Source of the DNA: an uncultured delta proteobacterium
Lineage (GTDB): Bacteria; Myxococcota_A; Polyangia; Polyangiales; Polyangiaceae
Length of the DNA: 64,000 nt
Reading direction: 5' to 3'
NCBI GenBank assembly: GCA_963763745.1
Contig: CAVXQJ010000016.1
Span: 193,029 to 257,028 of the forward strand
In this document: positions 1-64,000 of the stretch, in pieces
Position numbering within the stretch: position 1 is the first letter of the stretch
Layout: each line of letters begins with the position of its first letter
The notes under the pieces: generated by a model
The model's input: the letters and a program-made list of their open reading frames with translations, nothing else
Told to the model about the DNA's origin: nothing
The model's database searches: none
Position numbers and translations under genes: made by a program

Positions 1-105
1 GCCGCCGTCTTTGCCGTCACCGTTGCCGCCGCCACACGCCGAAGCCACGACGCACGAAAGCGCGGCGAGCGAGAGCGCGACCGCGAGGCGCACACGAAAG
101 CTCAT
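1..105 (-). CDS. Partial lipoprotein (N-terminus only; the rest lies beyond the window start)
   Basis: Minus-strand ATG at 103-105 followed by MSFRVRLAVALSLAALSCVVASACGGG..., a signal peptide plus lipobox. Truncated by the window edge. Confidence 0.35.
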   Translation of the reverse strand, partial: MSFRVRLAVALSLAALSCVVASACGGGNGDGKDGG

Positions 106-117
106 CGTGCGAGTCTA

Positions 118-920
118 TCACTGCGGTTCGCAGTCGCCGTCGGCGTTCGACCACAATTCGGTGACGTAGTAGCCGTCGAAGTTGACCGGGAAGTTGCACA
201 GGTCTCCGACCTCGCCGCCCGCGGGGTCGATGTCGGCGTCGCTGTACCAACCGGCCGACGGAATCGGATCGGTCACCATCTCCGCGATTTCGTGCGTGAC
301 CGTGACGGGAAACGCGCCGCACGCCGGAATCACCGAGTAGGGCTCGATGCCGTCGTGCGAGTGGTAACCGAGCGCCCACGAGCACGTGTCGCCGCCGCCG
401 AGGTTCACGTTGACGCCGCTCGGCAAGAAAACGATGTACGCGTTCGCCGCTCCGCTCTCGGGTGCGGGGAGCGCCGCGATCGCGGTTTTGATGCGCGATT
501 CGAGCGTCCAAGAATCGATGAAGCCGCCTTGGATGTCGTTCGGCTGAAAGAACGTAGTCGAGTCGACCGCGACGCCGTCGATGAATGACCCGTAGCCGAC
601 GCCATACTGCGCGAGGATCGACCAATAGTTGGTCGACGTGACCATCCACGTGAGGAGCGTATCGAAGTTCTTCGGAACGTTTTGCCCGGAGCCGACGTAG
701 AGCGCGCGCAGCTGCATCGAGCTCAGGACGACGCCTTGGTGTGGCGTCATGCGATTGAACGGCACCTTCACCGCGGCTTCTTCTTCCGCGGCATCGTGTA
801 CCGACGCCTCGATCGGTTTGTGACCGTATTGAACGTCGCCCCCCGCGTCTCCCGCGTCGCTCGTGTCCGTGCCGCCACCACACGCACAGAGAGCGAAGGT
901 AAGCAGCGCGAGGGTCCTCA

Positions 921-921
<1 letters not shown>
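118..921 (-). CDS. Secreted lipoprotein, hypothetical (possible metallopeptidase-like HEIAEM motif)
   Basis: C-terminal 267 aa of the artefactual 118..3858 ORF. Starts MRTLALLTFALCACGGG (lipobox); the rest has protein-like composition. ATG at 919-921 overlaps the acnA stop (TGATG). Confidence 0.7.
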
Positions 922-3566
<2,645 letters not shown>

Positions 3567-3718
3567 GCGCCGCCTCTATCACAAGGATGGATCTGGATCG
3601 ACCTCGCACCACGCGTGTGATCCATTCACGCACGCTCGGTGCGCGAACGCCCGAGAATCGCGAAGAACTTGATTCGGCGTCGCAATTGCATAGATAAGGG
3701 CGCTTGCCGATTTCGACC

Positions 3719-4243
3719 ATGGATACTCTTCCGAGATTTCGACTTCCCGACGAGAGCTCTTCGCGCGACGTGACGAGCGTCCGGCGCGCGCTCAACGCGC
3801 TCGAGTTCGACGACTTGGCGCCGACGACCGTGATCGCCTCGCCGAATCGGCTCGTCATCGATCGGAAAGTGCACGCGCGCGTGGCGCACGCGACCGCCGC
3901 GAACGTCGATGACGTCGTCGAGGAGCTTCGCGCGGCCGCAGCAGGCCGAAAAGCGCGCGTTCGCGAGCTCGAGTCGAAAGACCTGCTCGATGAAGGCGCC
4001 GACGCGAGCTCGGAGCGCGTGCATCAAGTCGACGAGAGCGAGCTCGTCTTCGATCGTCCAGTGACGCCGCGCGAGGTGTGGAACGTGCGCCAAGCCGCGC
4101 GCCCGACCGAGCTCTCGATCATGGGTCCGACGGAGGCGCCCACGCGCTTTCTCGCGACCGCCGCGCTCGCGATGTTCGTGGGCGCATGCCTTGCGATCGC
4201 CGTCGCGCTCGTGGCATGGCGCCTCACCGGCTTCCACCTGTAA
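3719..4243 (+). CDS. Hypothetical protein with a C-terminal TM anchor
   Basis: ORF 3704..4243 with protein-like composition and a C-terminal hydrophobic helix (FLATAALAMFVGACLAIAVALVAW). Divergent from acnA. Confidence 0.5.
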   Translation: MDTLPRFRLPDESSSRDVTSVRRALNALEFDDLAPTTVIASPNRLVIDRKVHARVAHATAANVDDVVEELRAAAAGRKARVRELESKDLLDEGADASSERVHQVDESELVFDRPVTPREVWNVRQAARPTELSIMGPTEAPTRFLATAALAMFVGACLAIAVALVAWRLTGFHL

Positions 4244-4330
4244 CGCAAACTGCCAGCCTCACTGGTATGAGGGGTTTTTAGGGCGATTTCCATCTGGACA
4301 GACCTCGCGTGCGAGCGGAGACTTCTCCGC

Positions 4331-5191
4331 GTGAGAGCGCCCGAGAGCACCGGCAAGTTGGACACGGTGGAGACCAACCCGCTTCCGCACGTTTCGAGCG
4401 CGCGCGCGTGGGATGCACTGGCGCCGAAAGCGCCGCCGCGTCCTTCACGACCGCTCGTCTCGCTGCCGAAGGCGGCGCCCGTCATTCGGGTGAAGCCGCG
4501 CGCGGATCGCACCGAAGAGATTTGCGCCGAGGACATCATGGTGATCGTCCCGCCGCGCGCCGCAGCACCGTCCAGCGAAGAGCTCGACGATTCGGATCTC
4601 GAAATCGAAGTCGAGCACGCGGCGCCGGAGTTTCGTCCTCCGGCATTTTCGGTTCACGCGACGCAAGAGATCTTGGTGGAGGACGTGATCGAAGTGGCGA
4701 ACGCGCCGCTCCCGCCGCCTCCGCCCGTTCCATATTTCGCGCAGCCGCAAGCGCAAGAGCGTCCGTCGTCGATCCCGCCGCCGTGGACGGTCGACGCACA
4801 CAGCGCCGTCGACGAGTTCGAGTTCCCGACGCCGCCGCAATATTCGGGACCGCATCCGGCGATCTCCGCGCGCATCACCGCGTTCTCGGCGACGCAAGTG
4901 TTCCGCCGTCGCAGCGCGAACATGAAGGTCGTCATCGCGAGCGTGAGCCTCGCCGCGTCGGTCGTGCTCATCGCGGGCATCGCGCGCCTCGCGCCGAGCG
5001 CGTCGTTCGGCAGCGAAGGTCCGGTTGGCATCTCGGTTCATTCGCCGAAGAAGCTCGACAGTAGCGTTCGCGGTCGCACGCTCGCCTACGGACGCGCAAC
5101 GCACGTCTCGCAAGTCGCGGACGTTGCCGCGATCTCGATCGACTCGCTCCCGCTGTCTCATGACTGGGCCCACACGCGCCACCACTACTGA
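4331..5191 (+). CDS. Proline-rich membrane protein, hypothetical
   Basis: 286-aa ORF with Pro-rich segments and one TM helix (VVIASVSLAASVVLIAGIA). The competing frames are Arg-rich junk. Confidence 0.45.
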   Translation: MRAPESTGKLDTVETNPLPHVSSARAWDALAPKAPPRPSRPLVSLPKAAPVIRVKPRADRTEEICAEDIMVIVPPRAAAPSSEELDDSDLEIEVEHAAPEFRPPAFSVHATQEILVEDVIEVANAPLPPPPPVPYFAQPQAQERPSSIPPPWTVDAHSAVDEFEFPTPPQYSGPHPAISARITAFSATQVFRRRSANMKVVIASVSLAASVVLIAGIARLAPSASFGSEGPVGISVHSPKKLDSSVRGRTLAYGRATHVSQVADVAAISIDSLPLSHDWAHTRHHY

Positions 5192-5228
5192 CAGCGCAGC
5201 GACGTTGATTTAGGTTGCCCGCACCCGG

Positions 5229-6498
5229 ATGCGGAAAACCCTCGGTCTCGCGCTCGCGCTCGCTCTTCTCTCGTGCTCGAACTCGAAGGCGACGAAGCCG
5301 ACCGTGGAGGCCGCGACGACGACGCCGCCCGTCGCGAGCTCCGCCGCGCAAGTCGAAGTGGACGCTTCGGCCGTCGTGGACGCCGCGCCGCCACCCGAGG
5401 TGCTCGCGGGCGGCGGATTTCGCGGCCCAAGCGAAGTCGCTCTTTCGCATCGCCGCATGCGGTGACGCGACGTCGCCAGTTCCCGAAGCGTTCGAAGCTC
5501 CCGTCGTCGACGGCCACTGCAAAGAGATGGCGTCGATGATTGCAGAATACAAGAAGTCGTGGTGCGACGTCGCGATGCCGTTCATCGCGAAGCTCGTCCC
5601 CGCCACCGCGCCGAAGACCGTCGTCTATCCGTTCGGCGGCGGCGATCTGCTCGGCGAGCTCGCGACGTATCCGAACGCGACCGAGGTGACGACGATCTCG
5701 CTCGAGATCGCCGCGGACGTTCGCAAGGTCGACGTGATCCCGAAGGGTCGTCTCCAACCCGAGCTCGCGCGCTATCGGATCGTCCTCGGCAAGCTCTTCG
5801 AAAAAGCCCACTCGCGCACCGACAACCTCGACATCGGATCGAAGAGCGTCTTGCCCGGCGAGATCGTCTTCGATCTCGTCGCGATGGTCGTGCATGGCTT
5901 CGAGCCCACGAGCCTGCGCTACTTCAAATTCAACGACGACGGCACGCTCCACTACTTCGAGCAATCCGAGATCGACGCAGCAGACGCCGCGGTGAAGGCC
6001 GGAAGAAAGACGCGCGCGGAGATCGACGACGCCTTCTTCTCGAACATGGAGCTTCGCTTCCGCAAAGTCGGAACGACCGAGACGCGCATCCTCCGGCATG
6101 TCGCGTTCAACCTCGACGACAACCACATGAAGGCGAACCCGCGCCTCGAAAAATATTTGAACGCGCGCGGCCCGAAGATCTCGCCGATGACGAAAGCCGC
6201 GAGCCACCTCCTCTGGTCGGACGATTTCTCGATCATCCGCAACTACCTCGCGACGCACATGGACTGGATGATCTCCGACTCGACCGGCTTCACGCCCGCG
6301 TACGCGAAGAAGATGGGATTCGTCCAAGACACGTACGGCACGTACACGTGGCCCGAGCCGTTCGGCACCGTCGACGTGAAGAACGCGACCGACTTGAACA
6401 AGCTCTTCGCGTCGAACCCGCACACGGACATCACGTTCCGCTACGGCTACCCCGACAAAGATCACCACGGCCACATCGTCGTCACGCGCAAGCCATGA
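5229..6498 (+). pseudogene. Lipoprotein with an apparent frameshift near 5400-5410 (sequencing error or authentic)
   Basis: The signal/lipobox ORF (MRKTLGLALALALLSCSNS, 5229..5465) runs into the protein-like tail of ORF 5215..6498 (…[17 protein letters not shown]…VVTRKP) in another frame. The stop overlaps the thyA start (ATGA). Confidence 0.5.
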
Positions 6499-7349
6499 AG
6501 CCGTATCTCGATCTTCTTCGTCGTGTGATGGACGAAGGAACGGATCGTCCCGACCGCACCGGCACGGGAACGCGCAGCGTGTTCGGGCACCAGATGCGAT
6601 TCGATCTCGCCGAGTCGTTTCCGCTCGTGACGACGAAGAAGGTTCACCTCCGTTCGATCCTCCACGAGCTTTTGTGGTTTTTGCGCGGAGAAACCCGCGT
6701 CGAATCCTTGCAGAATGCAAAGGTTTCGATTTGGGACGAGTGGGCGACCGCGGAGCAAACGGCGCGCTTCGGTCGCAAAGCGGGCGACCTCGGCCCCGTG
6801 TACGGACACCAGTGGCGGAACTTCGGCGCAACGCCGCGCGCGGATGGAACGTGGGAGAGCGACGGCGTCGATCAGATCGAGCGCTTGCTCGTCGACCTCC
6901 GCGAGAAACCATTCTCGCGCCGTCACATCGTCACCGGATGGAACCCGAAGGAAGCGGACCAAGTCGCGCTCCCGCCGTGCCACACGCTCTTCCAATTTTA
7001 CGTCATGGAGAAGAACGGCACGTGCTCGCTGTCATGCCATCTCTATCAACGAAGCGGCGACGTCTTCCTCGGCGTGCCGTTCAACATCGCGAGCTACGCG
7101 CTCCTCACGATGATGATCGCGCAAGTGAGCGGCATGCGGCCCGGCGAATTCGTTCACTCGTTCGGCGACGCGCACCTCTACTCGAACCACTTCGACCAAG
7201 CGCGCCTCCAGCTCTCGCGCGAGCCGCGCAAATCGCCCGTGATGCGCATCAACCCCGACGTGAAGGATCTCTTCGCATTCAAATTCGAAGACTTCACGCT
7301 CGAAGGTTACGACGCGCATCCCGCGATCAGCGCGCCGGTCGCAGTGTGA
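6495..7349 (+). CDS. thyA: Thymidylate synthase
   Basis: [31 protein letters not shown]…[11 protein letters not shown]… is a classic ThyA sequence. Confidence 0.95.
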
Positions 7350-7354
7350 TAGTC

Positions 7355-7766
7355 GGGCTTTGGGCTTTGGGCCTTGGGCTTTGGGAAGAATGAGTCGCGA
7401 TCATTCGAAACTCAAAGTGTTTGCGATGGCGGACGAGTTGGTCGTCGCGGTGTACGCCGCGACTTCGGCGTTTCCGAAACACGAACAGTTCGGGTTGGTA
7501 TCGCAACTTCGTCGCGCCGCCGTTTCGATTCCGACAAACATCGTCGAAGGTTGCGCCCGCCAGACAACACGCGATTACGTGCATTTTCTGATCATCGCAC
7601 TCGGTAGCGCGGCGGAGCTTCGATATTTGCTCGACCTCAGTCATCGACTCGGCTTCATGCCGTCGCATGCGCCGCTGGATGCAGCTTGCGAAGCCTTATC
7701 GCGGTCGCTCAACCGGCTCATCGCCGCTCTTCAAACCCAAAGCCCAAAGCCCAAAGCCTGAAGCCC
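7355..7766. mobile_element. Cassette flanked by inverted heptamer repeats, carrying a four-helix-bundle gene, inserted between thyA and folA
   Basis: Left arm 7355-7385 is (GGGCTTT)4GGG. Right arm 7732-7766 is (AAAGCCC)n, its inverted complement. The cassette fills the whole thyA-folA intergenic space. Confidence 0.6.
7390..7761 (+). CDS. Four-helix-bundle protein (23S rRNA intervening-sequence protein family, Avd-like)
   Basis: MSRDHSKLKVFAMADELVVAVYAATSAFPKHEQFGLVSQLRRAAVSIPTNIVEG… matches the family signature. RBS GGGAAG lies upstream. The 3' end (QSPKPKA*) is encoded by the right repeat arm. Confidence 0.85.
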   Translation: MSRDHSKLKVFAMADELVVAVYAATSAFPKHEQFGLVSQLRRAAVSIPTNIVEGCARQTTRDYVHFLIIALGSAAELRYLLDLSHRLGFMPSHAPLDAACEALSRSLNRLIAALQTQSPKPKA

Positions 7767-8249
7767 ATGCTCCGTCCGCTCTGCCTCGTCTTCGCCATGT
7801 CCGACGCGCGCGTCATTGGCAAAGACAACGGTCTTCCGTGGAGCATTCCGGAGGATCTCAAGCACTTCAAGAACGTGACCGTCGGGCACGCGGTGATCTC
7901 CGGACGAAAGACGTATGACTCCGTCGGGAGGCCGCTCCCGAGTCGGCGCAACATCATCGTCACGCGCGACGCCACCTTGAAGCGCGAAGGCGCCGAGGTC
8001 GCGCCGACGCTCGAAGCGGCGCTCGCGCTCGCGTATCAGACGGATGAAGAGCCGCGCGTGCTCGGCGGCTCGGAGATCTTCGCGCTCGCTCTCCCGATCG
8101 CGACGAAGATGATCGTCACGTTCGTTCACCGCGACGTCGAAGGCGACGTGCGCTTTCCGGAGATCGATTGGTCCGCGTGGCGCGAAGTTTCGCGACGCAA
8201 GGCGACGACCGAGCCCGACGTCGAGTTCGTCGAGTACGCGCGCGAGTAA
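7767..8249 (+). CDS. folA: Dihydrofolate reductase
   Basis: MLRPLCLVFAMSDARVIGKDNGLPWSIPEDLKHFKNVTVGHAVISGRKTYDS… is a canonical DHFR N-terminus. ATG at 7767 immediately follows the cassette. Confidence 0.9.
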   Translation: MLRPLCLVFAMSDARVIGKDNGLPWSIPEDLKHFKNVTVGHAVISGRKTYDSVGRPLPSRRNIIVTRDATLKREGAEVAPTLEAALALAYQTDEEPRVLGGSEIFALALPIATKMIVTFVHRDVEGDVRFPEIDWSAWREVSRRKATTEPDVEFVEYARE

Positions 8250-9383
8250 CTACTTCGGAATCGTCGGGACGGCCGACGTGAGGAACGTGAGCGTTCCGCC
8301 GAGCGACGACGGAGGTGTGATCGTCGTCGTGGGTGTCCACCCGCCATCCGCGGCTGCCGAGAAGCGATCGATCGCGCCACCATCGCCGACCAAGTGCGCG
8401 ACGGCGAACATCTCGAGGTTGTCCGGGCTGAGCGCGACCGAAATCGGATCCGTCGCGCTGATGGTGTCGACGAGCGTGAGATCGTCGTTCGACGCAATCT
8501 TGAGGTGATAAACGGCCGTCGGCCCGCTCCCGCTGCGCGGATCGCCCACGTACAGCTCCGATCCGAAGCGCGTCATCAGGTGAAGGCGATCGGCGGTCGC
8601 GATGGTGACCGACGGCGTCACCTCGCTGCCGCTCGGCAACGCGAACTGGCGGATGACGTTTCCGCCCGTGTAGGGAGATCCCGAAGAGACGTATAAACGC
8701 TTTCCGTCGGGCGCCACCGCGAGACCGATCGTCGTCGAGCCCGTGATGGTGAGCACGCCGTCCGATGTCGCGTTGCCTTTGGAGTCGATCGCGAATTTCG
8801 AGATGCTTCCTTGGCCCGCGATTTGGCTGACGTTGGCGGCGTAGAGCTCGTCTTCGGAAGGATCGAAGACGACTTGCCCGACGGCCCCGAGCCCGTTGCC
8901 GCTGATCTCGCCGTTCGCGGCGAAGGTCTGCGTGTTGGCGTCGTAGGTGAATCGCGAAATCGTTCCGCCGGACGTGGGCGGGGCATTGCCCCATCGATTG
9001 CCGACGAAGACCTCCGCCGACTTGTTGCAGAAGGCCAACCCGAGTGGATCGTGCACGAGAGACTTGTCGATCGCCGTGACCTGCGTCGCGGGGCCGTTGT
9101 CGTGATCGATGTTGTAGCGAAGGATGCCACCCCAATCGCTTTGCGCGGGAGATCCGCCGGGCGTCTCCGTGACGAGAATGAAGAAGCTCGTCGACGCTGC
9201 GTCGGCTGCGTCCCCGAACGACGCATCGTCGAAGGTCGGGACGGAAGCGTCCGCGTCGGGCGCGCTGGTATCGGCGACGTCCGCGTCGTTCGTGGGGTTG
9301 GGGATGAAGCCACCCTTGTCCGCCGCGCACGCAGTAACCCCGAAGATGCCAAGCCCGAGCAAGCAACAAACGGTCGACTTCAT
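8250..9383 (-). CDS. Lipoprotein, beta-propeller-like, hypothetical
   Basis: Real part of ORF 8250..9785 beginning MKSTVCCLLGLGIFGVTACAADKG (lipobox). Gly/Ser/Thr-rich repeats suggest a beta-propeller. Confidence 0.7.
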   Translation of the reverse strand: MKSTVCCLLGLGIFGVTACAADKGGFIPNPTNDADVADTSAPDADASVPTFDDASFGDAADAASTSFFILVTETPGGSPAQSDWGGILRYNIDHDNGPATQVTAIDKSLVHDPLGLAFCNKSAEVFVGNRWGNAPPTSGGTISRFTYDANTQTFAANGEISGNGLGAVGQVVFDPSEDELYAANVSQIAGQGSISKFAIDSKGNATSDGVLTITGSTTIGLAVAPDGKRLYVSSGSPYTGGNVIRQFALPSGSEVTPSVTIATADRLHLMTRFGSELYVGDPRSGSGPTAVYHLKIASNDDLTLVDTISATDPISVALSPDNLEMFAVAHLVGDGGAIDRFSAAADGGWTPTTTITPPSSLGGTLTFLTSAVPTIPK

Positions 9384-9454
9384 GTTGAGCCTCCTACGAC
9401 GCATAAGAAGGGGGCGGGCGGCGAAGTGGGTCATGGGAGCTGCGTTACATGGTG

Positions 9455-10225
9455 TTACTTGGCGTGGAGCTCGCGCAGGCGCGCATCGGCGTTTGGGCGC
9501 ATGAGCGCGTCGGGGTGGTTCGCGACGAACGCGCGAAGAGCCTCGATCTCGCCCGGCCGATCTCCGAGCGCGCGCTTCGCTTCGGCGATGCCAAAGCGAG
9601 CTTCCTCGCTCAGCGATCCGTTCGGACGCTCGGCAATCGCGGCTTGGTAGAGGCGCAGCGCGCCGGCCGCATCGTGGAGGTGCTCGAGGCGAATCGACGC
9701 CGCGGCGACGCTCGCCGCGTACGCTTCGGAGCTGTGGGGCGAGCGCGACATCACGTGCTCGTAGGTGCTCTCGGCATCCGACCATTTGCGTTGCGTGCGC
9801 TGCTCGTTCGCCGTGCGGAGCAGGTCTGCGGGCAAGGCGGCTTCCTTCGCCGTGACGCTCGGAGCGGCGGTGACCGCAGGCTCCGGCTCCGACGTCGCGA
9901 CGACCGGCGGCGCCATGGCGCTCGTTTCAGCGATCGTCGCGACGGGCGTCGAGGGTTGCGAAGGTGGCGCGACCGGAGCTTCGGTCCGTGAACCGAAGAC
10001 GCGCGGCAAGAGCGCAGCGAACGCGGTGCCCATCGCGAGCGCGAGCGCCGCTGCGAGCGCGGCGATCCACAAGCGTCGCCTCGGTCGCAACCGGCGCACG
10101 TTCTTCTCTCGGTGCGCTTCATCGATGGCTGCCGCGATGATCGCAGCGCTTCGCTCGGTCGAAATCGGTGCCGCCGGACCAAGGCTTTCATCGAGCGGAA
10201 GCGCGAGATGATCCTCCGTGGTCAT
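9455..10225 (-). CDS. Anti-sigma factor (TM segment plus TPR-like C-terminal domain)
   Basis: ORF 9455..10225 overlaps the upstream ECF sigma gene by ATGA and has one TM helix (LWIAALAAALALAMGTAFAALL). Confidence 0.6.
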   Translation of the reverse strand: MTTEDHLALPLDESLGPAAPISTERSAAIIAAAIDEAHREKNVRRLRPRRRLWIAALAAALALAMGTAFAALLPRVFGSRTEAPVAPPSQPSTPVATIAETSAMAPPVVATSEPEPAVTAAPSVTAKEAALPADLLRTANEQRTQRKWSDAESTYEHVMSRSPHSSEAYAASVAAASIRLEHLHDAAGALRLYQAAIAERPNGSLSEEARFGIAEAKRALGDRPGEIEALRAFVANHPDALMRPNADARLRELHAK

Positions 10226-10743
10226 GACGACTCCTCGAGGCGCTCGCGCAACGCGACGCGACCGTTGCGCAGCCGGCTGCGTACGGTCTCGATCGGGACG
10301 CCCTGCTGATCGGCGATCTCGGGCACGCTCATCTCGAGGACATGATGCAGCACGAGAGCCTCGCGCATCTCTTGGGACAGCGTGTCGAGCGCACGTGCGA
10401 GGCGTCGGCGCGCGAGGTACTCGTCTTGCGAGCTGGCATGATCGACGAGCTCCACGTCGCTGGTCGTTCGCATCGCATCACTGCGCTTGCGTCGCGCTGC
10501 GTCGATCGCCACGCGCGCCACGATGCGGTCGCTCCATGAGGTGAGCTTCCCATCGCCGCGATACGTGTGCAAACCACGGACGATGGCCACGAGGCACTCC
10601 TGCACGGTGTCGTCGATGTCGTCGCCTCTCAAGAAATACCTCACGACGTTTCGAACGCGCGGCATGAGCTCGGTGAGCAGCGAGGTGGCCGCGACGCGAT
10701 CGCCGCGGATGGCCGCAGCCACACGAGGATCGATGCTGCTCAT
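10222..10743 (-). CDS. RNA polymerase ECF-type sigma-70 factor
   Basis: MSSIDPRVAAAIRGD…DTVQECLVAIVRGLHTYRG…LSQEMREALVLHHVLEMSVPEIADQQGVPIETVRSRL shows sigma regions 2 and 4. Confidence 0.85.
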   Translation of the reverse strand: MSSIDPRVAAAIRGDRVAATSLLTELMPRVRNVVRYFLRGDDIDDTVQECLVAIVRGLHTYRGDGKLTSWSDRIVARVAIDAARRKRSDAMRTTSDVELVDHASSQDEYLARRRLARALDTLSQEMREALVLHHVLEMSVPEIADQQGVPIETVRSRLRNGRVALRERLEESS

Positions 10744-10775
10744 TGATGATGGAGGAGCGCGGTCATGGAATCGGG

Positions 10776-11837
10776 TCAAAAAACTTTCGCCTCTAGCTCG
10801 AAGCCGAGGAGCGCGCGAGGCTGCGCGACCGAGGGCGTGAAAACATGGATGAAACCGGTCGGCGTTGCGAGCTCGAACGTCGGAGCGCCCAAGACTGCAT
10901 CGACCCCGACCAACGCGACGATGCCCCACGCGGCTCGCGTCGGTCGCCAACGCCACCGAACCTCCAACCCCGCAAGCCCCGCACCGGAGACGCCGAGCGG
11001 CGCGGCGACGACGGACGGCGATGGGTCGCGAGTCGTGCGCACGTACGCGATCGCACCTGCGCGCACACCGACGTCGAGATCCCAACTCGCGGAGCGGCCC
11101 ACGTCGATGCTCGCGGCGATCGCGAGCACGTCGCGCGCGATGTGGAACGTCGCGTAAGGCGATACGGTGTCGGTCGGCGCGCCCATCGATCCATCGAGGC
11201 GAAGCTCGAAGACGCGCGACCTCACGCCCAACCAGAGAGCCGTATTGGCATTGCCGGCGACGCCATCGGTTCCGATCTGCGCGCCGAGCCCGCCGAACGC
11301 GGCGAGGTCGCCGCCGTGCTTGGGAGGTGGAGGTGCGGGCGTGGCGACTGGTTTCGGTTTCGTGGGAGCGTAGACGGTGCGCTCGACGCCAATCGTTCCA
11401 CCCGCGGCGAGCGCGCGGAGAGCGTTGCGAACGACGAGCGCGGCTTCTTCGAGCGCCGCCGACGTCAAAGGTCCAAGCTCGCTTTGCTGCACCGCTCGAA
11501 CGAGCACGCGACCTGCCGCCGGCTCGGAGATGCACAGCAAGAGTCCCGCGCCTTCGTTGCGCGGCAAGAACCACACGACGACGCGCGCGTGATGCCCGGC
11601 GGCGAGCACATCGGCGCTCGTGAGCTGGGCGGGGAGCGTGGCTTCGAGCGGCGTGTCGTCGGTCGTGAGCGTCACGTCGAGATCGGCGACTTGGCCGAGA
11701 ATGCGCGTGAGAAGCTCGCGCTCGGCGCTGCTCGTCACGCGCACGATCACATCGAGCTTGGGCGCGTCAGCCGCGGCGTTTCGTGCGAGCGAGATGCCCA
11801 CCACGATCGCAAGCGCCAGCCACCCGTGTCGGATCAC
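10776..11837 (-). CDS. Secreted protein, possible outer-membrane beta-barrel (ends …KVF)
   Basis: Protein-like part of ORF 10776..11963 from a GTG start (VIRHGWLALAIVVGISLARNAAADAP signal peptide). C-terminal Phe. First gene of the ECF sigma operon. Confidence 0.5.
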   Translation of the reverse strand: MIRHGWLALAIVVGISLARNAAADAPKLDVIVRVTSSAERELLTRILGQVADLDVTLTTDDTPLEATLPAQLTSADVLAAGHHARVVVWFLPRNEGAGLLLCISEPAAGRVLVRAVQQSELGPLTSAALEEAALVVRNALRALAAGGTIGVERTVYAPTKPKPVATPAPPPPKHGGDLAAFGGLGAQIGTDGVAGNANTALWLGVRSRVFELRLDGSMGAPTDTVSPYATFHIARDVLAIAASIDVGRSASWDLDVGVRAGAIAYVRTTRDPSPSVVAAPLGVSGAGLAGLEVRWRWRPTRAAWGIVALVGVDAVLGAPTFELATPTGFIHVFTPSVAQPRALLGFELEAKVF

Positions 11838-11853
11838 GCCGCCATCATAGGCG

Positions 11854-13344
11854 TCACGTCGTGCTCGCGTGCGACCGTGCGCGGAGCAAATCAGCGATTT
11901 CGGACGCCGTCGGTCGCGCGACCAGGTCGACATCCAATGCGCGACCAATCCACGACGCGCCATCCGGAATGCCGGTGAGATCCGGGCGCGCGGGCGTCGC
12001 GCACAGCGCTTGAATCACCGGCGCCGTCGTATAGGGATATCGCCCCGTGTAAAGCTCACAAGCGATGACGCCGAGGGCGAAGATGTCGGACGCGACCGTC
12101 ACGTGCTCCCCGCCTTTGGCACACTCGGGCGCCATGTAGAGCGGCGTTCCGACGAGCTCACCCGTGCCCGTTCGCTTGAACTGGCTCGCAGTCGCGGCCA
12201 GCGGCGAGACCACGTCGTCTTGTCGTGCCACGCCGAAGTCCGCGATGCGTGCGGTGAGCGCCTCGCCTTCCTCCAAAATGATGTTCGATGGCTTCAAGTC
12301 GCGATGCACGATGCCACGAGCATGGAGCGCTTCGAGGCCCGCGGCGACGTGCGCGAGGACGCGATGCGCTCTCTCGGCATCGCCGAATTTCGAGCGTAGG
12401 TCCTCGAGCGTCACGCCGCGCACGAGCTCCATCACGAGATAGAGATAACCCTCCGGAGCGGCGCCGACGTCGACGACCGGGACGATGTTTGGATGACGCA
12501 CTTGCGCTGCGATCTCCGCTTCTCGCGCGAAGCGGACAGGGTCGGCCGCGCCAATCATGACTTTGAGCGCGAGATCTTTTTCGTCGGTGACGCGCTGCAC
12601 GCGATAGACGGCGCCCATGGCGCCCGAGCCGAGCACCTCGCCGACGCGATAGCGCTCGTCGACGAGCGCCCCAGGCGTGAGCATGACGCTCGCGAACCGC
12701 CGCCACCCTCGCGCGAGGACGTCGCCGAGCTCGCGTGAGCGGCGCTCGACTTGGCGGCGAAGCTCCTCGTTCAGTACTTCAATCTCTTCGATGCGTTGCT
12801 CGAGCGCGACCTTCGACATCGCGTTGCGGACGGCGGCAGCGGCGAGCGTCGCAATCGTCGTCACGAGGTTGTCGTCGCGCGCGTCGAACGCGGCCGGCTG
12901 GTTGCTCTCGACTGCGAAGACGCCGACGAGCTCGTCGTCGATCGCCATCGGCACGACGATCGTCGACATCACGTCAGGCAAACCGGGGAGGCTGACGTCG
13001 GTGCCTGCACCGGTCGCGGTGCGGACGTAGTCTTTGTGGACGCGGATGGCGCCGAGGCGAAGGAGCTTCTTGCGGCGCGCGGCGACGCCGAGCGGACCGT
13101 CGCCGAAGCGAACGGTCGCGCCGATTCCGGAGATTGGATAACCCCGGCTTGCCACGACCTCGAGCGTCTCGTTTGGTTTCGCGAGCAGAACCTGTGTGTG
13201 CTCGAAGCCGAACGTCTCGTGCAGCTGTTCGAGAATCGCGTCGAGGACGCGCGCGAGATCGAGCGATCCGTTGACCGTCGATGCGACACGGCGAACGATA
13301 TCGAGCTCGCGAGTCAGCCGTTCGAGGTCGGCCGCGCCACTCAT
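11854..13344 (-). CDS. GAF-domain Ser/Thr protein kinase
   Basis: N-terminal GAF-like region followed by a kinase domain (GSGAMGAVYRV, HRDLKPSNIIL, DFGVA, APE). ATG at 13342-13344 (MSGAADLERL). Confidence 0.85.
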   Translation of the reverse strand: MSGAADLERLTRELDIVRRVASTVNGSLDLARVLDAILEQLHETFGFEHTQVLLAKPNETLEVVASRGYPISGIGATVRFGDGPLGVAARRKKLLRLGAIRVHKDYVRTATGAGTDVSLPGLPDVMSTIVVPMAIDDELVGVFAVESNQPAAFDARDDNLVTTIATLAAAAVRNAMSKVALEQRIEEIEVLNEELRRQVERRSRELGDVLARGWRRFASVMLTPGALVDERYRVGEVLGSGAMGAVYRVQRVTDEKDLALKVMIGAADPVRFAREAEIAAQVRHPNIVPVVDVGAAPEGYLYLVMELVRGVTLEDLRSKFGDAERAHRVLAHVAAGLEALHARGIVHRDLKPSNIILEEGEALTARIADFGVARQDDVVSPLAATASQFKRTGTGELVGTPLYMAPECAKGGEHVTVASDIFALGVIACELYTGRYPYTTAPVIQALCATPARPDLTGIPDGASWIGRALDVDLVARPTASEIADLLRARSHASTT

Positions 13345-13589
13345 CGTACGAGACGTTATCACTTGTGTTGCACCGCCGCGGCTTGACTTCATCGATGTGG
13401 CTCGGCGACGCTGCTACGTCGTGCTGACCGCCGAGATCATCGAACGTTTCCGCGCGCCGCTGTCGGTGGTTGCCGCCACGCGCAGCGCAGAACGACGTCC
13501 GACCTTCACGCGCGGCCTCGGGATTCGGGGCGAGCTTGGCGCGAATCGCATCACATTTTTCGTCCCGGAGATCACCGCCGCGGCGATGA

Positions 13590-13886
13590 TTGCGGATCTC
13601 GACAGGGTGCAAGGAGATCGCCGTTCAGCTCGCGAGCTGGGCCGATTTCCGCTCGCTGCAAATCAAGGGCGGCGTGGTCGATGTTCGCGCCTCCGGCCCA
13701 GACGCCGTGCCGCTCATCGACGACAACACCCGGCGCGTGGTCGACGTGATCACGCGCGTCGTCGGCGCGGCGCAAGGCGCCGGTTGGGCGCGGTTCGTGA
13801 TCTATCCCGCGCTCGCCGTGACCGTGGAGATGCGCGAGGTCTACGAGCAAACACCAGGGTTGTCGGCTGGAGCGCGGCTCGAGTGA
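13590..13886 (+). CDS. Small hypothetical protein (frame ambiguity; possible N-terminal extension via a frameshift from ~13396)
   Basis: Protein-like 98-aa ORF from a TTG start in the 540-bp gap between the kinase and PNPOx genes. An adjacent frame (13396-13620) is also protein-like. Confidence 0.25.
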   Translation: MRISTGCKEIAVQLASWADFRSLQIKGGVVDVRASGPDAVPLIDDNTRRVVDVITRVVGAAQGAGWARFVIYPALAVTVEMREVYEQTPGLSAGARLE

Positions 13887-14287
13887 TTCCGCCCGAGCTC
13901 TCGCCCGCCTTCGATGGCGTGATTCCGAGCCACATCGCCACGCTCTCCGGCGACGGCATTCCGAACATCACCGCAATCTCTCAAGTCTTCCGCGTCGACG
14001 ACCACCACATCGCGCTGTCACATCAGTTCTTCTCGAAGACCAAACGAAACCTCGGCGAGAACCCTCACGCGGTCGTGCAGGTCATCCACCCTCGAACCTT
14101 CCATATGTGGTTGCTCGAGGTTCGGTTCGTCCGCTCCGAGAGTGAGGGCCCGGTGTTCGAAGCGATGTCGATGCAGCTCGAAGCGATCGCGTCGCTGCAA
14201 GGGATGCAAGACGTGTTTCGGCTCCGCGCCGCCGATCTCTTCGAAGTGCTCGCCGTGCGCGAGCTCCTCGAAGGATCGACCCGCTGA
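13883..14287 (+). CDS. Pyridoxamine 5'-phosphate oxidase family (FMN-binding split-barrel) protein
   Basis: C-terminal part of ORF 13196..14287 (FDGVIPSHIATLSGDGIPNITAISQVFRVDDHHIALSHQFFSKTKRNLGENPHAVVQV…). The GTG start overlaps the upstream stop (GTGA). Confidence 0.6.
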   Translation: MIPPELSPAFDGVIPSHIATLSGDGIPNITAISQVFRVDDHHIALSHQFFSKTKRNLGENPHAVVQVIHPRTFHMWLLEVRFVRSESEGPVFEAMSMQLEAIASLQGMQDVFRLRAADLFEVLAVRELLEGSTR

Positions 14288-14457
14288 ACCCGGCCGCTCA
14301 TTCGGGAAGCGTCGAGCCAATCCTCCCAATTCGCTCCGCAGATCCTTCATCTTGGGTGCGGTGGACGTGCACTCCAGCGTGATGTGGAAAATTGGAATCA
14401 CGGCGGCGTACACGTCGACGAGCTTCCAATGCGGATGCGCGGTCATCGCTCGCTCGG

Positions 14458-14580
14458 TCGCGTGAGCGATCTTCCCGACCGTACGCGTGAAGCGCTCGAA
14501 AGCGCACGCAAGAAGAAGGTGAGCTACGCCGTTCGCCTCGTTCGCGCCCGATGGCCGCACCGTCGCGGTCGAGGCGAAAC
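14458..14580 (+). pseudogene. Truncated duplicate of the TraB/GumN-family gene 5' end (about 88% identical to 16047-16170)
   Basis: gtgagcgatcttcccgaccgtacgcgtgaagcgctcgaaagcgcacgcaagaagaaggtgagctacgccgttcgcctcgttcgcgc… versus 16047…. It encodes VSDLPDRTREALESARKKKVSYAVRLVRA and then breaks off after a 2-bp deletion. Confidence 0.5.
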
Positions 14581-14623
14581 GACGTCGCGGTGAAGCTTGA
14601 CGAACGCGGTACATCGAAGTGTT

Positions 14624-15136
14624 CTACGGCATGCGATACCACGTCGCGCTGTCGTTGCCGGTGCACGTGTAATCGCCCGAATAGAGGTCCGCGTACTTCA
14701 CGGTCTCGCTGAACGTCGAACCATCCGCGGAGAGGACGAGATCGTCCGACTGAATCGTGCGCTGACCCATTCCGTTCGCGCCGTCGACCGCGAACGAACA
14801 CTTTCCTTCGTCGCCGACGTGCGTCGCCTTCTCGGCGTCGATCGAGAAGTCTTGCACGCAGCCGACGGCTTGATCGGTGATGAACATCCGAAGCTTTGTC
14901 CCGCTCACTTCGATGCGCAGCTTCGAGATGCCGTCCGTCACCGCGTCGCTCCCGCCTTGCTTGGTGCCGGTGGGGTTCGAACAGGAAACGTTCCAGTGAT
15001 AGGGCTTCGCGACCCAGTTTCCCGCGAAGCTCGCCGAAGACGACGTGCTTCCCGCATCGTCGCCGGAAATGTCTCCGATGGTCTGGCTGCAACCTAGCGA
15101 CACCAACACCGCTACCAAACAAGCTCGTCGAATCAT
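14624..15136 (-). CDS. Lipoprotein, hypothetical
   Basis: MIRRACLVAVLVSLGCSQT (lipobox) followed by a Ser/Thr/Gly-rich secreted domain. ATG at 15134-15136. Confidence 0.65.
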   Translation of the reverse strand: MIRRACLVAVLVSLGCSQTIGDISGDDAGSTSSSASFAGNWVAKPYHWNVSCSNPTGTKQGGSDAVTDGISKLRIEVSGTKLRMFITDQAVGCVQDFSIDAEKATHVGDEGKCSFAVDGANGMGQRTIQSDDLVLSADGSTFSETVKYADLYSGDYTCTGNDSATWYRMP

Positions 15137-15203
15137 GACAGAACCTCCGTGAAAGAGGCGCTCCATCTAACAGTGCGCTTCGCGTGCGGCGCGCCAAGCG
15201 CTG

Positions 15204-16031
15204 TCACGATCGCGCCAACGCGTCGCTCGCCCGCTCGCGAAACTCCGATGGGCTCTCGCCGACGAGCTTCCGAAAGTGAAGCGCGAAGTGCGAAGGCGAG
15301 GCGAAGCCAACGTCGCGCGCAATGCTCTCGAGCTTGGCGTTGCCTCCGACCAAGAGAGCTTGAGCAGCACGCACGCGTGCGCGGATCACCTCGGCGCTGA
15401 AGCTCGTTCCATCTTGCCCGAGCGCGCGTTGAAGCGAGCGCGTCGACGTTCCGAGCGCCCGCGCGGCAGCCGTCAGCGACGGGCGCTTCAAGTTGCGCGC
15501 GAGCCACGCTGCCACATCGCGCGTGGGAACGCGCGCTCGAGCCTCGGTGACGTGCCGTTCGACATCCTGCAACGCGCGCGCGAGGTCGTCGCGCGGCAAC
15601 GCGGTCAATGCTTCGTCCGTGGATCGCACGATACGCACGGCGTGTGACGGTCCCAGCGAAGGATACAGACCGGCGACGACGGCGCCCGTGAGGCCTGGGC
15701 GCAAGAGCACCACCATCGTGCCGAGCGACCTGCCGAACACATCCAAACGTTGGGACAGGTACTCGAGCATCCCGGCCTGAGCGCTCACGTCGATTCCGTC
15801 GAGCTCGCGCCCATCCAGGATGACGTCGATGGGCGCACGCATCGCGCCCTGCCGCACGACGTCCCAGAGTCGCGTGAGCGTTGGAAGATCGTCCGAGCCC
15901 AACCACCCCCAGTGCACCGAGCCGCACAGTGATGGATTGCCACACCACACGAGCGCGCCGCGCGACACGACGTAGCGATCCGCGGGGGAGCGCAAGAACT
16001 CGTCGATGTCTGCGGCAAGCACGCGTCCCAT
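15204..16031 (-). CDS. AraC-family transcriptional regulator
   Basis: C-terminal HTH_AraC region (…LTAAARALGTSTRSLQRALGQDGTSFSAEVIRARVRAAQALLVGGNAKLESIARDVGFASPSHFALHFRKLVGESPSEFR). Confidence 0.85.
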   Translation of the reverse strand: MGRVLAADIDEFLRSPADRYVVSRGALVWCGNPSLCGSVHWGWLGSDDLPTLTRLWDVVRQGAMRAPIDVILDGRELDGIDVSAQAGMLEYLSQRLDVFGRSLGTMVVLLRPGLTGAVVAGLYPSLGPSHAVRIVRSTDEALTALPRDDLARALQDVERHVTEARARVPTRDVAAWLARNLKRPSLTAAARALGTSTRSLQRALGQDGTSFSAEVIRARVRAAQALLVGGNAKLESIARDVGFASPSHFALHFRKLVGESPSEFRERASDALARS

Positions 16032-16046
16032 TCTGCGCTAAGTTGC

Positions 16047-16798
16047 TCTTCGTGAGTGATCTTCCCAACCGTGCGCGTGAAGCGCTCGAACGCGCACGCA
16101 AGAAGAAGGCGAGCTACGCCGTTCGCCTCGTCCGCGCGCCCGATGGCCGCATCGTCGCGGTCCTCGGCGAAGCGCACATGAAGCTCGCCGAGGCGGCCGC
16201 GATCGGACGCGCCGTCGTCGAGGCGTTCGAGCTGCGCGGCGTCGAGACGTTCCAGCGCAAACAGGTCTTTCTCGGCCGCACGCTCGGCGTTCTCATCCAC
16301 GCGCCGCGCGTTCTTCTGCGCATCCTCTCGTTCGGCAAGATCCAAGGAAGCACCATCACCGAAGCGAAGCAGCTTCCGTCCGGATACACGGTGGAGCTCG
16401 AGCGAACCAAGCGCGTCCCGTTCGGTCTTCACGTGACGTCGCTCTACATGACCGTGTTCTTCATCTTCGCGTTCCTCGGTCTGCTCCTGCCGCTGATCGC
16501 GCCGGTGCTGCCGTGGCTCGCCGCGTTCGTCATGACCGTGCTGTTCGCGTTTCAAGCGCACATGATCCTGCTCGTGCCCGCGATCCTTCTTCGCCGGTTC
16601 TCGTGGAGCTGGATGATCCATCCGTTCATGGGGATCCTCACGCTGCGCGACGAGCTCATGGCCGCCGGCACGGTGGAGATGCTCGCCGATCACAAACGCG
16701 AGAAAGCGGCGGTCGTCGTCATGGGGCGCGCACACGTGAGCGGCTACACGCGACTTCTCGTCGACAAATACGGATTCACCGCAATAGAAGAGCCCTAG
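16047..16798 (+). CDS. TraB/GumN-family protein (membrane)
   Basis: N-terminal SYAVRLVRAPDGRIVAVLGEAHM and C-terminal AVVVMGRAHVSGYTRLL are TraB-family signatures, with internal TM helices. The GTG start is homologous to the 14458 fragment. Confidence 0.75.
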
Positions 16799-17381
16799 CG
16801 ACGGCCGCAAGCGCGTCGATGCGCGCGTTCTCCATCTCTGGGTCGGGGGCGATCATGCGGTGCATTTGTTCGCCGTCGAAGATCGCGACCACCGTGTCGA
16901 CGAGAAGCGGGAACCGTTCGCCGAGCGACGCGGCGAGCTCGGGCAAGAGCGCGCGCGCGAGGCTTTCGATTTCGTGCGCGTAGCGTTTGCCGACGGGCCT
17001 GAGCGCTTTCTTCAGCGCAGCGTCGGTGCGACACGCGTGAACGAGCTCGAGCCACGCCTGGTTGATGCGCGAGCGCGTCGTGTCGCGGAGCAGTCGCAAC
17101 GCGAGCACGATCGGATCTTCGACGCCGTGAAGCGACTCGAACGAGTCGCGGTAGCGATCGAGAATGACTCGGCCGAGATCCTCTCCGACCGCAACCATCA
17201 GCGCCTCGCGCGTCGGAAAATGACGAAAGAGCCCGCCGATGGAGACACCCGCGCGCGTCGCGACGAGCTGCATGCTCGTCCCCGCGTATCCAGACTCCAC
17301 GAGGATCTCGACGGTCGCGTCGAGCACTTTTCGAATCGTGGCCGCGCGACGCTCGGCTTGCGTCCGCCGGACGACGCGCAT
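16776..17381 (-). CDS. TetR-family transcriptional regulator
   Basis: Real 201-aa C-terminal part of the artefactual 783-aa ORF (MRVVRRTQAERRAATIRKVLDATVEILVESGYAGTSMQLVATRAGVSIGGLFRHFPTREAL…). Confidence 0.85.
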   Translation of the reverse strand: MRVVRRTQAERRAATIRKVLDATVEILVESGYAGTSMQLVATRAGVSIGGLFRHFPTREALMVAVGEDLGRVILDRYRDSFESLHGVEDPIVLALRLLRDTTRSRINQAWLELVHACRTDAALKKALRPVGKRYAHEIESLARALLPELAASLGERFPLLVDTVVAIFDGEQMHRMIAPDPEMENARIDALAAVARALLLR

Positions 17382-19159
17382 CACGCGGCCTTCGCCGAAC
17401 GCGCACGTGCGCGCGGCGCGACCTTCTCGCCCGCGGGCAAGAACTGACCGAACTCCGCCTCGCGGCCGAGGGCGGGCTCGATCACGCCGTCGCGCGACGC
17501 GACGCGCCCGCCGACGAGCACCAGAGGCACCGCGCCATCGCTGCGGTTCACCATGCGCACGAGTCCGTCGAAGCCGTCCATCGGCGCCTCGTGATACGCG
17601 TCGAGTCGCGCGTCGAGCGCATCGGGATCGATCACGACGACGTCGGCGCGATCGCCGACGCGCAAGTGTCCCGCGTCGACCTCGAGCCAGTCTGCGATCT
17701 CGCCGGTGAGACGCCACACGGCTTTCTCGAGCGGCATGACCGACGGATCGTCTTTCACGAGCTTCAACATGCGGAGCGGGAAGCTGTAAAACGCCATGTT
17801 GCGAATGTGCGCGCCGGAGTCCGCGAAGCCGACGAGCGCGCACTTCTCGTTCACCATGCGTGCGACTTCGCTCTTGCGATGATTCGCGATGAGCGTGCGC
17901 CAGCGGAGCTTCGTTCCGTGCTCCACGACCAAATCGAGGAACGCATCGACGGGATGAATGCCGCGCTCGTCGGCGATTTGTCCGAAGGAGCGACCGACGA
18001 GCGCCTCGTCCGGGCACGCGACGACGAACGCATCGTGAAAATCGCGATGCCAGACGCGCGCGCTGCCCGTGCGTTCGTAGTCTTTGCGGAAGCGGCGGCG
18101 ATACGCGGGATCCTTCATGAGCTCGCTGCGCTCGATCTGTTCCACGAGATGGAGCAGCGCGCGTCCCGAGCCGAACTCCTCGAAGACGACGAGATCCACG
18201 CCGTCGGCGTACACCTCGAAAGGCACCGGCAGCGTTTGCCAGCGGAGGTCGCCGCCGAACGCAGCGTTCACGAAGCGCGTGAACCCGGCGATGATCCGGT
18301 GAAGCCCAGGCGACGACTTCGCGTCGGCGAGCGTGATGAGCGTCGTCTTGAGCGCGCTCGTGAACCACAGACCCGCGCTCGCGAACAAGAAGAGGAGCGC
18401 GTTGACCTTCGTCGTGATGTTCGGCGCGGACTGCAAGATGCGTTTGCGCTGGCGAAGCACGCGATGCATCCGGCGATACTCGCCCCACGTGGCGAACGTC
18501 GATGGCAGCGGCTTCGAGCGAAAACGATCGCCGTCGAGCTTGTCCCACGGATTCGTCATCGTCGAGAGACCGAGGAAGCCTTCGTCGAGCGCTTCCTCCA
18601 GCCACCGCTCCATCTCGCGCATCTCGGGCTCGGTGGGCCGAACCTTTTCGTCCACGGCGCGCTCGAGCCCGAGCACGCGCGTGCGCAAGTCGGAGTGCCC
18701 GAGGAACGACGTTCACGTTCGGGCCGAGCGGATGCGCGCGAAGAAATCCACGTACTCGCGCGGCGTCGACCACGTCTTCGTCTTCTCGAGGAGCGGCAGC
18801 ACGTGCGTGCGCGGAACCGCCTCGACGCGCGTGAAGAGATCCGAGCAGTCCTCCGGTTCGGCGAGCACCGCGCTGACCGAGCAGCTTCCGATGGTCACCG
18901 TCGTCACGCCGTGTCGCACCGATTCGCTCAGCGAAGGCGCGGCGATGAGCTCGGCGTCGTAGTGCGTGTGCATATCGAGAAAACCGGGCGTCACCCACTT
19001 CCCGTGCGCGTCGATGATCTCCGGACACCCCGCTTCGTCGAGCGGCTCGGCGCTCCAAGCGGCAACGCGCCCATCGCGAATGCCGACGTTCACGCGCTCG
19101 CCCGGCGCGCCGGTTCCGTCGAAGCAAAGACCGTTTTTGACGATGACGTCGAAGGGCAT
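17381..19159 (-). pseudogene. N-acyl-D-amino-acid deacylase (D-aminoacylase) interrupted by an in-frame TGA at 18713-18715
   Basis: ORFs 18713..19159 (N-terminal metal site DAHGKWVTPGFLDMHTHYD) and 17381..18688 are in the same frame. They are separated only by one TGA (…IRSART*TSFLGHSDLRTRVLG…). Confidence 0.8.
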
Positions 19160-19220
19160 GACGACGTCATAACATAGAGAGTGAACGCTCGCTATCTTTT
19201 CCTGGTGTAGTCTGACGGCG

Positions 19221-19937
19221 ATGGAGCGGATTCGGTCCTTGTGGGACGGCTACGGCGAGATCGTCCGCGATGGGGCGGTGATCGTCAAAACCGTGCGACC
19301 GCCTCCGGGCGCGCATCCGCGGAAGATTCGCTCGTACGAAGTCGAGCGGACGTTCTACGAAAAGTACGCGCCGCGCTGCGACGACGCGTGCCGTGTCGCG
19401 AAGCTCATCGAACGCCGCCCGAACGCTTTGGTGCTCGAAGATCTCGACGCGGCCGGTTTTCCAAAACGGGATGGCGACATCGAGCCGTGCCTCGCGTGGC
19501 TCGCGGCGTTTCACGCGCGCTTTCTCGGCGTCCGCCCCGACGGCCTTTGGAAGATCGGAACGTATTGGCATTTGGACACGCGACGCGAAGAGCTCGCCGC
19601 GATGCGCGACCGCGCGCTGCAGGCGCGCGCACCCGAGATCGATCGCGCGCTATGCGAAGCGAAGCACCAAACGATCGTCCACGGTGACGCGAAGCCCGAC
19701 AACTTCTGCTGGTCGCGCGATGGGACGCGCGTCGCCGCCGTCGATTTCCAATACGTAGGCGGCGGGCCCGGAATCAAAGACGTCGCGTACCTCCTTCACG
19801 GCGAACGCGACGAGGACGCGCGGCTCGAGACGTACTTCGAATGCCTCGCGAACGCAGAAGTCGAACGCGAGTGGCGCGCGCTCTATCCCGTCGCGCGCGA
19901 AGACTTTCGACGCTTCCTCGACGGATGGCGGCGGTGA
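19221..19937 (+). CDS. Phosphotransferase-family protein (APH/choline-kinase-like)
   Basis: Kinase-like fold with HGDAKPDNF and a DFQYVG motif. Confidence 0.75.
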   Translation: MERIRSLWDGYGEIVRDGAVIVKTVRPPPGAHPRKIRSYEVERTFYEKYAPRCDDACRVAKLIERRPNALVLEDLDAAGFPKRDGDIEPCLAWLAAFHARFLGVRPDGLWKIGTYWHLDTRREELAAMRDRALQARAPEIDRALCEAKHQTIVHGDAKPDNFCWSRDGTRVAAVDFQYVGGGPGIKDVAYLLHGERDEDARLETYFECLANAEVEREWRALYPVAREDFRRFLDGWRR

Positions 19938-19953
19938 TTCGCGCGACGAACGA

Positions 19954-20901
19954 TCACGCGGGGCGCGCGCGGCGCAACGGTGGAAACGCGACGATGTCGA
20001 TCGTCGTGCTCGCGATGCCGATGCCGGCCTCGTCGAACGCCTTCAAGATGTCGCGCGCGATTTGGTCCTTCGTCTCGCGCGATGCTTGGTCGCGCACGAT
20101 GACGCGCAAGCTCAGCTCGAGCCAGTTGTCGGTGATTCGATAAAAGACGCGCGGGCCCAGCGACTCGAGTTCGAGGTGGTACATCTCGTTCAGCTGCATG
20201 CGATACGGCTCGGCCTCTTTTTCGATGGGGGCCGTATGCGCCGCTGCCGCTGCGAGCAGGATCGCCTCCGCGCGCTCGCGGTCCGTCGCGTAGGTGATCG
20301 GAATGTTGATCTCGTCCCAGATGAACGGGAAGTCGCGCGTCGAGTTGAAGACGGGCTCTTCGAAGATCTTGTCGTTCGTGATCGTCACGATGCGTCCCGT
20401 GTATTGCCGCCCGTGCACCCACACGGATGGCGCGTTCGGCGCGGGGTCGCCCATCTCCATCAACGTGGTCTTGAGAAAGCCGAGCGAGATCACGTCGCCG
20501 CGCACGCCGCCCATCGTGATGCGATCGCCCACGGTGAAGACGCGGCTGCGGATGATGACGAAGTAACCGGCGAACGACGTGACGACCTTCTGCAGCGCGA
20601 ATGCGAGACCGGCAGAGACGAGGCCGATACCCGTCGCGAGTCGGCCGGGATCGTCGAACCAGATGGAAAGCATCGACAGAACGAACAAGCCCGCGCTGAA
20701 GAGGTTCGCGGCTTGCCTCACCCAGAACGAGCGACGCTCGCGACGGCGCGCGGGAATCACGAGGCGAATGCCCCACTCGATCAGCGCCCTCAAGATGACC
20801 AGCCCGACGATGAACGCCATCGTGAGAACGGCCTTGTGCAGGGTCATCGCCGACAGGCCGAGGAGCTTCACGCCGAAAATTTGAAGCGGACCTTCGTTCA
20901 C
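19954..20901 (-). CDS. Mechanosensitive ion channel (MscS family)
   Basis: N-terminal TM helices plus the MscS beta-domain (…GDRITMGGVRGDVISLGFLKTTLME…). Confidence 0.85.
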   Translation of the reverse strand: MNEGPLQIFGVKLLGLSAMTLHKAVLTMAFIVGLVILRALIEWGIRLVIPARRRERRSFWVRQAANLFSAGLFVLSMLSIWFDDPGRLATGIGLVSAGLAFALQKVVTSFAGYFVIIRSRVFTVGDRITMGGVRGDVISLGFLKTTLMEMGDPAPNAPSVWVHGRQYTGRIVTITNDKIFEEPVFNSTRDFPFIWDEINIPITYATDRERAEAILLAAAAAHTAPIEKEAEPYRMQLNEMYHLELESLGPRVFYRITDNWLELSLRVIVRDQASRETKDQIARDILKAFDEAGIGIASTTIDIVAFPPLRRARPA

Positions 20902-20976
20902 GAAACGATCGTATGCGGGTGGGCGAGAGCGGGCGACTTCTCTGCGGTAGACGCCGACCCCTGATACGTTGTGTGA

Positions 20977-21789
20977 GTGAACATTCGTCTCGGGGCGAAG
21001 CTCCTTGCGAGCGCGGCAACGGCCTCGCTCGCTGCGTGCTCGCTCCTCACGGATCTCACGAGCCTTCGCGACATGGACGCCTCCACCGACGGCGGCGGCG
21101 AGACCGGTGTCGACGTCAAGACGGACACGACGTCACCGATCGACGGCGGCGATGGTGGGCTCTGCTCGGTCGCGCACACCTTCTGCGACGACTTCGACGA
21201 AGGCGGGGTGGGAGCGCGCTGGGATCTGCTCCAGCCCTACGGCGGCACGCTGGCGTACACCGATGCGGCCGTGTCTCCGCCGAACGCTCTCGAAGTGACC
21301 GCGAGCGCCAGCCTCGACGCAGGCATCACCGCCATGGTCAAACATTTCATCTCCGCCGCGAGCAAGATTCATCTCGAGATGGATTTGCAAACCGATTGCG
21401 AGGCCGTCAGCGAGGTCGACCTCGTCGACGTCATTCCGAGCACAGCGCCAAACCCGTACTCGAGCGTCGATCTGCTCCTCTGGCAACACCAAGATGCCGG
21501 CTACATCGAAGTCGATTACAACGCGACCCCGGTCGATGCCGGCACGTCCGCGAACGCGCCCATTTCGGTCCCCTTTGGCGGCGGGTATCGACACTTCATC
21601 ATCCAGTACGACCTCGTCGCGCAGGCGCTCACCGTCACCATCGATGGCGTGGTCGAGGCCAAATTGGATTTGCCGATCGCCATCACGCCATCGACGTTCG
21701 ATCTGTCACTAGGCGTTCTCTATCACTCGAAGCTCGGAACGACCGACTGTCACGTGCGGGTCGACAACGTCGTCGTCGACGCGTTGTGA
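20977..21789 (+). CDS. Lipoprotein, hypothetical
   Basis: (V/M)NIRLGAKLLASAATASLAACSLL is a signal peptide with lipobox. The rest has protein-like composition. Confidence 0.6.
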   Translation: MNIRLGAKLLASAATASLAACSLLTDLTSLRDMDASTDGGGETGVDVKTDTTSPIDGGDGGLCSVAHTFCDDFDEGGVGARWDLLQPYGGTLAYTDAAVSPPNALEVTASASLDAGITAMVKHFISAASKIHLEMDLQTDCEAVSEVDLVDVIPSTAPNPYSSVDLLLWQHQDAGYIEVDYNATPVDAGTSANAPISVPFGGGYRHFIIQYDLVAQALTVTIDGVVEAKLDLPIAITPSTFDLSLGVLYHSKLGTTDCHVRVDNVVVDAL

Positions 21790-21799
21790 ATGGGTGAGC

Positions 21800-22111
21800 T
21801 CACGCGAGCTCGATCACGCCCGTCGCGCCATCCATCGAGACGATCGTCCCGCTCGCCACGTTCGCGAACGACGGACACCCCACGATGCACGGCTTGCCCA
21901 GCGCGCGCGCCGCGACCGCGCCGTCTGCGGTGATCCCGCCGCGCGTGATGATCACGCCGGCCGCCACGCGAATTCCCGGAACGTCATCCGCGTCCATCTC
22001 CGAGCGCGCGAAGATCGCGGGCGTGCCTCGCTCGGCGAACGCGATCGCTTCCGTCGCGGTCGTCGCGAGCGGACCCTTCGCGCGACCCGGGCTCGCGCCC
22101 TGGCCTTTCAC
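21800..22111 (-). CDS. Stand-alone PEP-utilizing-enzyme mobile-domain protein (phospho-His position is Asp)
   Basis: …ERGTPAIFARSEMDADDVPGIRVAAGVIITRGGITADGAVAARALGKPCIVGCPSF… aligns with PpsA/PPDK mobile domains (GGxTSHAAIxARE). GTG start at 22109-22111. Confidence 0.5.
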   Translation of the reverse strand: MKGQGASPGRAKGPLATTATEAIAFAERGTPAIFARSEMDADDVPGIRVAAGVIITRGGITADGAVAARALGKPCIVGCPSFANVASGTIVSMDGATGVIELA

Positions 22112-22112
22112 T

Positions 22113-22532
22113 TCACTTCTCCGCGCCGAAGGAGAGCGGGTAACCGTCGTCCCACTCCGCGCCGTCGACGGTGCTGCGAACGCGAACGCGAAGCGTCGTC
22201 GAGCCCGGCTGCGAGGCGGTGGCTTGCAACGCGATCGATCCGTCCGTGCTGGGAATGGCGACGACGTTGCACACGGCGTCACACGTCGCGGAGAGAAGCG
22301 TGATGGGCGTTTCGGTGGTTGGGTCGCACGTCGATCCGGTCGTCCCGCTGCATTGGTCGGTGCGTTGTTCGAGGCGGCGAACGGTGACGACCGCGGCTTG
22401 ATCGAGCGGCGTCGATGAGCCGAGCGGCGCGCCCTCGAAATAGAGCTGCACGTTGTAGCCGTTCGCTTCGGGCGTTGGTGCCGCTACGCACGCAAGCGCG
22501 AAAACTGCCGTCAAGACTCCAAGAATCCGCAT
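22113..22532 (-). CDS. Lipoprotein, hypothetical
   Basis: MRILGVLTAVFALACVAAPT (lipobox), then a Thr/Ser-rich secreted domain. Confidence 0.6.
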   Translation of the reverse strand: MRILGVLTAVFALACVAAPTPEANGYNVQLYFEGAPLGSSTPLDQAAVVTVRRLEQRTDQCSGTTGSTCDPTTETPITLLSATCDAVCNVVAIPSTDGSIALQATASQPGSTTLRVRVRSTVDGAEWDDGYPLSFGAEK

Positions 22533-22662
22533 TTCGACCACCATGTGAGCAAACGCGGTGCCATGAACAAGCCAATGAAATCATTGGCACAATTAGCAGA
22601 GCATCAACGACGGTTCACGTGCACCAACGGTGAGGTGCACATACTACATCAACTTACATCGA

Positions 22663-24819
22663 TCAAACGAGTTTGCTGAAGTCCGCGATGCGCAGCATGC
22701 ACGACGCGCCGTACGAGAGGAGGCGGAGGCGCTCGGGAGTCTTGTCGTCGTCGGGATCGTTGACGAGCGTCTCGTTGAAGATGCGATCGACTTGCTCGGC
22801 GAGCTCGCCCATCGTGAAGAGGGCCTCGGCTGTCGCGTGCTCGGTCACGAGCGCGCGCGTTTTTTCATCGAGCGCTTCGACGACGTCGACGATCGCGGCG
22901 TCGGTGGGTTTGGCGAACGCCGAGCGCGCGACGAGCTCGGGCTTCGACTCTTTGCTGATGCCCGCGAGGCGCTTGCCCACGGTGCGCGCCTTGTCGAGCC
23001 ATGGAGCTTTTTCGTCGATCAGCTTTTGCAGCGCTCGCGCTTTTTGGAGCGCGAACGCGGAGTGCATCGCCGGAGCGACGCGCTTGCCGTCGATCCACGC
23101 GTAGCCGCCGAGGACCGCGGCGGCGGCGGCGCGGCTCGTGCGCGACTCGATGAGGCCGCGGAGTCGCTCGGTGGCGAACGCTTCGAGCAAGCGCGTCGTC
23201 TCGGCGGCGTCGTGATCGAGCTTCTTTCCGGCGAAGAGACCGTGCGCGAACGTCGTGAGATCGCCGAAGTGAATGCGCGCGTACGCGGGTGACGCTTCTT
23301 CGATGAGCGTGCGCAAGATTCCGATGCACGCGCGGCGGAGCGCGAAGGGATCCGCCGTGCCCGTCGGTTGGAGCGAGGCGGCGAAGCCGCCGGCGAGCGT
23401 GTCGATGCGATCGGCGATGGCGACGACGCGCGCGATGTCGTCGGTCGCGACCGCGCCCTCCGCGCCGATGGGCGCGTAGTGATCGCGAATGGCGTCCGCG
23501 ACGCGCGGGTTCTCGTTCGCGGCGAGCGCGTAGGCGCGGCCCATCGTTCCTTGGAGCTCGGGGAACTCGCCGACCATGAGCGTCACGAGATCGCTCTTGC
23601 AGAGTCGCGCGGCGCGCGCGGCGAGCGCGGTGTCCGCGTCCGAGAGCCCGATGATCTTCGCGATGTGCGCGCTGAGCTTCTCGATGCGCTCCACTTTTTC
23701 GCGGATCGATCCGAGGCGCGTGTGAAACACGATGCCGGCGAGCTTGTCGGTGCGTTCGTCGAGCGATGTCTTCTTGTCCGTGTCGAAGAAGAATCGCCCG
23801 TCGGAGAGGCGCGCGCGCATCACGCCGTCGTTGCCTTTGCGCACGTTCGACGGGTTCTTCGCCGTGTTCACGACGGCGAGGTAGTGCGGCAAGAGCACGC
23901 CCTGCGCGGCGTCGCTCTTCTGCACGACGAAATATTTTTGGTGACCGCGCGCGACGGCGCGAATCACCGCGGGCGGAAGCGAGAGGAACGCAGGATCGAA
24001 CCCGCCCGCGACGACGTGCGGCTCTTCGACGAGCGACGCGTTCTCGCTGACGAGCGCGGGATCCGGATCGGGGACGCCGCCGAGCGCGGATGCCGCATCG
24101 ACGACGAGCTTCATCATCGTGCGCTCGCGCTCTTCGCGATCGACGAGCACGTGTGCGGTGCGAAGCTGCTCGACGTAGCTCGCGGCGCTGCCGATGTCGA
24201 AGAACGCGGGCGAGAGGAAGCGGTGACCGCGCGTGCGACGTCCGCTGCGGACGTGAGCGAACTCGAAGTCGATCACGCGATCGTCCGCGAGCGCGACGAG
24301 CCATTGCACGGGGCGACCGAACGGCGTGTCGTAGTCGGCCCAGCGCATCGACTTGCGAAACGGGATCGAGGCGCAGACGTCGGCGAGCATGGCGCCGATG
24401 AGCTCGACCGATTTGCGGCCTTTCTCTTCGCGTCGTCCGACGACGTAGCGGCCGGGCTTCTTTCCGCTCGAGGCGTCGAGATCTTTAACGACGAGCGCAT
24501 CCAACGAGAGGCCGAGCTTTGCGGCGAACGTCTCGGCGGCTTTGGTGGGCTTGCCGTCTTTGTATGCGGCCGTCTCGGGCGGGCCGATGACCATTTCGTC
24601 GAGATCGCTCTGCACGTCGGCGATGTCGTGGACGATCGTCGTCAGCCGACGCGGCGTGCCGAGCGCGTGGATCTGATCGTGCGTCACGCGCAGCGCGGCG
24701 AGGCGCGTGCGAAACAGATCAGGCAGCGCCGCGAGCGCGCCGTCCACGAACGACGACGGGAGCTCTTCGCAGCCAATTTCGAGCAGGAGGGTGAAGCCCA
24801 CGAGCGTGAGGTCTATCAT
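22663..24819 (-). CDS. glyS: Glycine--tRNA ligase beta subunit
   Basis: MIDLTLVGFTLLLEIGCEELPSSF… plus the C-terminal anticodon-binding region. About 719 aa. No adjacent glyQ. Confidence 0.9.
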   Translation of the reverse strand: MIDLTLVGFTLLLEIGCEELPSSFVDGALAALPDLFRTRLAALRVTHDQIHALGTPRRLTTIVHDIADVQSDLDEMVIGPPETAAYKDGKPTKAAETFAAKLGLSLDALVVKDLDASSGKKPGRYVVGRREEKGRKSVELIGAMLADVCASIPFRKSMRWADYDTPFGRPVQWLVALADDRVIDFEFAHVRSGRRTRGHRFLSPAFFDIGSAASYVEQLRTAHVLVDREERERTMMKLVVDAASALGGVPDPDPALVSENASLVEEPHVVAGGFDPAFLSLPPAVIRAVARGHQKYFVVQKSDAAQGVLLPHYLAVVNTAKNPSNVRKGNDGVMRARLSDGRFFFDTDKKTSLDERTDKLAGIVFHTRLGSIREKVERIEKLSAHIAKIIGLSDADTALAARAARLCKSDLVTLMVGEFPELQGTMGRAYALAANENPRVADAIRDHYAPIGAEGAVATDDIARVVAIADRIDTLAGGFAASLQPTGTADPFALRRACIGILRTLIEEASPAYARIHFGDLTTFAHGLFAGKKLDHDAAETTRLLEAFATERLRGLIESRTSRAAAAAVLGGYAWIDGKRVAPAMHSAFALQKARALQKLIDEKAPWLDKARTVGKRLAGISKESKPELVARSAFAKPTDAAIVDVVEALDEKTRALVTEHATAEALFTMGELAEQVDRIFNETLVNDPDDDKTPERLRLLSYGASCMLRIADFSKLV

Positions 24820-25034
24820 GTCGCCGTGGCGAAGCAGAAGACGTTCCCCGAGAAGTGTCGCTGCGGGTTTCGACTCGAGCATCCGCTCGTCGCGCCGCGC
24901 CTTCATTTTTCGCCGCCCAAGTGGGTGCTGCTTTGTCTCGGCGCGACGCCGTATCCGTCACGCGTCGACTACCACTGCACGCGCTGCAACATCGTCTTGA
25001 AGTCGACGGACGAAAAAAAAGTCCTCGAGACTTT

Positions 25035-25625
25035 CTAAGGACACGACGAGAGGCGATACGACGGGCTGCGGCCGTTCACGCCGGCGACGTTGTCCGTGTA
25101 CGGACTGTCTTCGAGATGAAGCGCTAGCAGGCCGCCGGCGAAATCGAATTCGAGCGGCGCGTCGTTCGCGAGGTTCGTGTTCACGCAATCGTCGAAGCTC
25201 GTGAATCCACCTTGTCCTTGAACGAAGCCGACGGTGCCCGGCGCGGGCGCGATGATTTGGTTTCCAGTCGTCACGACGTAGAGCGTGTCGGGTCCGTTCG
25301 CGTACGCGTTCACGGTCCACGCTTGTCCGGACGAATACTTCATGCAGCCGTCGACGTACGTCACGCGGTAGTGGCCCGGCGGCACCGAGCCCCACGTGAC
25401 GGTGCTGCCGAAGACGTCCTCGACGGCGACGCCGAAGTCGCACGGTGGCGGTGGCACATCGGCGACGTTCACGTCGGTCACGACGTCGCTCGGCGCGTCG
25501 ATCACGCTCGCGTCGCGATGATCGATGCTCGCGTCGACGATGTGCGACGCGTCGACTTCGATGATCCCGCCGAGCTCGGTTCGCGCTCCGCACGCACACA
25601 CGAGGGCGAGCAGTGCGGCGCGCAC
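25035..25625 (-). CDS. Lipoprotein, hypothetical
   Basis: MRAALLALVCACGART (lipobox). Directly downstream of the AAA+/RF-like gene and probably co-transcribed. Confidence 0.65.
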   Translation of the reverse strand: MRAALLALVCACGARTELGGIIEVDASHIVDASIDHRDASVIDAPSDVVTDVNVADVPPPPCDFGVAVEDVFGSTVTWGSVPPGHYRVTYVDGCMKYSSGQAWTVNAYANGPDTLYVVTTGNQIIAPAPGTVGFVQGQGGFTSFDDCVNTNLANDAPLEFDFAGGLLALHLEDSPYTDNVAGVNGRSPSYRLSSCP

Positions 25626-25626
25626 G

Positions 25627-28320
25627 TCAGCTCGCTTCGAGCGCGGCTTCGAGGAACGCGTCGATCTTTCCCGAGAGGACGCGCTTCACGTCGCCATCGG
25701 ACGCGCCCGTGCGGCGATCGCGGACGCCGCGCGAGTGGAGCTGATCGTACGTGCGGATCGGCGGCTCGTCGTCGCGCACGCGCTTCGTCGACATCGGCGC
25801 GCCGGGCGCTTTGACTTCGACGCGCGCGAGCCACGTGTCGCCGCGCTTGTCCTTGCCCTTCGGCGCCGCGATCAACCGGTGCCCGCCTTGTTCGCCTTTC
25901 AAATATCCGTACGCGTATGGGCCCTTCACGGTGATCGTCACGGTCTGCGCGTGCGCGGTCGTCTCGACGTCGTACTTTCGATCCTCGGCCCACGACGCGT
26001 ACATCTGCGCGAGCTCCTTCGCCCATGCGCTCGCGCCCTCTTTGCCGCCGACGGCGCGCACGACGAGCTCGGCGTCGCCGCGATCGGTGTCGTCGAAGTG
26101 GACGATCTCGCGTTCGGCGCGCGTGAGCGCGCGTTCGAGGCGCGCGTAGCGACCGACGAGATCATCGGCGGTGTCGCCGCGGGCGTTGCGCGGATCGACG
26201 AACGCGGCCTCGACGACCTCGCTCAGCAAATCGGTCCGCTGGCGCAAATCTTCGAGGCGCTTGATCTCCACGCTGAGCCGGTGGCGCTTGTACACGTCGC
26301 CGCCCTTGCCGAACGCTTCGTCCCAAAACGCCGGGCTCTTCGTCTTCTCTTCCATCGCCTCGAGCTCGCCGCGCATCGCAGCGACGTCGGCTTTTTCTTC
26401 GAGCTTCTCGATGCGCTCGTAGATGGACTTGAGCTCCGTCTTCACTTGCGCGAGCGACATGCGCACGACCTGTCCTTCGCCGTCGGTCGCGCGCGTGCGG
26501 CGCTCGAGGCTCTGGAGCTTGCGCGAGGTCTCGGTGTCTTCGAAGCTGAGTGACACGCCGTCGCCCTTTCGTGCCACACGGAGGAGCTGGTAGCGCTGCG
26601 CGGACGCGCCGAGCACCGCGCGCGCGAGCGGGAGAACGAGGAGCTCCTCGATCGCGCGCTTCAGCGGGCGCGCGCCGTACTTCGGATCGAAGCCGCGATC
26701 GAGGAGGAGATCGATGACGCCTTCGTCCACTTCGAGGAGGAGATCGCGCTCGAGCAATCCTTCGCGCCGATACACCTTGCCGAGCTCGCGCTGCGCGATC
26801 TTGCGCATGTCGCTCTTCTCGAGCGGCTCGAAGACGAGGATCTTGTCGATGCGGTTGAGAAACTCGGGGCGGTACGCGTGCTCGAGCGTGCGCCGCACGT
26901 CGCGGACGATGTTCGGCGAGCCGCCCTCCGCGCGACCGGAGAAACCAATCGACAATCCGAGCTCGCGCATGTTCGCGCCGACGTTCGACGTGAGGATGAT
27001 GAGCGTGTGGCGGAAGTCGACCGTGTCGCCGAACGCGTCGGTGAGGCGTCCGTCGTCGAAGACTTGGAGCATCAAGTCGGCGAGGTTCGGGTGGCCCTTC
27101 TCGAACTCGTCGAGCAAGACGACCGAGAATGGATTCTTGCGGACGTAGTCGGTGAGGAGCCCTGTCTTGTCCTGCTTCGGATCGCCGATGAGCTTCTCGA
27201 ACGAGTGAAAGTCTTTGTACTCGCTCACGTCGATGCGGAGCATCTTCGACGGGCTGCCGAAGAGAAACTCGGCGGTCGCCTTCGCGAGCTCCGTCTTGCC
27301 GACGCCCGTTGGACCGACGAAGAGCAAAACGCCCGCGGGCCAATCGGGATCGTTGAGGCCGGTCTTGTATAATGCAAGCAAATCGGCGACCGCGGAAACG
27401 GCTTCTTTTTGGCCCAAAACGCGCTCGGCGAGGAACTTGTGCATCTCCTCGTACGACATGCGCACAGTGGCCGAGAGCATGTGCATCGGGAGCGCGGTTT
27501 GTTTCGCGAAGACCTCCTCGACGAACGGCGCGTCGATGCGCGCCTTGTGGCCCGTGTCCGGCGCGCTCGCTTCTTGGACGACGCGCCGGAGGAGCTCGAC
27601 GCCTTTGCCGGGGAAGCTCTGCGTCGGAATGAATTTTTTCGCGAGCGAGAAGACGCGATCGATCGCTTGCTTTTCGAACGCGGGCGAGAGATCCGCCGCG
27701 ACGCGCACGAGCAGCTCGCGCGTCTCTTCTTCGGTGGGCTCGGGCACCGCGATGGCGACGAAATCGCGGACGAGGATCGGGTGCTCGCGCGCGAGCTTGT
27801 CCCAGCGGCCGGGTGTCACCTCGCCGAAGATGACGAGCTTGCCCTGTTCGATGCCGGGCCGCATGAGATCGTACACGCCGCGCGGGTTCGTGCTGTACGA
27901 GCCGGCGTACGGGAGGTTCCACACGTCGGGGATGTAGTGGAGGCGTTTTCGCGACGCGTGCGCGAGCATCGATCGGATGCGGCCTTCTTGTTGTCCCGTG
28001 AAGCGCGTGTCGGCGCAGAGACCGACCGTGGAGATTTCGTAAATCTTCGAGCCCGCGACTTCGGGGACGCGCCCGTCGCGCAGATACGAGAGGAGCTTTT
28101 GAACGACCGCGCTTTTTCCGACGCCGCTCGGGCCGACGAGCACAGCGCTTCGACCGCTCGCGAGCGTGCGCGCGAGCGCGTGCACTTCGGTTTGACGACC
28201 GAAGGTCTTCTCGCCGGTCGCATTGGGATCGGCGGAGAGCTCGCGCCCATCTTGCGCGACGACGTCGAAGTTGGCTTCAGTCACGGGAGAGCGTCGAAAG
28301 ATAGCATTTGCGCCGTGCAC
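25627..28320 (-). CDS. ClpA/ClpC-like double-AAA+ ATPase fused to an RF2-like domain-2/C-terminal module lacking the GGQ domain
   Basis: Walker A motifs GPSGVGKS and GPTGVGKT. D2 has LLDEFEKGH, RPEFLNRIDKILVFEPL and GARPLKRAIEE. An SIGF loop sits at the ClpA IGL position. The C-terminus aligns with the RF2 PCRF region and tail (YAYGYLKGEQGGHRLIAAPKGKDKRGDTW…; IRTYDQLHSRGVRDRRTG…IDAFLEAALEA). GTG start. Confidence 0.85.
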   Translation of the reverse strand: MHGANAIFRRSPVTEANFDVVAQDGRELSADPNATGEKTFGRQTEVHALARTLASGRSAVLVGPSGVGKSAVVQKLLSYLRDGRVPEVAGSKIYEISTVGLCADTRFTGQQEGRIRSMLAHASRKRLHYIPDVWNLPYAGSYSTNPRGVYDLMRPGIEQGKLVIFGEVTPGRWDKLAREHPILVRDFVAIAVPEPTEEETRELLVRVAADLSPAFEKQAIDRVFSLAKKFIPTQSFPGKGVELLRRVVQEASAPDTGHKARIDAPFVEEVFAKQTALPMHMLSATVRMSYEEMHKFLAERVLGQKEAVSAVADLLALYKTGLNDPDWPAGVLLFVGPTGVGKTELAKATAEFLFGSPSKMLRIDVSEYKDFHSFEKLIGDPKQDKTGLLTDYVRKNPFSVVLLDEFEKGHPNLADLMLQVFDDGRLTDAFGDTVDFRHTLIILTSNVGANMRELGLSIGFSGRAEGGSPNIVRDVRRTLEHAYRPEFLNRIDKILVFEPLEKSDMRKIAQRELGKVYRREGLLERDLLLEVDEGVIDLLLDRGFDPKYGARPLKRAIEELLVLPLARAVLGASAQRYQLLRVARKGDGVSLSFEDTETSRKLQSLERRTRATDGEGQVVRMSLAQVKTELKSIYERIEKLEEKADVAAMRGELEAMEEKTKSPAFWDEAFGKGGDVYKRHRLSVEIKRLEDLRQRTDLLSEVVEAAFVDPRNARGDTADDLVGRYARLERALTRAEREIVHFDDTDRGDAELVVRAVGGKEGASAWAKELAQMYASWAEDRKYDVETTAHAQTVTITVKGPYAYGYLKGEQGGHRLIAAPKGKDKRGDTWLARVEVKAPGAPMSTKRVRDDEPPIRTYDQLHSRGVRDRRTGASDGDVKRVLSGKIDAFLEAALEAS

Positions 28321-28382
28321 GACGCGCTGGGCCCAACGCCGGGATCGTCGAAGATCGTGTAGGATCGGCGGAAGGGTGGGCG

Positions 28383-29067
28383 ATGGAACGAGCGTCGACG
28401 TTGATGATGGCCGGGCTCCTCACGACGGCCAGCGGGTGCTCGAAGAGTGGCGAGCCCGGTGATCTTTGTGGCCGACTGGCAAAAGCGGGTGCTGCGACGA
28501 GCTGCAGCACGCCGCCCAATCAAGACAAAAGCCTGCAGTTTGCGACGTTCACCGAGTCGGGCAACACGCATCACAAGGGCGTCATTGTTCGTTATCGCGA
28601 CGAACCAGACTATCGCAAGGCCAAGCAGTTCGAGGACGAGCACAAGGCGGCAGCGGCGCTGATCGAGCGCGTCTACGTCAAAGACGATGCTCACGTGGTC
28701 GTGACACTCGAAGGCAGCGGCGGACAAGATCGCCAAGACGCTCGACATGACGGTGCTCGTCGGTTCCCCAACGACCAACGTCGCACCCGCGGAGCTCGGC
28801 AAGTATCTATTCGCGAGCAAGGGGTGCGCGGTGTGTCACTCGGTTGATGGCACCAAGTCAACCGGACCAACACTCAAGGGCGTATTCGGGAAACCCGTCT
28901 TGCTCGCCTCGGGCGAGAGTGTCGTGGCAGACGAAGCGTACGTTCGCGAGTCGATCCTGCAGCCAAACGCGAAGGTCGTCCTCGGTTTTCCGCCGATACA
29001 GCCCCCATATGAACTTCCGGAAGTCGAGATCGCCGGCCTCGTCGCATACGTCGAGTCACTTCAATGA
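28383..29067 (+). pseudogene. Lipoprotein with a C-terminal class-I cytochrome c domain, apparent frameshift near 28715-28725
   Basis: MERASTLMMAGLLTTASGCS (lipobox) ORF in frame 0. The CAVCH haem-binding ORF (28747..29067) is in frame +1 and has no signal peptide of its own. Confidence 0.55.
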
Positions 29068-29420
29068 TCGGCAGCCGCCGCGAGCGCGTTCAAATCCGCC
29101 ATCGGCACGTCCGAGCCACTCAAGACGCCTTGCGTGCGCGGGCTCGAGCCGAGCGCTTGGAGCATTTGGATTTGCATCTTCTCGGCTTGTTGACTCAGCG
29201 CTGCGCGCCGCTGCTCGTTGATGTCGCGCTCGCCCCCGTCTCGCGCGAGGTTCGCGATGGGCGGATCCGCAACCGATGCGGATGCCACCGGCGTCGCGCT
29301 CACGCTCGCGATCGCGCTGGGCGCTGGCGCGGTCGTCGTTGTCGTTGTCGTCGTCGTCGCATCGTCCTGACGGCGACACCCGAGGAGCACGAGCGCGAAG
29401 AGCCAACGCCGGCATTGCAT
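29061..29420 (-). CDS. Small lipoprotein, hypothetical
   Basis: MQCRRWLFALVLLGCRRQ (lipobox), a poly-Thr linker and a protein-like tail. Confidence 0.45.
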   Translation of the reverse strand: MQCRRWLFALVLLGCRRQDDATTTTTTTTTAPAPSAIASVSATPVASASVADPPIANLARDGGERDINEQRRAALSQQAEKMQIQMLQALGSSPRTQGVLSGSDVPMADLNALAAAADH

Positions 29421-29448
29421 CATGCCCGCGATGTTACGAGACTCTGGC

Positions 29449-29656
29449 GATGAGCAAACAGGTTGCTGTGGTCGTTTGCGTTGGGCTCGGCATCCCGATT
29501 GCGCTCGGTGGTGGAACGACGTTCGCGATCGGCCTCGCCGCGAATTTCGGAGCCATGGTTGCGGTCGGCGCGAGCATCCTCGGCATCGGCGGCTTTCTCA
29601 TCGGAGCTGGCGTTCTCTTGAACGAGCAAGCCAAGGAGCGTTACGCGAGTGACTGA
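29449..29656 (+). CDS. Small hydrophobic membrane protein
   Basis: MSKQVAVVVCVGLGIPIALGGGTTFAIGLAANFGAMVAVGASILGIGGFLIGAGVLL (about 68 aa). Confidence 0.35.
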
Positions 29657-29676
29657 GATGGCGTAGCCTGGGGATC

Positions 29677-30240
29677 GTGTTCATCCCACACGTCGAAGGA
29701 CACAACGCGGCGCGCGAAGCACACGAGTCGCACTCGATGCTGCAGGGCTTCGTCGAGATGGGGCCAATCGAAAAGCTGCAGGTCATCGTGATCTTCGTGG
29801 CGTGCCTCTATCAAATCATCTGGTTCGTGCGGCAGACGAACATGCGCGTGAATGTCGTGGCGTTCTGCGAGCAGATTCGAAAGCTCATCGACGCGGGCAA
29901 TCCCGAGCGCGCGTTGAAATTGTGCGCGGCGGCGCCGCACGCGCCTGTCGCGCTTCTTGCGAAGCTCGGTTTGGAGGCACGCGCGCGCGGAGAGAATGCG
30001 CGCGACGCCATGCGCGCCGCGTACCCACGCTTCCTCAGCGCGAGCCGCGGAGGCTTGCTCATCGCAGTCGTCCTCGGAGCGATCGCGTTCGCCGAGGGCG
30101 TGGTGCTCCTCGCCGAGGAAGGCGTCGCGAACGTCGCGTCGATCCCTCTGCTCTTCGTGGTGCTGTTGGGCGCGCTGAACGCGTCGCGATATGTGGCGTG
30201 GCCACGCGAGCTCACGCTGGTCTGCGACAAGCTCGGCTGA
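29677..30240 (+). CDS. Membrane protein, hypothetical
   Basis: Protein-like 187-aa ORF with 2-3 TM helices. Confidence 0.45.
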   Translation: MFIPHVEGHNAAREAHESHSMLQGFVEMGPIEKLQVIVIFVACLYQIIWFVRQTNMRVNVVAFCEQIRKLIDAGNPERALKLCAAAPHAPVALLAKLGLEARARGENARDAMRAAYPRFLSASRGGLLIAVVLGAIAFAEGVVLLAEEGVANVASIPLLFVVLLGALNASRYVAWPRELTLVCDKLG

Positions 30241-30251
30241 ACGTCATCGAC

Positions 30252-31238
30252 TCAGCGCTTCGCGGCGTGCGCGAGAGCCCGCGCGAGCTCGTGTCGCTTC
30301 GTCGTTCCGAGCTTGCGATGTGCGCGCGCGATGAGGACGCGCACGGTCGTGTCCGATAGCCCGAGCTCGTAGGCGATGTGCTTCGTCGTGTGACCGAGTA
30401 CGACGAAGGAGACGACTTGTCGCTCTCGCGGCGTGAGCGCTTCGGGTCCGTGCCCGCCGGCCTCGTTGCGTTGAGCGACGACGTAGCGTTTTCCGCTGCG
30501 CTCGAAGTGATCGACGAGAGTCCATCGCGCGGAGACGAGGCCGCGCCACATCGCGATGGCCTCGTCGGGCGCGTTGCGTCGCATGCGTCCGCGAGCGCGT
30601 TCAATCGCGCACGTCGCTTCTTTGAGGAGATCGCGCGCGGCGCGCAGTTGCGCTTCTCCGACCGCGTGCTCCACGCGACCGTTCGGCGCGAGGATGGCCT
30701 CGCCGTCCGAAGGAGTGGTTCGAAGTCTTCGACGAAGTCGATATCCGGCGGCGATGTGCGCGGAGACGCGCGAGAGCATCTCCTGGCGATCGCGCGTGAG
30801 TCGCATTTTCGTCGGCGTTGCGACGCCGATGAACGCGCCGATGCCGGCGGGGTCGACTCCGTTGATGCCCAGCATGTCGCGAACGCCGACCGGGTTGAAC
30901 AGCGCGTGGAACGACGTCTGCGCATGGTTGGGCGTCGTGCTCGCCATCGCACACGGAATCACGCGAAACGACGTTTCGACGTACGACGCGTTCACGCCTT
31001 CCTCGATGACTTGCTTGGCGAGCGCCGCGAACCCGCGCGCGCGCTTCGTTTCGACGACGGTGCGTGCGTGCATCGTGTTCGACGCGTCGACTTCGTAGAG
31101 CAATCCGACGGTGCCGACTCCAACACCCACCGCCGACTCAGTCGCGTCTGCGATGCGCTGGATCCAGCTCGCGTCGTTCCCGTCGAAATCGTAAACGCGC
31201 TCGACGACGGAGAGAATGTCCGACTTGCCGCGCCCCAT
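30252..31238 (-). CDS. LuxR-family transcriptional regulator
   Basis: C-terminal HTH (LTPRERQVVSFVVLGHTTKHIAYELGLSDTTVRVLIARAHRKLG). ATG at 31236-31238. Confidence 0.8.
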   Translation of the reverse strand: MGRGKSDILSVVERVYDFDGNDASWIQRIADATESAVGVGVGTVGLLYEVDASNTMHARTVVETKRARGFAALAKQVIEEGVNASYVETSFRVIPCAMASTTPNHAQTSFHALFNPVGVRDMLGINGVDPAGIGAFIGVATPTKMRLTRDRQEMLSRVSAHIAAGYRLRRRLRTTPSDGEAILAPNGRVEHAVGEAQLRAARDLLKEATCAIERARGRMRRNAPDEAIAMWRGLVSARWTLVDHFERSGKRYVVAQRNEAGGHGPEALTPRERQVVSFVVLGHTTKHIAYELGLSDTTVRVLIARAHRKLGTTKRHELARALAHAAKR

Positions 31239-31338
31239 GTCCCATCGTCGCACACGTTCGCGAGGGCGTGCGTTTACATGAACACGCGTAAACGATTTCG
31301 AACGCCCGGCGCACGCGCAGCGCCAGCATGATGCCCGC

Positions 31339-32838
31339 ATGCGTACGCTCGTATTCTTCTTCTTGGCATGTGGCGCCGCATCTGCTGCTTGCGTCGGTGA
31401 TGGCGGGCAAACGACGACCGATGGAGGGCTCGACGCGGCCTCCGATGTCTCACTGAACGACGTTGTCGCGATCGACGCCTCCGAAGCGTGCGCGACGACG
31501 TGCGGGGGTCAGTGCGTCGACACGACGAGCGATCCGCAGAACTGTGGCGGATGCGGTGTCACATGCAAGAAGGCGTCGACGAGCTTTGCGTGTGTGCAAA
31601 GCAAATGCGGAAACGTCGTCACGAGCGTCGAGACGAGCCAGAACGCGTCGTGCGCGCTTCTTCTCGAAGGCACCGTGTGGTGTTGGGGTGACGAGAACGT
31701 CGGAGAGACCGGCGTCGTCGGCACCTACACGCCGGCGCCGACGAAGGTCGCCGGCTTGTCGAACGTCACGGCGATCGCCGGTGCGGCGAGCTCGTGGTGC
31801 GCGCTCGAAGGCGACGGGAGCGTGTGGTGCTGGGGATCGAACAGCGTCGGCCAGCTCGCACAAACCATCGGCGCCGACCCCGATTGCAACGGCGTGTGCG
31901 ACCCGACGCCGAGGCAGGTGACGCTCTCGAGCAAAGCAACGCAAGTCGTCGGTGGCACGGACACGTTCTGCGCCGTCGTCGCGGGCAACGTCTACTGCTG
32001 GGGGGCGGCGTCGACGGGCATCCTCGGAACGACGAGCGCCACGCCGAGCGCCACGCCCGTGAAGATCCCCGTGTTCACCGGCGATGTGCTCGCTCTTGGC
32101 TTTTCATTCAGCGATGGCGGTTTCCCGGGCGTGCACGAACATGCCTGCGCGCTGCGATCGGACACGTCGATTTGGTGTTGGGGCGAGAACAACGGCGGTC
32201 AACTCGGGCACCCGCAACAAGCCGGAACGCCCGCCGACACCGGTTGCTACACCAACGCGTGGTGCAACCCGACGCCGCAACCCGTCCAAGACGGTGCGTC
32301 GAAGACGATCACGGGGTTCAAGGTCGTGCTCGCGGGCAACCAATTCTCCGCCGCGATCAAGAGCGACGGCACGTTGTGGACGTGGGGCAGCAACGGCGAA
32401 GGCACGCTCGGCAACGGAACGCACGACACCAACGTGTTCGGCTCGCACAGCGTGCCCGCGCAGATCCTCACGAACGCCGCGTATGCGTCCGTCAGCGAGC
32501 TCGACGGGTTCGTCGTCGACAACGGCGGCACGACGAGCGTGTGGGGCGCGAACTTGAACGGCTCGCTCGGTCTCGGCACGCTCACGGTCGGCACGACGTG
32601 TACGAACTTCGATTGCAAACAAGCACCGGCGACGAACGCCTCGCTCGCCGGCGCCAAGCACGTCTCCCTCCGTTACGAGAGCGGCCTCGCGCTCATGCCG
32701 AACGGCGACGTGCTCGGTTGGGGCATCAACGACTACGCGCAGCTTGGCCACGCACCCAATACGAACGGCGACGTCACGTGCGGAGCATCGAGCCACTGCC
32801 TGCTCGCGCCGACGGCGCTCGCGTCGACGCCGTGGTGA
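31339..32838 (+). CDS. RCC1-repeat (beta-propeller) lipoprotein with a Cys-rich N-terminal module
   Basis: MRTLVFFFLACGAASA (lipobox), a Cys-rich CGGQCVDTTSDPQNCGGCGVTC module, then repeated WCWG…GQLG RCC1 blades. Confidence 0.85.
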   Translation: MRTLVFFFLACGAASAACVGDGGQTTTDGGLDAASDVSLNDVVAIDASEACATTCGGQCVDTTSDPQNCGGCGVTCKKASTSFACVQSKCGNVVTSVETSQNASCALLLEGTVWCWGDENVGETGVVGTYTPAPTKVAGLSNVTAIAGAASSWCALEGDGSVWCWGSNSVGQLAQTIGADPDCNGVCDPTPRQVTLSSKATQVVGGTDTFCAVVAGNVYCWGAASTGILGTTSATPSATPVKIPVFTGDVLALGFSFSDGGFPGVHEHACALRSDTSIWCWGENNGGQLGHPQQAGTPADTGCYTNAWCNPTPQPVQDGASKTITGFKVVLAGNQFSAAIKSDGTLWTWGSNGEGTLGNGTHDTNVFGSHSVPAQILTNAAYASVSELDGFVVDNGGTTSVWGANLNGSLGLGTLTVGTTCTNFDCKQAPATNASLAGAKHVSLRYESGLALMPNGDVLGWGINDYAQLGHAPNTNGDVTCGASSHCLLAPTALASTPW

Positions 32839-33639
32839 TCACGCCGCGGCTTTGAGCTCCGAGCTGCGAATCTCCGTGTAGACGGGCGGCGCATCGAGGT
32901 CGAGGCGCGCGCGAACTTCTTCGACCGGCAGCGCGAGCATCGATTCCCAATCTTGCTCGGGGAGCCACTGCGCTTTGCGACCGCGACGGAAGCCGTCGAC
33001 GATCGTCTTTCGCGCGGCCGCACCGCCGAGCTCCGCGGTGATCGTCTTGCTGAGACCGATGGCGATGATCAAACCGATTGCGGGGTTCTACGTTTGCGCG
33101 AACGTGAACGCGAGCAGCGCCGTCTCGCCGAGCACGTCGCCGGAATATCCGACGGCCGCGTGCCAGAGATCGTGCGTGTCGCGCATGCGCGCGTGGACCC
33201 AATCGAGCGGGGCGGGGAGGAGCTCCGCTTCCTGGCGGAATCCTTTTTTCTGCGCGTCGCGAATGCCTTCAGCGGAGATGTTCTCGCGCTCGACGAACGC
33301 GAGATACGCGCGGCCGAGCGATCCCTCGGGCAAGCGCGCGAGCGCTTTGCGATCGGCGAGCACGGAGACGATGTCGGCGCGGGCAGCCAGCATCTTTTTT
33401 CCGGATGCGCTCTTTTGAAGCCGTTCACCGATGCGCTCGAGCGTGTTGCCGCTCAGCGATTCGATGATGGTGAAGACCTGCGGCAAATCGTCGGGGTCGG
33501 CGGCAAGGATACGTGCGGCGCGAAGGGCCCGTTTGGGCTCGAATTGAATCGTGCGAACAGCACGATTCGATGACTCTTGCTGGGAAGCGCGGCGCCCGCC
33601 GCGCGTTCCCATTTGTACGTGGCTCATGCCCAAGAACAA
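32839..33639 (-). pseudogene. Coq4-family protein (HDxxH-x11-E zinc motif) interrupted by an in-frame TAG at 33088-33090
   Basis: ORFs 33088..33639 (…RMRDTHDLWHAAVGYSGDVLGET…) and 32839..33072 are in the same frame and contiguous except for one TAG (…FAQT*NPAIGLIIAIG…). Confidence 0.75.
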
Positions 33640-33702
33640 TGGACGCTACCTACAGGATTGTCAATAGCTGCTGACAGGTTTGTTCGTAGGCGGCGATGTG
33701 CG

Positions 33703-34341
33703 ATGCTGGCGTCCATGGCCGCGCGTGGGAAAACGAAGCCGCGCCGGCGGCTCGACGCCGAAACGGCGCGGAAGTTGATTTTGGACGCCACGGAAGCGCG
33801 CCTCGTTCGCGTCGGGCCCGCCGGCATTCGGCTGCAAGAGGTCGCGGCGGACGCGGGCGTGTCGCACCCGACCGTGCTGCATCATTTCGGGAGCCGCGAG
33901 CTCCTCGTGAAGGCAGCGTGCTCGCGCGCGTTTCAGGAGATCAACGCGACGCTCGTCGAGTCGATCATGTCGTCGGCGGGCGACGAAGTGCGCCTCGAGG
34001 CGATGCTCGAGAACGTCGCCACGGCGCTCGCGAAAGCGGGGCACGCGCGCGTCGTCATGTGGCTCGCGCTCGAAGGGTTTCGAATCGACGACGCAGAGAA
34101 CGGTCTCTCGAACGTCGTCGACGCGACGCACGCGCTCCGCCTCGCGCGTCACACGCGCGGAAAAAAACCAACGCGCGAAGACACGGCCCACACGGTCGTC
34201 CTCGCGACGCTCGCGCTCGTCGGCGGCGCGGTCCTCGGCACGACGCTGCTCGACAACGCGGGCCTCCCCTCGAGCGACCGCGCGATGAGCGAGTTCCGCA
34301 AATGGCTGTTTCGGGTGCTCATCGAGCACCTCGATGGGTGA
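33703..34341 (+). CDS. TetR-family transcriptional regulator
   Basis: N-terminal HTH (ARKLILDATEARLVRVGPAGIRLQEVAADAGVSHPTVLHHFGSRELL). Confidence 0.8.
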   Translation: MLASMAARGKTKPRRRLDAETARKLILDATEARLVRVGPAGIRLQEVAADAGVSHPTVLHHFGSRELLVKAACSRAFQEINATLVESIMSSAGDEVRLEAMLENVATALAKAGHARVVMWLALEGFRIDDAENGLSNVVDATHALRLARHTRGKKPTREDTAHTVVLATLALVGGAVLGTTLLDNAGLPSSDRAMSEFRKWLFRVLIEHLDG

Positions 34342-34347
34342 GGAGAA

Positions 34348-34445
34348 GGCTGCGGGCTGCGGGCTGCGGGCTACGGGCTTCGGGAAGAATGAAATCTCGA
34401 TCCTTCTTGCTCTTCCCGCGGCCCGCAGCCCGTAGCCCGCAGCCC
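34348..34445. repeat. Gene-less copy of the inverted-heptamer cassette (98-bp hairpin) between two convergent stop codons
   Basis: (GGGCTGC)3GGGCTACGGGCTTCGGG, then AAGAATGAAATCTCGATCCTTC, then the inverted arm CCCGCAGCCCGTAGCCCGCAGCCC. The loop keeps the GGGAAGAATGA…TCGCGATC start region seen at 7380-7400. Confidence 0.6.
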
Positions 34446-35839
34446 TATCTCAATTTGTCTATCGCCTCCTGCACCGTGCGCTCGAAGCCCGGTTTCTTCT
34501 GGGCGTCGGGCAGTGAGCGGTAGAGCGCGAGCTGCGCTTCGAGGGCGGCGCGGGCTTCGGGGCGCTTGCCCATCGCCATCAAGATGTCCGCTTTGAGGCG
34601 GTACATGAGGCCTTTGCGCGCGCCGTAGCCTTTGGCTATCGCGCGATCGATCGCGGCGAGCGCCTCTGCGTTTTTTCCGAGCTTGAAGTACACGTGCGCG
34701 AGGCGGTGCGCGGGGTTGTAGTCGTTCGGTAGCGCCTTCTCTTGCGCCTCGAGGAACTGCGCGGCCTCCGCGCCACGACCGAGGAACTCGAGCGTCTCCA
34801 TGCGCGCGCCGTCGAACGTCGTCGCGATCTCCGGGTCGGGACGCGCGGCGACGGCCTTCATGATGACGGCGAGTCGCGAGCGCGCGGCGTCTTGCGCGCC
34901 CTTGTGATCGCCGAGCATCTCGAGCGCTTCCCACACGACGTGAAATCCGTCGGCGCGATCGTCGGGCGAGAGGAGCGCGTTCGTGTCGCTGCACGCTTGC
35001 GCGACGCGCGGCGCGATCGCCGAGCGAATCTTCTTCACGCGCGCGGCGTCGTGGCTCTGCTCGGTGCAGTCGAGCGCGATCGAAGAAAAATCGATCATCA
35101 CGGACGACTCGCCGAGCGTGCCGAGATATTTCTCCGCCGTGTCGAGGCAGCGCGCGTCGTGCTTTTGCGCGCTGATCAATCCGAGCGCGGCTTCCGGCAA
35201 GTGATCCCAATTCGCGGGCGCCGCGGCGAGCGCGCGTGCGAATTGTTTCTCCGCTTCGGCGTAGTCGCTCTTCAGCACCGCGCGGTGACCCGCGAGGAGC
35301 AGCGCGCGCGGATTGTTCGCATCGAGCGAGCCCGCGTGTGCCTGCTCGATGGAGCGCGTCGCGTCCGTCAGGAACGCGCGCATCTGTTGAACGCTGCCCG
35401 CGCCTTCCCATCTTCCGTGAACGGATCCATCGCTCGGATCGACGACGAAGAACGTGGGCAGCACGTGCGTCGGAAACGCGGCGGACGCGGCGGCGTTCTG
35501 CTCTTTCTCGATGTCGAACGAGAAACGCACGAACGACTGCGGGAGCGACGCGTCCTCGAGCACGAACGTCCGCATCGCCTTGCACGTGTGACACCACACC
35601 GCCGACGCATCGACGAAGAGCGGCGCGTTCGCTTTCTTCGCGGTCGCGACGGCGCGCGCGTAGTCGTCCTCAATCCAATCGCGCGGAATCGGGATGGGCG
35701 CAGAGGCGGACGCAGACGCCGACGGAGTCAGAGACGGAGTCGGGGACGGGGACTGGGACGGAGTCGGAGTCGGGGACGGAGTCGGCGTTTGCGTGCCGCC
35801 GCACGCGACGAGAAAGAGAAAGACGAGCCGGCGCGACAT
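34445..35839 (-). CDS. Thioredoxin-like (WCxxC) TPR-repeat lipoprotein
   Basis: MSRRLVFLFLVACGG (lipobox), a Pro/Thr/Ser linker, a WCHTCK thioredoxin-fold motif and C-terminal TPR-like repeats. Confidence 0.8.
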   Translation of the reverse strand: MSRRLVFLFLVACGGTQTPTPSPTPTPSQSPSPTPSLTPSASASASAPIPIPRDWIEDDYARAVATAKKANAPLFVDASAVWCHTCKAMRTFVLEDASLPQSFVRFSFDIEKEQNAAASAAFPTHVLPTFFVVDPSDGSVHGRWEGAGSVQQMRAFLTDATRSIEQAHAGSLDANNPRALLLAGHRAVLKSDYAEAEKQFARALAAAPANWDHLPEAALGLISAQKHDARCLDTAEKYLGTLGESSVMIDFSSIALDCTEQSHDAARVKKIRSAIAPRVAQACSDTNALLSPDDRADGFHVVWEALEMLGDHKGAQDAARSRLAVIMKAVAARPDPEIATTFDGARMETLEFLGRGAEAAQFLEAQEKALPNDYNPAHRLAHVYFKLGKNAEALAAIDRAIAKGYGARKGLMYRLKADILMAMGKRPEARAALEAQLALYRSLPDAQKKPGFERTVQEAIDKLR

Positions 35840-36025
35840 CGCGCCATCTTGTGCTAACGTTTCATCGATGTCGACGTTCGCCTACGCCCGCTATCAGTAT
35901 TCGTATTACGCATTGCGGGCGTAGCTGGAGTCGCACATCTGATCGACGAGGCCGCCCGGGAGGTGGCCTCGTTTCGTTTTGTGCGCGGCGCATCTCCAGA
36001 GCGGTTCTCGAAAAGGAGAACCGAG

Positions 36026-36694
36026 ATGCACACGAAAGAAGAAAACGCGCTCTGGGCGATGCTTCGCGCCGAGCTCGAGCCGCTTCACGCGCGAAGCGCG
36101 TGCCGTGCGATACGCGACACGCACGTCGCGCTCCCACGCGATCGCATTCCATCGCTCGAAGAGGTCACGGCGCTCGTCCGGCCGCACACGGGATTCGTCT
36201 TGCGTCCCGTCGACGGGCTCGTTCCGTCGCGCGAGTTCCTCGGCGCGCTCGCGCATGGAGTCTTCTCGAGCACGACGACAATTCGCGACGCGCGCACGCC
36301 GCACTACACGCCCGAGCCCGACGTCGTGCACGAGTTCATCGGACACGCCGCGTCGCTCGCGCATCCGGAGATCGCGGAGCTCAATCGCATGATCGGGCGC
36401 GCTGCGCAGGGTTGCGACGACGATGCGCTCGTCGCGCTCGAACGTTTCTACTGGTTCACGCTCGAGTTCGGATTGATCGAAGAAGACGGCGAGCCCAAGG
36501 CGCTCGGCGCGGGGCTGCTGTCGTCGGTCGCGGAGATGAAGCGCTTCGCGCACGTCACGCTGCGCCCATTTCATCGGGACGAAATCACGGCGACGCCTTT
36601 CTCGACGACCGCCATGCAAGACGTGCTCTTCGTCGCGCCATCGCTCGACGCGATCATTTCGTCGTTCGGGCGTGTTAAAGAGATCGCAGCATGA
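36026..36694 (+). CDS. phhA: Phenylalanine 4-monooxygenase (aromatic amino acid hydroxylase)
   Basis: [19 protein letters not shown]…[27 protein letters not shown] matches the pterin-dependent hydroxylase catalytic core. RBS aaaggaga lies upstream. Confidence 0.85.
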
Positions 36695-38373
36695 CGGAGA
36701 CCATCCCGGCAATTTCGTCGAAGACATCGTCAAAGACGATCTCGCGAGCGGCAAACATGGCGGTCGCGTGATGACGCGATTCCCGCCCGAGCCGAACGGC
36801 TATCTCCACATCGGCCACGCGAAATCGATTTGCTTGAACTTCGGTCTCGCGGCGCTCTCGCCCACGGGAAATGCAATTTGCGCTTCGATGACACGAATCC
36901 CGTCGCCGAAGACGTCGAGTACGTCGAGTCGATCAAGAACGACGTGCGCTGGCTCGGGTTCGATTGGGAAGATCGCGAGTACTACGCGTCGGATTATTTC
37001 CCGAAGCTCTACGAGCTCGCCGAGGCGATCGATCAAAAAGGTTTGGCCTACGTCGACAGCCAAACCGAAGAGCAGATTCGCGATGGCCGCGGCAGCTTCC
37101 ACGAGCCCGGGCGCGATTCGCCGTTTCGCAATCGCCCCATCTCCGAGAATCTCGATTTGCTTCGTCGCATGAAGAGCGGCGAGTTCAAGGATGGCGAGCA
37201 CGTCCTCCGCGCGAAGATCGACATGGAGTCGACCGACGTGAAAATGCGCGATCCTCTCATGTATCGCATTCGCCACGCGCACCATCACCGCACGGGCGAC
37301 ACGTGGTGCATCTATCCGATGTACGATTTTGCGCACGGCTTTCGGACGCCATCGAAGGCGTGACGCACTCGGTGTGCACGCTCGAGTTCGTCAACCATCG
37401 GCCGCTCTATCACTGGTTCATCGACGCCGCGGCGACGGAGAATCACCCGCAGCAGATCGAGTTCGCCAAGCTAATCATCACGTACATGCTCTTCTCGAAG
37501 CGAAAGCTAAGCCAGCTCGTGGAGGAGAAGCACGTGAGCGGCTGGGACGATCCACGCATGCCGACGCTCGCGGGGTTGAGGCGTCGCGGCGTCACACCGA
37601 GCGCGCTCCGCGAATTTTGCGATCGCGTCGGCGTGTCCACGCGCGACAGCGTCGTCGACATCGTCGCTCCTCGAGCATACGCTGCGCGAAGATCTCAACG
37701 CGACGTCGCCGCGCGTGATGGCGGTTTTGCGCCCATTCGAAATCGAAATCGAGAATTGGCCCGAAGGCAAAGTCGAATGGATCGAAGCGCCATACGACCC
37801 GGAAAAACCCGACGGGCCGAAGCGCAAGGTGCCTTTCTCGCGACGCGTTTTCATCGAGCGCGAAGACTTCATGGAGGATCCGCCGAAGAAATTCTCCGTC
37901 TCTCCCCCGGCGCGGAAGTTCGTTTGCGTTGGGCGACGATCATCAAGTGCAAAGAGGTCGTCAGGAACGGGCGCGGCGAAATCGATAAGGCTCGTTTGCA
38001 CCTATGACCCCGAACGCGACGGGCGGTCAACCGAAGGACGGCCGCAAGATCAAAGGCACGATCCACTGGGTCTCGGCGGATCACGCGAAAGACGCGGAAG
38101 TGCGTTTGTACGATCGCCTCTTCAAAGACGAAAACCCCACGCACACGGAGAACTTCCTCGACTCGCTCAATCCGAATTCGCTCGAGACGCGGGAGCATTG
38201 CAAAGTAGAGCCGAGCCTCGAGATCGGCCCAAGCGCTCGAGCGATTCCAATTCGAGCGACTCGGCTACTTCTGCGTCGACCCCGACTCGACGCCCGCGAA
38301 GCTCGTTTTCAACCGGACGATCACGTTGAAGGACACGTGGGGCGTGCTGGTTCAAAAAGGGAAGGCGGACTGA
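36691..38373 (+). pseudogene. glnS: Glutamine--tRNA ligase with at least 8 single-nt frameshifts
   Basis: GlnRS-homologous segments alternate between frames: MTETIP | NFVEDIV…[13 protein letters not shown] | [13 protein letters not shown]…YPMYDFAHG | [17 protein letters not shown]… | …EDLNATSPRVMAVLRPFEIE… | …EVRLRWATIIKCKE… | …CTYDPE… | …[18 protein letters not shown]… | …[12 protein letters not shown]…. The shifts fall at short G/C or A runs. Confidence 0.85.
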
Positions 38374-38375
38374 GC

Positions 38376-39626
38376 GTGCTCCGGGGGCTATCGTGGTTTC
38401 GCGATGACACGCCACGCGCGCGCGACGCTGCGTTCTGTCGTCGCATGCTTCCGCAGGTCTCGCGCACGTTCGCGCTCTCGATCGCGATGCTGCCGCCCAC
38501 GCTGCGCGATGCAGTCGGCGACGCGTATTTGATTTGCCGCATCGTCGACAGCATCGAAGACGACGCGCGTCTATCGCACTCCGAACGGCTCGCGCTCTTC
38601 GACGCGTTCGATTCGGTGATCGCCGACGACGCGCTCGACGAACGCGTGCTCGAGCGCGCTGCGCGCAAAGCGGCGGTGGGCGAAACGGCCGCCGAGAGCG
38701 AGCTCTGCGCGCGATCGGGTGCGGTGATGCGAGCGTTTCGCGCGCTCGATCGATCGCAACGCGAAGCGATTCGTCCGCACGTCCTCGAGATGTCGCGCGG
38801 CATGCGCGAGTACGCGGCGCGCGCCGCGCGCGACGGACGATTGCGCATCGCGGACGTCGCCGATCTCGAGCGGTATTGTTACTTCGTCGCCGGCACCGTC
38901 GGCGAGCTGCTCACGGATTTGTTCGCGCTCGAGGTCCCCGGGATCGACGCGCGGACGCTCGCGGAGCTGCGCCGGCTCGCGGTTCCTTTCGGCATCGGCC
39001 TCCAGCTCGTGAACATCGTGAAAGACGTCGCGGGCGATCTCGAGCGCGGCGTGTGCTTCTTGCCCGCGAGCCTCGCCGCGCGCGAAGGCGTCGCGCTCGA
39101 GGAACTGCTCGAGCCCGCGCGTCGTGCCAAGGCGATGCGCGTCGTCGAGTCGGTGTGCGATCTCGCAGAAGAAAAGCTACGCGACGCGCAGACGTACACG
39201 CTCGCATGGCCCCGAGAGCGCGCGCACGCCATTCGTCTTTTTTGCTCCGTGCCGCTCGTTCTCGCGCTCGCATCGCTTCGCGTGGTGCGCGACGGCACGC
39301 GCGCGCTCGTCCGCGACACGACGCCCAAGGTCGGTCGCGTCGAGCTGTTCACCATCGTGCGCGACGTGCTCGCGTCCATCGACGACGATCGCGCTCTTGC
39401 CGGTCTCTTTGCTCGTCACGCGAGCTACCGAGCCGCACCACGATACCGGCAACGCGGACTGCGGAGCCTTCTCCTGCGGCGGTTCCTCGCGCGCGGCGGC
39501 ATTCCGGCTGCGCGCGTTCAGACGCGGATCTGGCTCGCGTGGGATCGCGTGCGCGAACGCGCGCGCGAGGCGCGTCGGATCATCGACGCGCTGAATCTCA
39601 ATAGCTCACGGAGTAGGGGATGGTGA
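38376..39626 (+). CDS. Squalene/phytoene synthase family protein (HpnC/HpnD/CrtB-like)
   Basis: …[35 protein letters not shown]… and [14 protein letters not shown] are family motifs. Start uncertain (GTG at about 38376 or ATG at 38448). Confidence 0.8.
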
Positions 39627-40170
39627 CTTTGGCGCCGTCTCGCATCGGCAGATCGAACTTCGCGCGCACCTGAATGCTGCCCGCGCCTCCAGTGCACGCG
39701 AGCGAGAGCTGAGCTTGCACGGCTCCCGGAATGCTTCCATCCGGCTTGATTCGAATCACGGCCACCTTGGGTTGATAGCTGACCGACACGAGCTGTCCGC
39801 CCCAGACCATCGGTTGCGGGCTGGACGCAGACTGCGAGGAGAACGTCGCTTGCGTCGGATGGTTCGCCGGCAGCGTGACCGTGATCTCCACGACGAGACC
39901 AGCGGCATCGCGCTTGATGGCGGCGAGCGTCGTTGCCGCCGTGCCCAAGCTCGGACAGTACGAAGGCGGCGGCACGGGGTCGTGGCCCATGAGTGGGTGG
40001 CGCGTGAGTTGCGCACGGTCTTGTTCATCCTCGACGGGTTTCGCCGATTGCGTGGCGGTCGCAGCGACGGACGCCGAGGCCGCCTGCGCTTGTGGCTCCA
40101 GCGTGATCGTGTTGACGGGCTCGTGCGAGCAACCCGCTGCGGCGACCGCGGTGGTCAGCAGCTTGCGCAT
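39598..40170 (-). CDS. Lipoprotein, hypothetical
   Basis: [18 protein letters not shown] (lipobox). It is the real tail of the artefactual 499-aa ORF. Confidence 0.6.
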
Positions 40171-40214
40171 GTGAGCCATCGTTCGCGCGCGTGCGGCGCT
40201 CGCTTCGTCTCGAG

Positions 40215-41105
40215 TCATGGCGCGCTGCAGAACATGGGCGCGATCGACAAGAAGGCGGCCTGAAAGCTCCCCGTGACGATGCACTGGGAGAAGTTTCCCG
40301 CGTCGGCGTCGCATTCGGCCGCAAGGAACTTGGAGCATCCGCCGGCATTGGCCGATTGCAGGCACTGCTCGAAGAGCGCAAAGCTCGAGCCGTCGGTGAT
40401 CGGGCACTGCGCGACGCACGCAGCGCCGTCGCACTCGATCGCGCTCGCGAGCTTCTGCGCGCAGCTCGTGCTGCTCGAATCGCCGGTCACGATCGCGATG
40501 CAGCCAGCTTCGTTGATGTCGAGGATGGCGCCGTTCTCGACCGCGATGAGCGCACCCCAACTCGGCGCGCTCTCGGGCGTCACGAGACACGCGACGCACG
40601 ACGCGTTCGCGGTCGTGAACGATTGGCACTTCGTCGAGGACGACGTGCCCGAATCGAGACAGCTCGCGTAGTAGTCGGAGATCTGCTGCGAGCTGCACAC
40701 GTTCTCGACGAGCGACGGATGCATCGCCGCGGGCGCGAACGTGGAGACGTCTGCAGGCGTCGGGCACGTCGTCGTCGGAGGGCCGGAGTCGGGCAGCGGC
40801 TGGCCGCAATACGACGTCGGGTTCGGCGGTGGAATCCAGATCGAGCAACCGTGAGCGTCGGTGCTCATCTGCCAGCCCGGATCGTTCGGCGATGGCATCC
40901 CGTCGCAGACTTGGCCGCACGAGGCTTGATCGGACCAGCCGCCGAAGCTCATGCAGCACGAGGGCCCGCTCGGCAGGCAACACGCCCCGTTCGTCGTGAT
41001 GATGGATCCGTCTCCACCTCCGCCATCGATCGGTGTGTCGATCTTTCCGCCGCACGCAGCAAAGGTGACGACGAACGCGCTCAGCGAGGCGGCCCAACGC
41101 TTCAC
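40215..41105 (-). CDS. Cysteine-rich lipoprotein, hypothetical
   Basis: MKRWAASLSAFVVTFAACGG (lipobox). More than 40 Cys in 296 aa. Confidence 0.65.
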   Translation of the reverse strand: MKRWAASLSAFVVTFAACGGKIDTPIDGGGGDGSIITTNGACCLPSGPSCCMSFGGWSDQASCGQVCDGMPSPNDPGWQMSTDAHGCSIWIPPPNPTSYCGQPLPDSGPPTTTCPTPADVSTFAPAAMHPSLVENVCSSQQISDYYASCLDSGTSSSTKCQSFTTANASCVACLVTPESAPSWGALIAVENGAILDINEAGCIAIVTGDSSSTSCAQKLASAIECDGAACVAQCPITDGSSFALFEQCLQSANAGGCSKFLAAECDADAGNFSQCIVTGSFQAAFLSIAPMFCSAP

Positions 41106-41132
41106 CGCGTCAGCGTACCACGCGACTCGATC

Positions 41133-41816
41133 CTACGGCGCGCACGGCGTGACGGGCACGCACACGCGACGCACTTCACGCCCAGCGAGCGCGACCTCGC
41201 CCGTTTGCTTCGGCATGGTCGTCTTCGTGACGTGCGTCGTCGCCATCGTGAACGTCTGCATGTCGGGTCCGAACACGAACGCACTGAACTGCACGGGGCC
41301 TGGACCGATGTGAAGCGGCGTCTTTCCGGCGGGAGGCGCTCCGAACTTTCCGCAGAGCGAACCGCTGCACGTGAGCGTGCCGTCGGTGCGGTAGCCGCTC
41401 ACGGGCGTGCGCCACCGAAGGGTGTGGTTGTCGAGCGTGCCTTCTGCGGCAATCGAGCAAGCGTTGGGCGTCGCGCGCGTGTTCGTCTCGGTGATGACGG
41501 TCGTGGTCCACGCGAGCGTCTTCGCTTTGATCGTGAAGCTCTCGCGCATCGCGTATTGGAGCATCTTCACGTCGCCGCCGGGTTGCCCGCCTTGGTTCTC
41601 GAAGCGGAGAACGACCTTGCCCGGGCCGATCGGGTAGATGCCGTTGCCTTCGCCCATCGGCGTCTCGGTGAGCTTGAGGTTCGCGGAGAGGTTGTATTCG
41701 ATCTCCCACGCGCAAGGCGGTGGCGTCGTCGCCATTTCTGCGAGATGAAATGGAGCGACGAGCACGGCGACGAAGCCGAACGGAACGACGGCGGACATCA
41801 TCCGTGTGAACTGCAT
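41133..41816 (-). CDS. Secreted protein, hypothetical
   Basis: MQFTRMMSAVVPFGFVAVLVAPFHLAEMA signal peptide followed by a beta-rich domain. Confidence 0.6.
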   Translation of the reverse strand: MQFTRMMSAVVPFGFVAVLVAPFHLAEMATTPPPCAWEIEYNLSANLKLTETPMGEGNGIYPIGPGKVVLRFENQGGQPGGDVKMLQYAMRESFTIKAKTLAWTTTVITETNTRATPNACSIAAEGTLDNHTLRWRTPVSGYRTDGTLTCSGSLCGKFGAPPAGKTPLHIGPGPVQFSAFVFGPDMQTFTMATTHVTKTTMPKQTGEVALAGREVRRVCVPVTPCAP

Positions 41817-41915
41817 GTCGTCGAAGAGTGCATATCGAATGCCACGCGGCGCGCGCACGGCGTGCGTCGGCGACGGATGTGCTGCGAGCGGTGATATGCG
41901 CGTTATGCTGCCCTC

Positions 41916-42371
41916 ATGAAGGCGCGCGCTCGGATCGCTCTGCTCGGTGCAGCGCTCGCGATGTCGAGCTCGCCTCACGTCGCGCGCGCCGGCACGACCG
42001 CGACGATCGTGCTCGAGGTGTCCACGTTTCGCAACACGCGCGGCTTCCTCGGTTGTCAGCTCTACTCGAAGAGCGAGGGTTTTCCCGACAACTGGCAGTC
42101 CCAAGTCAACTTGCGCAAGCGCGTCGTCGTGTCCGGCACGACGACGTCATGCACGTATCCGGACATGCCGCCCGGCACGTACGCCGCCGCCGTGATTCAC
42201 GACGAGAACTCCAACGGCAAGCTCGACACCAATTTTCTCGGCATGCCGACCGAAGGCTACGGCATCTCGAACAATCACACGCACGCGCTGAGCCGCCCGA
42301 GTTGGAACGAATCGAAGTTCGTCGTGAACGCGGACACGACCGTCACGTCGCACATCTCGCTTCGTTATTGA
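41916..42371 (+). CDS. DUF2141-family secreted protein
   Basis: Signal peptide plus …FRNTRGFLGCQLYSKSEGFPDNW…HDENSNGKLDTNFLGMPTEGYGISNN…. Confidence 0.7.
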   Translation: MKARARIALLGAALAMSSSPHVARAGTTATIVLEVSTFRNTRGFLGCQLYSKSEGFPDNWQSQVNLRKRVVVSGTTTSCTYPDMPPGTYAAAVIHDENSNGKLDTNFLGMPTEGYGISNNHTHALSRPSWNESKFVVNADTTVTSHISLRY

Positions 42372-43459
42372 GGAAGCCGCGAGCGCGCGATCTCGACGGC
42401 TGCGTCGTAGGCCGACGTGCCTTTCGCTCGTCCCGCTTCGATGACGAGCTTCACGTTGCGTCCGACGCGATCGGCGACGAGCGCGAACGCTCCCGCGGCG
42501 TCTTCGCCTTGGACGCTGGCCATCGTCGCGAGCACGCCGCCCGCGTTCGTCACGAAGTCAGGAAGCGCGACGACTCCGCGCGCCGCGAGACGCGCGAGCG
42601 TTCCTTCGCCGTATGGAATGTTCGCCGCCGGAACGATGAGCTTCGCCTCGATGCGCTCGACGTTCTCGATGTGGATCACGTCGGGGCGCGCGCCGGGAAC
42701 GAGCACGTCGGCGCGAAGCGTGATGAGATCCTCGCGCGCGATGCGTTTGCCGCGCGTCGCGTGCGCGAGCGCGCCGTCGCCGTGCTCGGCGCGCAGCGCG
42801 AGGAGCTCGCCCGTATCGAGACCCTCCGGATCCCACAGCCCGCCGTCCACCGTCGAGATCGCGACGACGATCGCTCCCTCGCGCGCGAAAAATTTCGCGG
42901 CGCCCGCGCCCACTTTGCCGAATCCTTCGATCGCGACGGTCGCGCCGCGCAGCGGTCGCGAGAGCGCTTCGCACGCGGCCTTCGTCGCCGCGACCACGCC
43001 GGCGCCCGTGAGCTGCGCTTCGAGCGGCATCCCCTCGAACGACTCCGCGCCGAGGTTCGTCTCCATGCGATCGCCCCAGAGCGTCGCGAAGTCCGCGCCC
43101 GACGTGCCCATGTCCGCGCCGGGCATGAACGCGCCGGACTCGACGAGCGGTTTGATCGCTCGAACGAACGCGCTCATCACTTCTGCGCGCGATGGGTCCG
43201 CTGGGTCGAGCATGATGCCGGCTTTTGCGCCGCCGCATGGGAGCTCGAGCATCGCGTATTTGAACGTCATCGCGCGCGCGAGGCGCGCGACCTCGCCCAC
43301 GGAGACGTCGCGCGCCATGCGAACGCCGCCGCCGGAGATCATGAAGCGCGTCGTGTCGAGCACGACCACCGCGCGCATGCCGCTCCGCGGATCGTAGAAG
43401 CAGTGAACGCGCTCGGGTCCGAGGTCGTCGAACTTCACCCGCGAAAAATCGAAGGTCAT
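42365..43459 (-). CDS. Glu/Leu/Phe/Val dehydrogenase family (leucine dehydrogenase-like)
   Basis: …GGGVRMA…AMTFKYAMLELPCGGAKAGI… and an NAD-binding GFGKVGAGAA motif. Confidence 0.9.
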   Translation of the reverse strand: MTFDFSRVKFDDLGPERVHCFYDPRSGMRAVVVLDTTRFMISGGGVRMARDVSVGEVARLARAMTFKYAMLELPCGGAKAGIMLDPADPSRAEVMSAFVRAIKPLVESGAFMPGADMGTSGADFATLWGDRMETNLGAESFEGMPLEAQLTGAGVVAATKAACEALSRPLRGATVAIEGFGKVGAGAAKFFAREGAIVVAISTVDGGLWDPEGLDTGELLALRAEHGDGALAHATRGKRIAREDLITLRADVLVPGARPDVIHIENVERIEAKLIVPAANIPYGEGTLARLAARGVVALPDFVTNAGGVLATMASVQGEDAAGAFALVADRVGRNVKLVIEAGRAKGTSAYDAAVEIARSRLPQ

Positions 43460-43469
43460 GGCGTTCCTT

Positions 43470-44639
43470 TCACGGAAGCGCGTCGCCGTTCCACGCGATG
43501 TCGTAGAACTGCGCGGCGACGAGATCCGAATGCTGATGTCGCTTCACGTGCAGCCGATGTCGAAACGACAGCACGTGCGTGTACGAGAGAATTTGATACA
43601 GCCCCGGAAGCGGATCGCCTTTCTGCGTGTAGATGTCTTGACCGCCCGAGAGGATCGCTTCCACGTCAGCGGGGATTTCGCGCCAGTCGCGGAACATGTC
43701 GCGGACGAGCGCGATGGCGATCTGTTTGTGGACGCCTGCAGGCACGACGTGAGGCGCGCCATCGCCCGGATGAAGCACGGCGTCCACGAGCGGCTTCGCG
43801 TCCATCATGAACACGCCGGCCGTCGGTCGCGGATTGCACTCGACAAGGACGAGACCGTTCGGTGTGCGAATGTAGTCGAGCGATATCTGACCGGTGTAGC
43901 CGAGGTGCTCGGTGAAGCGCTCGGTGATCGCGAGCGACTCGGGCTCGAGGACGGACTCGAACGTGATCCCGCCTGCGTGCTCGATCGTCTTCGGGTGAAC
44001 GTACGCGACGTGCGCGACGACGCGACCATGGTGCGCCACGCTGAAGCTGCACACGTCTTCGCCATGAACGAAGCGCTGCACGATCCACGGACGCTCCGGC
44101 GTGGCGGCGCACGCTTCGATCGCGAGCTGTCCGGCGAGCGGCCCCACGTTGGTGAGGAGCTCGACGCCGCCGCGCGAGTACGCGGGGCGCGCGAGGTACT
44201 CGGAGAGCTCGGCGGTCGCGCGCGCGAGCTCTTCCGTGCTCGTGGCGATGCGCGTCTCCGGCACCGCGAGGCCGAGCGCGCGCGCGAGCGCGACGAACGT
44301 GCGCTTGTCGTGCAACCGCGCGAGCGTGTCGAACGACGGACAAAACACCTTCGCCGGCAAAAGCGAGCTCGCGTGCTTCGCGATGAGAAAAACTTCCTCG
44401 AAGCTCGGCACGATCCAGTCGATCCGCTGGTCGCGGACGATCGCACCGATGTCCGCGAGGAAACGCATGGGCTCGTACGCGGGCGACGACGTGATGAACG
44501 CTTCCCTCACGTACTTCGAGTGACTTCCCGGAGACGTGCGAAACGTGTCGGTCGCGTAGACGTCGTGCCCCTCGACTCCGAACTTGCGGATCTCGTCGAG
44601 CGCATGCGGCAGGCGCGAGCTGGTAATGAGTATCCTCAT
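43470..44639 (-). CDS. ATP-grasp domain protein (carboxylate-amine ligase)
   Basis: ATP-grasp fold signature (…IVQRFVHGEDVCSFSVAHHGRVVAHVAYV…SLDYIRTPNGLVLVECNPRPTAG…). Directly downstream of the dehydrogenase. Confidence 0.8.
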   Translation of the reverse strand: MRILITSSRLPHALDEIRKFGVEGHDVYATDTFRTSPGSHSKYVREAFITSSPAYEPMRFLADIGAIVRDQRIDWIVPSFEEVFLIAKHASSLLPAKVFCPSFDTLARLHDKRTFVALARALGLAVPETRIATSTEELARATAELSEYLARPAYSRGGVELLTNVGPLAGQLAIEACAATPERPWIVQRFVHGEDVCSFSVAHHGRVVAHVAYVHPKTIEHAGGITFESVLEPESLAITERFTEHLGYTGQISLDYIRTPNGLVLVECNPRPTAGVFMMDAKPLVDAVLHPGDGAPHVVPAGVHKQIAIALVRDMFRDWREIPADVEAILSGGQDIYTQKGDPLPGLYQILSYTHVLSFRHRLHVKRHQHSDLVAAQFYDIAWNGDALP

Positions 44640-44644
44640 GTCTC

Positions 44645-46185
44645 GTGGAGGAAGTTATGGCTGCGATGCGCGCGCGCAACGCGCGTGAGTTCGATGACCT
44701 CGTGATCGGCGCCGGAATGGGCGGCCTCACCGTCGGCGCGCTGCTCGCCGCGCAAGGCCGGCGCGTTCTCGTCGTGGAGGCGCACGATGTGCCGGGCGGC
44801 TACGCGCACACGTTCGAGGTCGGCAAGTACCGCTTCTGCGCGCAAGTGCATTACATCTTCGGCTGCGGCGAAGGCGAGCCCGTTCACGAGCTCCTCCGGC
44901 GCACCGGTCTCGACGAGCGCGTGCGCTTCCACCGGCTCGATCCCGAAGGCTTCGATCACGTCGTCGTCGCCGGCAATCGTTACCGCATACCGAACGGTCT
45001 CGAAAATTCCGCGACGGGCTCATTCGTGCATTCCCGCACGCGGGCGATCCGATCCGCGGATACTTCGACGTCGTGATGGCGATCGGCCGCGAGCTCGACA
45101 AGCTCCCCGAAATCGATCGGCTTGCGCGATCTCCTGACGGCTCCTTTTCGGTTTTCGCATTTGCTTCGTTACAAGAGTTGGACGCTCGGTCGCTTGTACG
45201 AGTCGCTCCGCATGCCGCCGCGTCTGCGAACGATCCTCGCGGGGCAGTCGGGCGATTACCTGCTCCCACCGAGCGAAGTGTCGCTCTTGCTCCACGTCGC
45301 GCTCGTGCGCGCCTACGATCGCGGCGCCTACTATCCCGAAAAGCACTACGTGCATTTCATCGACAGCATCGCGTCGTACTTGCGATCGCGCCCGGGATGC
45401 GAGCTCCTGCTCGAGACCGAGGTCGAGTCGATCCTCAGCGACGGCAAGCGCGTCACGGGCGTACGCACCAAGCGCGGGGAGACCTTCACGGCGCGCGCGC
45501 TACATCTCGAACGTCGACCCGCATCGCACCGCGAGCCTCCTCGGCGCGCGGCGCTGGGCAGCGGAAGCTCTCGTACGAATACTCCTCGGGCAACATCACG
45601 CTCTACTTGGGTATTCGCGACATCGACTTACGCGATTACGGCTTTGGCTCGTACAACGTTTGGCATTATCCGCACGACGACATCGACGCGATGTACCGGC
45701 GCCAGCGCGACGCGCGCGATTTCCGCGAGCCGTGGCTGTTCATGTCGACGCCCACGCTCCACACGACGCACCCGGGCTTGTGCCCAGAGGGGCACCAAAT
45801 CCTCGAGCTCGCGACGAGCGCGGACCACGCGTGGTTCAAGGCGCTCCGCGATCGCGACCGCCGAGCCTACAACGCCGAGAAAAAGCGGCTTCGCGAGCGA
45901 ATGATCGCCGTCGTCGAACGACACTACGTTCCCAAGCTGAGCAAGCACCTCGCGATGCAGGTGATGGGAACGCCCGCCACCAACGAGCGCTTCTGCAACG
46001 CGCCATTCGGCAACGCATATGGATCGGCGCTCACGCCCGAGAACGTGAGCCGTCGCGTTCCGAGCGCGACCCCGCTCCGCAACTTGTGGCTCGTCAATGC
46101 GACGGCGGGATTCCCGAGCATCGGCGGAACCGTGAAGGCGGGTATCGATCTCGTCGATGGCCCGCTGCGCGCACTCGGTGCATGA
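44645..46185 (+). pseudogene. NAD(P)/FAD-dependent oxidoreductase, phytoene-desaturase (CrtI) family, 3 frameshifts
   Basis: VIGAGMGGLTVGALLA Rossmann N-terminus in frame 2. Later segments alternate between frames 1, 2 and 1 (ORFs 44645..45076, 45073.., 45122..45904, tail to 46185). Total about 513 aa. Confidence 0.75.
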
Positions 46186-46222
46186 GAGCGGTGGTCTCGG
46201 TTTTGCAATTTGTTTGGGTGTC

Positions 46223-46633
46223 ATGAAACCGAGCGAGATTCGACGCGACCTTCTCGCGGAGCACGCACGGCTCCGCACCGCGATGCAGAATGCTCGCAAC
46301 GCGGGCGCGCGCGATCTTCACGATGCGCTCGTGGAGGTCGCGGATTTCCTTCGCGAGCACAACCTTCGCGAGGAGGAGCTCATGAGACAAGTCTTTCCAA
46401 CGCTCGACGCATGGGCTCCGATCCGCGCAGACGTGATGATGGAAGAGCACGTCGACGAGGAGCGCGAGATGGTCGACGTGCTGACGGACGCGAGCGCGAC
46501 GACGGACGTCGCGGTGGCCGCGGCAAAGCTCTTCGATCGCATCCTCGAGCACATGACGCGCGAGGAAGAAGTCTTTCTCGGCGAAGACGTGCTCTCGGAC
46601 GACGCGTTCGTGCCTGATTCGTTCGGCGGTTGA
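46223..46633 (+). CDS. Hemerythrin-like (HHE cation-binding) domain protein
   Basis: MKPSEIRRDLLAEHARLR…EHNLREEELM…EEHVDEEREM… is the His/Glu pattern of hemerythrin-like domains. Confidence 0.75.
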   Translation: MKPSEIRRDLLAEHARLRTAMQNARNAGARDLHDALVEVADFLREHNLREEELMRQVFPTLDAWAPIRADVMMEEHVDEEREMVDVLTDASATTDVAVAAAKLFDRILEHMTREEEVFLGEDVLSDDAFVPDSFGG

Positions 46634-46639
46634 CCGGCG

Positions 46640-47932
46640 CTACGGAAGCACGATGCGCCGAATGGCGCCGTCGCCGCGACCGAAGAGCAGCGCGCCGTTC
46701 GCGAGCGAGAAATCCGTGTAGGGGATTCCCTCGTTCGCGACGAGCGTGCTCGGCGTCGTCCCGCATCCGGCCGCGCGCGCGCAATAACGAATCGCGGGGG
46801 CGGAATCGAAATAGACGTTCGTGCCGTCCGATGCGACGTGACCCGACGAGGTCGCCAAAGCAAACACGGCGATGAACCCACCGCCACCCTTCGGTGCGAC
46901 GAGAACGCTGCGCGGTCCACCGACGAGGATGTCTTGCCCGGTGAAGTACACGTTGAATCCATCGACCGCGAGGCCACCGCAGTCGACGTATCTCGCGGAG
47001 ACGCCCGTCACGATCTCCTCTTGGCCTTGTGGCGAGAGCTTCGCGCGTCGCACGCCGCCGTTCTTATCCACGTTGTCGTTCGTGTACGTGCCCGAGTTCA
47101 ACCAATAGAGATATCCGCTCTCGACGAGGAGCGCGCCGGGTGCGGGTTGATTGACGGTGCTGACGAGCGCGCCGGTGTCGTCGAAGATGCCGCCACCGGT
47201 CTGCGCGTCGTACGGCGTCTCGACCGCGTAGAACCCGCGCGAGCTCGCGAAGTCCGCGGCGACCGGGTTGGCGTTGACGCTCAACGCACCGTGCACGACG
47301 TGAGACGAGCTGCACGCGGGCAGATCGCACGCGCGGAGCTCGCGACCTCCCGACCCGTCATCGCAGAGGAAGATCACTTGCGTTTGCGACACGGCGAGTC
47401 CGTGACAACCCTCTAGCGCAGGACGCGAATAGCTCGTTTGCAGATCGCTCCCATCGAGCGCCGCGCTGAACAAACCGCCGCCATTGTTGTTATCGCCATA
47501 TCGCGTCCAAAAGACGCGAGCGCTCGACGCGCCAACGGCGCTTACCGTCGTTTGACCCGTTGCAATGGTATAGGGCTGACATTGTCCTTGGGAGCACGTG
47601 CCCGATCCGCACGAGTGACCGCACGCGCCGCAGCTCGCGACATCGACTTGCGTGTCGGTGCACGCGCCGTTGCATGCGGTCGTCGAGCCCGGACAAGCGC
47701 AGACTTGTCCATTGCAAGTCGCGTTGCCGGTGCAAGCGCCCGCACAGCATGCTTCACCGGGCGCGCCGCACGACGGAGCCTCCGGCGCACTCGCGTCGGC
47801 TTGAACGGGCGCGTCCGTGCTCGCGTCGGCGCCGGTGCTCGGCGAGTCACCGACACACGCGATGAGTGAAGAAGCCGCAAAGGATGCAGCAAGGAGCAAA
47901 GAGCGAAAGTCCACCACGACCTCCATTCGCAT
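46640..47932 (-). CDS. Cys-rich / beta-propeller lipoprotein, hypothetical
   Basis: Signal peptide plus SLIACVG lipobox, a Cys-rich module (…CGACGHSCGSGTCSQGQC…), then Gly-rich propeller-like repeats. Confidence 0.7.
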   Translation of the reverse strand: MRMEVVVDFRSLLLAASFAASSLIACVGDSPSTGADASTDAPVQADASAPEAPSCGAPGEACCAGACTGNATCNGQVCACPGSTTACNGACTDTQVDVASCGACGHSCGSGTCSQGQCQPYTIATGQTTVSAVGASSARVFWTRYGDNNNGGGLFSAALDGSDLQTSYSRPALEGCHGLAVSQTQVIFLCDDGSGGRELRACDLPACSSSHVVHGALSVNANPVAADFASSRGFYAVETPYDAQTGGGIFDDTGALVSTVNQPAPGALLVESGYLYWLNSGTYTNDNVDKNGGVRRAKLSPQGQEEIVTGVSARYVDCGGLAVDGFNVYFTGQDILVGGPRSVLVAPKGGGGFIAVFALATSSGHVASDGTNVYFDSAPAIRYCARAAGCGTTPSTLVANEGIPYTDFSLANGALLFGRGDGAIRRIVLP

Positions 47933-48022
47933 AGATGCCTACGGCCGCATCGCCGTTTCGGTCTTCGTCGCTCACTGCATACAATGCGCGAATGGCGTGT
48001 AGGCTCGTGTCGGGTTCGTGCT

Positions 48023-48805
48023 CTAGTCCTCGAGACCCGAGAACGCGCGGAGCGCGCGTGCATCCGCGGTGCGCTCGCCGGCCGCGTCGCGCAACATCAT
48101 CGACGACACCGCGAGCGCGCTCGGCGTGCGCGCGAGCGTCCACACCGAGAAAAGCGGTGGCTCGTGCTCGCGCGGGATCACCTCGCATCGCGCGCGCACG
48201 AAGAGCTTCGCGCTCGAGGCCGCGGTCTCGACGCGCGCGTTCGCGAGCGCCGCGCCGCACATCACGACGATTCCGTCACCCGCCAAGACGCGGCTCGCCG
48301 TCTCGACGTAGGCCTCGACGCCGCCGCGGTACTCGATGCGCGCGTAAGCGCGCTGCTCGTCCATCGCGTCGGACGCCGCGCCCGGCGGAAAGTACGGCGG
48401 TGTTCCCGTCACGAGATCGAAATCGCGCCCGAGCTTCTCGATCGCGTCTCGCTCGCGCAGATCCCCGTGATGAATCGCGACGCGTTGCGCGACGCCCGCG
48501 CGTGCGACGTTGCGCCGAAGCAGCTCGAACGACATCTCCTGCGCCTCGATCCCGACGAAGTTCGCGTCGGTCATCTTCCACGCGAGGTGAAGCAGCACCG
48601 ACCCGAGCCCGCACCCGAGATCGAGGACGCGCTTCGCGGAGGGCCGCGCGTGCCACGCAATGAACGCCGTTGCGAGATCGTCCGACGAAAACCGATGCCC
48701 CTTGGCGCGCTGATACACGCGAAAATCGCGGGTGAGCGCGTCGTCGGTGAGCGGGCCGAGGATCGGATCGGAGAGCGGATTCACGCTGTGCGTTCCATAA
48801 CGCAT
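48023..48805 (-). CDS. SAM-dependent methyltransferase (N6-adenine/TrmN6-like, TPPYF motif)
   Basis: DLGCGLGSVLL (motif I) and TGTPPYF (motif IV). Confidence 0.85.
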   Translation of the reverse strand: MRYGTHSVNPLSDPILGPLTDDALTRDFRVYQRAKGHRFSSDDLATAFIAWHARPSAKRVLDLGCGLGSVLLHLAWKMTDANFVGIEAQEMSFELLRRNVARAGVAQRVAIHHGDLRERDAIEKLGRDFDLVTGTPPYFPPGAASDAMDEQRAYARIEYRGGVEAYVETASRVLAGDGIVVMCGAALANARVETAASSAKLFVRARCEVIPREHEPPLFSVWTLARTPSALAVSSMMLRDAAGERTADARALRAFSGLED

Positions 48806-48849
48806 AAAGCAGCATTCACTTCAACGGATCGAGTCTTGATAGGTCGTGG
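48806..48849 (-). promoter_or_regulatory. Conserved leader motif, copy 1, immediately upstream of the methyltransferase start codon
   Basis: taaagcagcattcacttcaacggatcgagtcttgat… is about 87% identical to 52385-52430. Both are in the same orientation relative to the downstream gene. Confidence 0.4.
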
Positions 48850-49025
48850 CTATCGACCGGCGGCAGCGAGACTGCGCGGCCGGGCCGCAGCTGGACCTTC
48901 GCCAGTTGATCACGGCGGCCAAAGCCTGGCGTCGTCGAAGTCGGGTGAATGTCCAGCGCCGGCCTCGCCGGTTCTTCACGCTGCCGCATATCGGCGTCCA
49001 ACCCTGGACGAGACAATCAGTTTAG

Positions 49026-50594
49026 GTGATCTTCGGAGTACGTTGCGAAGACATGCGTCCGGGTGACGTAGCCGACATCATCCTCTCGTTCGTAGCGACG
49101 ATCGTGTTTCTCGCCATCGCGGCGCTCGCCGTCGCGCGCGGTCGACGCGATCCGCTCGGGTGGCAGCTCGCGCTCTTGTGCGGCGACTTGTTCGTCTACG
49201 ACATGTCCGAGGTCGCGCATTCGCACGCGCGCAGCCCGCTCATCGGCGGCGCGCAGAGCCAACCGGGTTGGGACTGGATCAACAACGCGTCGGCTTCGCT
49301 CGCGCCCGTGCTCTTCTATCACCTCGTCGTTGCGTTCGTCGGCCAGCGGAAGTCGCTGAAAACTCCGGTGCGCGTCGCGTACGTGTATTTCGGCGCGCTC
49401 GCCGCGATGTGCCTCTCGCCGGTGGTCGTGCGCTACGCGTCGCCTGCGTCGTACGCGCGAGCGAACGAGTTCTCGGGCGGCGCGGCGTGGGCGATCGCGA
49501 TGCTCGTCGGGCTCCTCGTCGTCGGCGTGCACGGCTCCATCATCCTCACGCGCCACTTCCGCGGGACGTATCCCGAGGAGCGCGCGCGCACGCGCCTCGT
49601 GATCGCGACGGTGTTCATCGCGGGCATCGCGAACGCGACCGATCTCGTGTACCTCGCGGGCGCGTCGTGGTCGCCGCACGTGGGCTCGTGGGGTCTCGTC
49701 GTCAGCGCGCTCGTTCTCGCTGCTGCGGCGCTGCGCCTTCGCATGTTCGAGAAGCTCTCCGTTCTCACCGCCGTCAACGCCGCGGTGATCGCGGTCACCG
49801 TCGTCATCATCGAGGTCGCGGTGTTTCGTTATGTCGGCGATCGCGCGGCGATCGCCATTGCATCGACCGTGGTGATCGCGCTCGCGGCGCTCCTCGCGGG
49901 GCGCTTCGTGATCACCGAGTATGCCAAGGAGCGCGAACGCATCTTGGCACACGCGACGCTCGGCCGGATGGCGGCGCACATGGCGCACGACATCAAGAAC
50001 CCGCTCGCGACGATTCGCGGCGCAGCGCAGTTCCTCTCCGCCGAGCGCTCCGCTGGCCGTTCGATCGACGCGCAAGACGAAGTGCTCGATCGCTTGGTGT
50101 CGCACTGCGATCGCATCACGCGCGTCGTCGATCAGTACCATCGCATCGGCCAATCGAAACCGCTGCTCGACAAGACCGACGTCAACGCGGCGACGCGTCA
50201 AGCGCTCCATGTCGTCGCCGAAGGCCACATCGACTCGAAGCTCGGCGAGCCGCTTCCGTCGTGCGACACCGATCGCGACTTGCTCGTCATCGCGCTCGAG
50301 AGCGTTCTTCGCAACGCGTGCGAGGCCGCGCCGGGACACGTCGTTCACGTGGAGACCGGCGCCTTCGAGGATCGCGAGCGCAAGTGGGTGTTCATCTCGA
50401 TCCGCGACGAGGGTCCCGGCATGACGCGCCGCACGCTCGACCGCGCCCTCGAAGGTTTCTTCACGACGAAGGCGCAGGGCTCGGGCCTCGGTCTCGCGTT
50501 CGTGAAACGCGTCGTCGAAGCCCATCGCGGCAGGCTCGACATCGCATCGCGCGAAGGCGCGGGTACGACCGTGCGCATCGAGCTCCGCGCGTGA
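49026..50594 (+). CDS. Sensor histidine kinase with a multi-TM N-terminal domain
   Basis: Six to seven TM helices, then H-box HDIKNPLATIRG and the HATPase G1/G2 boxes (GSGLGLAFV). Possible alternative ATG at 49053. Confidence 0.85.
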   Translation: MIFGVRCEDMRPGDVADIILSFVATIVFLAIAALAVARGRRDPLGWQLALLCGDLFVYDMSEVAHSHARSPLIGGAQSQPGWDWINNASASLAPVLFYHLVVAFVGQRKSLKTPVRVAYVYFGALAAMCLSPVVVRYASPASYARANEFSGGAAWAIAMLVGLLVVGVHGSIILTRHFRGTYPEERARTRLVIATVFIAGIANATDLVYLAGASWSPHVGSWGLVVSALVLAAAALRLRMFEKLSVLTAVNAAVIAVTVVIIEVAVFRYVGDRAAIAIASTVVIALAALLAGRFVITEYAKERERILAHATLGRMAAHMAHDIKNPLATIRGAAQFLSAERSAGRSIDAQDEVLDRLVSHCDRITRVVDQYHRIGQSKPLLDKTDVNAATRQALHVVAEGHIDSKLGEPLPSCDTDRDLLVIALESVLRNACEAAPGHVVHVETGAFEDRERKWVFISIRDEGPGMTRRTLDRALEGFFTTKAQGSGLGLAFVKRVVEAHRGRLDIASREGAGTTVRIELRA

Positions 50595-50606
50595 TCACAT
50601 GCTCGA

Positions 50607-51365
50607 TCACCAAACGAACGGAACGAGCACTCGTCGGCGCGCTGGGTAGTCGCCGAACGTCCGGCGATACCAAGCGTGGTGCGCGGCCGCGCGCGGAGCG
50701 AGGTTCGCGATCGTGTAGAACGCGAACGCCGCGCCGCCGGACGACCAGCTCGCGATCGCCCAGCCGATCCATTCGATGATCTCTCCGAGGTAGTTCGGGC
50801 AAGTCACCCAGTCATAGAGGCCGCCGCGCGGAATCTTGTATGCGGTTTCGCCGGGCGCGCGCAGCGCGAAGAGCCTTCGATCCGCGTCGATGTTGATCGT
50901 CATCCCGATCGCGAAGAGGAGCGCGCCGATCGCGAAGGGCGCGCCGAAAATCCACCCGCGCGGATAATCGCCGAGGTCGGAGATGAACGACGCGTTCATC
51001 ACCGAGTTCGTGACGTTGAATATCAACGCGAGCACGACGATGACGACGGGCATCCGCTTGCCTTTCGTCTTCATGCGAAGCGGATAGATGAGCGTTCGAT
51101 GCGCGTAGTGCGCCGCCCACATCGCGTAGAGCGCGAGCGGCGCGATCTCGCCGTGCTTTTTGCCCGAGAAGAACAAAACGGAGAACAAGACGAGCGACGG
51201 GCTCTCCATGATCATCCAGCCGAGCTTGTCGGGCACCGTCGGTCCCCACGAGGCGCGCACGTACCGCCCATAAGGCGCGACGACGAAGAGAAGCGCGACG
51301 AACGTGAAGACGCCCGCGGCGACGACGCCGAACGCGAGCGCGTCGTAGGTGCCGCGGCTGATCAA
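50607..51365 (-). CDS. 3-oxo-5-alpha-steroid 4-dehydrogenase / DUF1295-family membrane protein
   Basis: Real 255-aa tail of the artefactual ORF with the …IPRGGLYDWVTCPNYLGEIIEWIGWAI motif. The TTG start overlaps the gpsA stop (TTGA). Confidence 0.75.
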   Translation of the reverse strand: MISRGTYDALAFGVVAAGVFTFVALLFVVAPYGRYVRASWGPTVPDKLGWMIMESPSLVLFSVLFFSGKKHGEIAPLALYAMWAAHYAHRTLIYPLRMKTKGKRMPVVIVVLALIFNVTNSVMNASFISDLGDYPRGWIFGAPFAIGALLFAIGMTINIDADRRLFALRAPGETAYKIPRGGLYDWVTCPNYLGEIIEWIGWAIASWSSGGAAFAFYTIANLAPRAAAHHAWYRRTFGDYPARRRVLVPFVW

Positions 51366-52375
51366 CGAATCCCCTGGAGCTCGTGCTTGAACTCGCGCGT
51401 GACGAGCAGCCTCAGCGCTTCGAGCAAGGGTCTGCCGCGATGGAGCACGAAGTGAACTTGCTCGATGATGGGCGCGTCGATGCCGAGCTTCTGCGCGAGG
51501 TCGTACGCGGCGTGCGCCGTGTAGAATCCCTCCGCGACCGTCCGCTGCGTCGCGAGGTACGTCGCGGCGTCGATGCCCTTCGCGACTTCGGTGCCGAGCT
51601 GCCTGTTTCGCGAGAGCTCTCCGGTGCATGTGAGAAAGAGATCGCCGACGCCCGCCAAGCCGAGAAACGTCAGCGGGTCCGCGCCGAGCGCGACGCCGAA
51701 GCGCGTGATCTCCGCGAGGCCGCGCGTGAGGAGCGCGGCGCGCGCGTTCAATCCGAGCTGGAGTGCGTCGCATGCGCCCGCGGCGATCGCGATGACGTTC
51801 TTCAGCGCGCCGGCGACCTCGACGCCGACCGGATCGCCGCTCGCGTAAATGCGAAACGTCGGCGCGTGAAGCAAGCGTTGGATCGGCTCGCACGCGGCCA
51901 TCGCCTTCGATGCCGCGACGATGTCGCACGGGAGGCCCTTCGCGACTTCTTTGGCGAACGTCGGCCCGGAGAGAAACGCCATGCGCTCCGCTGGCACGTC
52001 GGGGAGCACCTCCGCGAGGACGTCGCTCATCAGCTTGAGGCTCGACTCCTCGATCCCCTTCGACGCGACGGCGACGAGCGCGTCTTTCGCGATGAGCGGA
52101 GCGGTCGATCGCGCGACGTCGCGCAAGTACTTCGACGGCGGCACGAGGATCACGAGCTCGGCGTCGCGTAACGCTTCGGCGAAATCGAGCGTGACCGTGA
52201 CCGCGTCGGGAAGCGCGAAGCCCGGGAGGAACGGCGTGTTCTCGCGAGCGCTCTCTGCCGATTGGAACACTTCGCGCTCGCGCGCCCACAGACGAACCGT
52301 GTGACCCATGCGAGCCGCATGAATGGCAAGCGCGGTTCCCCACGCACCCGCGCCGACGACAGCGATGATGGCCAT
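51362..52375 (-). CDS. gpsA: NAD(P)H-dependent glycerol-3-phosphate dehydrogenase
   Basis: MAIIAVVGAGAWGTALA…typical GpsA across the full length. Confidence 0.9.
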   Translation of the reverse strand: MAIIAVVGAGAWGTALAIHAARMGHTVRLWAREREVFQSAESARENTPFLPGFALPDAVTVTLDFAEALRDAELVILVPPSKYLRDVARSTAPLIAKDALVAVASKGIEESSLKLMSDVLAEVLPDVPAERMAFLSGPTFAKEVAKGLPCDIVAASKAMAACEPIQRLLHAPTFRIYASGDPVGVEVAGALKNVIAIAAGACDALQLGLNARAALLTRGLAEITRFGVALGADPLTFLGLAGVGDLFLTCTGELSRNRQLGTEVAKGIDAATYLATQRTVAEGFYTAHAAYDLAQKLGIDAPIIEQVHFVLHRGRPLLEALRLLVTREFKHELQGIR

Positions 52376-52384
52376 CGCGCGAGA

Positions 52385-52430
52385 CTAAAGCAGCATTCAC
52401 TTGAACGGATCGAGTGTTGACGCGTCGCGG
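52385..52430 (-). promoter_or_regulatory. Conserved leader motif, copy 2, upstream of gpsA
   Basis: ctaaagcagcattcacttgaacggatcgagtgttgacgcgtcgcgg matches 48806-48849. Confidence 0.4.
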
Positions 52431-55180
52431 TGCACGGTCGGGATCGTGAAGAAGAAAGACGCTCCTTTGCCCGGCACGCTCTCCACCCAAATGCGACCGC
52501 CGTGAGCTTCGATGACTCCTTTCGCGATCGGGAGACCGAGGCCGGCGCCGTGTCTATGCGCCTTCGTGCCCTGCCAGAATCTCTCGAACACGTGCGGGAG
52601 CTCCTCCTCGGGGATCCCGGCGCCGCTGTCTTTCACCCAGAAGAGCACCTCGCTTTCGCGCGGCGCCGCGCCGACTTCGATGCGCGCGCCTGGCTCGCTG
52701 AACTTGAGCGCGTTGCCGATCAGATTTTCGAAAACCTGAAGCAGGCGATCGCGATCCGCGAAGACGTCGGGTAGCTCGCTCGTGACGTCGAGCCGAAGCT
52801 CGACGGTGGAAGACGCCGCGAGCTGCTTCTGCGCGTCGACGGATGACGCGACGATCTCTCGCGCGGCAACGCGCGCGGGCTCGACGGACAAGCGGCCCGC
52901 ATCCATGCGCGTCACGTCGAGCAGATCTTGAATGAGCCGATTCATGCGTTTGGCCGATCGCTCGATCACTTCGGCGGGCGTGTGTCCGGGCTCCGCTGCG
53001 ATGCCGCGCCGGAGAAGGTTGGCGTGCAGGATGATGTTGTTGAGCGGGTTGCGAAGATCGTGAGCGACGACGCCGAGGACGTTGTCGCGCGCCTGCGCCG
53101 CGCGCTTCGCTGCGCGATAGAGGCGTGCGTTGTCGATCGAAAGCGCCGCGCGCCGAGCGAGCTCCTCGGCCAAGCGAACATCCGCTGCGCCATACACGCG
53201 AGAAGGCGTCGAGGATATGAACGTGATCGCCCCCAAGAGCTTCTCGTTCGACACGAGCGGCACCGCCACCATCGACCGAATCTCGGCAGCGCGAAGGGCT
53301 CGTAAGTGCTCTTCGCTCTGAGCAAACGATGCGACCTCTTGCTCCGTCGGACGTTCCATGAGGAGCGACTGCCGAGTCTCGAAGACGGGGCGCACCAAGT
53401 AAGGACCGTTTCGGTCGAGCGGAAGGTGCGTCAGGAGATCGCAAAGCCACGCCTTCGATGGATCACGGGCCACGACTTTGAGCGGTCTGACCTCTTCGTC
53501 GTCGAGGACGACTTCGACGATGCAGAGGTCGGCGAGATCGCGCACCGCAAGCTCGGCGATCCTCGTGAGGGTTGCTTCGAAAGCGAGCGTGCTCGCAAGG
53601 ACCGGCCCGACGTCGGCCAAGAACTTCTGCTCCTTCTCGAGTCGGTTCTGCTCCGTGACGTCGCGAAGGTCGACCGTGAGGACTTTCTTGCCGCCCACGT
53701 CGAGCATGGAGATCGCGGCATCGGCGGGGAACTCCTCGCCGCCTTTTCGCAGACCGATGATCGTCGAGTGCCGTTCGCCCATGCGGCGCGCGTGCTGCCG
53801 GCCGGACGCGAAACGAGCCACGTGCTCGCGATGGACGGCTCGAAACCGCTCGGGAACGAGCATGTCGAGCGACGCTCCGATCGCTTCGGCTTGCGTGTAA
53901 CCGAAGATCTTCTCGGCACCCGTGTTGAACAGCGTGATGCGTTGGTCCTCGTCGACGGAGATGATCGCGTCGGCGGAGATGGAGAGAATGCCCGACGACT
54001 TCGCTTCGGCGAGGCGGAGCTCTTCTTCGAGCCGCTTTCGCTCCGTGATGTCTTCCATCTCGGAAATGAAGTAGCGCGGCACGCCGTCGTGACCGCGAAG
54101 AGTCGAGACGCTGAGCATCACGTCGACGATCGTTCCGTCCTTGCGGATGTAGCGCTTGCTCCGCTGGTAGCGTGGGATCTCGTCGCGCGCGAGCTGCATC
54201 GACATCGCGACATCGGCGGCTACGTCATCCGGATGCGTGATCGCTTGGAACGTGAGCGCCATGAGCTCGTCCGCCGTGTAGCCGAGGATCTCGCAGAGCG
54301 CGCGATTGACGCGAACGAAGCGGCCGTCGAGCGCGACGAGCGCCATCCCGATCGGCGCCTCGTCGATCGTGAGCCGGAAGCGCTCCTCGGACTCCTCGCG
54401 CTCGCGAGCGATGCGTCGCGGCTCGGTGATGTCGCGCGTGATCGTCCCCATCCCGAGCACGCGACCGCTCTCGGGATCGCGAATCATGAAGTGGTCGTCG
54501 GAGACGGGGATGGCTTCCTCCGTTTTCCAATTTCTGAAATAGGTCTCGCCCGACCATTGTCCACGCTCCAACATCGCCTTGACGATCACGTCCGCCGCGA
54601 ACGCGCGCTCGCTCGGCGGGTAGTAGTCGGGGATTTGCGTCTTTTCGATCGGATAGTCCGCTGATAACCCCACCATGCGGCGACCGCCCGCGTTGATGTA
54701 AACCGGTTTTCCGTTCGGGTCGGCGATGCCGATGAAGTCGGAGGAGTTGTCGAGCAGCGCCGTGAAGATCTTCTTCTCGTCCGCAGCGCGCTTGATCGCC
54801 GAGACGTCGGCGACATGGACGAAGAACCCATGAACCACGCCATCCACGACATCGGGGATGTACGTCGCAAGGCTGTGTCGCGAGGGGCCGCCGGCTGGAT
54901 CGGGGATCTCGCGTTCGAATTCTTGCGCATGACCGCGCAAGGCTTGCTCGATGTGGGGGAGGTTGAGCCGATACAGCGCGGGCCCGAGCAGCTCGCTGAT
55001 GTGCTTGCCGAGCAGCGCATCGGGAGACACGCCGAACCACACTTCGTATGCACGGTTTGCGAACCGGCAATGTTGCGTGGAATCCCAGTACGCGACCATT
55101 GCGGGAAGCGAGTCGACGAGCCGATTCAGCAACTCGTTTTCAGCGATCACCGCTGAGATCGAAGCACGCTGCGTGCCCAC
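52397..55180 (-). CDS. Multi-PAS/GAF sensor histidine kinase
   Basis: Several PAS repeats, a GAF-like region, then H-box HDLRNPLNNI and HATPase (GAGLGLPIAKG). The N-terminal part of the listed ORF is artefact. Start is at about 55180 (GTG) or 55099 (ATG). Confidence 0.85.
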   Translation of the reverse strand: MGTQRASISAVIAENELLNRLVDSLPAMVAYWDSTQHCRFANRAYEVWFGVSPDALLGKHISELLGPALYRLNLPHIEQALRGHAQEFEREIPDPAGGPSRHSLATYIPDVVDGVVHGFFVHVADVSAIKRAADEKKIFTALLDNSSDFIGIADPNGKPVYINAGGRRMVGLSADYPIEKTQIPDYYPPSERAFAADVIVKAMLERGQWSGETYFRNWKTEEAIPVSDDHFMIRDPESGRVLGMGTITRDITEPRRIAREREESEERFRLTIDEAPIGMALVALDGRFVRVNRALCEILGYTADELMALTFQAITHPDDVAADVAMSMQLARDEIPRYQRSKRYIRKDGTIVDVMLSVSTLRGHDGVPRYFISEMEDITERKRLEEELRLAEAKSSGILSISADAIISVDEDQRITLFNTGAEKIFGYTQAEAIGASLDMLVPERFRAVHREHVARFASGRQHARRMGERHSTIIGLRKGGEEFPADAAISMLDVGGKKVLTVDLRDVTEQNRLEKEQKFLADVGPVLASTLAFEATLTRIAELAVRDLADLCIVEVVLDDEEVRPLKVVARDPSKAWLCDLLTHLPLDRNGPYLVRPVFETRQSLLMERPTEQEVASFAQSEEHLRALRAAEIRSMVAVPLVSNEKLLGAITFISSTPSRVYGAADVRLAEELARRAALSIDNARLYRAAKRAAQARDNVLGVVAHDLRNPLNNIILHANLLRRGIAAEPGHTPAEVIERSAKRMNRLIQDLLDVTRMDAGRLSVEPARVAAREIVASSVDAQKQLAASSTVELRLDVTSELPDVFADRDRLLQVFENLIGNALKFSEPGARIEVGAAPRESEVLFWVKDSGAGIPEEELPHVFERFWQGTKAHRHGAGLGLPIAKGVIEAHGGRIWVESVPGKGASFFFTIPTVHRDASTLDPFK

Positions 55181-55240
55181 CCGTGTCGCAGCGTTTGCGT
55201 AAGGACCGGCGGCACATTCGATGCGTGGTTCGAATTCGAA

Positions 55241-56827
55241 ATGAACCACCAGCGCGTTCTCGTCGTCGAAGACGACGCGGATCTTCGGACGAGCGTCACG
55301 CAGCTCTTGTCCGCGGATGGGATGGACATGGTCCAGGCGGGGTCGGGAAAAGAAGCGCTCGCCACGTTGCTTTCGAACGCATTCGATCTGGTCGTCACCG
55401 ACGTGATGATGCCTCCTCCGCTCGGCGTCGAGGTCGCAGCGCTCGCGCGCACCGCCGGCGATGGCGTTCCGATCCTCGTGATGACGGGCCTGCGCGACGA
55501 GTGGGTGACGGACGCGGTCGGCAAGCTGCAGCGCGCCGATCTGTTGCACAAACCGTTTTCTGCCGACGAGCTCCTCGCGCACGTGCACGCGCTGCTCGAA
55601 CGCAAGCAAGTGGACGAGGCCGCGGCTTCCGAGCGCCAAGTCGGGCTCGCACGCGCGACGACCAGCGGTGCACACGTGTTTCCTCCAGCGATCGTGCCCA
55701 TCCTCCGCGAGAGATTCGCGGACGACATTCCATGCATCAGCGGCGTCGATGACGTCGTGCTCGCGGAGCTGCTCTCGGTCGTGTTCTTCGCGGGGCTCGT
55801 CGCCGAAGAAGGCGAGCACAAACCGGTGCGGGTCGTCTTCGTCGGCACGGCGCCGTCCGTCGTCGACGAGGAGACGTCGTCTCCGCTCTATCGTTGGAGC
55901 ACGCTTCGATTCCGCGTCGCTCGTCCGTTCTCCGTTGGAGAGCTCGTCAAGCTCGCGACTGCGACGGGCAGCGAGCGTGTCTTCACGCAGGTTTGCTACG
56001 ACGGCGACGACCTCGTCGTCACGGGTCTCGCGCGCGAAGGGATCAACGTCGAAGGCGATGCGTTTCTCAAGGTCGTGGTCCCGCAGCCAGGCGCTCTATC
56101 CATCCGCGTCGGACGACGGCACTTGCTCGAGTACGAGCACGGTCACGTGCAGGCGCCGAGCGGAGACGTCGTCTTCTCGCAAGGGCCCGTGCGAAGAGCG
56201 CTCGAGGAAGTGGCCGTCGCGGTCGGCGTGGAGAACGCGGTCGATGCATACTTGGACGCCGTGCGCGCGCTCGTCGGCGAGATGACGGGCCACGGCGCGG
56301 GCGGCATCATGGTGTTCACGCCCGACCCGCAATCCGTCCTGCCGACCGACGCGCCGTACTTGACGTTTCCCGAGGTGTCGCTCGCCGCGATCATCCAACG
56401 CCTCCACACGCAAGTCGATCACGTCATGCGCGTCACGTTCTTCGCCGAGCTCGAGCGCACGATCGAAGAGCTCGGCGCGCTCTCGGCGCTCGATGAAGCC
56501 GTGGTGTTCGATCGCTCGCTCGCCGTCGAAGGATTCGGCGTCGTCTTGCCCATCCAAAGCCACGAGCCGCTCGTCATCTTCGAGGCACACGACGCCGAGG
56601 CTCACGACGTGCGGCCGTTCGACATCGGCACGCGCGGAGCGCGGCATCGCGCTGCGGCAACGTACGCGATGAATCACCCGCGCACCGTCGTGTTCGTCGC
56701 ATCGGAGGACGGGCCCGTCGGGTGTTTCTTCCGCGCGCCGGGTTGGAAGCACGTCATCCTCTGGCCGTTCCACGCGATGGACGCGCGTCATTCCCAACGC
56801 ATGACGGCGTTCATTCCGCGACTCTGA
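55241..56827 (+). CDS. Response regulator with receiver domain plus a ~400-aa uncharacterized C-terminal domain
   Basis: MNHQRVLVVEDDADLR…LVVTDVMMP… is a REC domain. The remainder is protein-like but unrecognized. Divergent from the PAS kinase. Confidence 0.8.
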   Translation: MNHQRVLVVEDDADLRTSVTQLLSADGMDMVQAGSGKEALATLLSNAFDLVVTDVMMPPPLGVEVAALARTAGDGVPILVMTGLRDEWVTDAVGKLQRADLLHKPFSADELLAHVHALLERKQVDEAAASERQVGLARATTSGAHVFPPAIVPILRERFADDIPCISGVDDVVLAELLSVVFFAGLVAEEGEHKPVRVVFVGTAPSVVDEETSSPLYRWSTLRFRVARPFSVGELVKLATATGSERVFTQVCYDGDDLVVTGLAREGINVEGDAFLKVVVPQPGALSIRVGRRHLLEYEHGHVQAPSGDVVFSQGPVRRALEEVAVAVGVENAVDAYLDAVRALVGEMTGHGAGGIMVFTPDPQSVLPTDAPYLTFPEVSLAAIIQRLHTQVDHVMRVTFFAELERTIEELGALSALDEAVVFDRSLAVEGFGVVLPIQSHEPLVIFEAHDAEAHDVRPFDIGTRGARHRAAATYAMNHPRTVVFVASEDGPVGCFFRAPGWKHVILWPFHAMDARHSQRMTAFIPRL

Positions 56828-56837
56828 CGGGCGGGAA

Positions 56838-57723
56838 GGTCGCCCGTGCGTCGTTCGTATCAGTGGACGTGCAGAGGCAGGTCCTCGTGTTCTGGGATGG
56901 CGACGTCATCGCGACGCACGTCATGGGCGACGACGGTCCCATTCGCGTCGGGCCCGACGCGAACGCCGATGTGATCCTTCCGATCGCAACGACGATCGAT
57001 GGGGAGGGCGACACCACGCTCGGCGCGTTCATCGTCAGCGTCTCGCGCACTCGCGCGGACGACGAGATCCGTGCGCCGTTGCACGTTGGACGGAGCGCGT
57101 GGACGTTCGCGCTCTCGACGGTTTTTCACGCGTTGCTGTTCGTTGCGGTCATCGTCGGGAGCCGCATCGACGTGCGCGCGGAGGATGACGCCGCACGACT
57201 CACGGCGATGCAAGGCTATCTCGCGCGAAGCTCCGATCGAGAGACGAAGCACGACGCGATTGGGCAAGAGCACGTGCCCATCGCGATCGCGGCAGAGGCC
57301 ACGACCATCTCGACTCCACCACCCGTCGTCGTTGCGCCGCTGACGCGAAGCATGAGCCACACGGAGAGCGGTGGCTCGGTGTCGACGCCGAAAGGCTCAG
57401 TGCGTGTTGGCGATTGGGTCGGGACGTACACGTGTCTCGATCGAACGTACGGCCTCGCTCTTCACATCGACCACGCGCACAATAACGATTTTCACGTCGT
57501 CGGAAGCGCGACGAGCCCCGATGGAATTCAAGCTTCGTACAGGCAGCGCGGCGTGCGCAATCCCGCGACGGGCGTGTCGAGCTTCTTTCCCGAAGGCTGG
57601 TTGGGCGAGCCGATGCCTGCCCACAACTTGAGCGGAATGCACGGACGCTTCGCCGGCGACACGTTCAGCGGCGTGATCGACGATCCGCAATGCGGAAGCG
57701 TCAATCTGCGTCGTCACGCGTGA
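56838..57723 (+). CDS. Hypothetical membrane protein (possible FHA-like N-terminus)
   Basis: Protein-like ORF with one TM helix (WTFALSTVFHALLFVAVIVGS). Start uncertain. Confidence 0.45.
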
Positions 57724-57735
57724 TATGAACGCGAC

Positions 57736-58464
57736 GTGATCGTTCAAACCAGCAGCGTCGTCATCGAGACGAGCACCGGCGCGATGCTCACGCACGTTCA
57801 TCGTCCGGTTGCGGACGGCAAGCGACCGGGGATCGTTCTCTTCTCGGAGATCTTCCAGCAGACGGCGCCCATCGCGCGCATGGCGGCGATGTTCGCGGGG
57901 CATGGGTTCGTCGTCGCGGTGCCGGAGATATTTCACGAGCTCGAGCCGGCGGGGACCGTCCTCGCATACGACGCGCGCGGGACGGACGCGGGAAACCGCC
58001 ACAAAACCGAGAAGCCCATCAGCGCGTTCGACGACGACGCACGCGCCGCGATCGACCATCTGCTCTCGCGCGACGACGCGAGCGGCGCGATCGGAGCGTT
58101 CGGCGTTTGCATCGGCGGGCACCTCGCGTTTCGGTGCGCGTTCGATCCGCGCGTTCGCGCGGCGGCGTGTTTCTACGCGACCGACTTGCACAAGCGTTCG
58201 CTCGGAAAAGGCGGCGACGATTCGCTGTCGCGCGCCGCGGACATTCGCGGCGAGCTCATGATGGTGTGGGGTCGGCAAGATCCCCACGTCGACGACGAAG
58301 GCCGTCTCGCGATCGAGGCCGCGCTGCGCACCGCGAAAACCAAGTACACGTGGCACGAGCTCAACGCAGCACACGCGTTCCTCCGCGACGAGGGCCCGCG
58401 CTACGACCCTGCGCTCGCGCTGCTCTCGTACCGCATGTCGCTCGATCTCTTCGCGCGGATGTGA
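57736..58464 (+). CDS. Dienelactone hydrolase family protein
   Basis: …GIVLFSEIFQ…AFGVCIGGHLAF… shows the alpha/beta-hydrolase DLH pattern. GTG start. Confidence 0.8.
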   Translation: MIVQTSSVVIETSTGAMLTHVHRPVADGKRPGIVLFSEIFQQTAPIARMAAMFAGHGFVVAVPEIFHELEPAGTVLAYDARGTDAGNRHKTEKPISAFDDDARAAIDHLLSRDDASGAIGAFGVCIGGHLAFRCAFDPRVRAAACFYATDLHKRSLGKGGDDSLSRAADIRGELMMVWGRQDPHVDDEGRLAIEAALRTAKTKYTWHELNAAHAFLRDEGPRYDPALALLSYRMSLDLFARM

Positions 58465-59078
58465 TGCGCCGCTTCGTCGTCATCGGCCAGAAGGCCACTG
58501 CATCGGACGCCTTTTCGCTCGACGATTTGCCCGCGACGAGCGGACGACTCGACGTGCTGCTCCGCTGCGTGCGCGCCGCGCTCCTCGTCTCGCACGGTCT
58601 TCGTCGCGACACGATCATCTATCTCGTCCTCCAAGGCGGACCGCGCGCACCTCGGAGCATTCGCATCGACGGACGCACCGCCGAGTACGTGCGACCCGAC
58701 GAGCGGAGCCTCGCCGGCGCGATCCGAAGTCTGCTCAAGCACGTGCGACCGCCGAGCGGCGCGGTGTTCAGCGAGGCCACGCGCGGAGTCGCGATCGCCG
58801 ACGGAGGTCTCGAGTCGGTCATCGCCGATCTCGGAGACTTCGTTCCTTACGTCCTCGACGAATCCGCATCCGACTTGCGCGACGCGGTCGTCGATTTGGA
58901 ACGGCCCGTTTTTTTCGTCGGCGATCATCTCGGCTTCGACGACGACGCGCGCGCGCGCCTCGCCGCGCTCGGTTCGACTCCGCTCTCGGTCGGCCCGATC
59001 AGCGTTCACGCCGACGACGCGATCACGCTCGTGTCGAACGAGCTCGATCGCCGCGTCACGTCGGCGCGTGTTTCCTGA
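58464..59078 (+). CDS. trmY: tRNA (pseudouridine54-N1)-methyltransferase (SPOUT, DUF358)
   Basis: MRRFVVIGQKATASDAFSLDDLPATSGRLDVLLRCV…PVFFVGDHLGFDDDAR…LSVGPISVHADDAITLV aligns closely with archaeal TrmY. The ATG overlaps the upstream stop. Confidence 0.8.
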   Translation: MRRFVVIGQKATASDAFSLDDLPATSGRLDVLLRCVRAALLVSHGLRRDTIIYLVLQGGPRAPRSIRIDGRTAEYVRPDERSLAGAIRSLLKHVRPPSGAVFSEATRGVAIADGGLESVIADLGDFVPYVLDESASDLRDAVVDLERPVFFVGDHLGFDDDARARLAALGSTPLSVGPISVHADDAITLVSNELDRRVTSARVS

Positions 59079-60030
59079 ACTCGTGGTGCGTGAACCACAC
59101 GCCTGGGAGCATCGGGAGCCAGAAGCTGAAACCGCGCATGATCAACGTGGCGGGCGCGGCAGCCTCGATCGGCGCGCCGAACGCGACGAGCAACGTCGTC
59201 GCGGCGATCTCGAACGCGCCGAGACCGCCGGGGATGAAGCTCGCGGTCCCGAGGACGTACGCGAGCGTGAAGGCGACCGTCGCGAGCGCGGGCGAAATCG
59301 GATGACCGACCGCGGCGAGCGCTGCTGCGAGCGTCGCGCCGTCGAGGAGAAGCACCGCGGCGCGAAGCGCGATCGACCTCCAGAGAACCGATGGCGAGAG
59401 CACGATGTCGAGCGGCGCATCGTCGAGGTGATCTCGCAAATGCGCGACGGCCGTCATGCGGCGAATGCGCGCGGGCAACTTGTTCATCGCGCCCGTCAGC
59501 GACACGACGAGCGGAATCGGAATCACGATCGCGGCCAGTATCGCGACGACGCACGCGGTGATCTCCCAACCTCGGTAGCGATCGTGCGCCATCACCATGG
59601 CGGTCGACGCAATGACGAGGACGAGCTGCGCGAAATAGAAACCGAGGAGGCTCGCGACGACCGCGGCCATCGCCGCGCGCTTCGAGACGCCATGCTTCTT
59701 GAGCGACGCGACGACGAGCACGGTGCCGCTCATCCCGGCGGATGGAATCGTTTGATCCGTGAAGAGCTCGGCGACCGAGAGACGCATGAGCCCCGCGAAC
59801 GAGGGCGGCGTGTCGCCCGCGCGCCGGATCACGATCATCCAGAGCAACACCATGCACGGATACGTCAGCAGCTGAAACACCGCCGCGAGAAGGAGCCACG
59901 CGGGACGCGCGCCTGCGAGCACGTGCGCGAGCTGTTCGGGCTCCGCGCGGAAACGTACGAGCATCACGAGCGCGCCGATGACGGCGAATCCGATCAGCCA
60001 GCGATACCAGGTGTGATGTCCTTCACGCAT
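59056..60030 (-). CDS. UPF0104 / lysylphosphatidylglycerol-synthase-TM-region-like membrane protein
   Basis: Eight TM helices and flippase-like domain composition. ATG at 60028-60030. Confidence 0.75.
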   Translation of the reverse strand: MREGHHTWYRWLIGFAVIGALVMLVRFRAEPEQLAHVLAGARPAWLLLAAVFQLLTYPCMVLLWMIVIRRAGDTPPSFAGLMRLSVAELFTDQTIPSAGMSGTVLVVASLKKHGVSKRAAMAAVVASLLGFYFAQLVLVIASTAMVMAHDRYRGWEITACVVAILAAIVIPIPLVVSLTGAMNKLPARIRRMTAVAHLRDHLDDAPLDIVLSPSVLWRSIALRAAVLLLDGATLAAALAAVGHPISPALATVAFTLAYVLGTASFIPGGLGAFEIAATTLLVAFGAPIEAAAPATLIMRGFSFWLPMLPGVWFTHHEFRKHAPT

Positions 60031-60997
60031 TCGCCCTCCGCGAGCTCGGCCCAACCAGGAAGTGGCGACCCGCGCTGAGCTCGTCGAGCATGCATTGCAT
60101 CCGCGCCTCCACTTCGCGGTAGCAGCGGTCGAGCACGGTTGGGTTGTCGGCATCGCTCGGGCCGAGGTCGGGCCACGACATCGGCGCGCCGAACGCGAGC
60201 GAGGCTTGCGCGGGGAGGGGAAGATACGGAACGAAACCGGACGTGAGTCCCCACGGAAACGAGAGCACGATCGGAAGGACTTCGGTGCGCGCCCACGCGT
60301 GCGCGTGGAGAAGGCGAGCGAGCTTGTCGCCGCGCGAGAGAACGATGAGCTGCTCGTGCGCGCCCGCGGTGACGACGGGGACGATGGGTACGCGCTCGCG
60401 CAGCGCGAGCTTGAGAAATCCTTTGCGGCCGCCGAGCACCACGCGGTTGCGATCGCGGAACGTGCGAAACGTATCGAGGTCGGATCCGGGATAGACGATG
60501 ACGCACGCGCCGACGGCGAACGCGTGATGCGCGCTCTCGTGCTTCGCTCGCAGCATTCCGAGTCGCGCGGCGTATCGGCGGAGGAGCGGATCTTCGAAGA
60601 TGAAGTCGTGCGCGAGCGCGTAGACCGCGCGCGTCACGCCGTAGCGCTCGTAGATGGCGAGCGCGGTGAAGAAGCCTTCGCTCGGAAGCAACCCGCCATT
60701 GTGGTTCCCCACGAGAAGAACGGGGCCCGTCTCCGGCACGTTCTCGACGCCCGATACGCGCAACCGAAAATAATATTTCGCGAGCACGCGATAGAGGTCG
60801 AGCAGTGCCTCGACCAGCTCGGGATCGCGCGCTCGAACGTCGTCGGCGCTCGAGCTGCCCGCGCGCCCGGCGTGCCTCGCGAGCGCGAAACGCGCGAAGC
60901 GCGCGACGAGACGCGGTGGCGAGAGAAGAACGCGCCGATCCTCGCGCGGAATGACGCGCCGCGCGCGACGGACCCAGTCGATCGTCTCGGAGAGCAT
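60023..60997 (-). CDS. Lysophospholipid acyltransferase (PlsC superfamily)
   Basis: Real 324-aa tail of the artefactual ORF 60023..61954 (…VPETGPVLLVGNHNGGLLPS…VPIVPVVTAGAH…). It overlaps the downstream membrane gene. Confidence 0.75.
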   Translation of the reverse strand: MLSETIDWVRRARRVIPREDRRVLLSPPRLVARFARFALARHAGRAGSSSADDVRARDPELVEALLDLYRVLAKYYFRLRVSGVENVPETGPVLLVGNHNGGLLPSEGFFTALAIYERYGVTRAVYALAHDFIFEDPLLRRYAARLGMLRAKHESAHHAFAVGACVIVYPGSDLDTFRTFRDRNRVVLGGRKGFLKLALRERVPIVPVVTAGAHEQLIVLSRGDKLARLLHAHAWARTEVLPIVLSFPWGLTSGFVPYLPLPAQASLAFGAPMSWPDLGPSDADNPTVLDRCYREVEARMQCMLDELSAGRHFLVGPSSRRANA

Positions 60998-61066
60998 CGC
61001 GCTGGACGTTGCATTGTGCGCGCCACGGTCGCGTCTGCACCGTTTGCAGGTTGGACGCGCGGCACG

Positions 61067-62328
61067 ATGAGTGCAGCGCGTTTCGGCATGGCGAACACGA
61101 ATCGACTCGGGGCCGAGGACACCGCGTGGCTTCACATGGAAGACGCGACCAACCCGATGGTGGTCAACGCGCTGTTCGAGCTCGGCGGCACGCTCGACGT
61201 CGCACGCTTGTGGTCGCTCGTCGAAACGCGCTCGCTTCCGCCGCGCTTTCGCGCGCGCGTGGTCGAAGCGCATCGCCCGTTTGCGCTTCCGCGTCTCGAG
61301 ACCGATCCGGCTTTCGATTTCGGCCAGCACATCGTTCACGTCGAGCTCGAGCCGGGCGAAGACGCGCTGCGCGCGTTCGTCGATCGGCAAGTGAGCTCGC
61401 TGCTCCCGCGCGACCGACCGCTGTGGTGCACGTTCGTGATCGATCGCGTCGGCGCGCCGACGTGCTTGCTGTTCCGCGTGCACCACTCGCTCGCGGATGG
61501 ATTCGCGTTGCTCGGTCAGCTCCGTTTGCTCTGCGACGAGCACGAGCACGTCGCGCCGCCTCCAGCGACGAAGGGCACCCGCGAGGGTGGCGTGCTGCGG
61601 CAGAGCGCAGCGCTCGCTCGGCTCGTCACGCTGCCGAGCGATCCGCACACCGTGTTCAAGCATTCGCTCGGCGAAGAGAAGCGCGTCGCGTGGTCGCGCC
61701 CGATTCCCATCAGCACCGTCAAGGCGATCGCTCGCGGCGCGTTTGCAACGGTCAACGACGTGATGGTCTCCGCGGTCGCGAGCGCGCTCGGACGACAGCT
61801 CACGATGCGCGGCGGTGACGGCGCACAAGACGTCAGCGCGATGGTGCCCGTGAATCTCCGACCGACGGAAGAGAATCCGACGTCCGGAAATCAATTCGGC
61901 CTGATCCTTCTCTCGCTTCCCGTTGGAGAGATGAGCGCCACGTCGCGTTTGCACGAAGTGAAGTGGCGCATGGATCGGATAAGAAGACGCCCGAAGCGTT
62001 CGTCGCGTTCGATTTGCTCGGCGCGATGGGACACATGCCGACGCGACTCGAGAACCTCGGCGTCGCGTTCTTCGGCAAGAAGGCGTCGCTCGTGCTCACG
62101 AACGTTCCCGGTCCGCGCGAGCGGCTCCACCTCGGCGGCGTTCCGATCGAGCGCATCGTGTTCTGGGCGCCGCAAGCCGGCCGCATGGGGCTCGGCATCA
62201 GCATCTTCAGCTACGCGGGCGAGGTCACCGTCGGCGTCATCGCGGACACGCTCGTCGTGCCGCGGCCCGAGGAGCTCATCGCCGCAGTCGACGCGGAGCT
62301 CGCCGCGCTCGTCTCTACGACGTCATAA
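61067..62328 (+). pseudogene. Wax ester synthase/diacylglycerol acyltransferase (WS/DGAT) with a frameshift near 61975
   Basis: HHSLADG active-site motif in frame 2. The C-terminal LTNVPGP…SYAGEV… segment continues in ORF 61963..62328 (frame 1). Confidence 0.75.
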
Positions 62329-62399
62329 CTTGCGCGTCATTGCGCTACGTGCGTGCAAGGCGTGCTGCGTGCGCGCCGCGAGTGCGCGAAGCAAACGCA

Positions 62400-64000
62400 T
62401 GATGTTGCGGAAAACGCGTTGGCGTGGACGTTGCTCTTGTGCCTCGGCGTGAAGTCGCTCCTCCCGCTTCTGGTTTTGCTCGCCGCTTGCGCGCCGAGCA
62501 TCCCGCAAAATCCGACGCCAAGCGTCATCGTCGTTCAGTTCGATCCGGGAGCGGCCGTTCCCGTCGTGCCGACGCCGAACGATCTCGCGCGCGATCCATC
62601 GACGGGCCTCGTCGTCGTGCCGAAGACGCCCGGCGAGACCGCGACGCAGCGCGAGTTCGAAGACACGTATCTCCAAACGCTCGCGGGCTTTCCCTTCGAG
62701 AGCACCGCGCTCGTGACGATGAACGGCGATCTCGATCCGACGACGGTGACCGCACAGTCGGTGCTCGCTCTCGACGTCGCGAACATGACGCCCGTTGCGA
62801 TCGCGCCCGCGTACGATCAGGCCGCGCGATCGATCAGCGTGACGCCGACCGCGGGAACTTGGACGCGTGGTCACACGTATGCGGTCGCGCTCGTCGCGGG
62901 AGCGAACGGTCTTCGTGGCGCGAAGGGAGAGCCGGTCGTCGGATCGGAGACGTGGGCGCTCGTCTCGAGCAGCACGTCGCTCGTCACGTGCACGGATTTG
63001 ACCGCCGCGAATTGCAGGCCGACCGTCGACGTGATCCCGTCGAGCCAAACCGATCCCGCGGCGCGCCTCGCCGATCAAACGGCGAAAGCGATTGCACTCG
63101 AGCAACTTCGCAGGCAGTACGCTCCGCTCCTCGATGGGCTCGCCGCGCAGGGACTTCCGCGCGAGAACGTTCCGATCGCGTGGACGTTCACCATCGTCGA
63201 CGCAGGCGAGGCGACGTTCGATCCCGCGCACGGCGTGATTCCATTTCCGAACGACCTCCTCCGTACCGGCGGCAAAGTGAATTTGCCGAATCCGAAGACG
63301 CAAGCGCCGCTCACGTCCGCCGACTGCACCGCGCCGACCGATCCGCTCCTCGCGATCACGTGCGGCCTCAACACGCTCGATGGGTTCTCGACGCTCGCGC
63401 CGCCCGTCAGCGAGAACTCGGACACGCTCGGCGCCGTCGCGCAAGCGAGCATCGACCCCGCATCGCTCAGCGCTGCATCCGTCGGGCTCCTTCCCGTCGC
63501 GACGCAAGCGCCCGCCGGCGAGTCGACCGCGCCGCACTTCACGCCGTGCCTCAATTGTCTCTCGAGCACGGATTCGGGCGGCAACCCGCAGACGACGCCG
63601 CAGCAGCTGCAATGGAAGCTCGACGCGCCGCTCGACGAACGCACGACCTACTTCGCATACGTCACGAGCGGCGTGAAGGACTCGACGGGCAAGCCCGTCA
63701 TCGCCAATCCGATTTTCGCGATGCTCAGGCTCACGAATCCGCTGTTCGATGGAACGCACACGACGATCAACTTGCTCACCGACGCGCAGGCAGCGCAGCT
63801 CGAGCCGCTCCGCGTCGCGATGAAGCCCGCGCTCGATGGGCTCGGTCAAGCGGGCATCGCGCGTTCGTCACTCGCGCTCGCGTTCGGGTTCACGACGGTC
63901 TCGGAAGCGAGCGTGCTCGATCAGCTCCACGCGTATCCGTATGGACCCATCTCCGCGGTCGTACCGGACTCGCCGCTCTACGTCGTCGATGCGACCGCGC
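62400..64000 (+). CDS. Large lipoprotein, hypothetical (3' partial; not in the ORF track because no stop lies within the window)
   Basis: The frame that opens after the 62326 stop reads …LLLCLGVKSLLPLLVLLAACAPSIPQNPTPS… and stays open to the window end. An ATG N-terminus (MMLRKTRWRGR) lies in the -1 frame. Confidence 0.55.

What the first reader, a model, noticed from the sequence alone, without database searches (positions are those of the whole stretch)
36691..38373. glnS carries at least eight single-nucleotide frameshifts while strongly resembling GlnRS in every segment
The phhA stop and the glnS ATG overlap (ATGA).

Each segment is a good GlnRS match: HIGH ([13 protein letters not shown]), [39 protein letters not shown], and anticodon-binding blocks down to [12 protein letters not shown]. 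But the reading frame switches in the order 1,0,2,1,2,1,2,0,1.

The breakpoints fall at short homopolymers (ccggg, cccacggg, ataagaag-type runs).

Aconitase (2.6 kb), glyS and the 2.7-kb AAA gene are all intact, so the errors are not uniform across the window. Two explanations fit: a low-coverage, homopolymer-error-prone stretch of the assembly, or a decaying glnS in a genome that charges Gln-tRNA through GatCAB.
Basis: seen in the sequence. Interest (0 to 1): 0.6.

Follow-up and report, generated by a model that had tools for sequence, protein, structure and literature searches.

The report
glnS broken by assembly indel errors
The glutaminyl-tRNA synthetase gene really is interrupted by eight one-base frameshifts, but the evidence indicates consensus errors in an indel-prone metagenome assembly, not a gene the organism is losing.

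Summary
glnS (36691-38373, +) carries exactly eight single-base indels that three intact orthologs lack: four deletions and four insertions, net zero.

The "decaying gene" reading fails. Correcting the eight bases gives a 560-codon ORF with no stop. It scores 727 bits against the NCBIfam glnS equivalog (cut-off 426). dN/dS against intact orthologs is 0.125-0.127, and those orthologs give 0.109-0.177 among themselves. Lineage-private amino-acid changes number 16, against 16, 16 and 24 in the orthologs. Only 2 of 372 highly conserved columns differ.

glnS is also not the only broken gene. An FAD oxidoreductase (44657-46185) has four private 1-bp indels and the same selection signature. A D-aminoacylase-like gene, a WS/DGAT gene and two lipoprotein genes also shift frame, and a Coq4-like gene has an in-frame TAG.

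All 14 base-resolved indels are exactly 1 bp, with no deletion bias, mostly in short runs. The source is a 607-kb metagenome-type contig. Best explanation: local clusters of consensus errors. This is an artefact of low interest.

The parts
36691..38373 (+). glnS (glutamine--tRNA ligase) coding region as assembled, interrupted by eight 1-bp indels. ATG at 36691 and TGA at 38371-38373 are in the same frame because the indels sum to zero.
   Evidence: The repaired 560-aa product scores TIGR00440 glnS 726.8 bits (cut-off 425.8) and hits PF00749, PF03950 and PF20974 at full length.
36691..36694 (+). ATGA overlap of the phhA stop (TGA 36692-36694) with the glnS start (ATG 36691-36693).
   Evidence: sequence. 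The same 4-bp overlap of the Biopterin_H gene and glnS occurs in relative L003.
36705..36709 (+). Indel 1: 1-bp deletion (CCCGGG in orthologs, CCCGG here), frame 1 to 0.
36862..36871 (+). Indel 2: 1-bp deletion (orthologs GACCGGAAAATG, window CACGGGAAATG), frame 0 to 2.
37336..37340 (+). Indel 3: 1-bp deletion (CACGGCCTC in orthologs, CACGGCTTT here), frame 2 to 1.
37660..37664 (+). Indel 4: 1-bp insertion (GACATCGTCG against GACGT-GTCG), frame 1 to 2. Not in a homopolymer.
37892..37896 (+). Indel 5: 1-bp deletion (TTCTTC in orthologs, TTCTC here), frame 2 to 1.
37983..37990 (+). Indel 6: 1-bp insertion near ATCGATAAGGCTC, frame 1 to 2. The exact inserted base is ambiguous.
38012..38014 (+). 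Indel 7: 1-bp insertion (CCCGAACGC against CCCG-ACGC), frame 2 to 0.
38222..38224 (+). Indel 8: 1-bp insertion (GAGATCGG against GAG-TCGG), frame 0 to 1.
35963..36694 (+). phhA (phenylalanine 4-monooxygenase-like, Biopterin_H), intact, directly upstream. The start codon is not fixed.
38376..39626 (+). Squalene/phytoene-synthase-family gene, intact, directly downstream. Because of the glnS frame errors, a gene caller fused it with the glnS tail into a 540-aa chimera (38004-39626).
   Evidence: PF00494 positions 2-261 of 263; the 540-aa chimera is in the protein collection
44657..46185 (+). Second multiply frameshifted gene, an NAD(P)/FAD-dependent oxidoreductase (amine-oxidase/CrtI-like). It has four private 1-bp indels: deletion at 45003, insertions at 45105, 45493 and 45556.

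Best explanation
The organism, an uncultured Polyangia-type myxobacterium, most likely has an ordinary, intact and functional glnS, translationally coupled to phhA through an ATGA overlap. The eight frameshifts are single-base insertion/deletion errors in the assembled consensus, not mutations.

The contig (607,100 bp, metagenome-type, deposited in NCBI and ENA) behaves like an indel-prone long-read assembly. Most of it is clean, but short stretches carry dense 1-bp indels. Such stretches would be expected where depth was low or polishing failed, perhaps because of strain mixture. glnS is the densest such stretch in this window, with about 1 indel per 190 bp over 1.5 kb.

Shown here:
- the eight indels and their positions;
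- a selection signature unchanged from intact orthologs;
- the same lesion type in other genes of the window.

Inferred: the sequencing platform, and the local cause of the clustering.
For: (1) Removing or adding eight single bases restores a 560-codon ORF with no internal stop. It passes the NCBIfam glnS equivalog at full length and all three Pfam GlnRS domains.

(2) There is no relaxation of selection.
- dN/dS of the repaired gene against three intact orthologs is 0.125-0.127. The orthologs give 0.109-0.177 among themselves.
- Lineage-private amino-acid changes number 16, against 16, 16 and 24 for the orthologs.
- Only 2 conservative changes occur at 372 columns conserved at 95% or more in 120 homologs. 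Intact homologs show 0-5.
- From general knowledge of bacterial pseudogenes (not measured here), substitutions outnumber indels several-fold to more than tenfold. Eight neutral indels should therefore come with tens of extra, mostly nonsynonymous, substitutions and some stops. None is seen.

(3) The indel spectrum is error-like. All 14 base-resolved indels are exactly 1 bp: glnS 8, oxidoreductase 4, amidohydrolase 2. They split 8 insertions to 6 deletions, opposite to the deletional bias and broad size range of real bacterial indels. Most lie in 2-4-base runs.

(4) glnS is not unique in the window.
- The FAD oxidoreductase 44657-46185 has four private 1-bp indels. Once repaired it is 84% identical over 97% of the query to intact 497-aa homologs, with dN/dS 0.13 and 1 change at 177 conserved columns.
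- A D-aminoacylase-like gene has a -1/+1 pair about 27 nt apart. The repaired HPLGPNVNVFLGHSDLR segment aligns to PDB 3gip and 1m7j.
- The WS/DGAT C-domain is split between frames, covering profile positions 2-39 and 34-144.
- Two lipoprotein genes change frame near 5400 and 28715.

(5) All relatives sampled keep glnS intact and in the same neighbourhood: phhA-glnS, the thioredoxin-like gene, the AAA gene and glyS.

(6) Indel-caused gene fragmentation in nanopore assemblies and MAGs, especially below about 40x coverage, is a documented problem (PMC9262707, read; PMC12007338, title and abstract as listed).
Against: - No reads, depth or quality values are available, so the error cannot be demonstrated directly.
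- The sequencing platform is inferred, not known. The source record could not be retrieved.
- The clustering is extreme. Eight of at least 17 indels lie in 1.5 kb, while the 14 kb upstream and the 1.25-kb gene downstream are clean.
- The cluster lies within the boundaries of one gene, which is also what gene-specific loss of selection would produce.
- Two of the eight sites are not in homopolymers.
Confidence: 0.86

Rival explanations
1. Genuine, very recent pseudogenisation of glnS. The lineage would make Gln-tRNA(Gln) through a non-discriminating GluRS plus GatCAB, so glnS became dispensable and is accumulating frameshifts.
For: All eight lesions lie inside the glnS coding region, and the flanking phhA and squalene-synthase-like genes are intact. 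The transamidation route is widespread in bacteria (general knowledge), so loss of glnS is biologically possible.
Against: - dN/dS, private amino-acid changes and conserved-site changes cannot be told apart from intact orthologs.
- No stop codon remains after repair.
- All lesions are 1 bp, with equal numbers of insertions and deletions.
- Identical lesions hit unrelated genes, which also still look selected.
- All sampled relatives keep glnS under omega of about 0.12.
- No gatCAB or gltX was seen in the window. The rest of the genome could not be examined.
Confidence: 0.06
2. A special case of the artefact. The clusters mark places where reads from co-occurring strains or close species were collapsed, so the consensus or polishing step produced indels locally rather than simply suffering from low depth.
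For: The errors are strongly clustered: 8 in 1.5 kb and 4 in 0.55 kb, against long clean stretches. The samples that yielded the closest relatives contain several related Polyangia genomes; two different contigs of sample ERZ25039548 carry homologs.
Against: It is not testable without reads. Other equally or more conserved genes nearby are clean, for example the AAA gene with 89% amino-acid identity to its ortholog. Cross-mapping onto conserved genes is therefore not a sufficient cause.
Confidence: 0.3
3. The frameshifts are real but are bypassed during expression, by programmed ribosomal frameshifting or transcriptional slippage, so that functional GlnRS is still made.
For: Nothing specific. 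The indels sum to zero, so the first and last segments share a frame.
Against: - Eight independent recoding events in one gene have no precedent.
- The sites share no slippery heptamer or long A/T tract. Runs are 1-4 bases, and slippage rescue as known from endosymbionts needs long poly-A tracts (general knowledge).
- Orthologs have none of these indels.
- Unrelated genes carry the same lesions.
Confidence: 0.01

Closest known systems
Bacterial glutaminyl-tRNA synthetase (GlnRS, class Ib aaRS; NCBIfam TIGR00440, Pfam PF00749/PF03950/PF20974)
   Same: After repair the gene matches at full length. The HIGH motif (HIGHAKS), the MSK-type second motif (LFSKRK) and both anticodon-binding domains are present. 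It is 86% identical to intact Polyangia-type GlnRS.
   Different: As assembled it is split over three frames by eight 1-bp indels. It lacks the C-terminal YqeY extension of the NF011291 fusion model, matching profile positions 13-558 of 769, as do its 560-565-aa relatives.
Indel-induced gene fragmentation in long-read (nanopore or PacBio CLR) assemblies and MAGs (the IDEEL-type problem)
   Same: Single-base insertions and deletions, mostly in short runs, break otherwise conserved genes into adjacent ORFs. Several genes per 64 kb are affected, on a large metagenome-type contig. The problem is described in PMC9262707 and PMC12007338.
   Different: The platform and depth of this assembly are unknown. 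The density in glnS, about 0.5% over 1.5 kb, is far above the window average of roughly 0.03%.
True bacterial pseudogenes in decaying genomes (for example Mycobacterium leprae or recent host-restricted lineages)
   Same: There are multiple frameshifts in a recognisable gene.
   Different: Real decay brings excess nonsynonymous substitutions, stop codons, multi-base deletions and a deletion bias (general knowledge). None of these is present here.

Membership tests
GlnRS (glutamine--tRNA ligase, TIGR00440) | Full-length match above the curated equivalog cut-off, and a better match than to the GluRS models | tested here: met
   The repaired protein scores TIGR00440 726.8 bits (cut-off 425.8) over profile positions 1-522 of 524. 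The GluRS models score at most 314 bits, below their cut-offs.
GlnRS (glutamine--tRNA ligase, TIGR00440) | Class I catalytic domain with HIGH and KMSKS-type motifs, plus two anticodon-binding beta-barrel domains | tested here: met
   HIGHAKS and LFSKRK are present. PF00749 covers positions 2-312 of 314, PF03950 covers 1-91 of 91 and PF20974 covers 1-69 of 69.
GlnRS (glutamine--tRNA ligase, TIGR00440) | A single uninterrupted reading frame encoding the enzyme | tested here: not met
   As assembled, eight 1-bp indels split the gene over three frames. The feature is met only after repair.
Decaying pseudogene | Relaxed selection on the lineage: raised dN/dS and changes at conserved sites | tested here: not met
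   Omega is 0.125-0.127 against 0.109-0.177 among intact orthologs. There are 16 private amino-acid changes against 16, 16 and 24, and 2 changes at 372 conserved columns.
Decaying pseudogene | A mutational spectrum of real indels: mixed sizes and a deletion bias, accompanied by nonsense substitutions | tested here: not met
   All eight indels are 1 bp, four insertions and four deletions, and no stop remains after repair.
Decaying pseudogene | A compensating pathway in the genome (gatCAB plus a non-discriminating GluRS) | not testable with these tools
   Only the 64-kb window is available and the source contig could not be fetched. No gatCAB or gltX lies in the window.
Assembly or consensus indel artefact | The same lesion type in unrelated genes of the same contig, each still showing purifying selection | tested here: met
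   The oxidoreductase has 4 indels with omega 0.13. The amidohydrolase has a -1/+1 pair. WS/DGAT is split between frames. Two lipoprotein genes shift frame.
Assembly or consensus indel artefact | Raw reads or an independent assembly restore the frame | not testable with these tools
   No reads are available. No same-species sequence was found: the best glnS hit is 86% identical, the window's proteins are singletons, and a species-specific degenerate pattern found nothing in metagenome contigs.

The most novel reading that the evidence does not exclude
The eight frameshifts are real. A Polyangia lineage would have just lost GlnRS and would now rely entirely on GatCAB transamidation. It would have been caught so early that no substitutions have accumulated, perhaps through an unusual mutational process that produces only 1-bp indels and also hits other dispensable genes.
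Probability: 0.05. Interest if true: 0.45.

Novelty: not a real feature. Interest (0 to 1): 0.08.

Why it matters
The main value is as a caution. Taken at face value, the sequence would be annotated as loss of an aminoacyl-tRNA synthetase, would feed wrong inferences about tRNA-charging pathways, and would count against the completeness of the genome. It has already produced at least one chimeric protein in public collections: the 540-aa fusion of the glnS tail with the squalene-synthase-like gene. The window shows that indel errors in such assemblies can be strongly clustered, so a few intact long genes nearby do not vouch for a neighbouring gene. If the frameshifts were real, this would be a snapshot of very recent GlnRS loss, which would be of moderate interest.

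Tried and rejected
1. The genome-contig scan with the repaired protein was saturated by the universal [12 protein letters not shown] motif.

2. Retrieving the source contig by exact protein look-up failed four times, although five window proteins are in the protein collection as singletons from one 607,100-bp contig. The sample, platform and remainder of the genome therefore stayed unknown.

3. A degenerate DNA pattern for the window-specific peptide [15 protein letters not shown] found nothing in metagenome contigs. A second scan was judged pointless because the singleton clusters already indicate that no same-species sequence is held.

4. The GC3 frame plot alone was too noisy at 65% GC. It was replaced by a codon-model Viterbi scan followed by homology checks.

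5. A motif search around 12 indel sites gave only a weak association with GAAA-type A-runs (p about 0.02 and 0.006 within the two genes, uncorrected). No methylation-like motif emerged, and TCGA was not enriched.

6. The amidohydrolase of L084 turned out to be an unrelated paralog. PDB D-aminoacylases were used instead.

7. Programmed frameshifting or slippage was considered and rejected, because there are no slippery sites or long tracts and unrelated genes are affected.

8. The ECF-sigma-like ORF 10225-10741, where only region 4 was detected, and the APH-like ORF 19185-19934, which gave a partial profile match, were noted as possible further casualties but not pursued.

Full report
**1. What is in the sequence**

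The region 36691-38373 on the + strand encodes recognisable GlnRS peptide in all three forward frames. No single ORF covers it. The tool lists fragments 36672-37172, 36830-37363, 36964-38007, 37715-38329 and 38004-39626. These fragments hit consecutive parts of the same Pfam profiles: PF00749 positions 2-30, 33-191 and 189-297, then PF03950 positions 4-57.

A conceptual join of the pieces finds 8000 GlnRS proteins. The best, from Polyangiaceae-type metagenome contigs, are 560-565 aa, 86% identical and cover 100% of the query.

I fetched the DNA of three of these intact orthologs (L001, L002, L003) and aligned it with the window. Parsing the alignment gives exactly eight single-base indels private to the window.

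| Type | Positions |
|---|---|
| Deletion after | 36707, 36864, 37338, 37894 |
| Insertion at | 37662, 37985, 38013, 38223 |

The only other length difference is an in-frame 9-base block that L003 also lacks. The indels sum to zero, so the ATG at 36691 and the TGA at 38371 share a frame. The ATGA overlap with the phhA stop is real, and L003 has the same overlap.

**2. Is the gene decaying?**

I repaired the eight positions and obtained a 1683-base ORF of 560 codons with no internal stop.

- **Family membership.** The product passes the NCBIfam glnS equivalog TIGR00440 with 726.8 bits (cut-off 425.8) over profile positions 1-522 of 524. The GluRS models stay below their cut-offs. All three Pfam domains are matched essentially end to end.
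- **Conserved sites.** Across 372 alignment columns conserved at 95% or more in 120 homologs, the window differs at two, both conservative (L to F, K to R). One of these depends on which base I removed at indel 6. Fifteen intact homologs treated the same way differ at 0-5 columns.
- **dN/dS (Nei-Gojobori).** The repaired gene gives 0.126, 0.127 and 0.125 against the three orthologs. The orthologs give 0.109-0.177 among themselves.
- **Private changes (four-taxon parsimony).** The window has 16 private amino-acid changes and 29 private synonymous changes. The orthologs have 16/44, 16/24 and 24/43.

So there is no detectable excess of substitutions on the window's lineage. From general knowledge of bacterial pseudogenes, substitutions outnumber indels several-fold to more than tenfold, real indels vary in size, and they are biased toward deletion. 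Eight neutral indels should therefore come with tens of extra, mostly nonsynonymous, changes and a few stops. Instead, all eight lesions are 1 bp, four of each sign, with nothing else. This argues strongly against decay.

**3. Is glnS unique in the window?**

It is not. A codon-usage Viterbi scan over six frames flagged same-strand frame changes that do not coincide with stop codons. Follow-up gave these cases:

- **NAD(P)/FAD oxidoreductase, 44657-46185 (+).** Its first ORF carries only positions 1-95 of 443 of PF01593, and the rest continues in alternating frames. The joined protein finds intact homologs of about 497 aa at 84% identity and 97% coverage. DNA alignment with L084 shows four private 1-bp indels: a deletion at 45003 and insertions at 45105, 45493 and 45556. 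The repaired ORF has 508 codons and no stop, dN/dS is 0.13, and 1 of 177 conserved columns is changed, like intact homologs.
- **D-aminoacylase-like gene on the minus strand, 17384 to about 19160.** It has an in-frame TGA at 18713-18715. Another frame reads HPLGPNVN across it. A -1/+1 repair gives ...FFARHPLGPNVNVFLGHSDLR..., which aligns to N-acyl-D-glutamate deacylase 3gip and D-aminoacylase 1m7j. Pfam Amidohydro_3 positions 1-54 and 352-470 fall on the two sides.
- **WS/DGAT gene.** It changes frame near 61985. PF06974 positions 2-39 lie in one frame and 34-144 in the other.
- **Lipoprotein gene.** It starts with MRKTLGLALALALLSCS at 5229 and continues in the frame of ORF 5209-6498 from about 5400. 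The ortholog in L001 is 423 aa, matching the length expected from the ATG at 5229.
- **Lipoprotein with a cytochrome c domain.** It is probably split near 28715.
- **Coq4-like gene on the minus strand.** It has an in-frame TAG at 33088-33090 inside a Pfam Coq4 match, positions 62-221 of 221.

In contrast, aconitase, glyS, the AAA protein, the thioredoxin-like gene, phhA, the squalene-synthase-like gene, gpsA and others are intact. The window therefore has at least 17 single-base indels in about 60 genes, strongly clustered. Eight lie in 1.5 kb of glnS and four in 0.55 kb of the oxidoreductase. With 17 events spread evenly over 64 kb, eight in one 1.7-kb gene has a probability of order 1e-8 (my calculation).

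**4. What the source is**

- Five window proteins are present as singleton clusters from one contig of 607,100 bp held by NCBI and ENA.
- The collection also holds the 540-aa chimera 38004-39626, which fuses the glnS tail frame with the downstream gene. That shows the deposited sequence carries these frameshifts.
- The contig itself could not be fetched.
- No same-species sequence was found.
- Closest relatives come from metagenome assemblies with contigs of hundreds of kb to Mb named contig_N, for example sample ERZ25039548. By inference that is the long-read assembly style.
- Indels that fragment genes in nanopore assemblies and MAGs, particularly below about 40-fold coverage, are well documented (PMC9262707; PMC12007338).
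- Around the 12 indels mapped against an ortholog's DNA there is only a weak excess of short A-runs. Most sites are in 2-4-base runs and two are not.

**5. Interpretation**

The best explanation, at about 0.86, is that glnS is intact in the organism and the eight frameshifts are consensus errors concentrated in a poorly supported stretch. That stretch may reflect low depth or a strain mixture. The sub-cause cannot be resolved without reads.

Genuine recent loss of glnS with reliance on GatCAB remains possible at about 0.05. It would need an indel-only process that leaves no substitutions and also strikes unrelated genes that still look selected. Recoding or slippage is effectively excluded.

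**6. Comparison and novelty**

The gene is a standard bacterial GlnRS once repaired. The defining feature "one uninterrupted frame" is not met as assembled, so membership rests on the repair. The phenomenon belongs to the known class of indel-induced gene fragmentation in error-prone assemblies. It is not a biological feature, and interest is low. Its practical value is as a warning for annotation and for pathway inference from this genome.

Noticed in passing
window 44657-46185 (+): An NAD(P)/FAD-dependent oxidoreductase (amine-oxidase/CrtI-like, called 'all-trans-retinol 13,14-reductase' by JGI) is broken by four private 1-bp indels at 45003, 45105, 45493 and 45556. Once repaired it is 84% identical to intact 497-aa homologs, with dN/dS 0.13.
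   Followed up: yes
window 17384-19160 (-), lesion at about 18700-18735: A D-aminoacylase-like amidohydrolase has an in-frame TGA (18713-18715) caused by a -1/+1 indel pair about 27 nt apart. The repaired segment HPLGPNVNVFLGHSDLR aligns to PDB 3gip and 1m7j.
   Followed up: yes
window about 60800-62328 (+), shift near 61985: A wax-ester synthase/DGAT gene changes frame inside its C-terminal domain. PF06974 positions 2-39 lie in one frame and 34-144 in another.
   Followed up: partly
window 5229-6498 (+), shift near 5400: A lipoprotein gene has its signal peptide (MRKTLGLALALALLSCS) in one frame and its conserved body in another (87.6% identity to the L001 ortholog). One 1-bp insertion is implied.
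   Followed up: partly
window 28305-29067 (+), shift near 28715: A lipoprotein N-terminal part and a cytochrome c domain (PF00034) sit in overlapping ORFs of different frames. This is probably one gene with a frameshift, but it is not proven.
   Followed up: partly
window 33088-33090 (-), gene about 32840-33650: A Coq4-family gene has an in-frame TAG (FAQT*NPAIG) in the middle of the Pfam Coq4 match. It is either a substitution-type error or a real nonsense mutation, and it is the only non-indel lesion seen.
   Followed up: partly
window 38004-39626 (+): A 540-aa chimeric protein, made of the out-of-frame glnS tail fused to the squalene/phytoene-synthase-family gene, exists as a singleton in the public protein collection. 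It is an annotation artefact propagated from this assembly.
   Followed up: yes
window 8.3-21.8 kb compared with L001: In relative L001, thyA-folA is followed directly by the PEP-utilizer gene, glyS, the AAA gene, the thioredoxin-like gene and glnS. The window has about 13.5 kb of extra genes between folA and that block, including a Ser/Thr kinase with a GAF domain, an ECF-type sigma, TetR and AraC regulators, the amidohydrolase and an MscS-like channel.
   Followed up: no
window 36691-38373 compared with its flanks: glnS has a lower G+C content (59.8%) than its neighbours (64.6-68.3%) and the window mean (65.4%). There is a weak association of indel sites with GAAA-type A-runs.
   Followed up: partly
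L084 1238-2707: The related long contig from ERZ25039548 shows short gene fragments (a 120-aa aminotransferase piece and a 126-aa PALP piece). This suggests that similar gene fragmentation occurs in assemblies of relatives.
   Followed up: no

What the first reader, a model, noticed from the sequence alone, without database searches (positions are those of the whole stretch)
48806..52430. A 45-bp conserved motif sits in the same orientation just upstream of two unrelated genes, the methyltransferase and gpsA
48806-48849 reads taaagcagcattcacttcaacggatcgagtcttgataggtcgtgg. 52385-52430 reads ctaaagcagcattcacttgaacggatcgagtgttgacgcgtcgcgg. About 40 of 46 positions match.

Both copies lie 0-10 nt upstream of minus-strand start codons. 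On the coding strand they read …ACTCGATCCGTT(G/C)AAGTGAATGCTGCTTTA-ATG.

The spacing is too tight for a standard -35/-10 pair. The motif may be a shared 5'-leader RNA element, a regulator-binding site, or a short repeat family.
Basis: seen in the sequence. Interest (0 to 1): 0.5.

Follow-up and report, generated by a model that had tools for sequence, protein, structure and literature searches.

The report
Copied gpsA promoter segment before trmN6
A 35-45-base stretch that forms the upstream part of the predicted promoter of the lipid-synthesis gene gpsA occurs a second time 3.6 kb away, in front of a tRNA-methyltransferase gene that a sensor-kinase gene separates from the gpsA operon; it looks like a small, lineage-specific case of promoter reuse, not a new kind of element.

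Summary
The repeat is real. The two minus-strand copies are 48849->48805 and 52430->52386. They match at 39/45 positions, at 33/35 in a stringent local alignment and at 29/30 in the core. There are no other copies in the window.

Copy 2 covers -55 to -11 relative to the gpsA ATG. Its last two bases (TA) begin the hexamer TAGTCT, which ends 6 nt before the ATG. In this window TANNNT followed 6-8 nt later by a long-ORF start occurs 13 times against about 2.3 expected. This is the signature of leaderless mRNAs, so copy 2 is most likely gpsA promoter DNA.

In the closest relative, gpsA, a steroid-dehydrogenase-like gene and the TrmN6-like methyltransferase gene (trmN6) are one tight operon. Here a 1.8 kb block separates trmN6 from the other two genes. 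The block holds an opposite-strand histidine kinase, a spacer and copy 1.

Copy 1 is therefore a lineage-specific duplicate of the promoter's upstream half, placed before the detached gene. Whether it is active is unproven: its -10-like hexamer, TATGCG, lacks the final T.

I found no RNA structure, no Rfam hit, no conservation in orthologous leaders and no match in public collections. This is a sub-threshold two-member "putative mobile promoter" pair. Interest is low to moderate.

The parts
52386..52430 (-). Repeat copy 2 (M2). It covers -55 to -11 relative to the gpsA ATG. It overlaps the last 10 codons and the TGA stop (52399-52397) of the PAS/GAF histidine kinase. The robust part is 52386-52420.
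48805..48849 (-). Repeat copy 1 (M1), in the non-coding divergent intergenic region between HK2 and trmN6. It ends on the A of the annotated ATG, with 20 nt between its end and the homology-supported GTG. The robust part is 48805-48839.
   Evidence: (no coding-type GC3 in the spacer)
52382..52387 (-). TAGTCT, the predicted -10 hexamer of a leaderless gpsA promoter. Its first two bases (TA) are the last two bases of copy 2, and 6 nt separate it from the ATG.
   Evidence: TANNNT at gap 6-8: 13 observed vs about 2.3 expected, Poisson P 9e-7; literature PMC3160421
48801..48806 (-). TATGCG, a -10-like hexamer in the same register after copy 1. It lacks the final T, and TANNNG shows no start-linked enrichment in this window.
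51362..52375 (-). gpsA, NAD(P)H-dependent glycerol-3-phosphate dehydrogenase, 337 aa.
   Evidence: (PF01210 and PF07479, E about 1e-50)
50607..51365 (-). 3-oxo-5-alpha-steroid 4-dehydrogenase-like (DUF1295-like) membrane protein gene, 252 aa. Its start overlaps the gpsA stop (ATGA).
   Evidence: PF02544, E 1.7e-51; 83% aa identity to the L010 gene
48785..50606 (.). A 1,822-nt block that is absent between the steroid-dehydrogenase-like gene and trmN6 in the nearest relative L010. It holds HK2, a spacer, copy 1 and 20 nt, and has GTGA on both sides (50610-50607 and 48784-48781).
49053..50594 (+). HK2, a membrane histidine kinase (HisKA + HATPase_c) on the opposite strand. It has its own leaderless-type signal, TACGTT (49039-49044), 8 nt before ATG 49053.
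48023..48805 (-). TrmN6-like tRNA1(Val) A37-N6 methyltransferase gene (trmN6). It is annotated as 260 aa from ATG 48805, and homology favours GTG 48784 (253 aa).
52397..55150 (-). PAS/GAF sensor histidine kinase, 917 aa in the source annotation. Its non-conserved C-terminal tail runs into copy 2.

Best explanation
The motif is promoter DNA. Copy 2 is the -55 to -11 part of the promoter of a leaderless gpsA mRNA. Its terminal TA begins the -10 hexamer TAGTCT, and transcription is predicted to start at or next to the A of the ATG.

In the ancestor shared with the nearest relative, gpsA, a steroid-dehydrogenase-like gene and trmN6 formed one translationally coupled operon. In this genome a 1.8 kb block carrying an opposite-strand histidine kinase separates trmN6 from the other two. 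The end of that block next to trmN6 is a copy of the gpsA promoter's upstream half (copy 1).

The most likely reading is promoter reuse. Copy 1, with the adjoining TATGCG, would give the detached trmN6 its own transcription start about 10 nt before the GTG start. It could also preserve any regulator site shared with gpsA.

Shown: the repeat, its position and the gene-order difference. Strongly inferred: gpsA is leaderless and copy 2 is promoter DNA. Inferred only: copy 1 is active, and the direction of copying.
For: (1) The repeat is real and exclusive: 39/45 and 33/35 identity, E 8.7e-8, only two copies in 64 kb.

(2) Leaderless signature. TANNNT followed at 6-8 nt by an ATG or GTG opening a long, high-GC3 ORF occurs 13 times against about 2.3 expected. 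Eight control hexamer patterns show little or no excess (P 9e-7). gpsA is one of the 13 (TAGTCT, 6 nt, ATG). TANNNT about 12 nt before the start is the published marker of leaderless genes in high-GC bacteria (PMC3160421). TA is the rarest dinucleotide here at 0.9%, yet gpsA of L001, L002 and L014 also carries a TA hexamer 4-10 nt before the ATG.

(3) The core is 43% GC in a 65% GC window, which puts it in the lowest 0.8% of 30-nt windows.

(4) Gene order. The L010 contig shares 85-88% nt identity with the window. It has the gpsA 3' end, the steroid-dehydrogenase-like gene and trmN6 contiguous, with a GTGA stop/start overlap. The window has 1,822 extra nt there.

(5) trmN6 normally relies on an upstream gene. 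In L010, L011, L019, L021 and L022 it is coupled to a same-strand neighbour by an overlap or a gap of 4 nt or less. Where it stands alone (L017) it has TAGCAT, 8 nt, ATG. Here it faces a 220-nt divergent intergenic region and so needs its own start.

(6) The copies differ at 2/35 sites, whereas 4-fold sites differ by 25-29% between the window and L010. P(2 or fewer differences) is 0.0007-0.003 if the copies are as old as the split. The duplication is therefore younger than the split, or the copies are constrained or homogenised.

(7) The six mismatches cluster in the 5' third (P 0.018).

(8) If copy 1 acts as a promoter, the annotated ATG 48805 lies inside the -10. The homology-favoured GTG 48784 would then be the start, which makes the two lines of evidence coherent.
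Against: There are no expression data. The simple sigma-70 scan finds nothing at either copy, and the motif has no recognisable -35.

The hexamer after copy 1, TATGCG, lacks the T that is nearly invariant in -10 elements. TANNNG is not enriched before starts in this window. The duplication breakpoint falls inside the -10, so the copy is not a complete promoter.

Polarity is unresolved. GTGA flanks the block on both sides. A microhomology deletion in the L010 lineage would give the same picture as an insertion here, and operon birth by deletion is documented (PMC1480536). The outgroups have other gene orders.

The gpsA 5' flank of the L010 organism is not on its contig, so I cannot tell whether the motif is ancestral at gpsA. 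With only two copies there is no statistical test of association with gene starts.
Confidence: 0.5

Rival explanations
1. Neutral rearrangement relic. The 35-45 nt were copied from 3.6 kb away as filler or by template switching. Alternatively they were left over from a tandem duplication followed by loss, when the histidine-kinase block and trmN6 were joined. On this reading copy 1 does nothing, and trmN6 is transcribed from elsewhere in the 220-nt spacer or by read-through.
For: Copy 1 lacks a canonical -10: it has TATGCG, and TANNNG is not enriched. The breakpoint lies inside the -10. The low divergence (2/35) fits a recent neutral event.

The genome holds another small fragment duplication, 112 nt at 92% with a frameshift, at 14461-14570 / 16051-16162. 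The region has several other indels relative to L010. Adjacency to the trmN6 start follows automatically for anything at the end of the block.
Against: Of all nearby DNA, the copied piece is exactly the promoter-proximal segment of the first gene of the same former operon. It is in the same orientation and keeps the TA register in front of a gene that needs a new start.

The mismatches avoid the promoter-proximal 30 nt (P 0.018). The only TANNNT on the trmN6 strand in the spacer (TAAACT, about 49024-49019) is about 235 nt upstream (read).
Confidence: 0.3
2. Two visible members of a genome-wide short dispersed repeat family (REP-, MITE- or PMP-like) whose other copies lie outside the 64 kb window.
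For: Two-copy to many-copy upstream repeat families are common in bacteria (PMC3488235). Copy 2 contains an imperfect 7-bp inverted repeat, CACTTGA-N5-TCGAGTG. The rest of the 607-kb source contig could not be examined.
Against: There are only two copies in 64 kb even when 9 mismatches in 30 are allowed. Both lie within 3.6 kb, next to genes of one ancestral operon.

The inverted repeat is broken in copy 1. I saw no terminal inverted repeats and no target duplications around the copies. The exact 21-mer has zero hits in 185,579 species genomes, JGI metagenomes and viral contigs. Nothing similar occurs in 236 kb of relatives' loci.
Confidence: 0.1
3. A shared structured 5'-leader or cis-regulatory RNA (riboswitch-like element or sRNA target) that controls both genes after transcription.
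For: The sequence has the same orientation and lies close to both starts. If trmN6 is transcribed from far upstream, copy 1 would be in its leader.
Against: Folding z-scores are -0.30 and +0.51 on the coding strand, and the two predicted structures differ. Rfam gives no match at the copies even at E up to 10.

The leaderless signature puts copy 2 upstream of the gpsA transcript. The motif is not conserved in the orthologous leaders, so no covariance model can be built.
Confidence: 0.03
4. Coding similarity: a conserved C-terminal peptide (...S-x-LDP-x-K*) shared by the PAS kinase and a small ORF upstream of trmN6. Both reading frames stop at the same TGA inside the motif.
For: The same frame and the same stop occur in both copies.
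Against: The 66-codon ORF before copy 1 has GC3 of 0.70, against 0.80-0.87 for real genes here. The differences between the copies are mostly non-synonymous (read).

Identity continues 14 nt past the stop. The C-terminal tails of 58 PAS-kinase homologues are unconserved, and none ends in LDPFK.
Confidence: 0.02

Closest known systems
Putative Mobile Promoters (PMPs), or 'promoter propagation' (Matus-Garcia, Nijveen & van Passel 2012, PMC3488235)
   Same: Highly similar non-coding DNA lies directly upstream of non-homologous genes within one genome. Most PMP families (68%) also have just two members, with mean identity 92%. They are interpreted as reuse of a promoter separate from its gene.
   Different: This pair is shorter than the operational threshold (35-45 nt against 50 nt or more). 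One copy overlaps the 3' end of a coding sequence. The copy is only the upstream half of the promoter. Unlike generic PMPs, the two downstream genes here are former operon partners.
Leaderless-gene promoters of high-GC bacteria (TANNNT about 12 nt before the start codon; Zheng et al. 2011, PMC3160421)
   Same: gpsA has TAGTCT ending 6 nt before the ATG and no Shine-Dalgarno sequence. The same layout recurs at 13 genes in the window.
   Different: The pattern was described mainly for Actinobacteria and Deinococcus-Thermus, and this is a Polyangiaceae-like myxobacterial MAG. The repeat is the promoter's upstream part (positions -55 to -11), not the whole promoter: it carries only the first two bases of the -10 signal. 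Copy 1 does not meet the TANNNT rule.
Operon death by insertion and operon birth by deletion (Price, Arkin & Alm 2006, PMC1480536)
   Same: A tight operon in one lineage corresponds to the same genes separated by an intervening gene in a close relative.
   Different: That work does not describe the detached gene receiving a copy of the operon's own promoter segment. The direction of change here (insertion or deletion) is unresolved.
REP / MITE-type short dispersed repeats
   Same: It is a short non-coding repeat near gene ends, with an imperfect internal inverted repeat in one copy.
   Different: Only two linked copies are seen, the palindrome is not conserved, and there are no terminal inverted repeats or target duplications.

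Membership tests
Putative Mobile Promoter (PMC3488235) | Homologous sequence within about 150 nt upstream of the start codons of non-homologous CDSs in one genome | tested here: met
   Both copies lie 0-20 nt from the starts of gpsA and trmN6, which share no Pfam family apart from generic NAD/SAM-fold noise.
Putative Mobile Promoter (PMC3488235) | Alignment of at least 50 nt at 80% identity or more | tested here: not met
   The alignment is 35 nt at 94%, or 45 nt at 87%. The flanks are not significant.
Putative Mobile Promoter (PMC3488235) | Upstream neighbouring CDSs do not align | tested here: inconclusive
   The upstream neighbours are the PAS kinase (same strand) and HK2 (opposite strand). 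They share only generic HisKA/HATPase similarity: 29% aa, and 71 nt at 75%.
Leaderless sigma-70-type promoter (TANNNT 6-8 nt before the start) | [quoted passage not shown] | tested here: met
   Copy 2 / gpsA: TAGTCT, 6 nt, ATG. The signal is enriched 5.7-fold in the window.
Leaderless sigma-70-type promoter (TANNNT 6-8 nt before the start) | The same feature at copy 1 / trmN6 | tested here: not met
   The hexamer is TATGCG. It ends 16 nt before GTG 48784 and overlaps the annotated ATG 48805. There is no TANNNT 6-8 nt before either start.
Leaderless sigma-70-type promoter (TANNNT 6-8 nt before the start) | A transcription start at the start codon | not testable with these tools
   This needs 5'-end mapping of RNA.
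Cis-regulatory RNA leader / riboswitch | A match to a described family, or a stable conserved fold with covariation | tested here: not met
   There is no Rfam hit at the copies. Fold z-scores are about 0 and the structures differ. There are no orthologous copies to test for covariation.
REP / MITE dispersed repeat | Many dispersed copies in the genome | not testable with these tools
   Only 64 kb of the 607-kb source contig is available. There are two copies in the window and the source is not retrievable.
REP / MITE dispersed repeat | A conserved palindrome or terminal inverted repeats, with target-site duplication | tested here: not met
   The 7-bp inverted repeat of copy 2 is broken at two pairs in copy 1 (sequences). 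I saw no flanking duplications.
Integrative-element att repeats | Direct repeats bracket a segment with an integrase, often at a tRNA 3' end | tested here: not met
   The bracketed 3.6 kb holds gpsA, the steroid-dehydrogenase-like gene and HK2 only. The only tRNA (Ala, 58077-58160) shows no significant similarity. There are no phage or plasmid matches.

The most novel reading that the evidence does not exclude
The PAS-kinase|gpsA junction differs from the gpsA upstream context in all three relatives where that flank could be read, and the HK2-block|trmN6 junction is absent from every relative examined. Both junctions carry the same 35-45 nt immediately before the conserved gene. The evidence does not exclude that this sequence is a junction or recombination module that travels with sensor-kinase gene insertions and brings a ready-made promoter half for the gene downstream. 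That would be a cassette-like way of inserting genes without silencing their neighbours.
Probability: 0.04. Interest if true: 0.7.

Novelty: new member of a known kind. Interest (0 to 1): 0.27.

Why it matters
If copy 1 is active, this is a clean natural example of how a gene cut out of an operon regains expression. It would do so by receiving a copy of the operon's own promoter segment, and could keep co-regulation with its former partners. That links two documented processes: operon break-up and promoter propagation.

The analysis also yields practical annotation points. gpsA, HK2 and at least 11 other genes in this Polyangiaceae-like MAG carry the leaderless TANNNT signature. The annotated trmN6 start is probably 7 codons too long. 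The finding does not reveal a new class of element.

Tried and rejected
- **Exact 21-mer GATCCGTTNAAGTGAATGCTGC.** No match in genome contigs, metagenome contigs or viral contigs.
- **BLAST of the 1.8 kb block.** Nothing relevant in plasmids or phages.
- **Retrieving the source genome.** Exact-protein look-ups failed for gpsA, trmN6 and P0121, so no genome-wide scan was possible.
- **Orthologous gpsA upstream regions (L001, L002, L014) and trmN6 upstream regions (L010-L013, L017-L022).** None carries the motif.
- **Covariance model.** Not built, because there are only two sequences and no orthologous copies.
- **Sigma-70 consensus and terminator scans.** Nothing at either copy or at the convergent gene ends.
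- **Sigma-54 and ECF readings.** Rejected by eye. The coding-strand motif has no GG, and candidate ECF spacings differ between the copies.
- **HK2 as a recent duplicate of the PAS kinase.** Rejected: 29% aa identity.
- **HK2 relatives for native context.** None close in JGI metagenomes. The representative library shows a full-length family but cannot show closeness or context.
- **Extending the homology to a relic of the gpsA start or of the steroid-dehydrogenase 3' end between copy 1 and trmN6.** Lenient alignments reach an ATGG, but the flank-only scores are at chance.
- **Conserved peptide reading.** Rejected.
- **Compositional sign of foreign origin for the block.** None.


Full report
**Observation**

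The two sequences exist as described. On the minus (coding) strand they read:
- copy 1, 48849->48805: CCACGACCTATCAAGACTCGATCCGTTGAAGTGAATGCTGCTTTA
- copy 2, 52430->52386: CCGCGACGCGTCAACACTCGATCCGTTCAAGTGAATGCTGCTTTA

They are identical at 39 of 45 positions. The 30-nt core differs at one base and had no match in 100 dinucleotide-preserving shuffles. A stringent local alignment keeps 35 nt at 33/35. Within the window the BLAST E-value is 8.7e-8, and the pair is one of only five significant self-similarities in the 64 kb. Neither flank adds significant similarity (p about 0.6). No third copy exists in the window, even when 9 mismatches in 30 are allowed.

**Gene map, read along the minus strand**

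| Feature | Coordinates | Evidence |
|---|---|---|
| PAS/GAF histidine kinase; its TGA stop lies inside copy 2 | 55150->52397 | |
| 10-nt gap | 52385->52376 | |
| gpsA | 52375->51362 | |
| 3-oxo-5-alpha-steroid-4-dehydrogenase-like gene; start overlaps the gpsA stop | 51365->50607 | |
| HK2, a second, unrelated histidine kinase on the plus strand | 49053..50594 | |
| about 200 nt of non-coding DNA up to the HK2 start (GC3 0.70 against 0.80-0.87 in genes) | 48850..49052 | |
| copy 1 | 48849->48805 | |
| TrmN6-like tRNA methyltransferase gene (trmN6) | to 48023 | |

The source annotation starts trmN6 at ATG 48805, giving 260 aa. Forty homologues have 5-13 residues before the conserved LG(P/E)LTDD motif. 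GTG 48784 gives 8 residues and the ATG gives 16, so GTG is the more likely start. The organism is a Polyangiaceae-like myxobacterial MAG.

**What copy 2 is**

Neither gene has a Shine-Dalgarno sequence. The last two bases of copy 2 (TA) begin the hexamer TAGTCT, which ends 6 nt before the gpsA ATG. I tested whether that layout means anything in this genome.
- Over both strands of the window there are 118 TANNNT hexamers. Thirteen are followed at 6-8 nt by an ATG or GTG that opens an ORF of at least 100 codons with GC3 of at least 0.78. The other 38 spacings average 0.76 each, so about 2.3 were expected (Poisson P 9e-7).
- Eight control hexamer patterns, including TANNNG, show little or no excess.
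- This is the published signature of leaderless genes, in which the -10 box sits about 12 nt before the start codon (PMC3160421).
- gpsA is one of the 13 genes, and so is HK2 (TACGTT, 8 nt, ATG 49053).
- TA is the rarest dinucleotide here at 0.9%. gpsA in relatives L001, L002 and L014 also has a TA hexamer 4-10 nt before the ATG.

I therefore infer that gpsA is transcribed as a leaderless or near-leaderless mRNA. Copy 2 occupies -55 to -11 of its promoter, inside the 3' end of the upstream kinase gene. The core is 43% GC in a 65% GC window, which is the lowest 0.8% of 30-nt windows. It also argues against a leader RNA, because copy 2 would not be part of the gpsA transcript.

**What copy 1 is**

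The closest available relative is a 4,088-bp Logan contig, L010. It shares 85-88% nt identity with the window, and its trmN6 protein is 92% identical over the aligned region. It carries the gpsA 3' end, the steroid-dehydrogenase-like gene and trmN6 contiguously. The stop of the middle gene overlaps the GTG start of trmN6 (TGGTGA).

The window is collinear with L010 on both sides. It has 1,822 extra nt (50606->48785) between those two genes: HK2, the spacer, copy 1 and 20 nt. GTGA lies at both edges of the block.

In other relatives trmN6 is nearly always tightly coupled to a same-strand upstream gene, although that gene varies (L011, L019, L021, L022). Where it stands alone (L017) it has its own TAGCAT, 8 nt, ATG.

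So trmN6 normally depends on an upstream gene for transcription. In this genome it has been separated from that gene. What now lies directly in front of it is a copy of the upstream half of the promoter of its former operon. Directly after copy 1 comes TATGCG, in the same register as TAGTCT. It matches the local -10 pattern (for example TATGCT at 41916) except for the last base. If it is used, transcription would start near 48794. That leaves a leader of about 10 nt before GTG 48784 and places the annotated ATG inside the -10. This is consistent with the homology-based start.

**Age and constraint**

Four-fold degenerate sites differ by 25-29% between the window and L010. The two copies differ at 2 of 35 sites, or 6 of 45. 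If the copies were as old as the species split and neutral, so few differences would be unlikely (P 0.0007-0.003 for 35 nt). Either the duplication is younger than the split, which favours an insertion in this lineage, or the copies are held similar by selection or gene conversion. The six mismatches cluster in the 5' third, at -41, -46 to -48 and -53. Only one (-28) falls in the promoter-proximal 30 nt (P 0.018, boundary chosen post hoc).

**What it is not**
- It is not a known RNA family: Rfam gives no hit at either copy at E up to 10.
- It has no stable or shared fold: z-scores range from -0.30 to +0.51, and the 7-bp hairpin of copy 2 is broken in copy 1.
- It does not match a sigma-70 consensus pair or a terminator.
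- It is not tRNA-derived or associated with an integrase.
- It has no phage or plasmid match.
- It is not conserved at orthologous positions.
- The core 21-mer is not found in GTDB species genomes or JGI metagenomes.
- The shared in-frame stop and '...LDPxK' ending are not a conserved peptide. The kinase tail is variable among 58 homologues, the ORF before copy 1 lacks coding composition, and identity continues past the stop.

**Uncertainties**

Polarity is not settled. A microhomology (GTGA) deletion in the L010 lineage would produce the same comparison, and operons are known both to die by insertion and to form by deletion (PMC1480536). The outgroups have unrelated gene orders around both genes. 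The gpsA 5' flank of the L010 organism is not available. The rest of the source genome could not be retrieved, so a wider repeat family cannot be excluded. It is made unlikely by the fact that both copies sit beside genes of one former operon.

Activity of copy 1 is the weakest link. Its hexamer lacks the final T, and TANNNG is not enriched before starts. A neutral relic of the rearrangement remains a serious rival. This genome does contain another small fragment duplication (14461-14570 / 16051-16162).

**Comparison with known systems and verdict**

The pair behaves like a two-member 'putative mobile promoter' family (PMC3488235). In that survey 68% of families have two members and mean identity is 92%. 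This pair falls below the 50-nt operational threshold and copies only half a promoter.

My estimates:

| Reading | Probability |
|---|---|
| Copy 2 is gpsA promoter DNA | about 0.75 |
| Copy 1 is a functional reuse of it | about 0.4-0.5 |
| Whole account | about 0.5 |
| Neutral relic | 0.3 |
| Dispersed repeat family | 0.1 |
| RNA leader | 0.03 |
| Coding similarity | 0.02 |
| Cassette or recombination-junction reading | about 0.04 |

This is a new member of a known kind, of modest interest.

Noticed in passing
window-wide; for example starts at 20977(+), 41916(+), 41105(-), 20901(-), 11837(-), 16052(+), 19221(+), 29677(+), 29423(-), 44645(+), 49053(+), 13344(-), 52375(-): Thirteen long high-GC3 ORFs have a TANNNT hexamer (commonly TAyGnT) ending 6-8 nt before their ATG or GTG, against about 2.3 expected. 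Leaderless mRNAs therefore seem common in this Polyangiaceae-like MAG. The paper I consulted on leaderless genes highlights mainly Actinobacteria and Deinococcus-Thermus and does not name myxobacteria in its text.
   Followed up: partly
window 7355-7766: A 23S_rRNA_IVP (four-helix-bundle) gene (ATG 7390, PF05635, E 3.5e-31) sits between inverted arrays of the heptamer GGGCTTT, about four units on each side. This is an intervening-sequence-like cassette outside any rRNA gene.
   Followed up: partly
window 34343-34449: A miniature of the same architecture: five GGGCTGC-type heptamers, the same GGGAAGAATGA junction as at 7380-7392, about 22 nt, then the inverted heptamer array. The arms are 35 nt and 89% complementary. 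It looks like an empty or decayed version of the cassette at 7355-7766.
   Followed up: partly
window 14461-14570 and 16051-16162: A 112-nt direct repeat at 92% identity, 1.59 kb apart, with two small indels. The copy at 16052 is in frame with a plus-strand ORF (to 16798) that carries a leaderless-type signal (TAAGTT, 7 nt, GTG). The copy at 14462 is frameshifted and looks like a duplicated gene-start fragment. An AraC-type regulator lies between them (15204-16031, minus strand).
   Followed up: partly
window 48781-48798 (minus strand): Between copy 1 and trmN6 lies a 5-codon mini-ORF, ATG GAA CGC ACA GCG TGA. Its stop overlaps the GTG start of trmN6 as GTGA. This is the same overlap that joins the steroid-dehydrogenase-like gene to trmN6 in L010. 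It could be chance or a relic of translational coupling.
   Followed up: partly
window 48784-48805: The source annotation starts the TrmN6-like gene at ATG 48805 (260 aa). Homologue N-termini and the promoter model both favour GTG 48784 (253 aa).
   Followed up: yes
window 55157-56827 (+): Divergent from the PAS/GAF kinase is a gene for a response-regulator receiver fused to DACNV and DAC (diadenylate-cyclase-like) domains. This suggests a two-component link to cyclic-di-AMP signalling.
   Followed up: no
window 44631-46221 and 46635-48029: Relative to contig L010 the window has a further 1.6 kb of extra DNA and a replaced segment just downstream of trmN6. The neighbourhood is a hotspot of gene-content change.
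   Followed up: no
window 35691-35785: A run of 6/12-nt tandem repeats (GACGGAGTCGGG-like units) reported by the repeat finder.
   Followed up: no
window 50595-50606: The convergent steroid-dehydrogenase-like gene and HK2 end only 12 nt apart, around a TGATCA palindrome. No terminator-like hairpin was detected, so their transcripts may overlap.
   Followed up: partly
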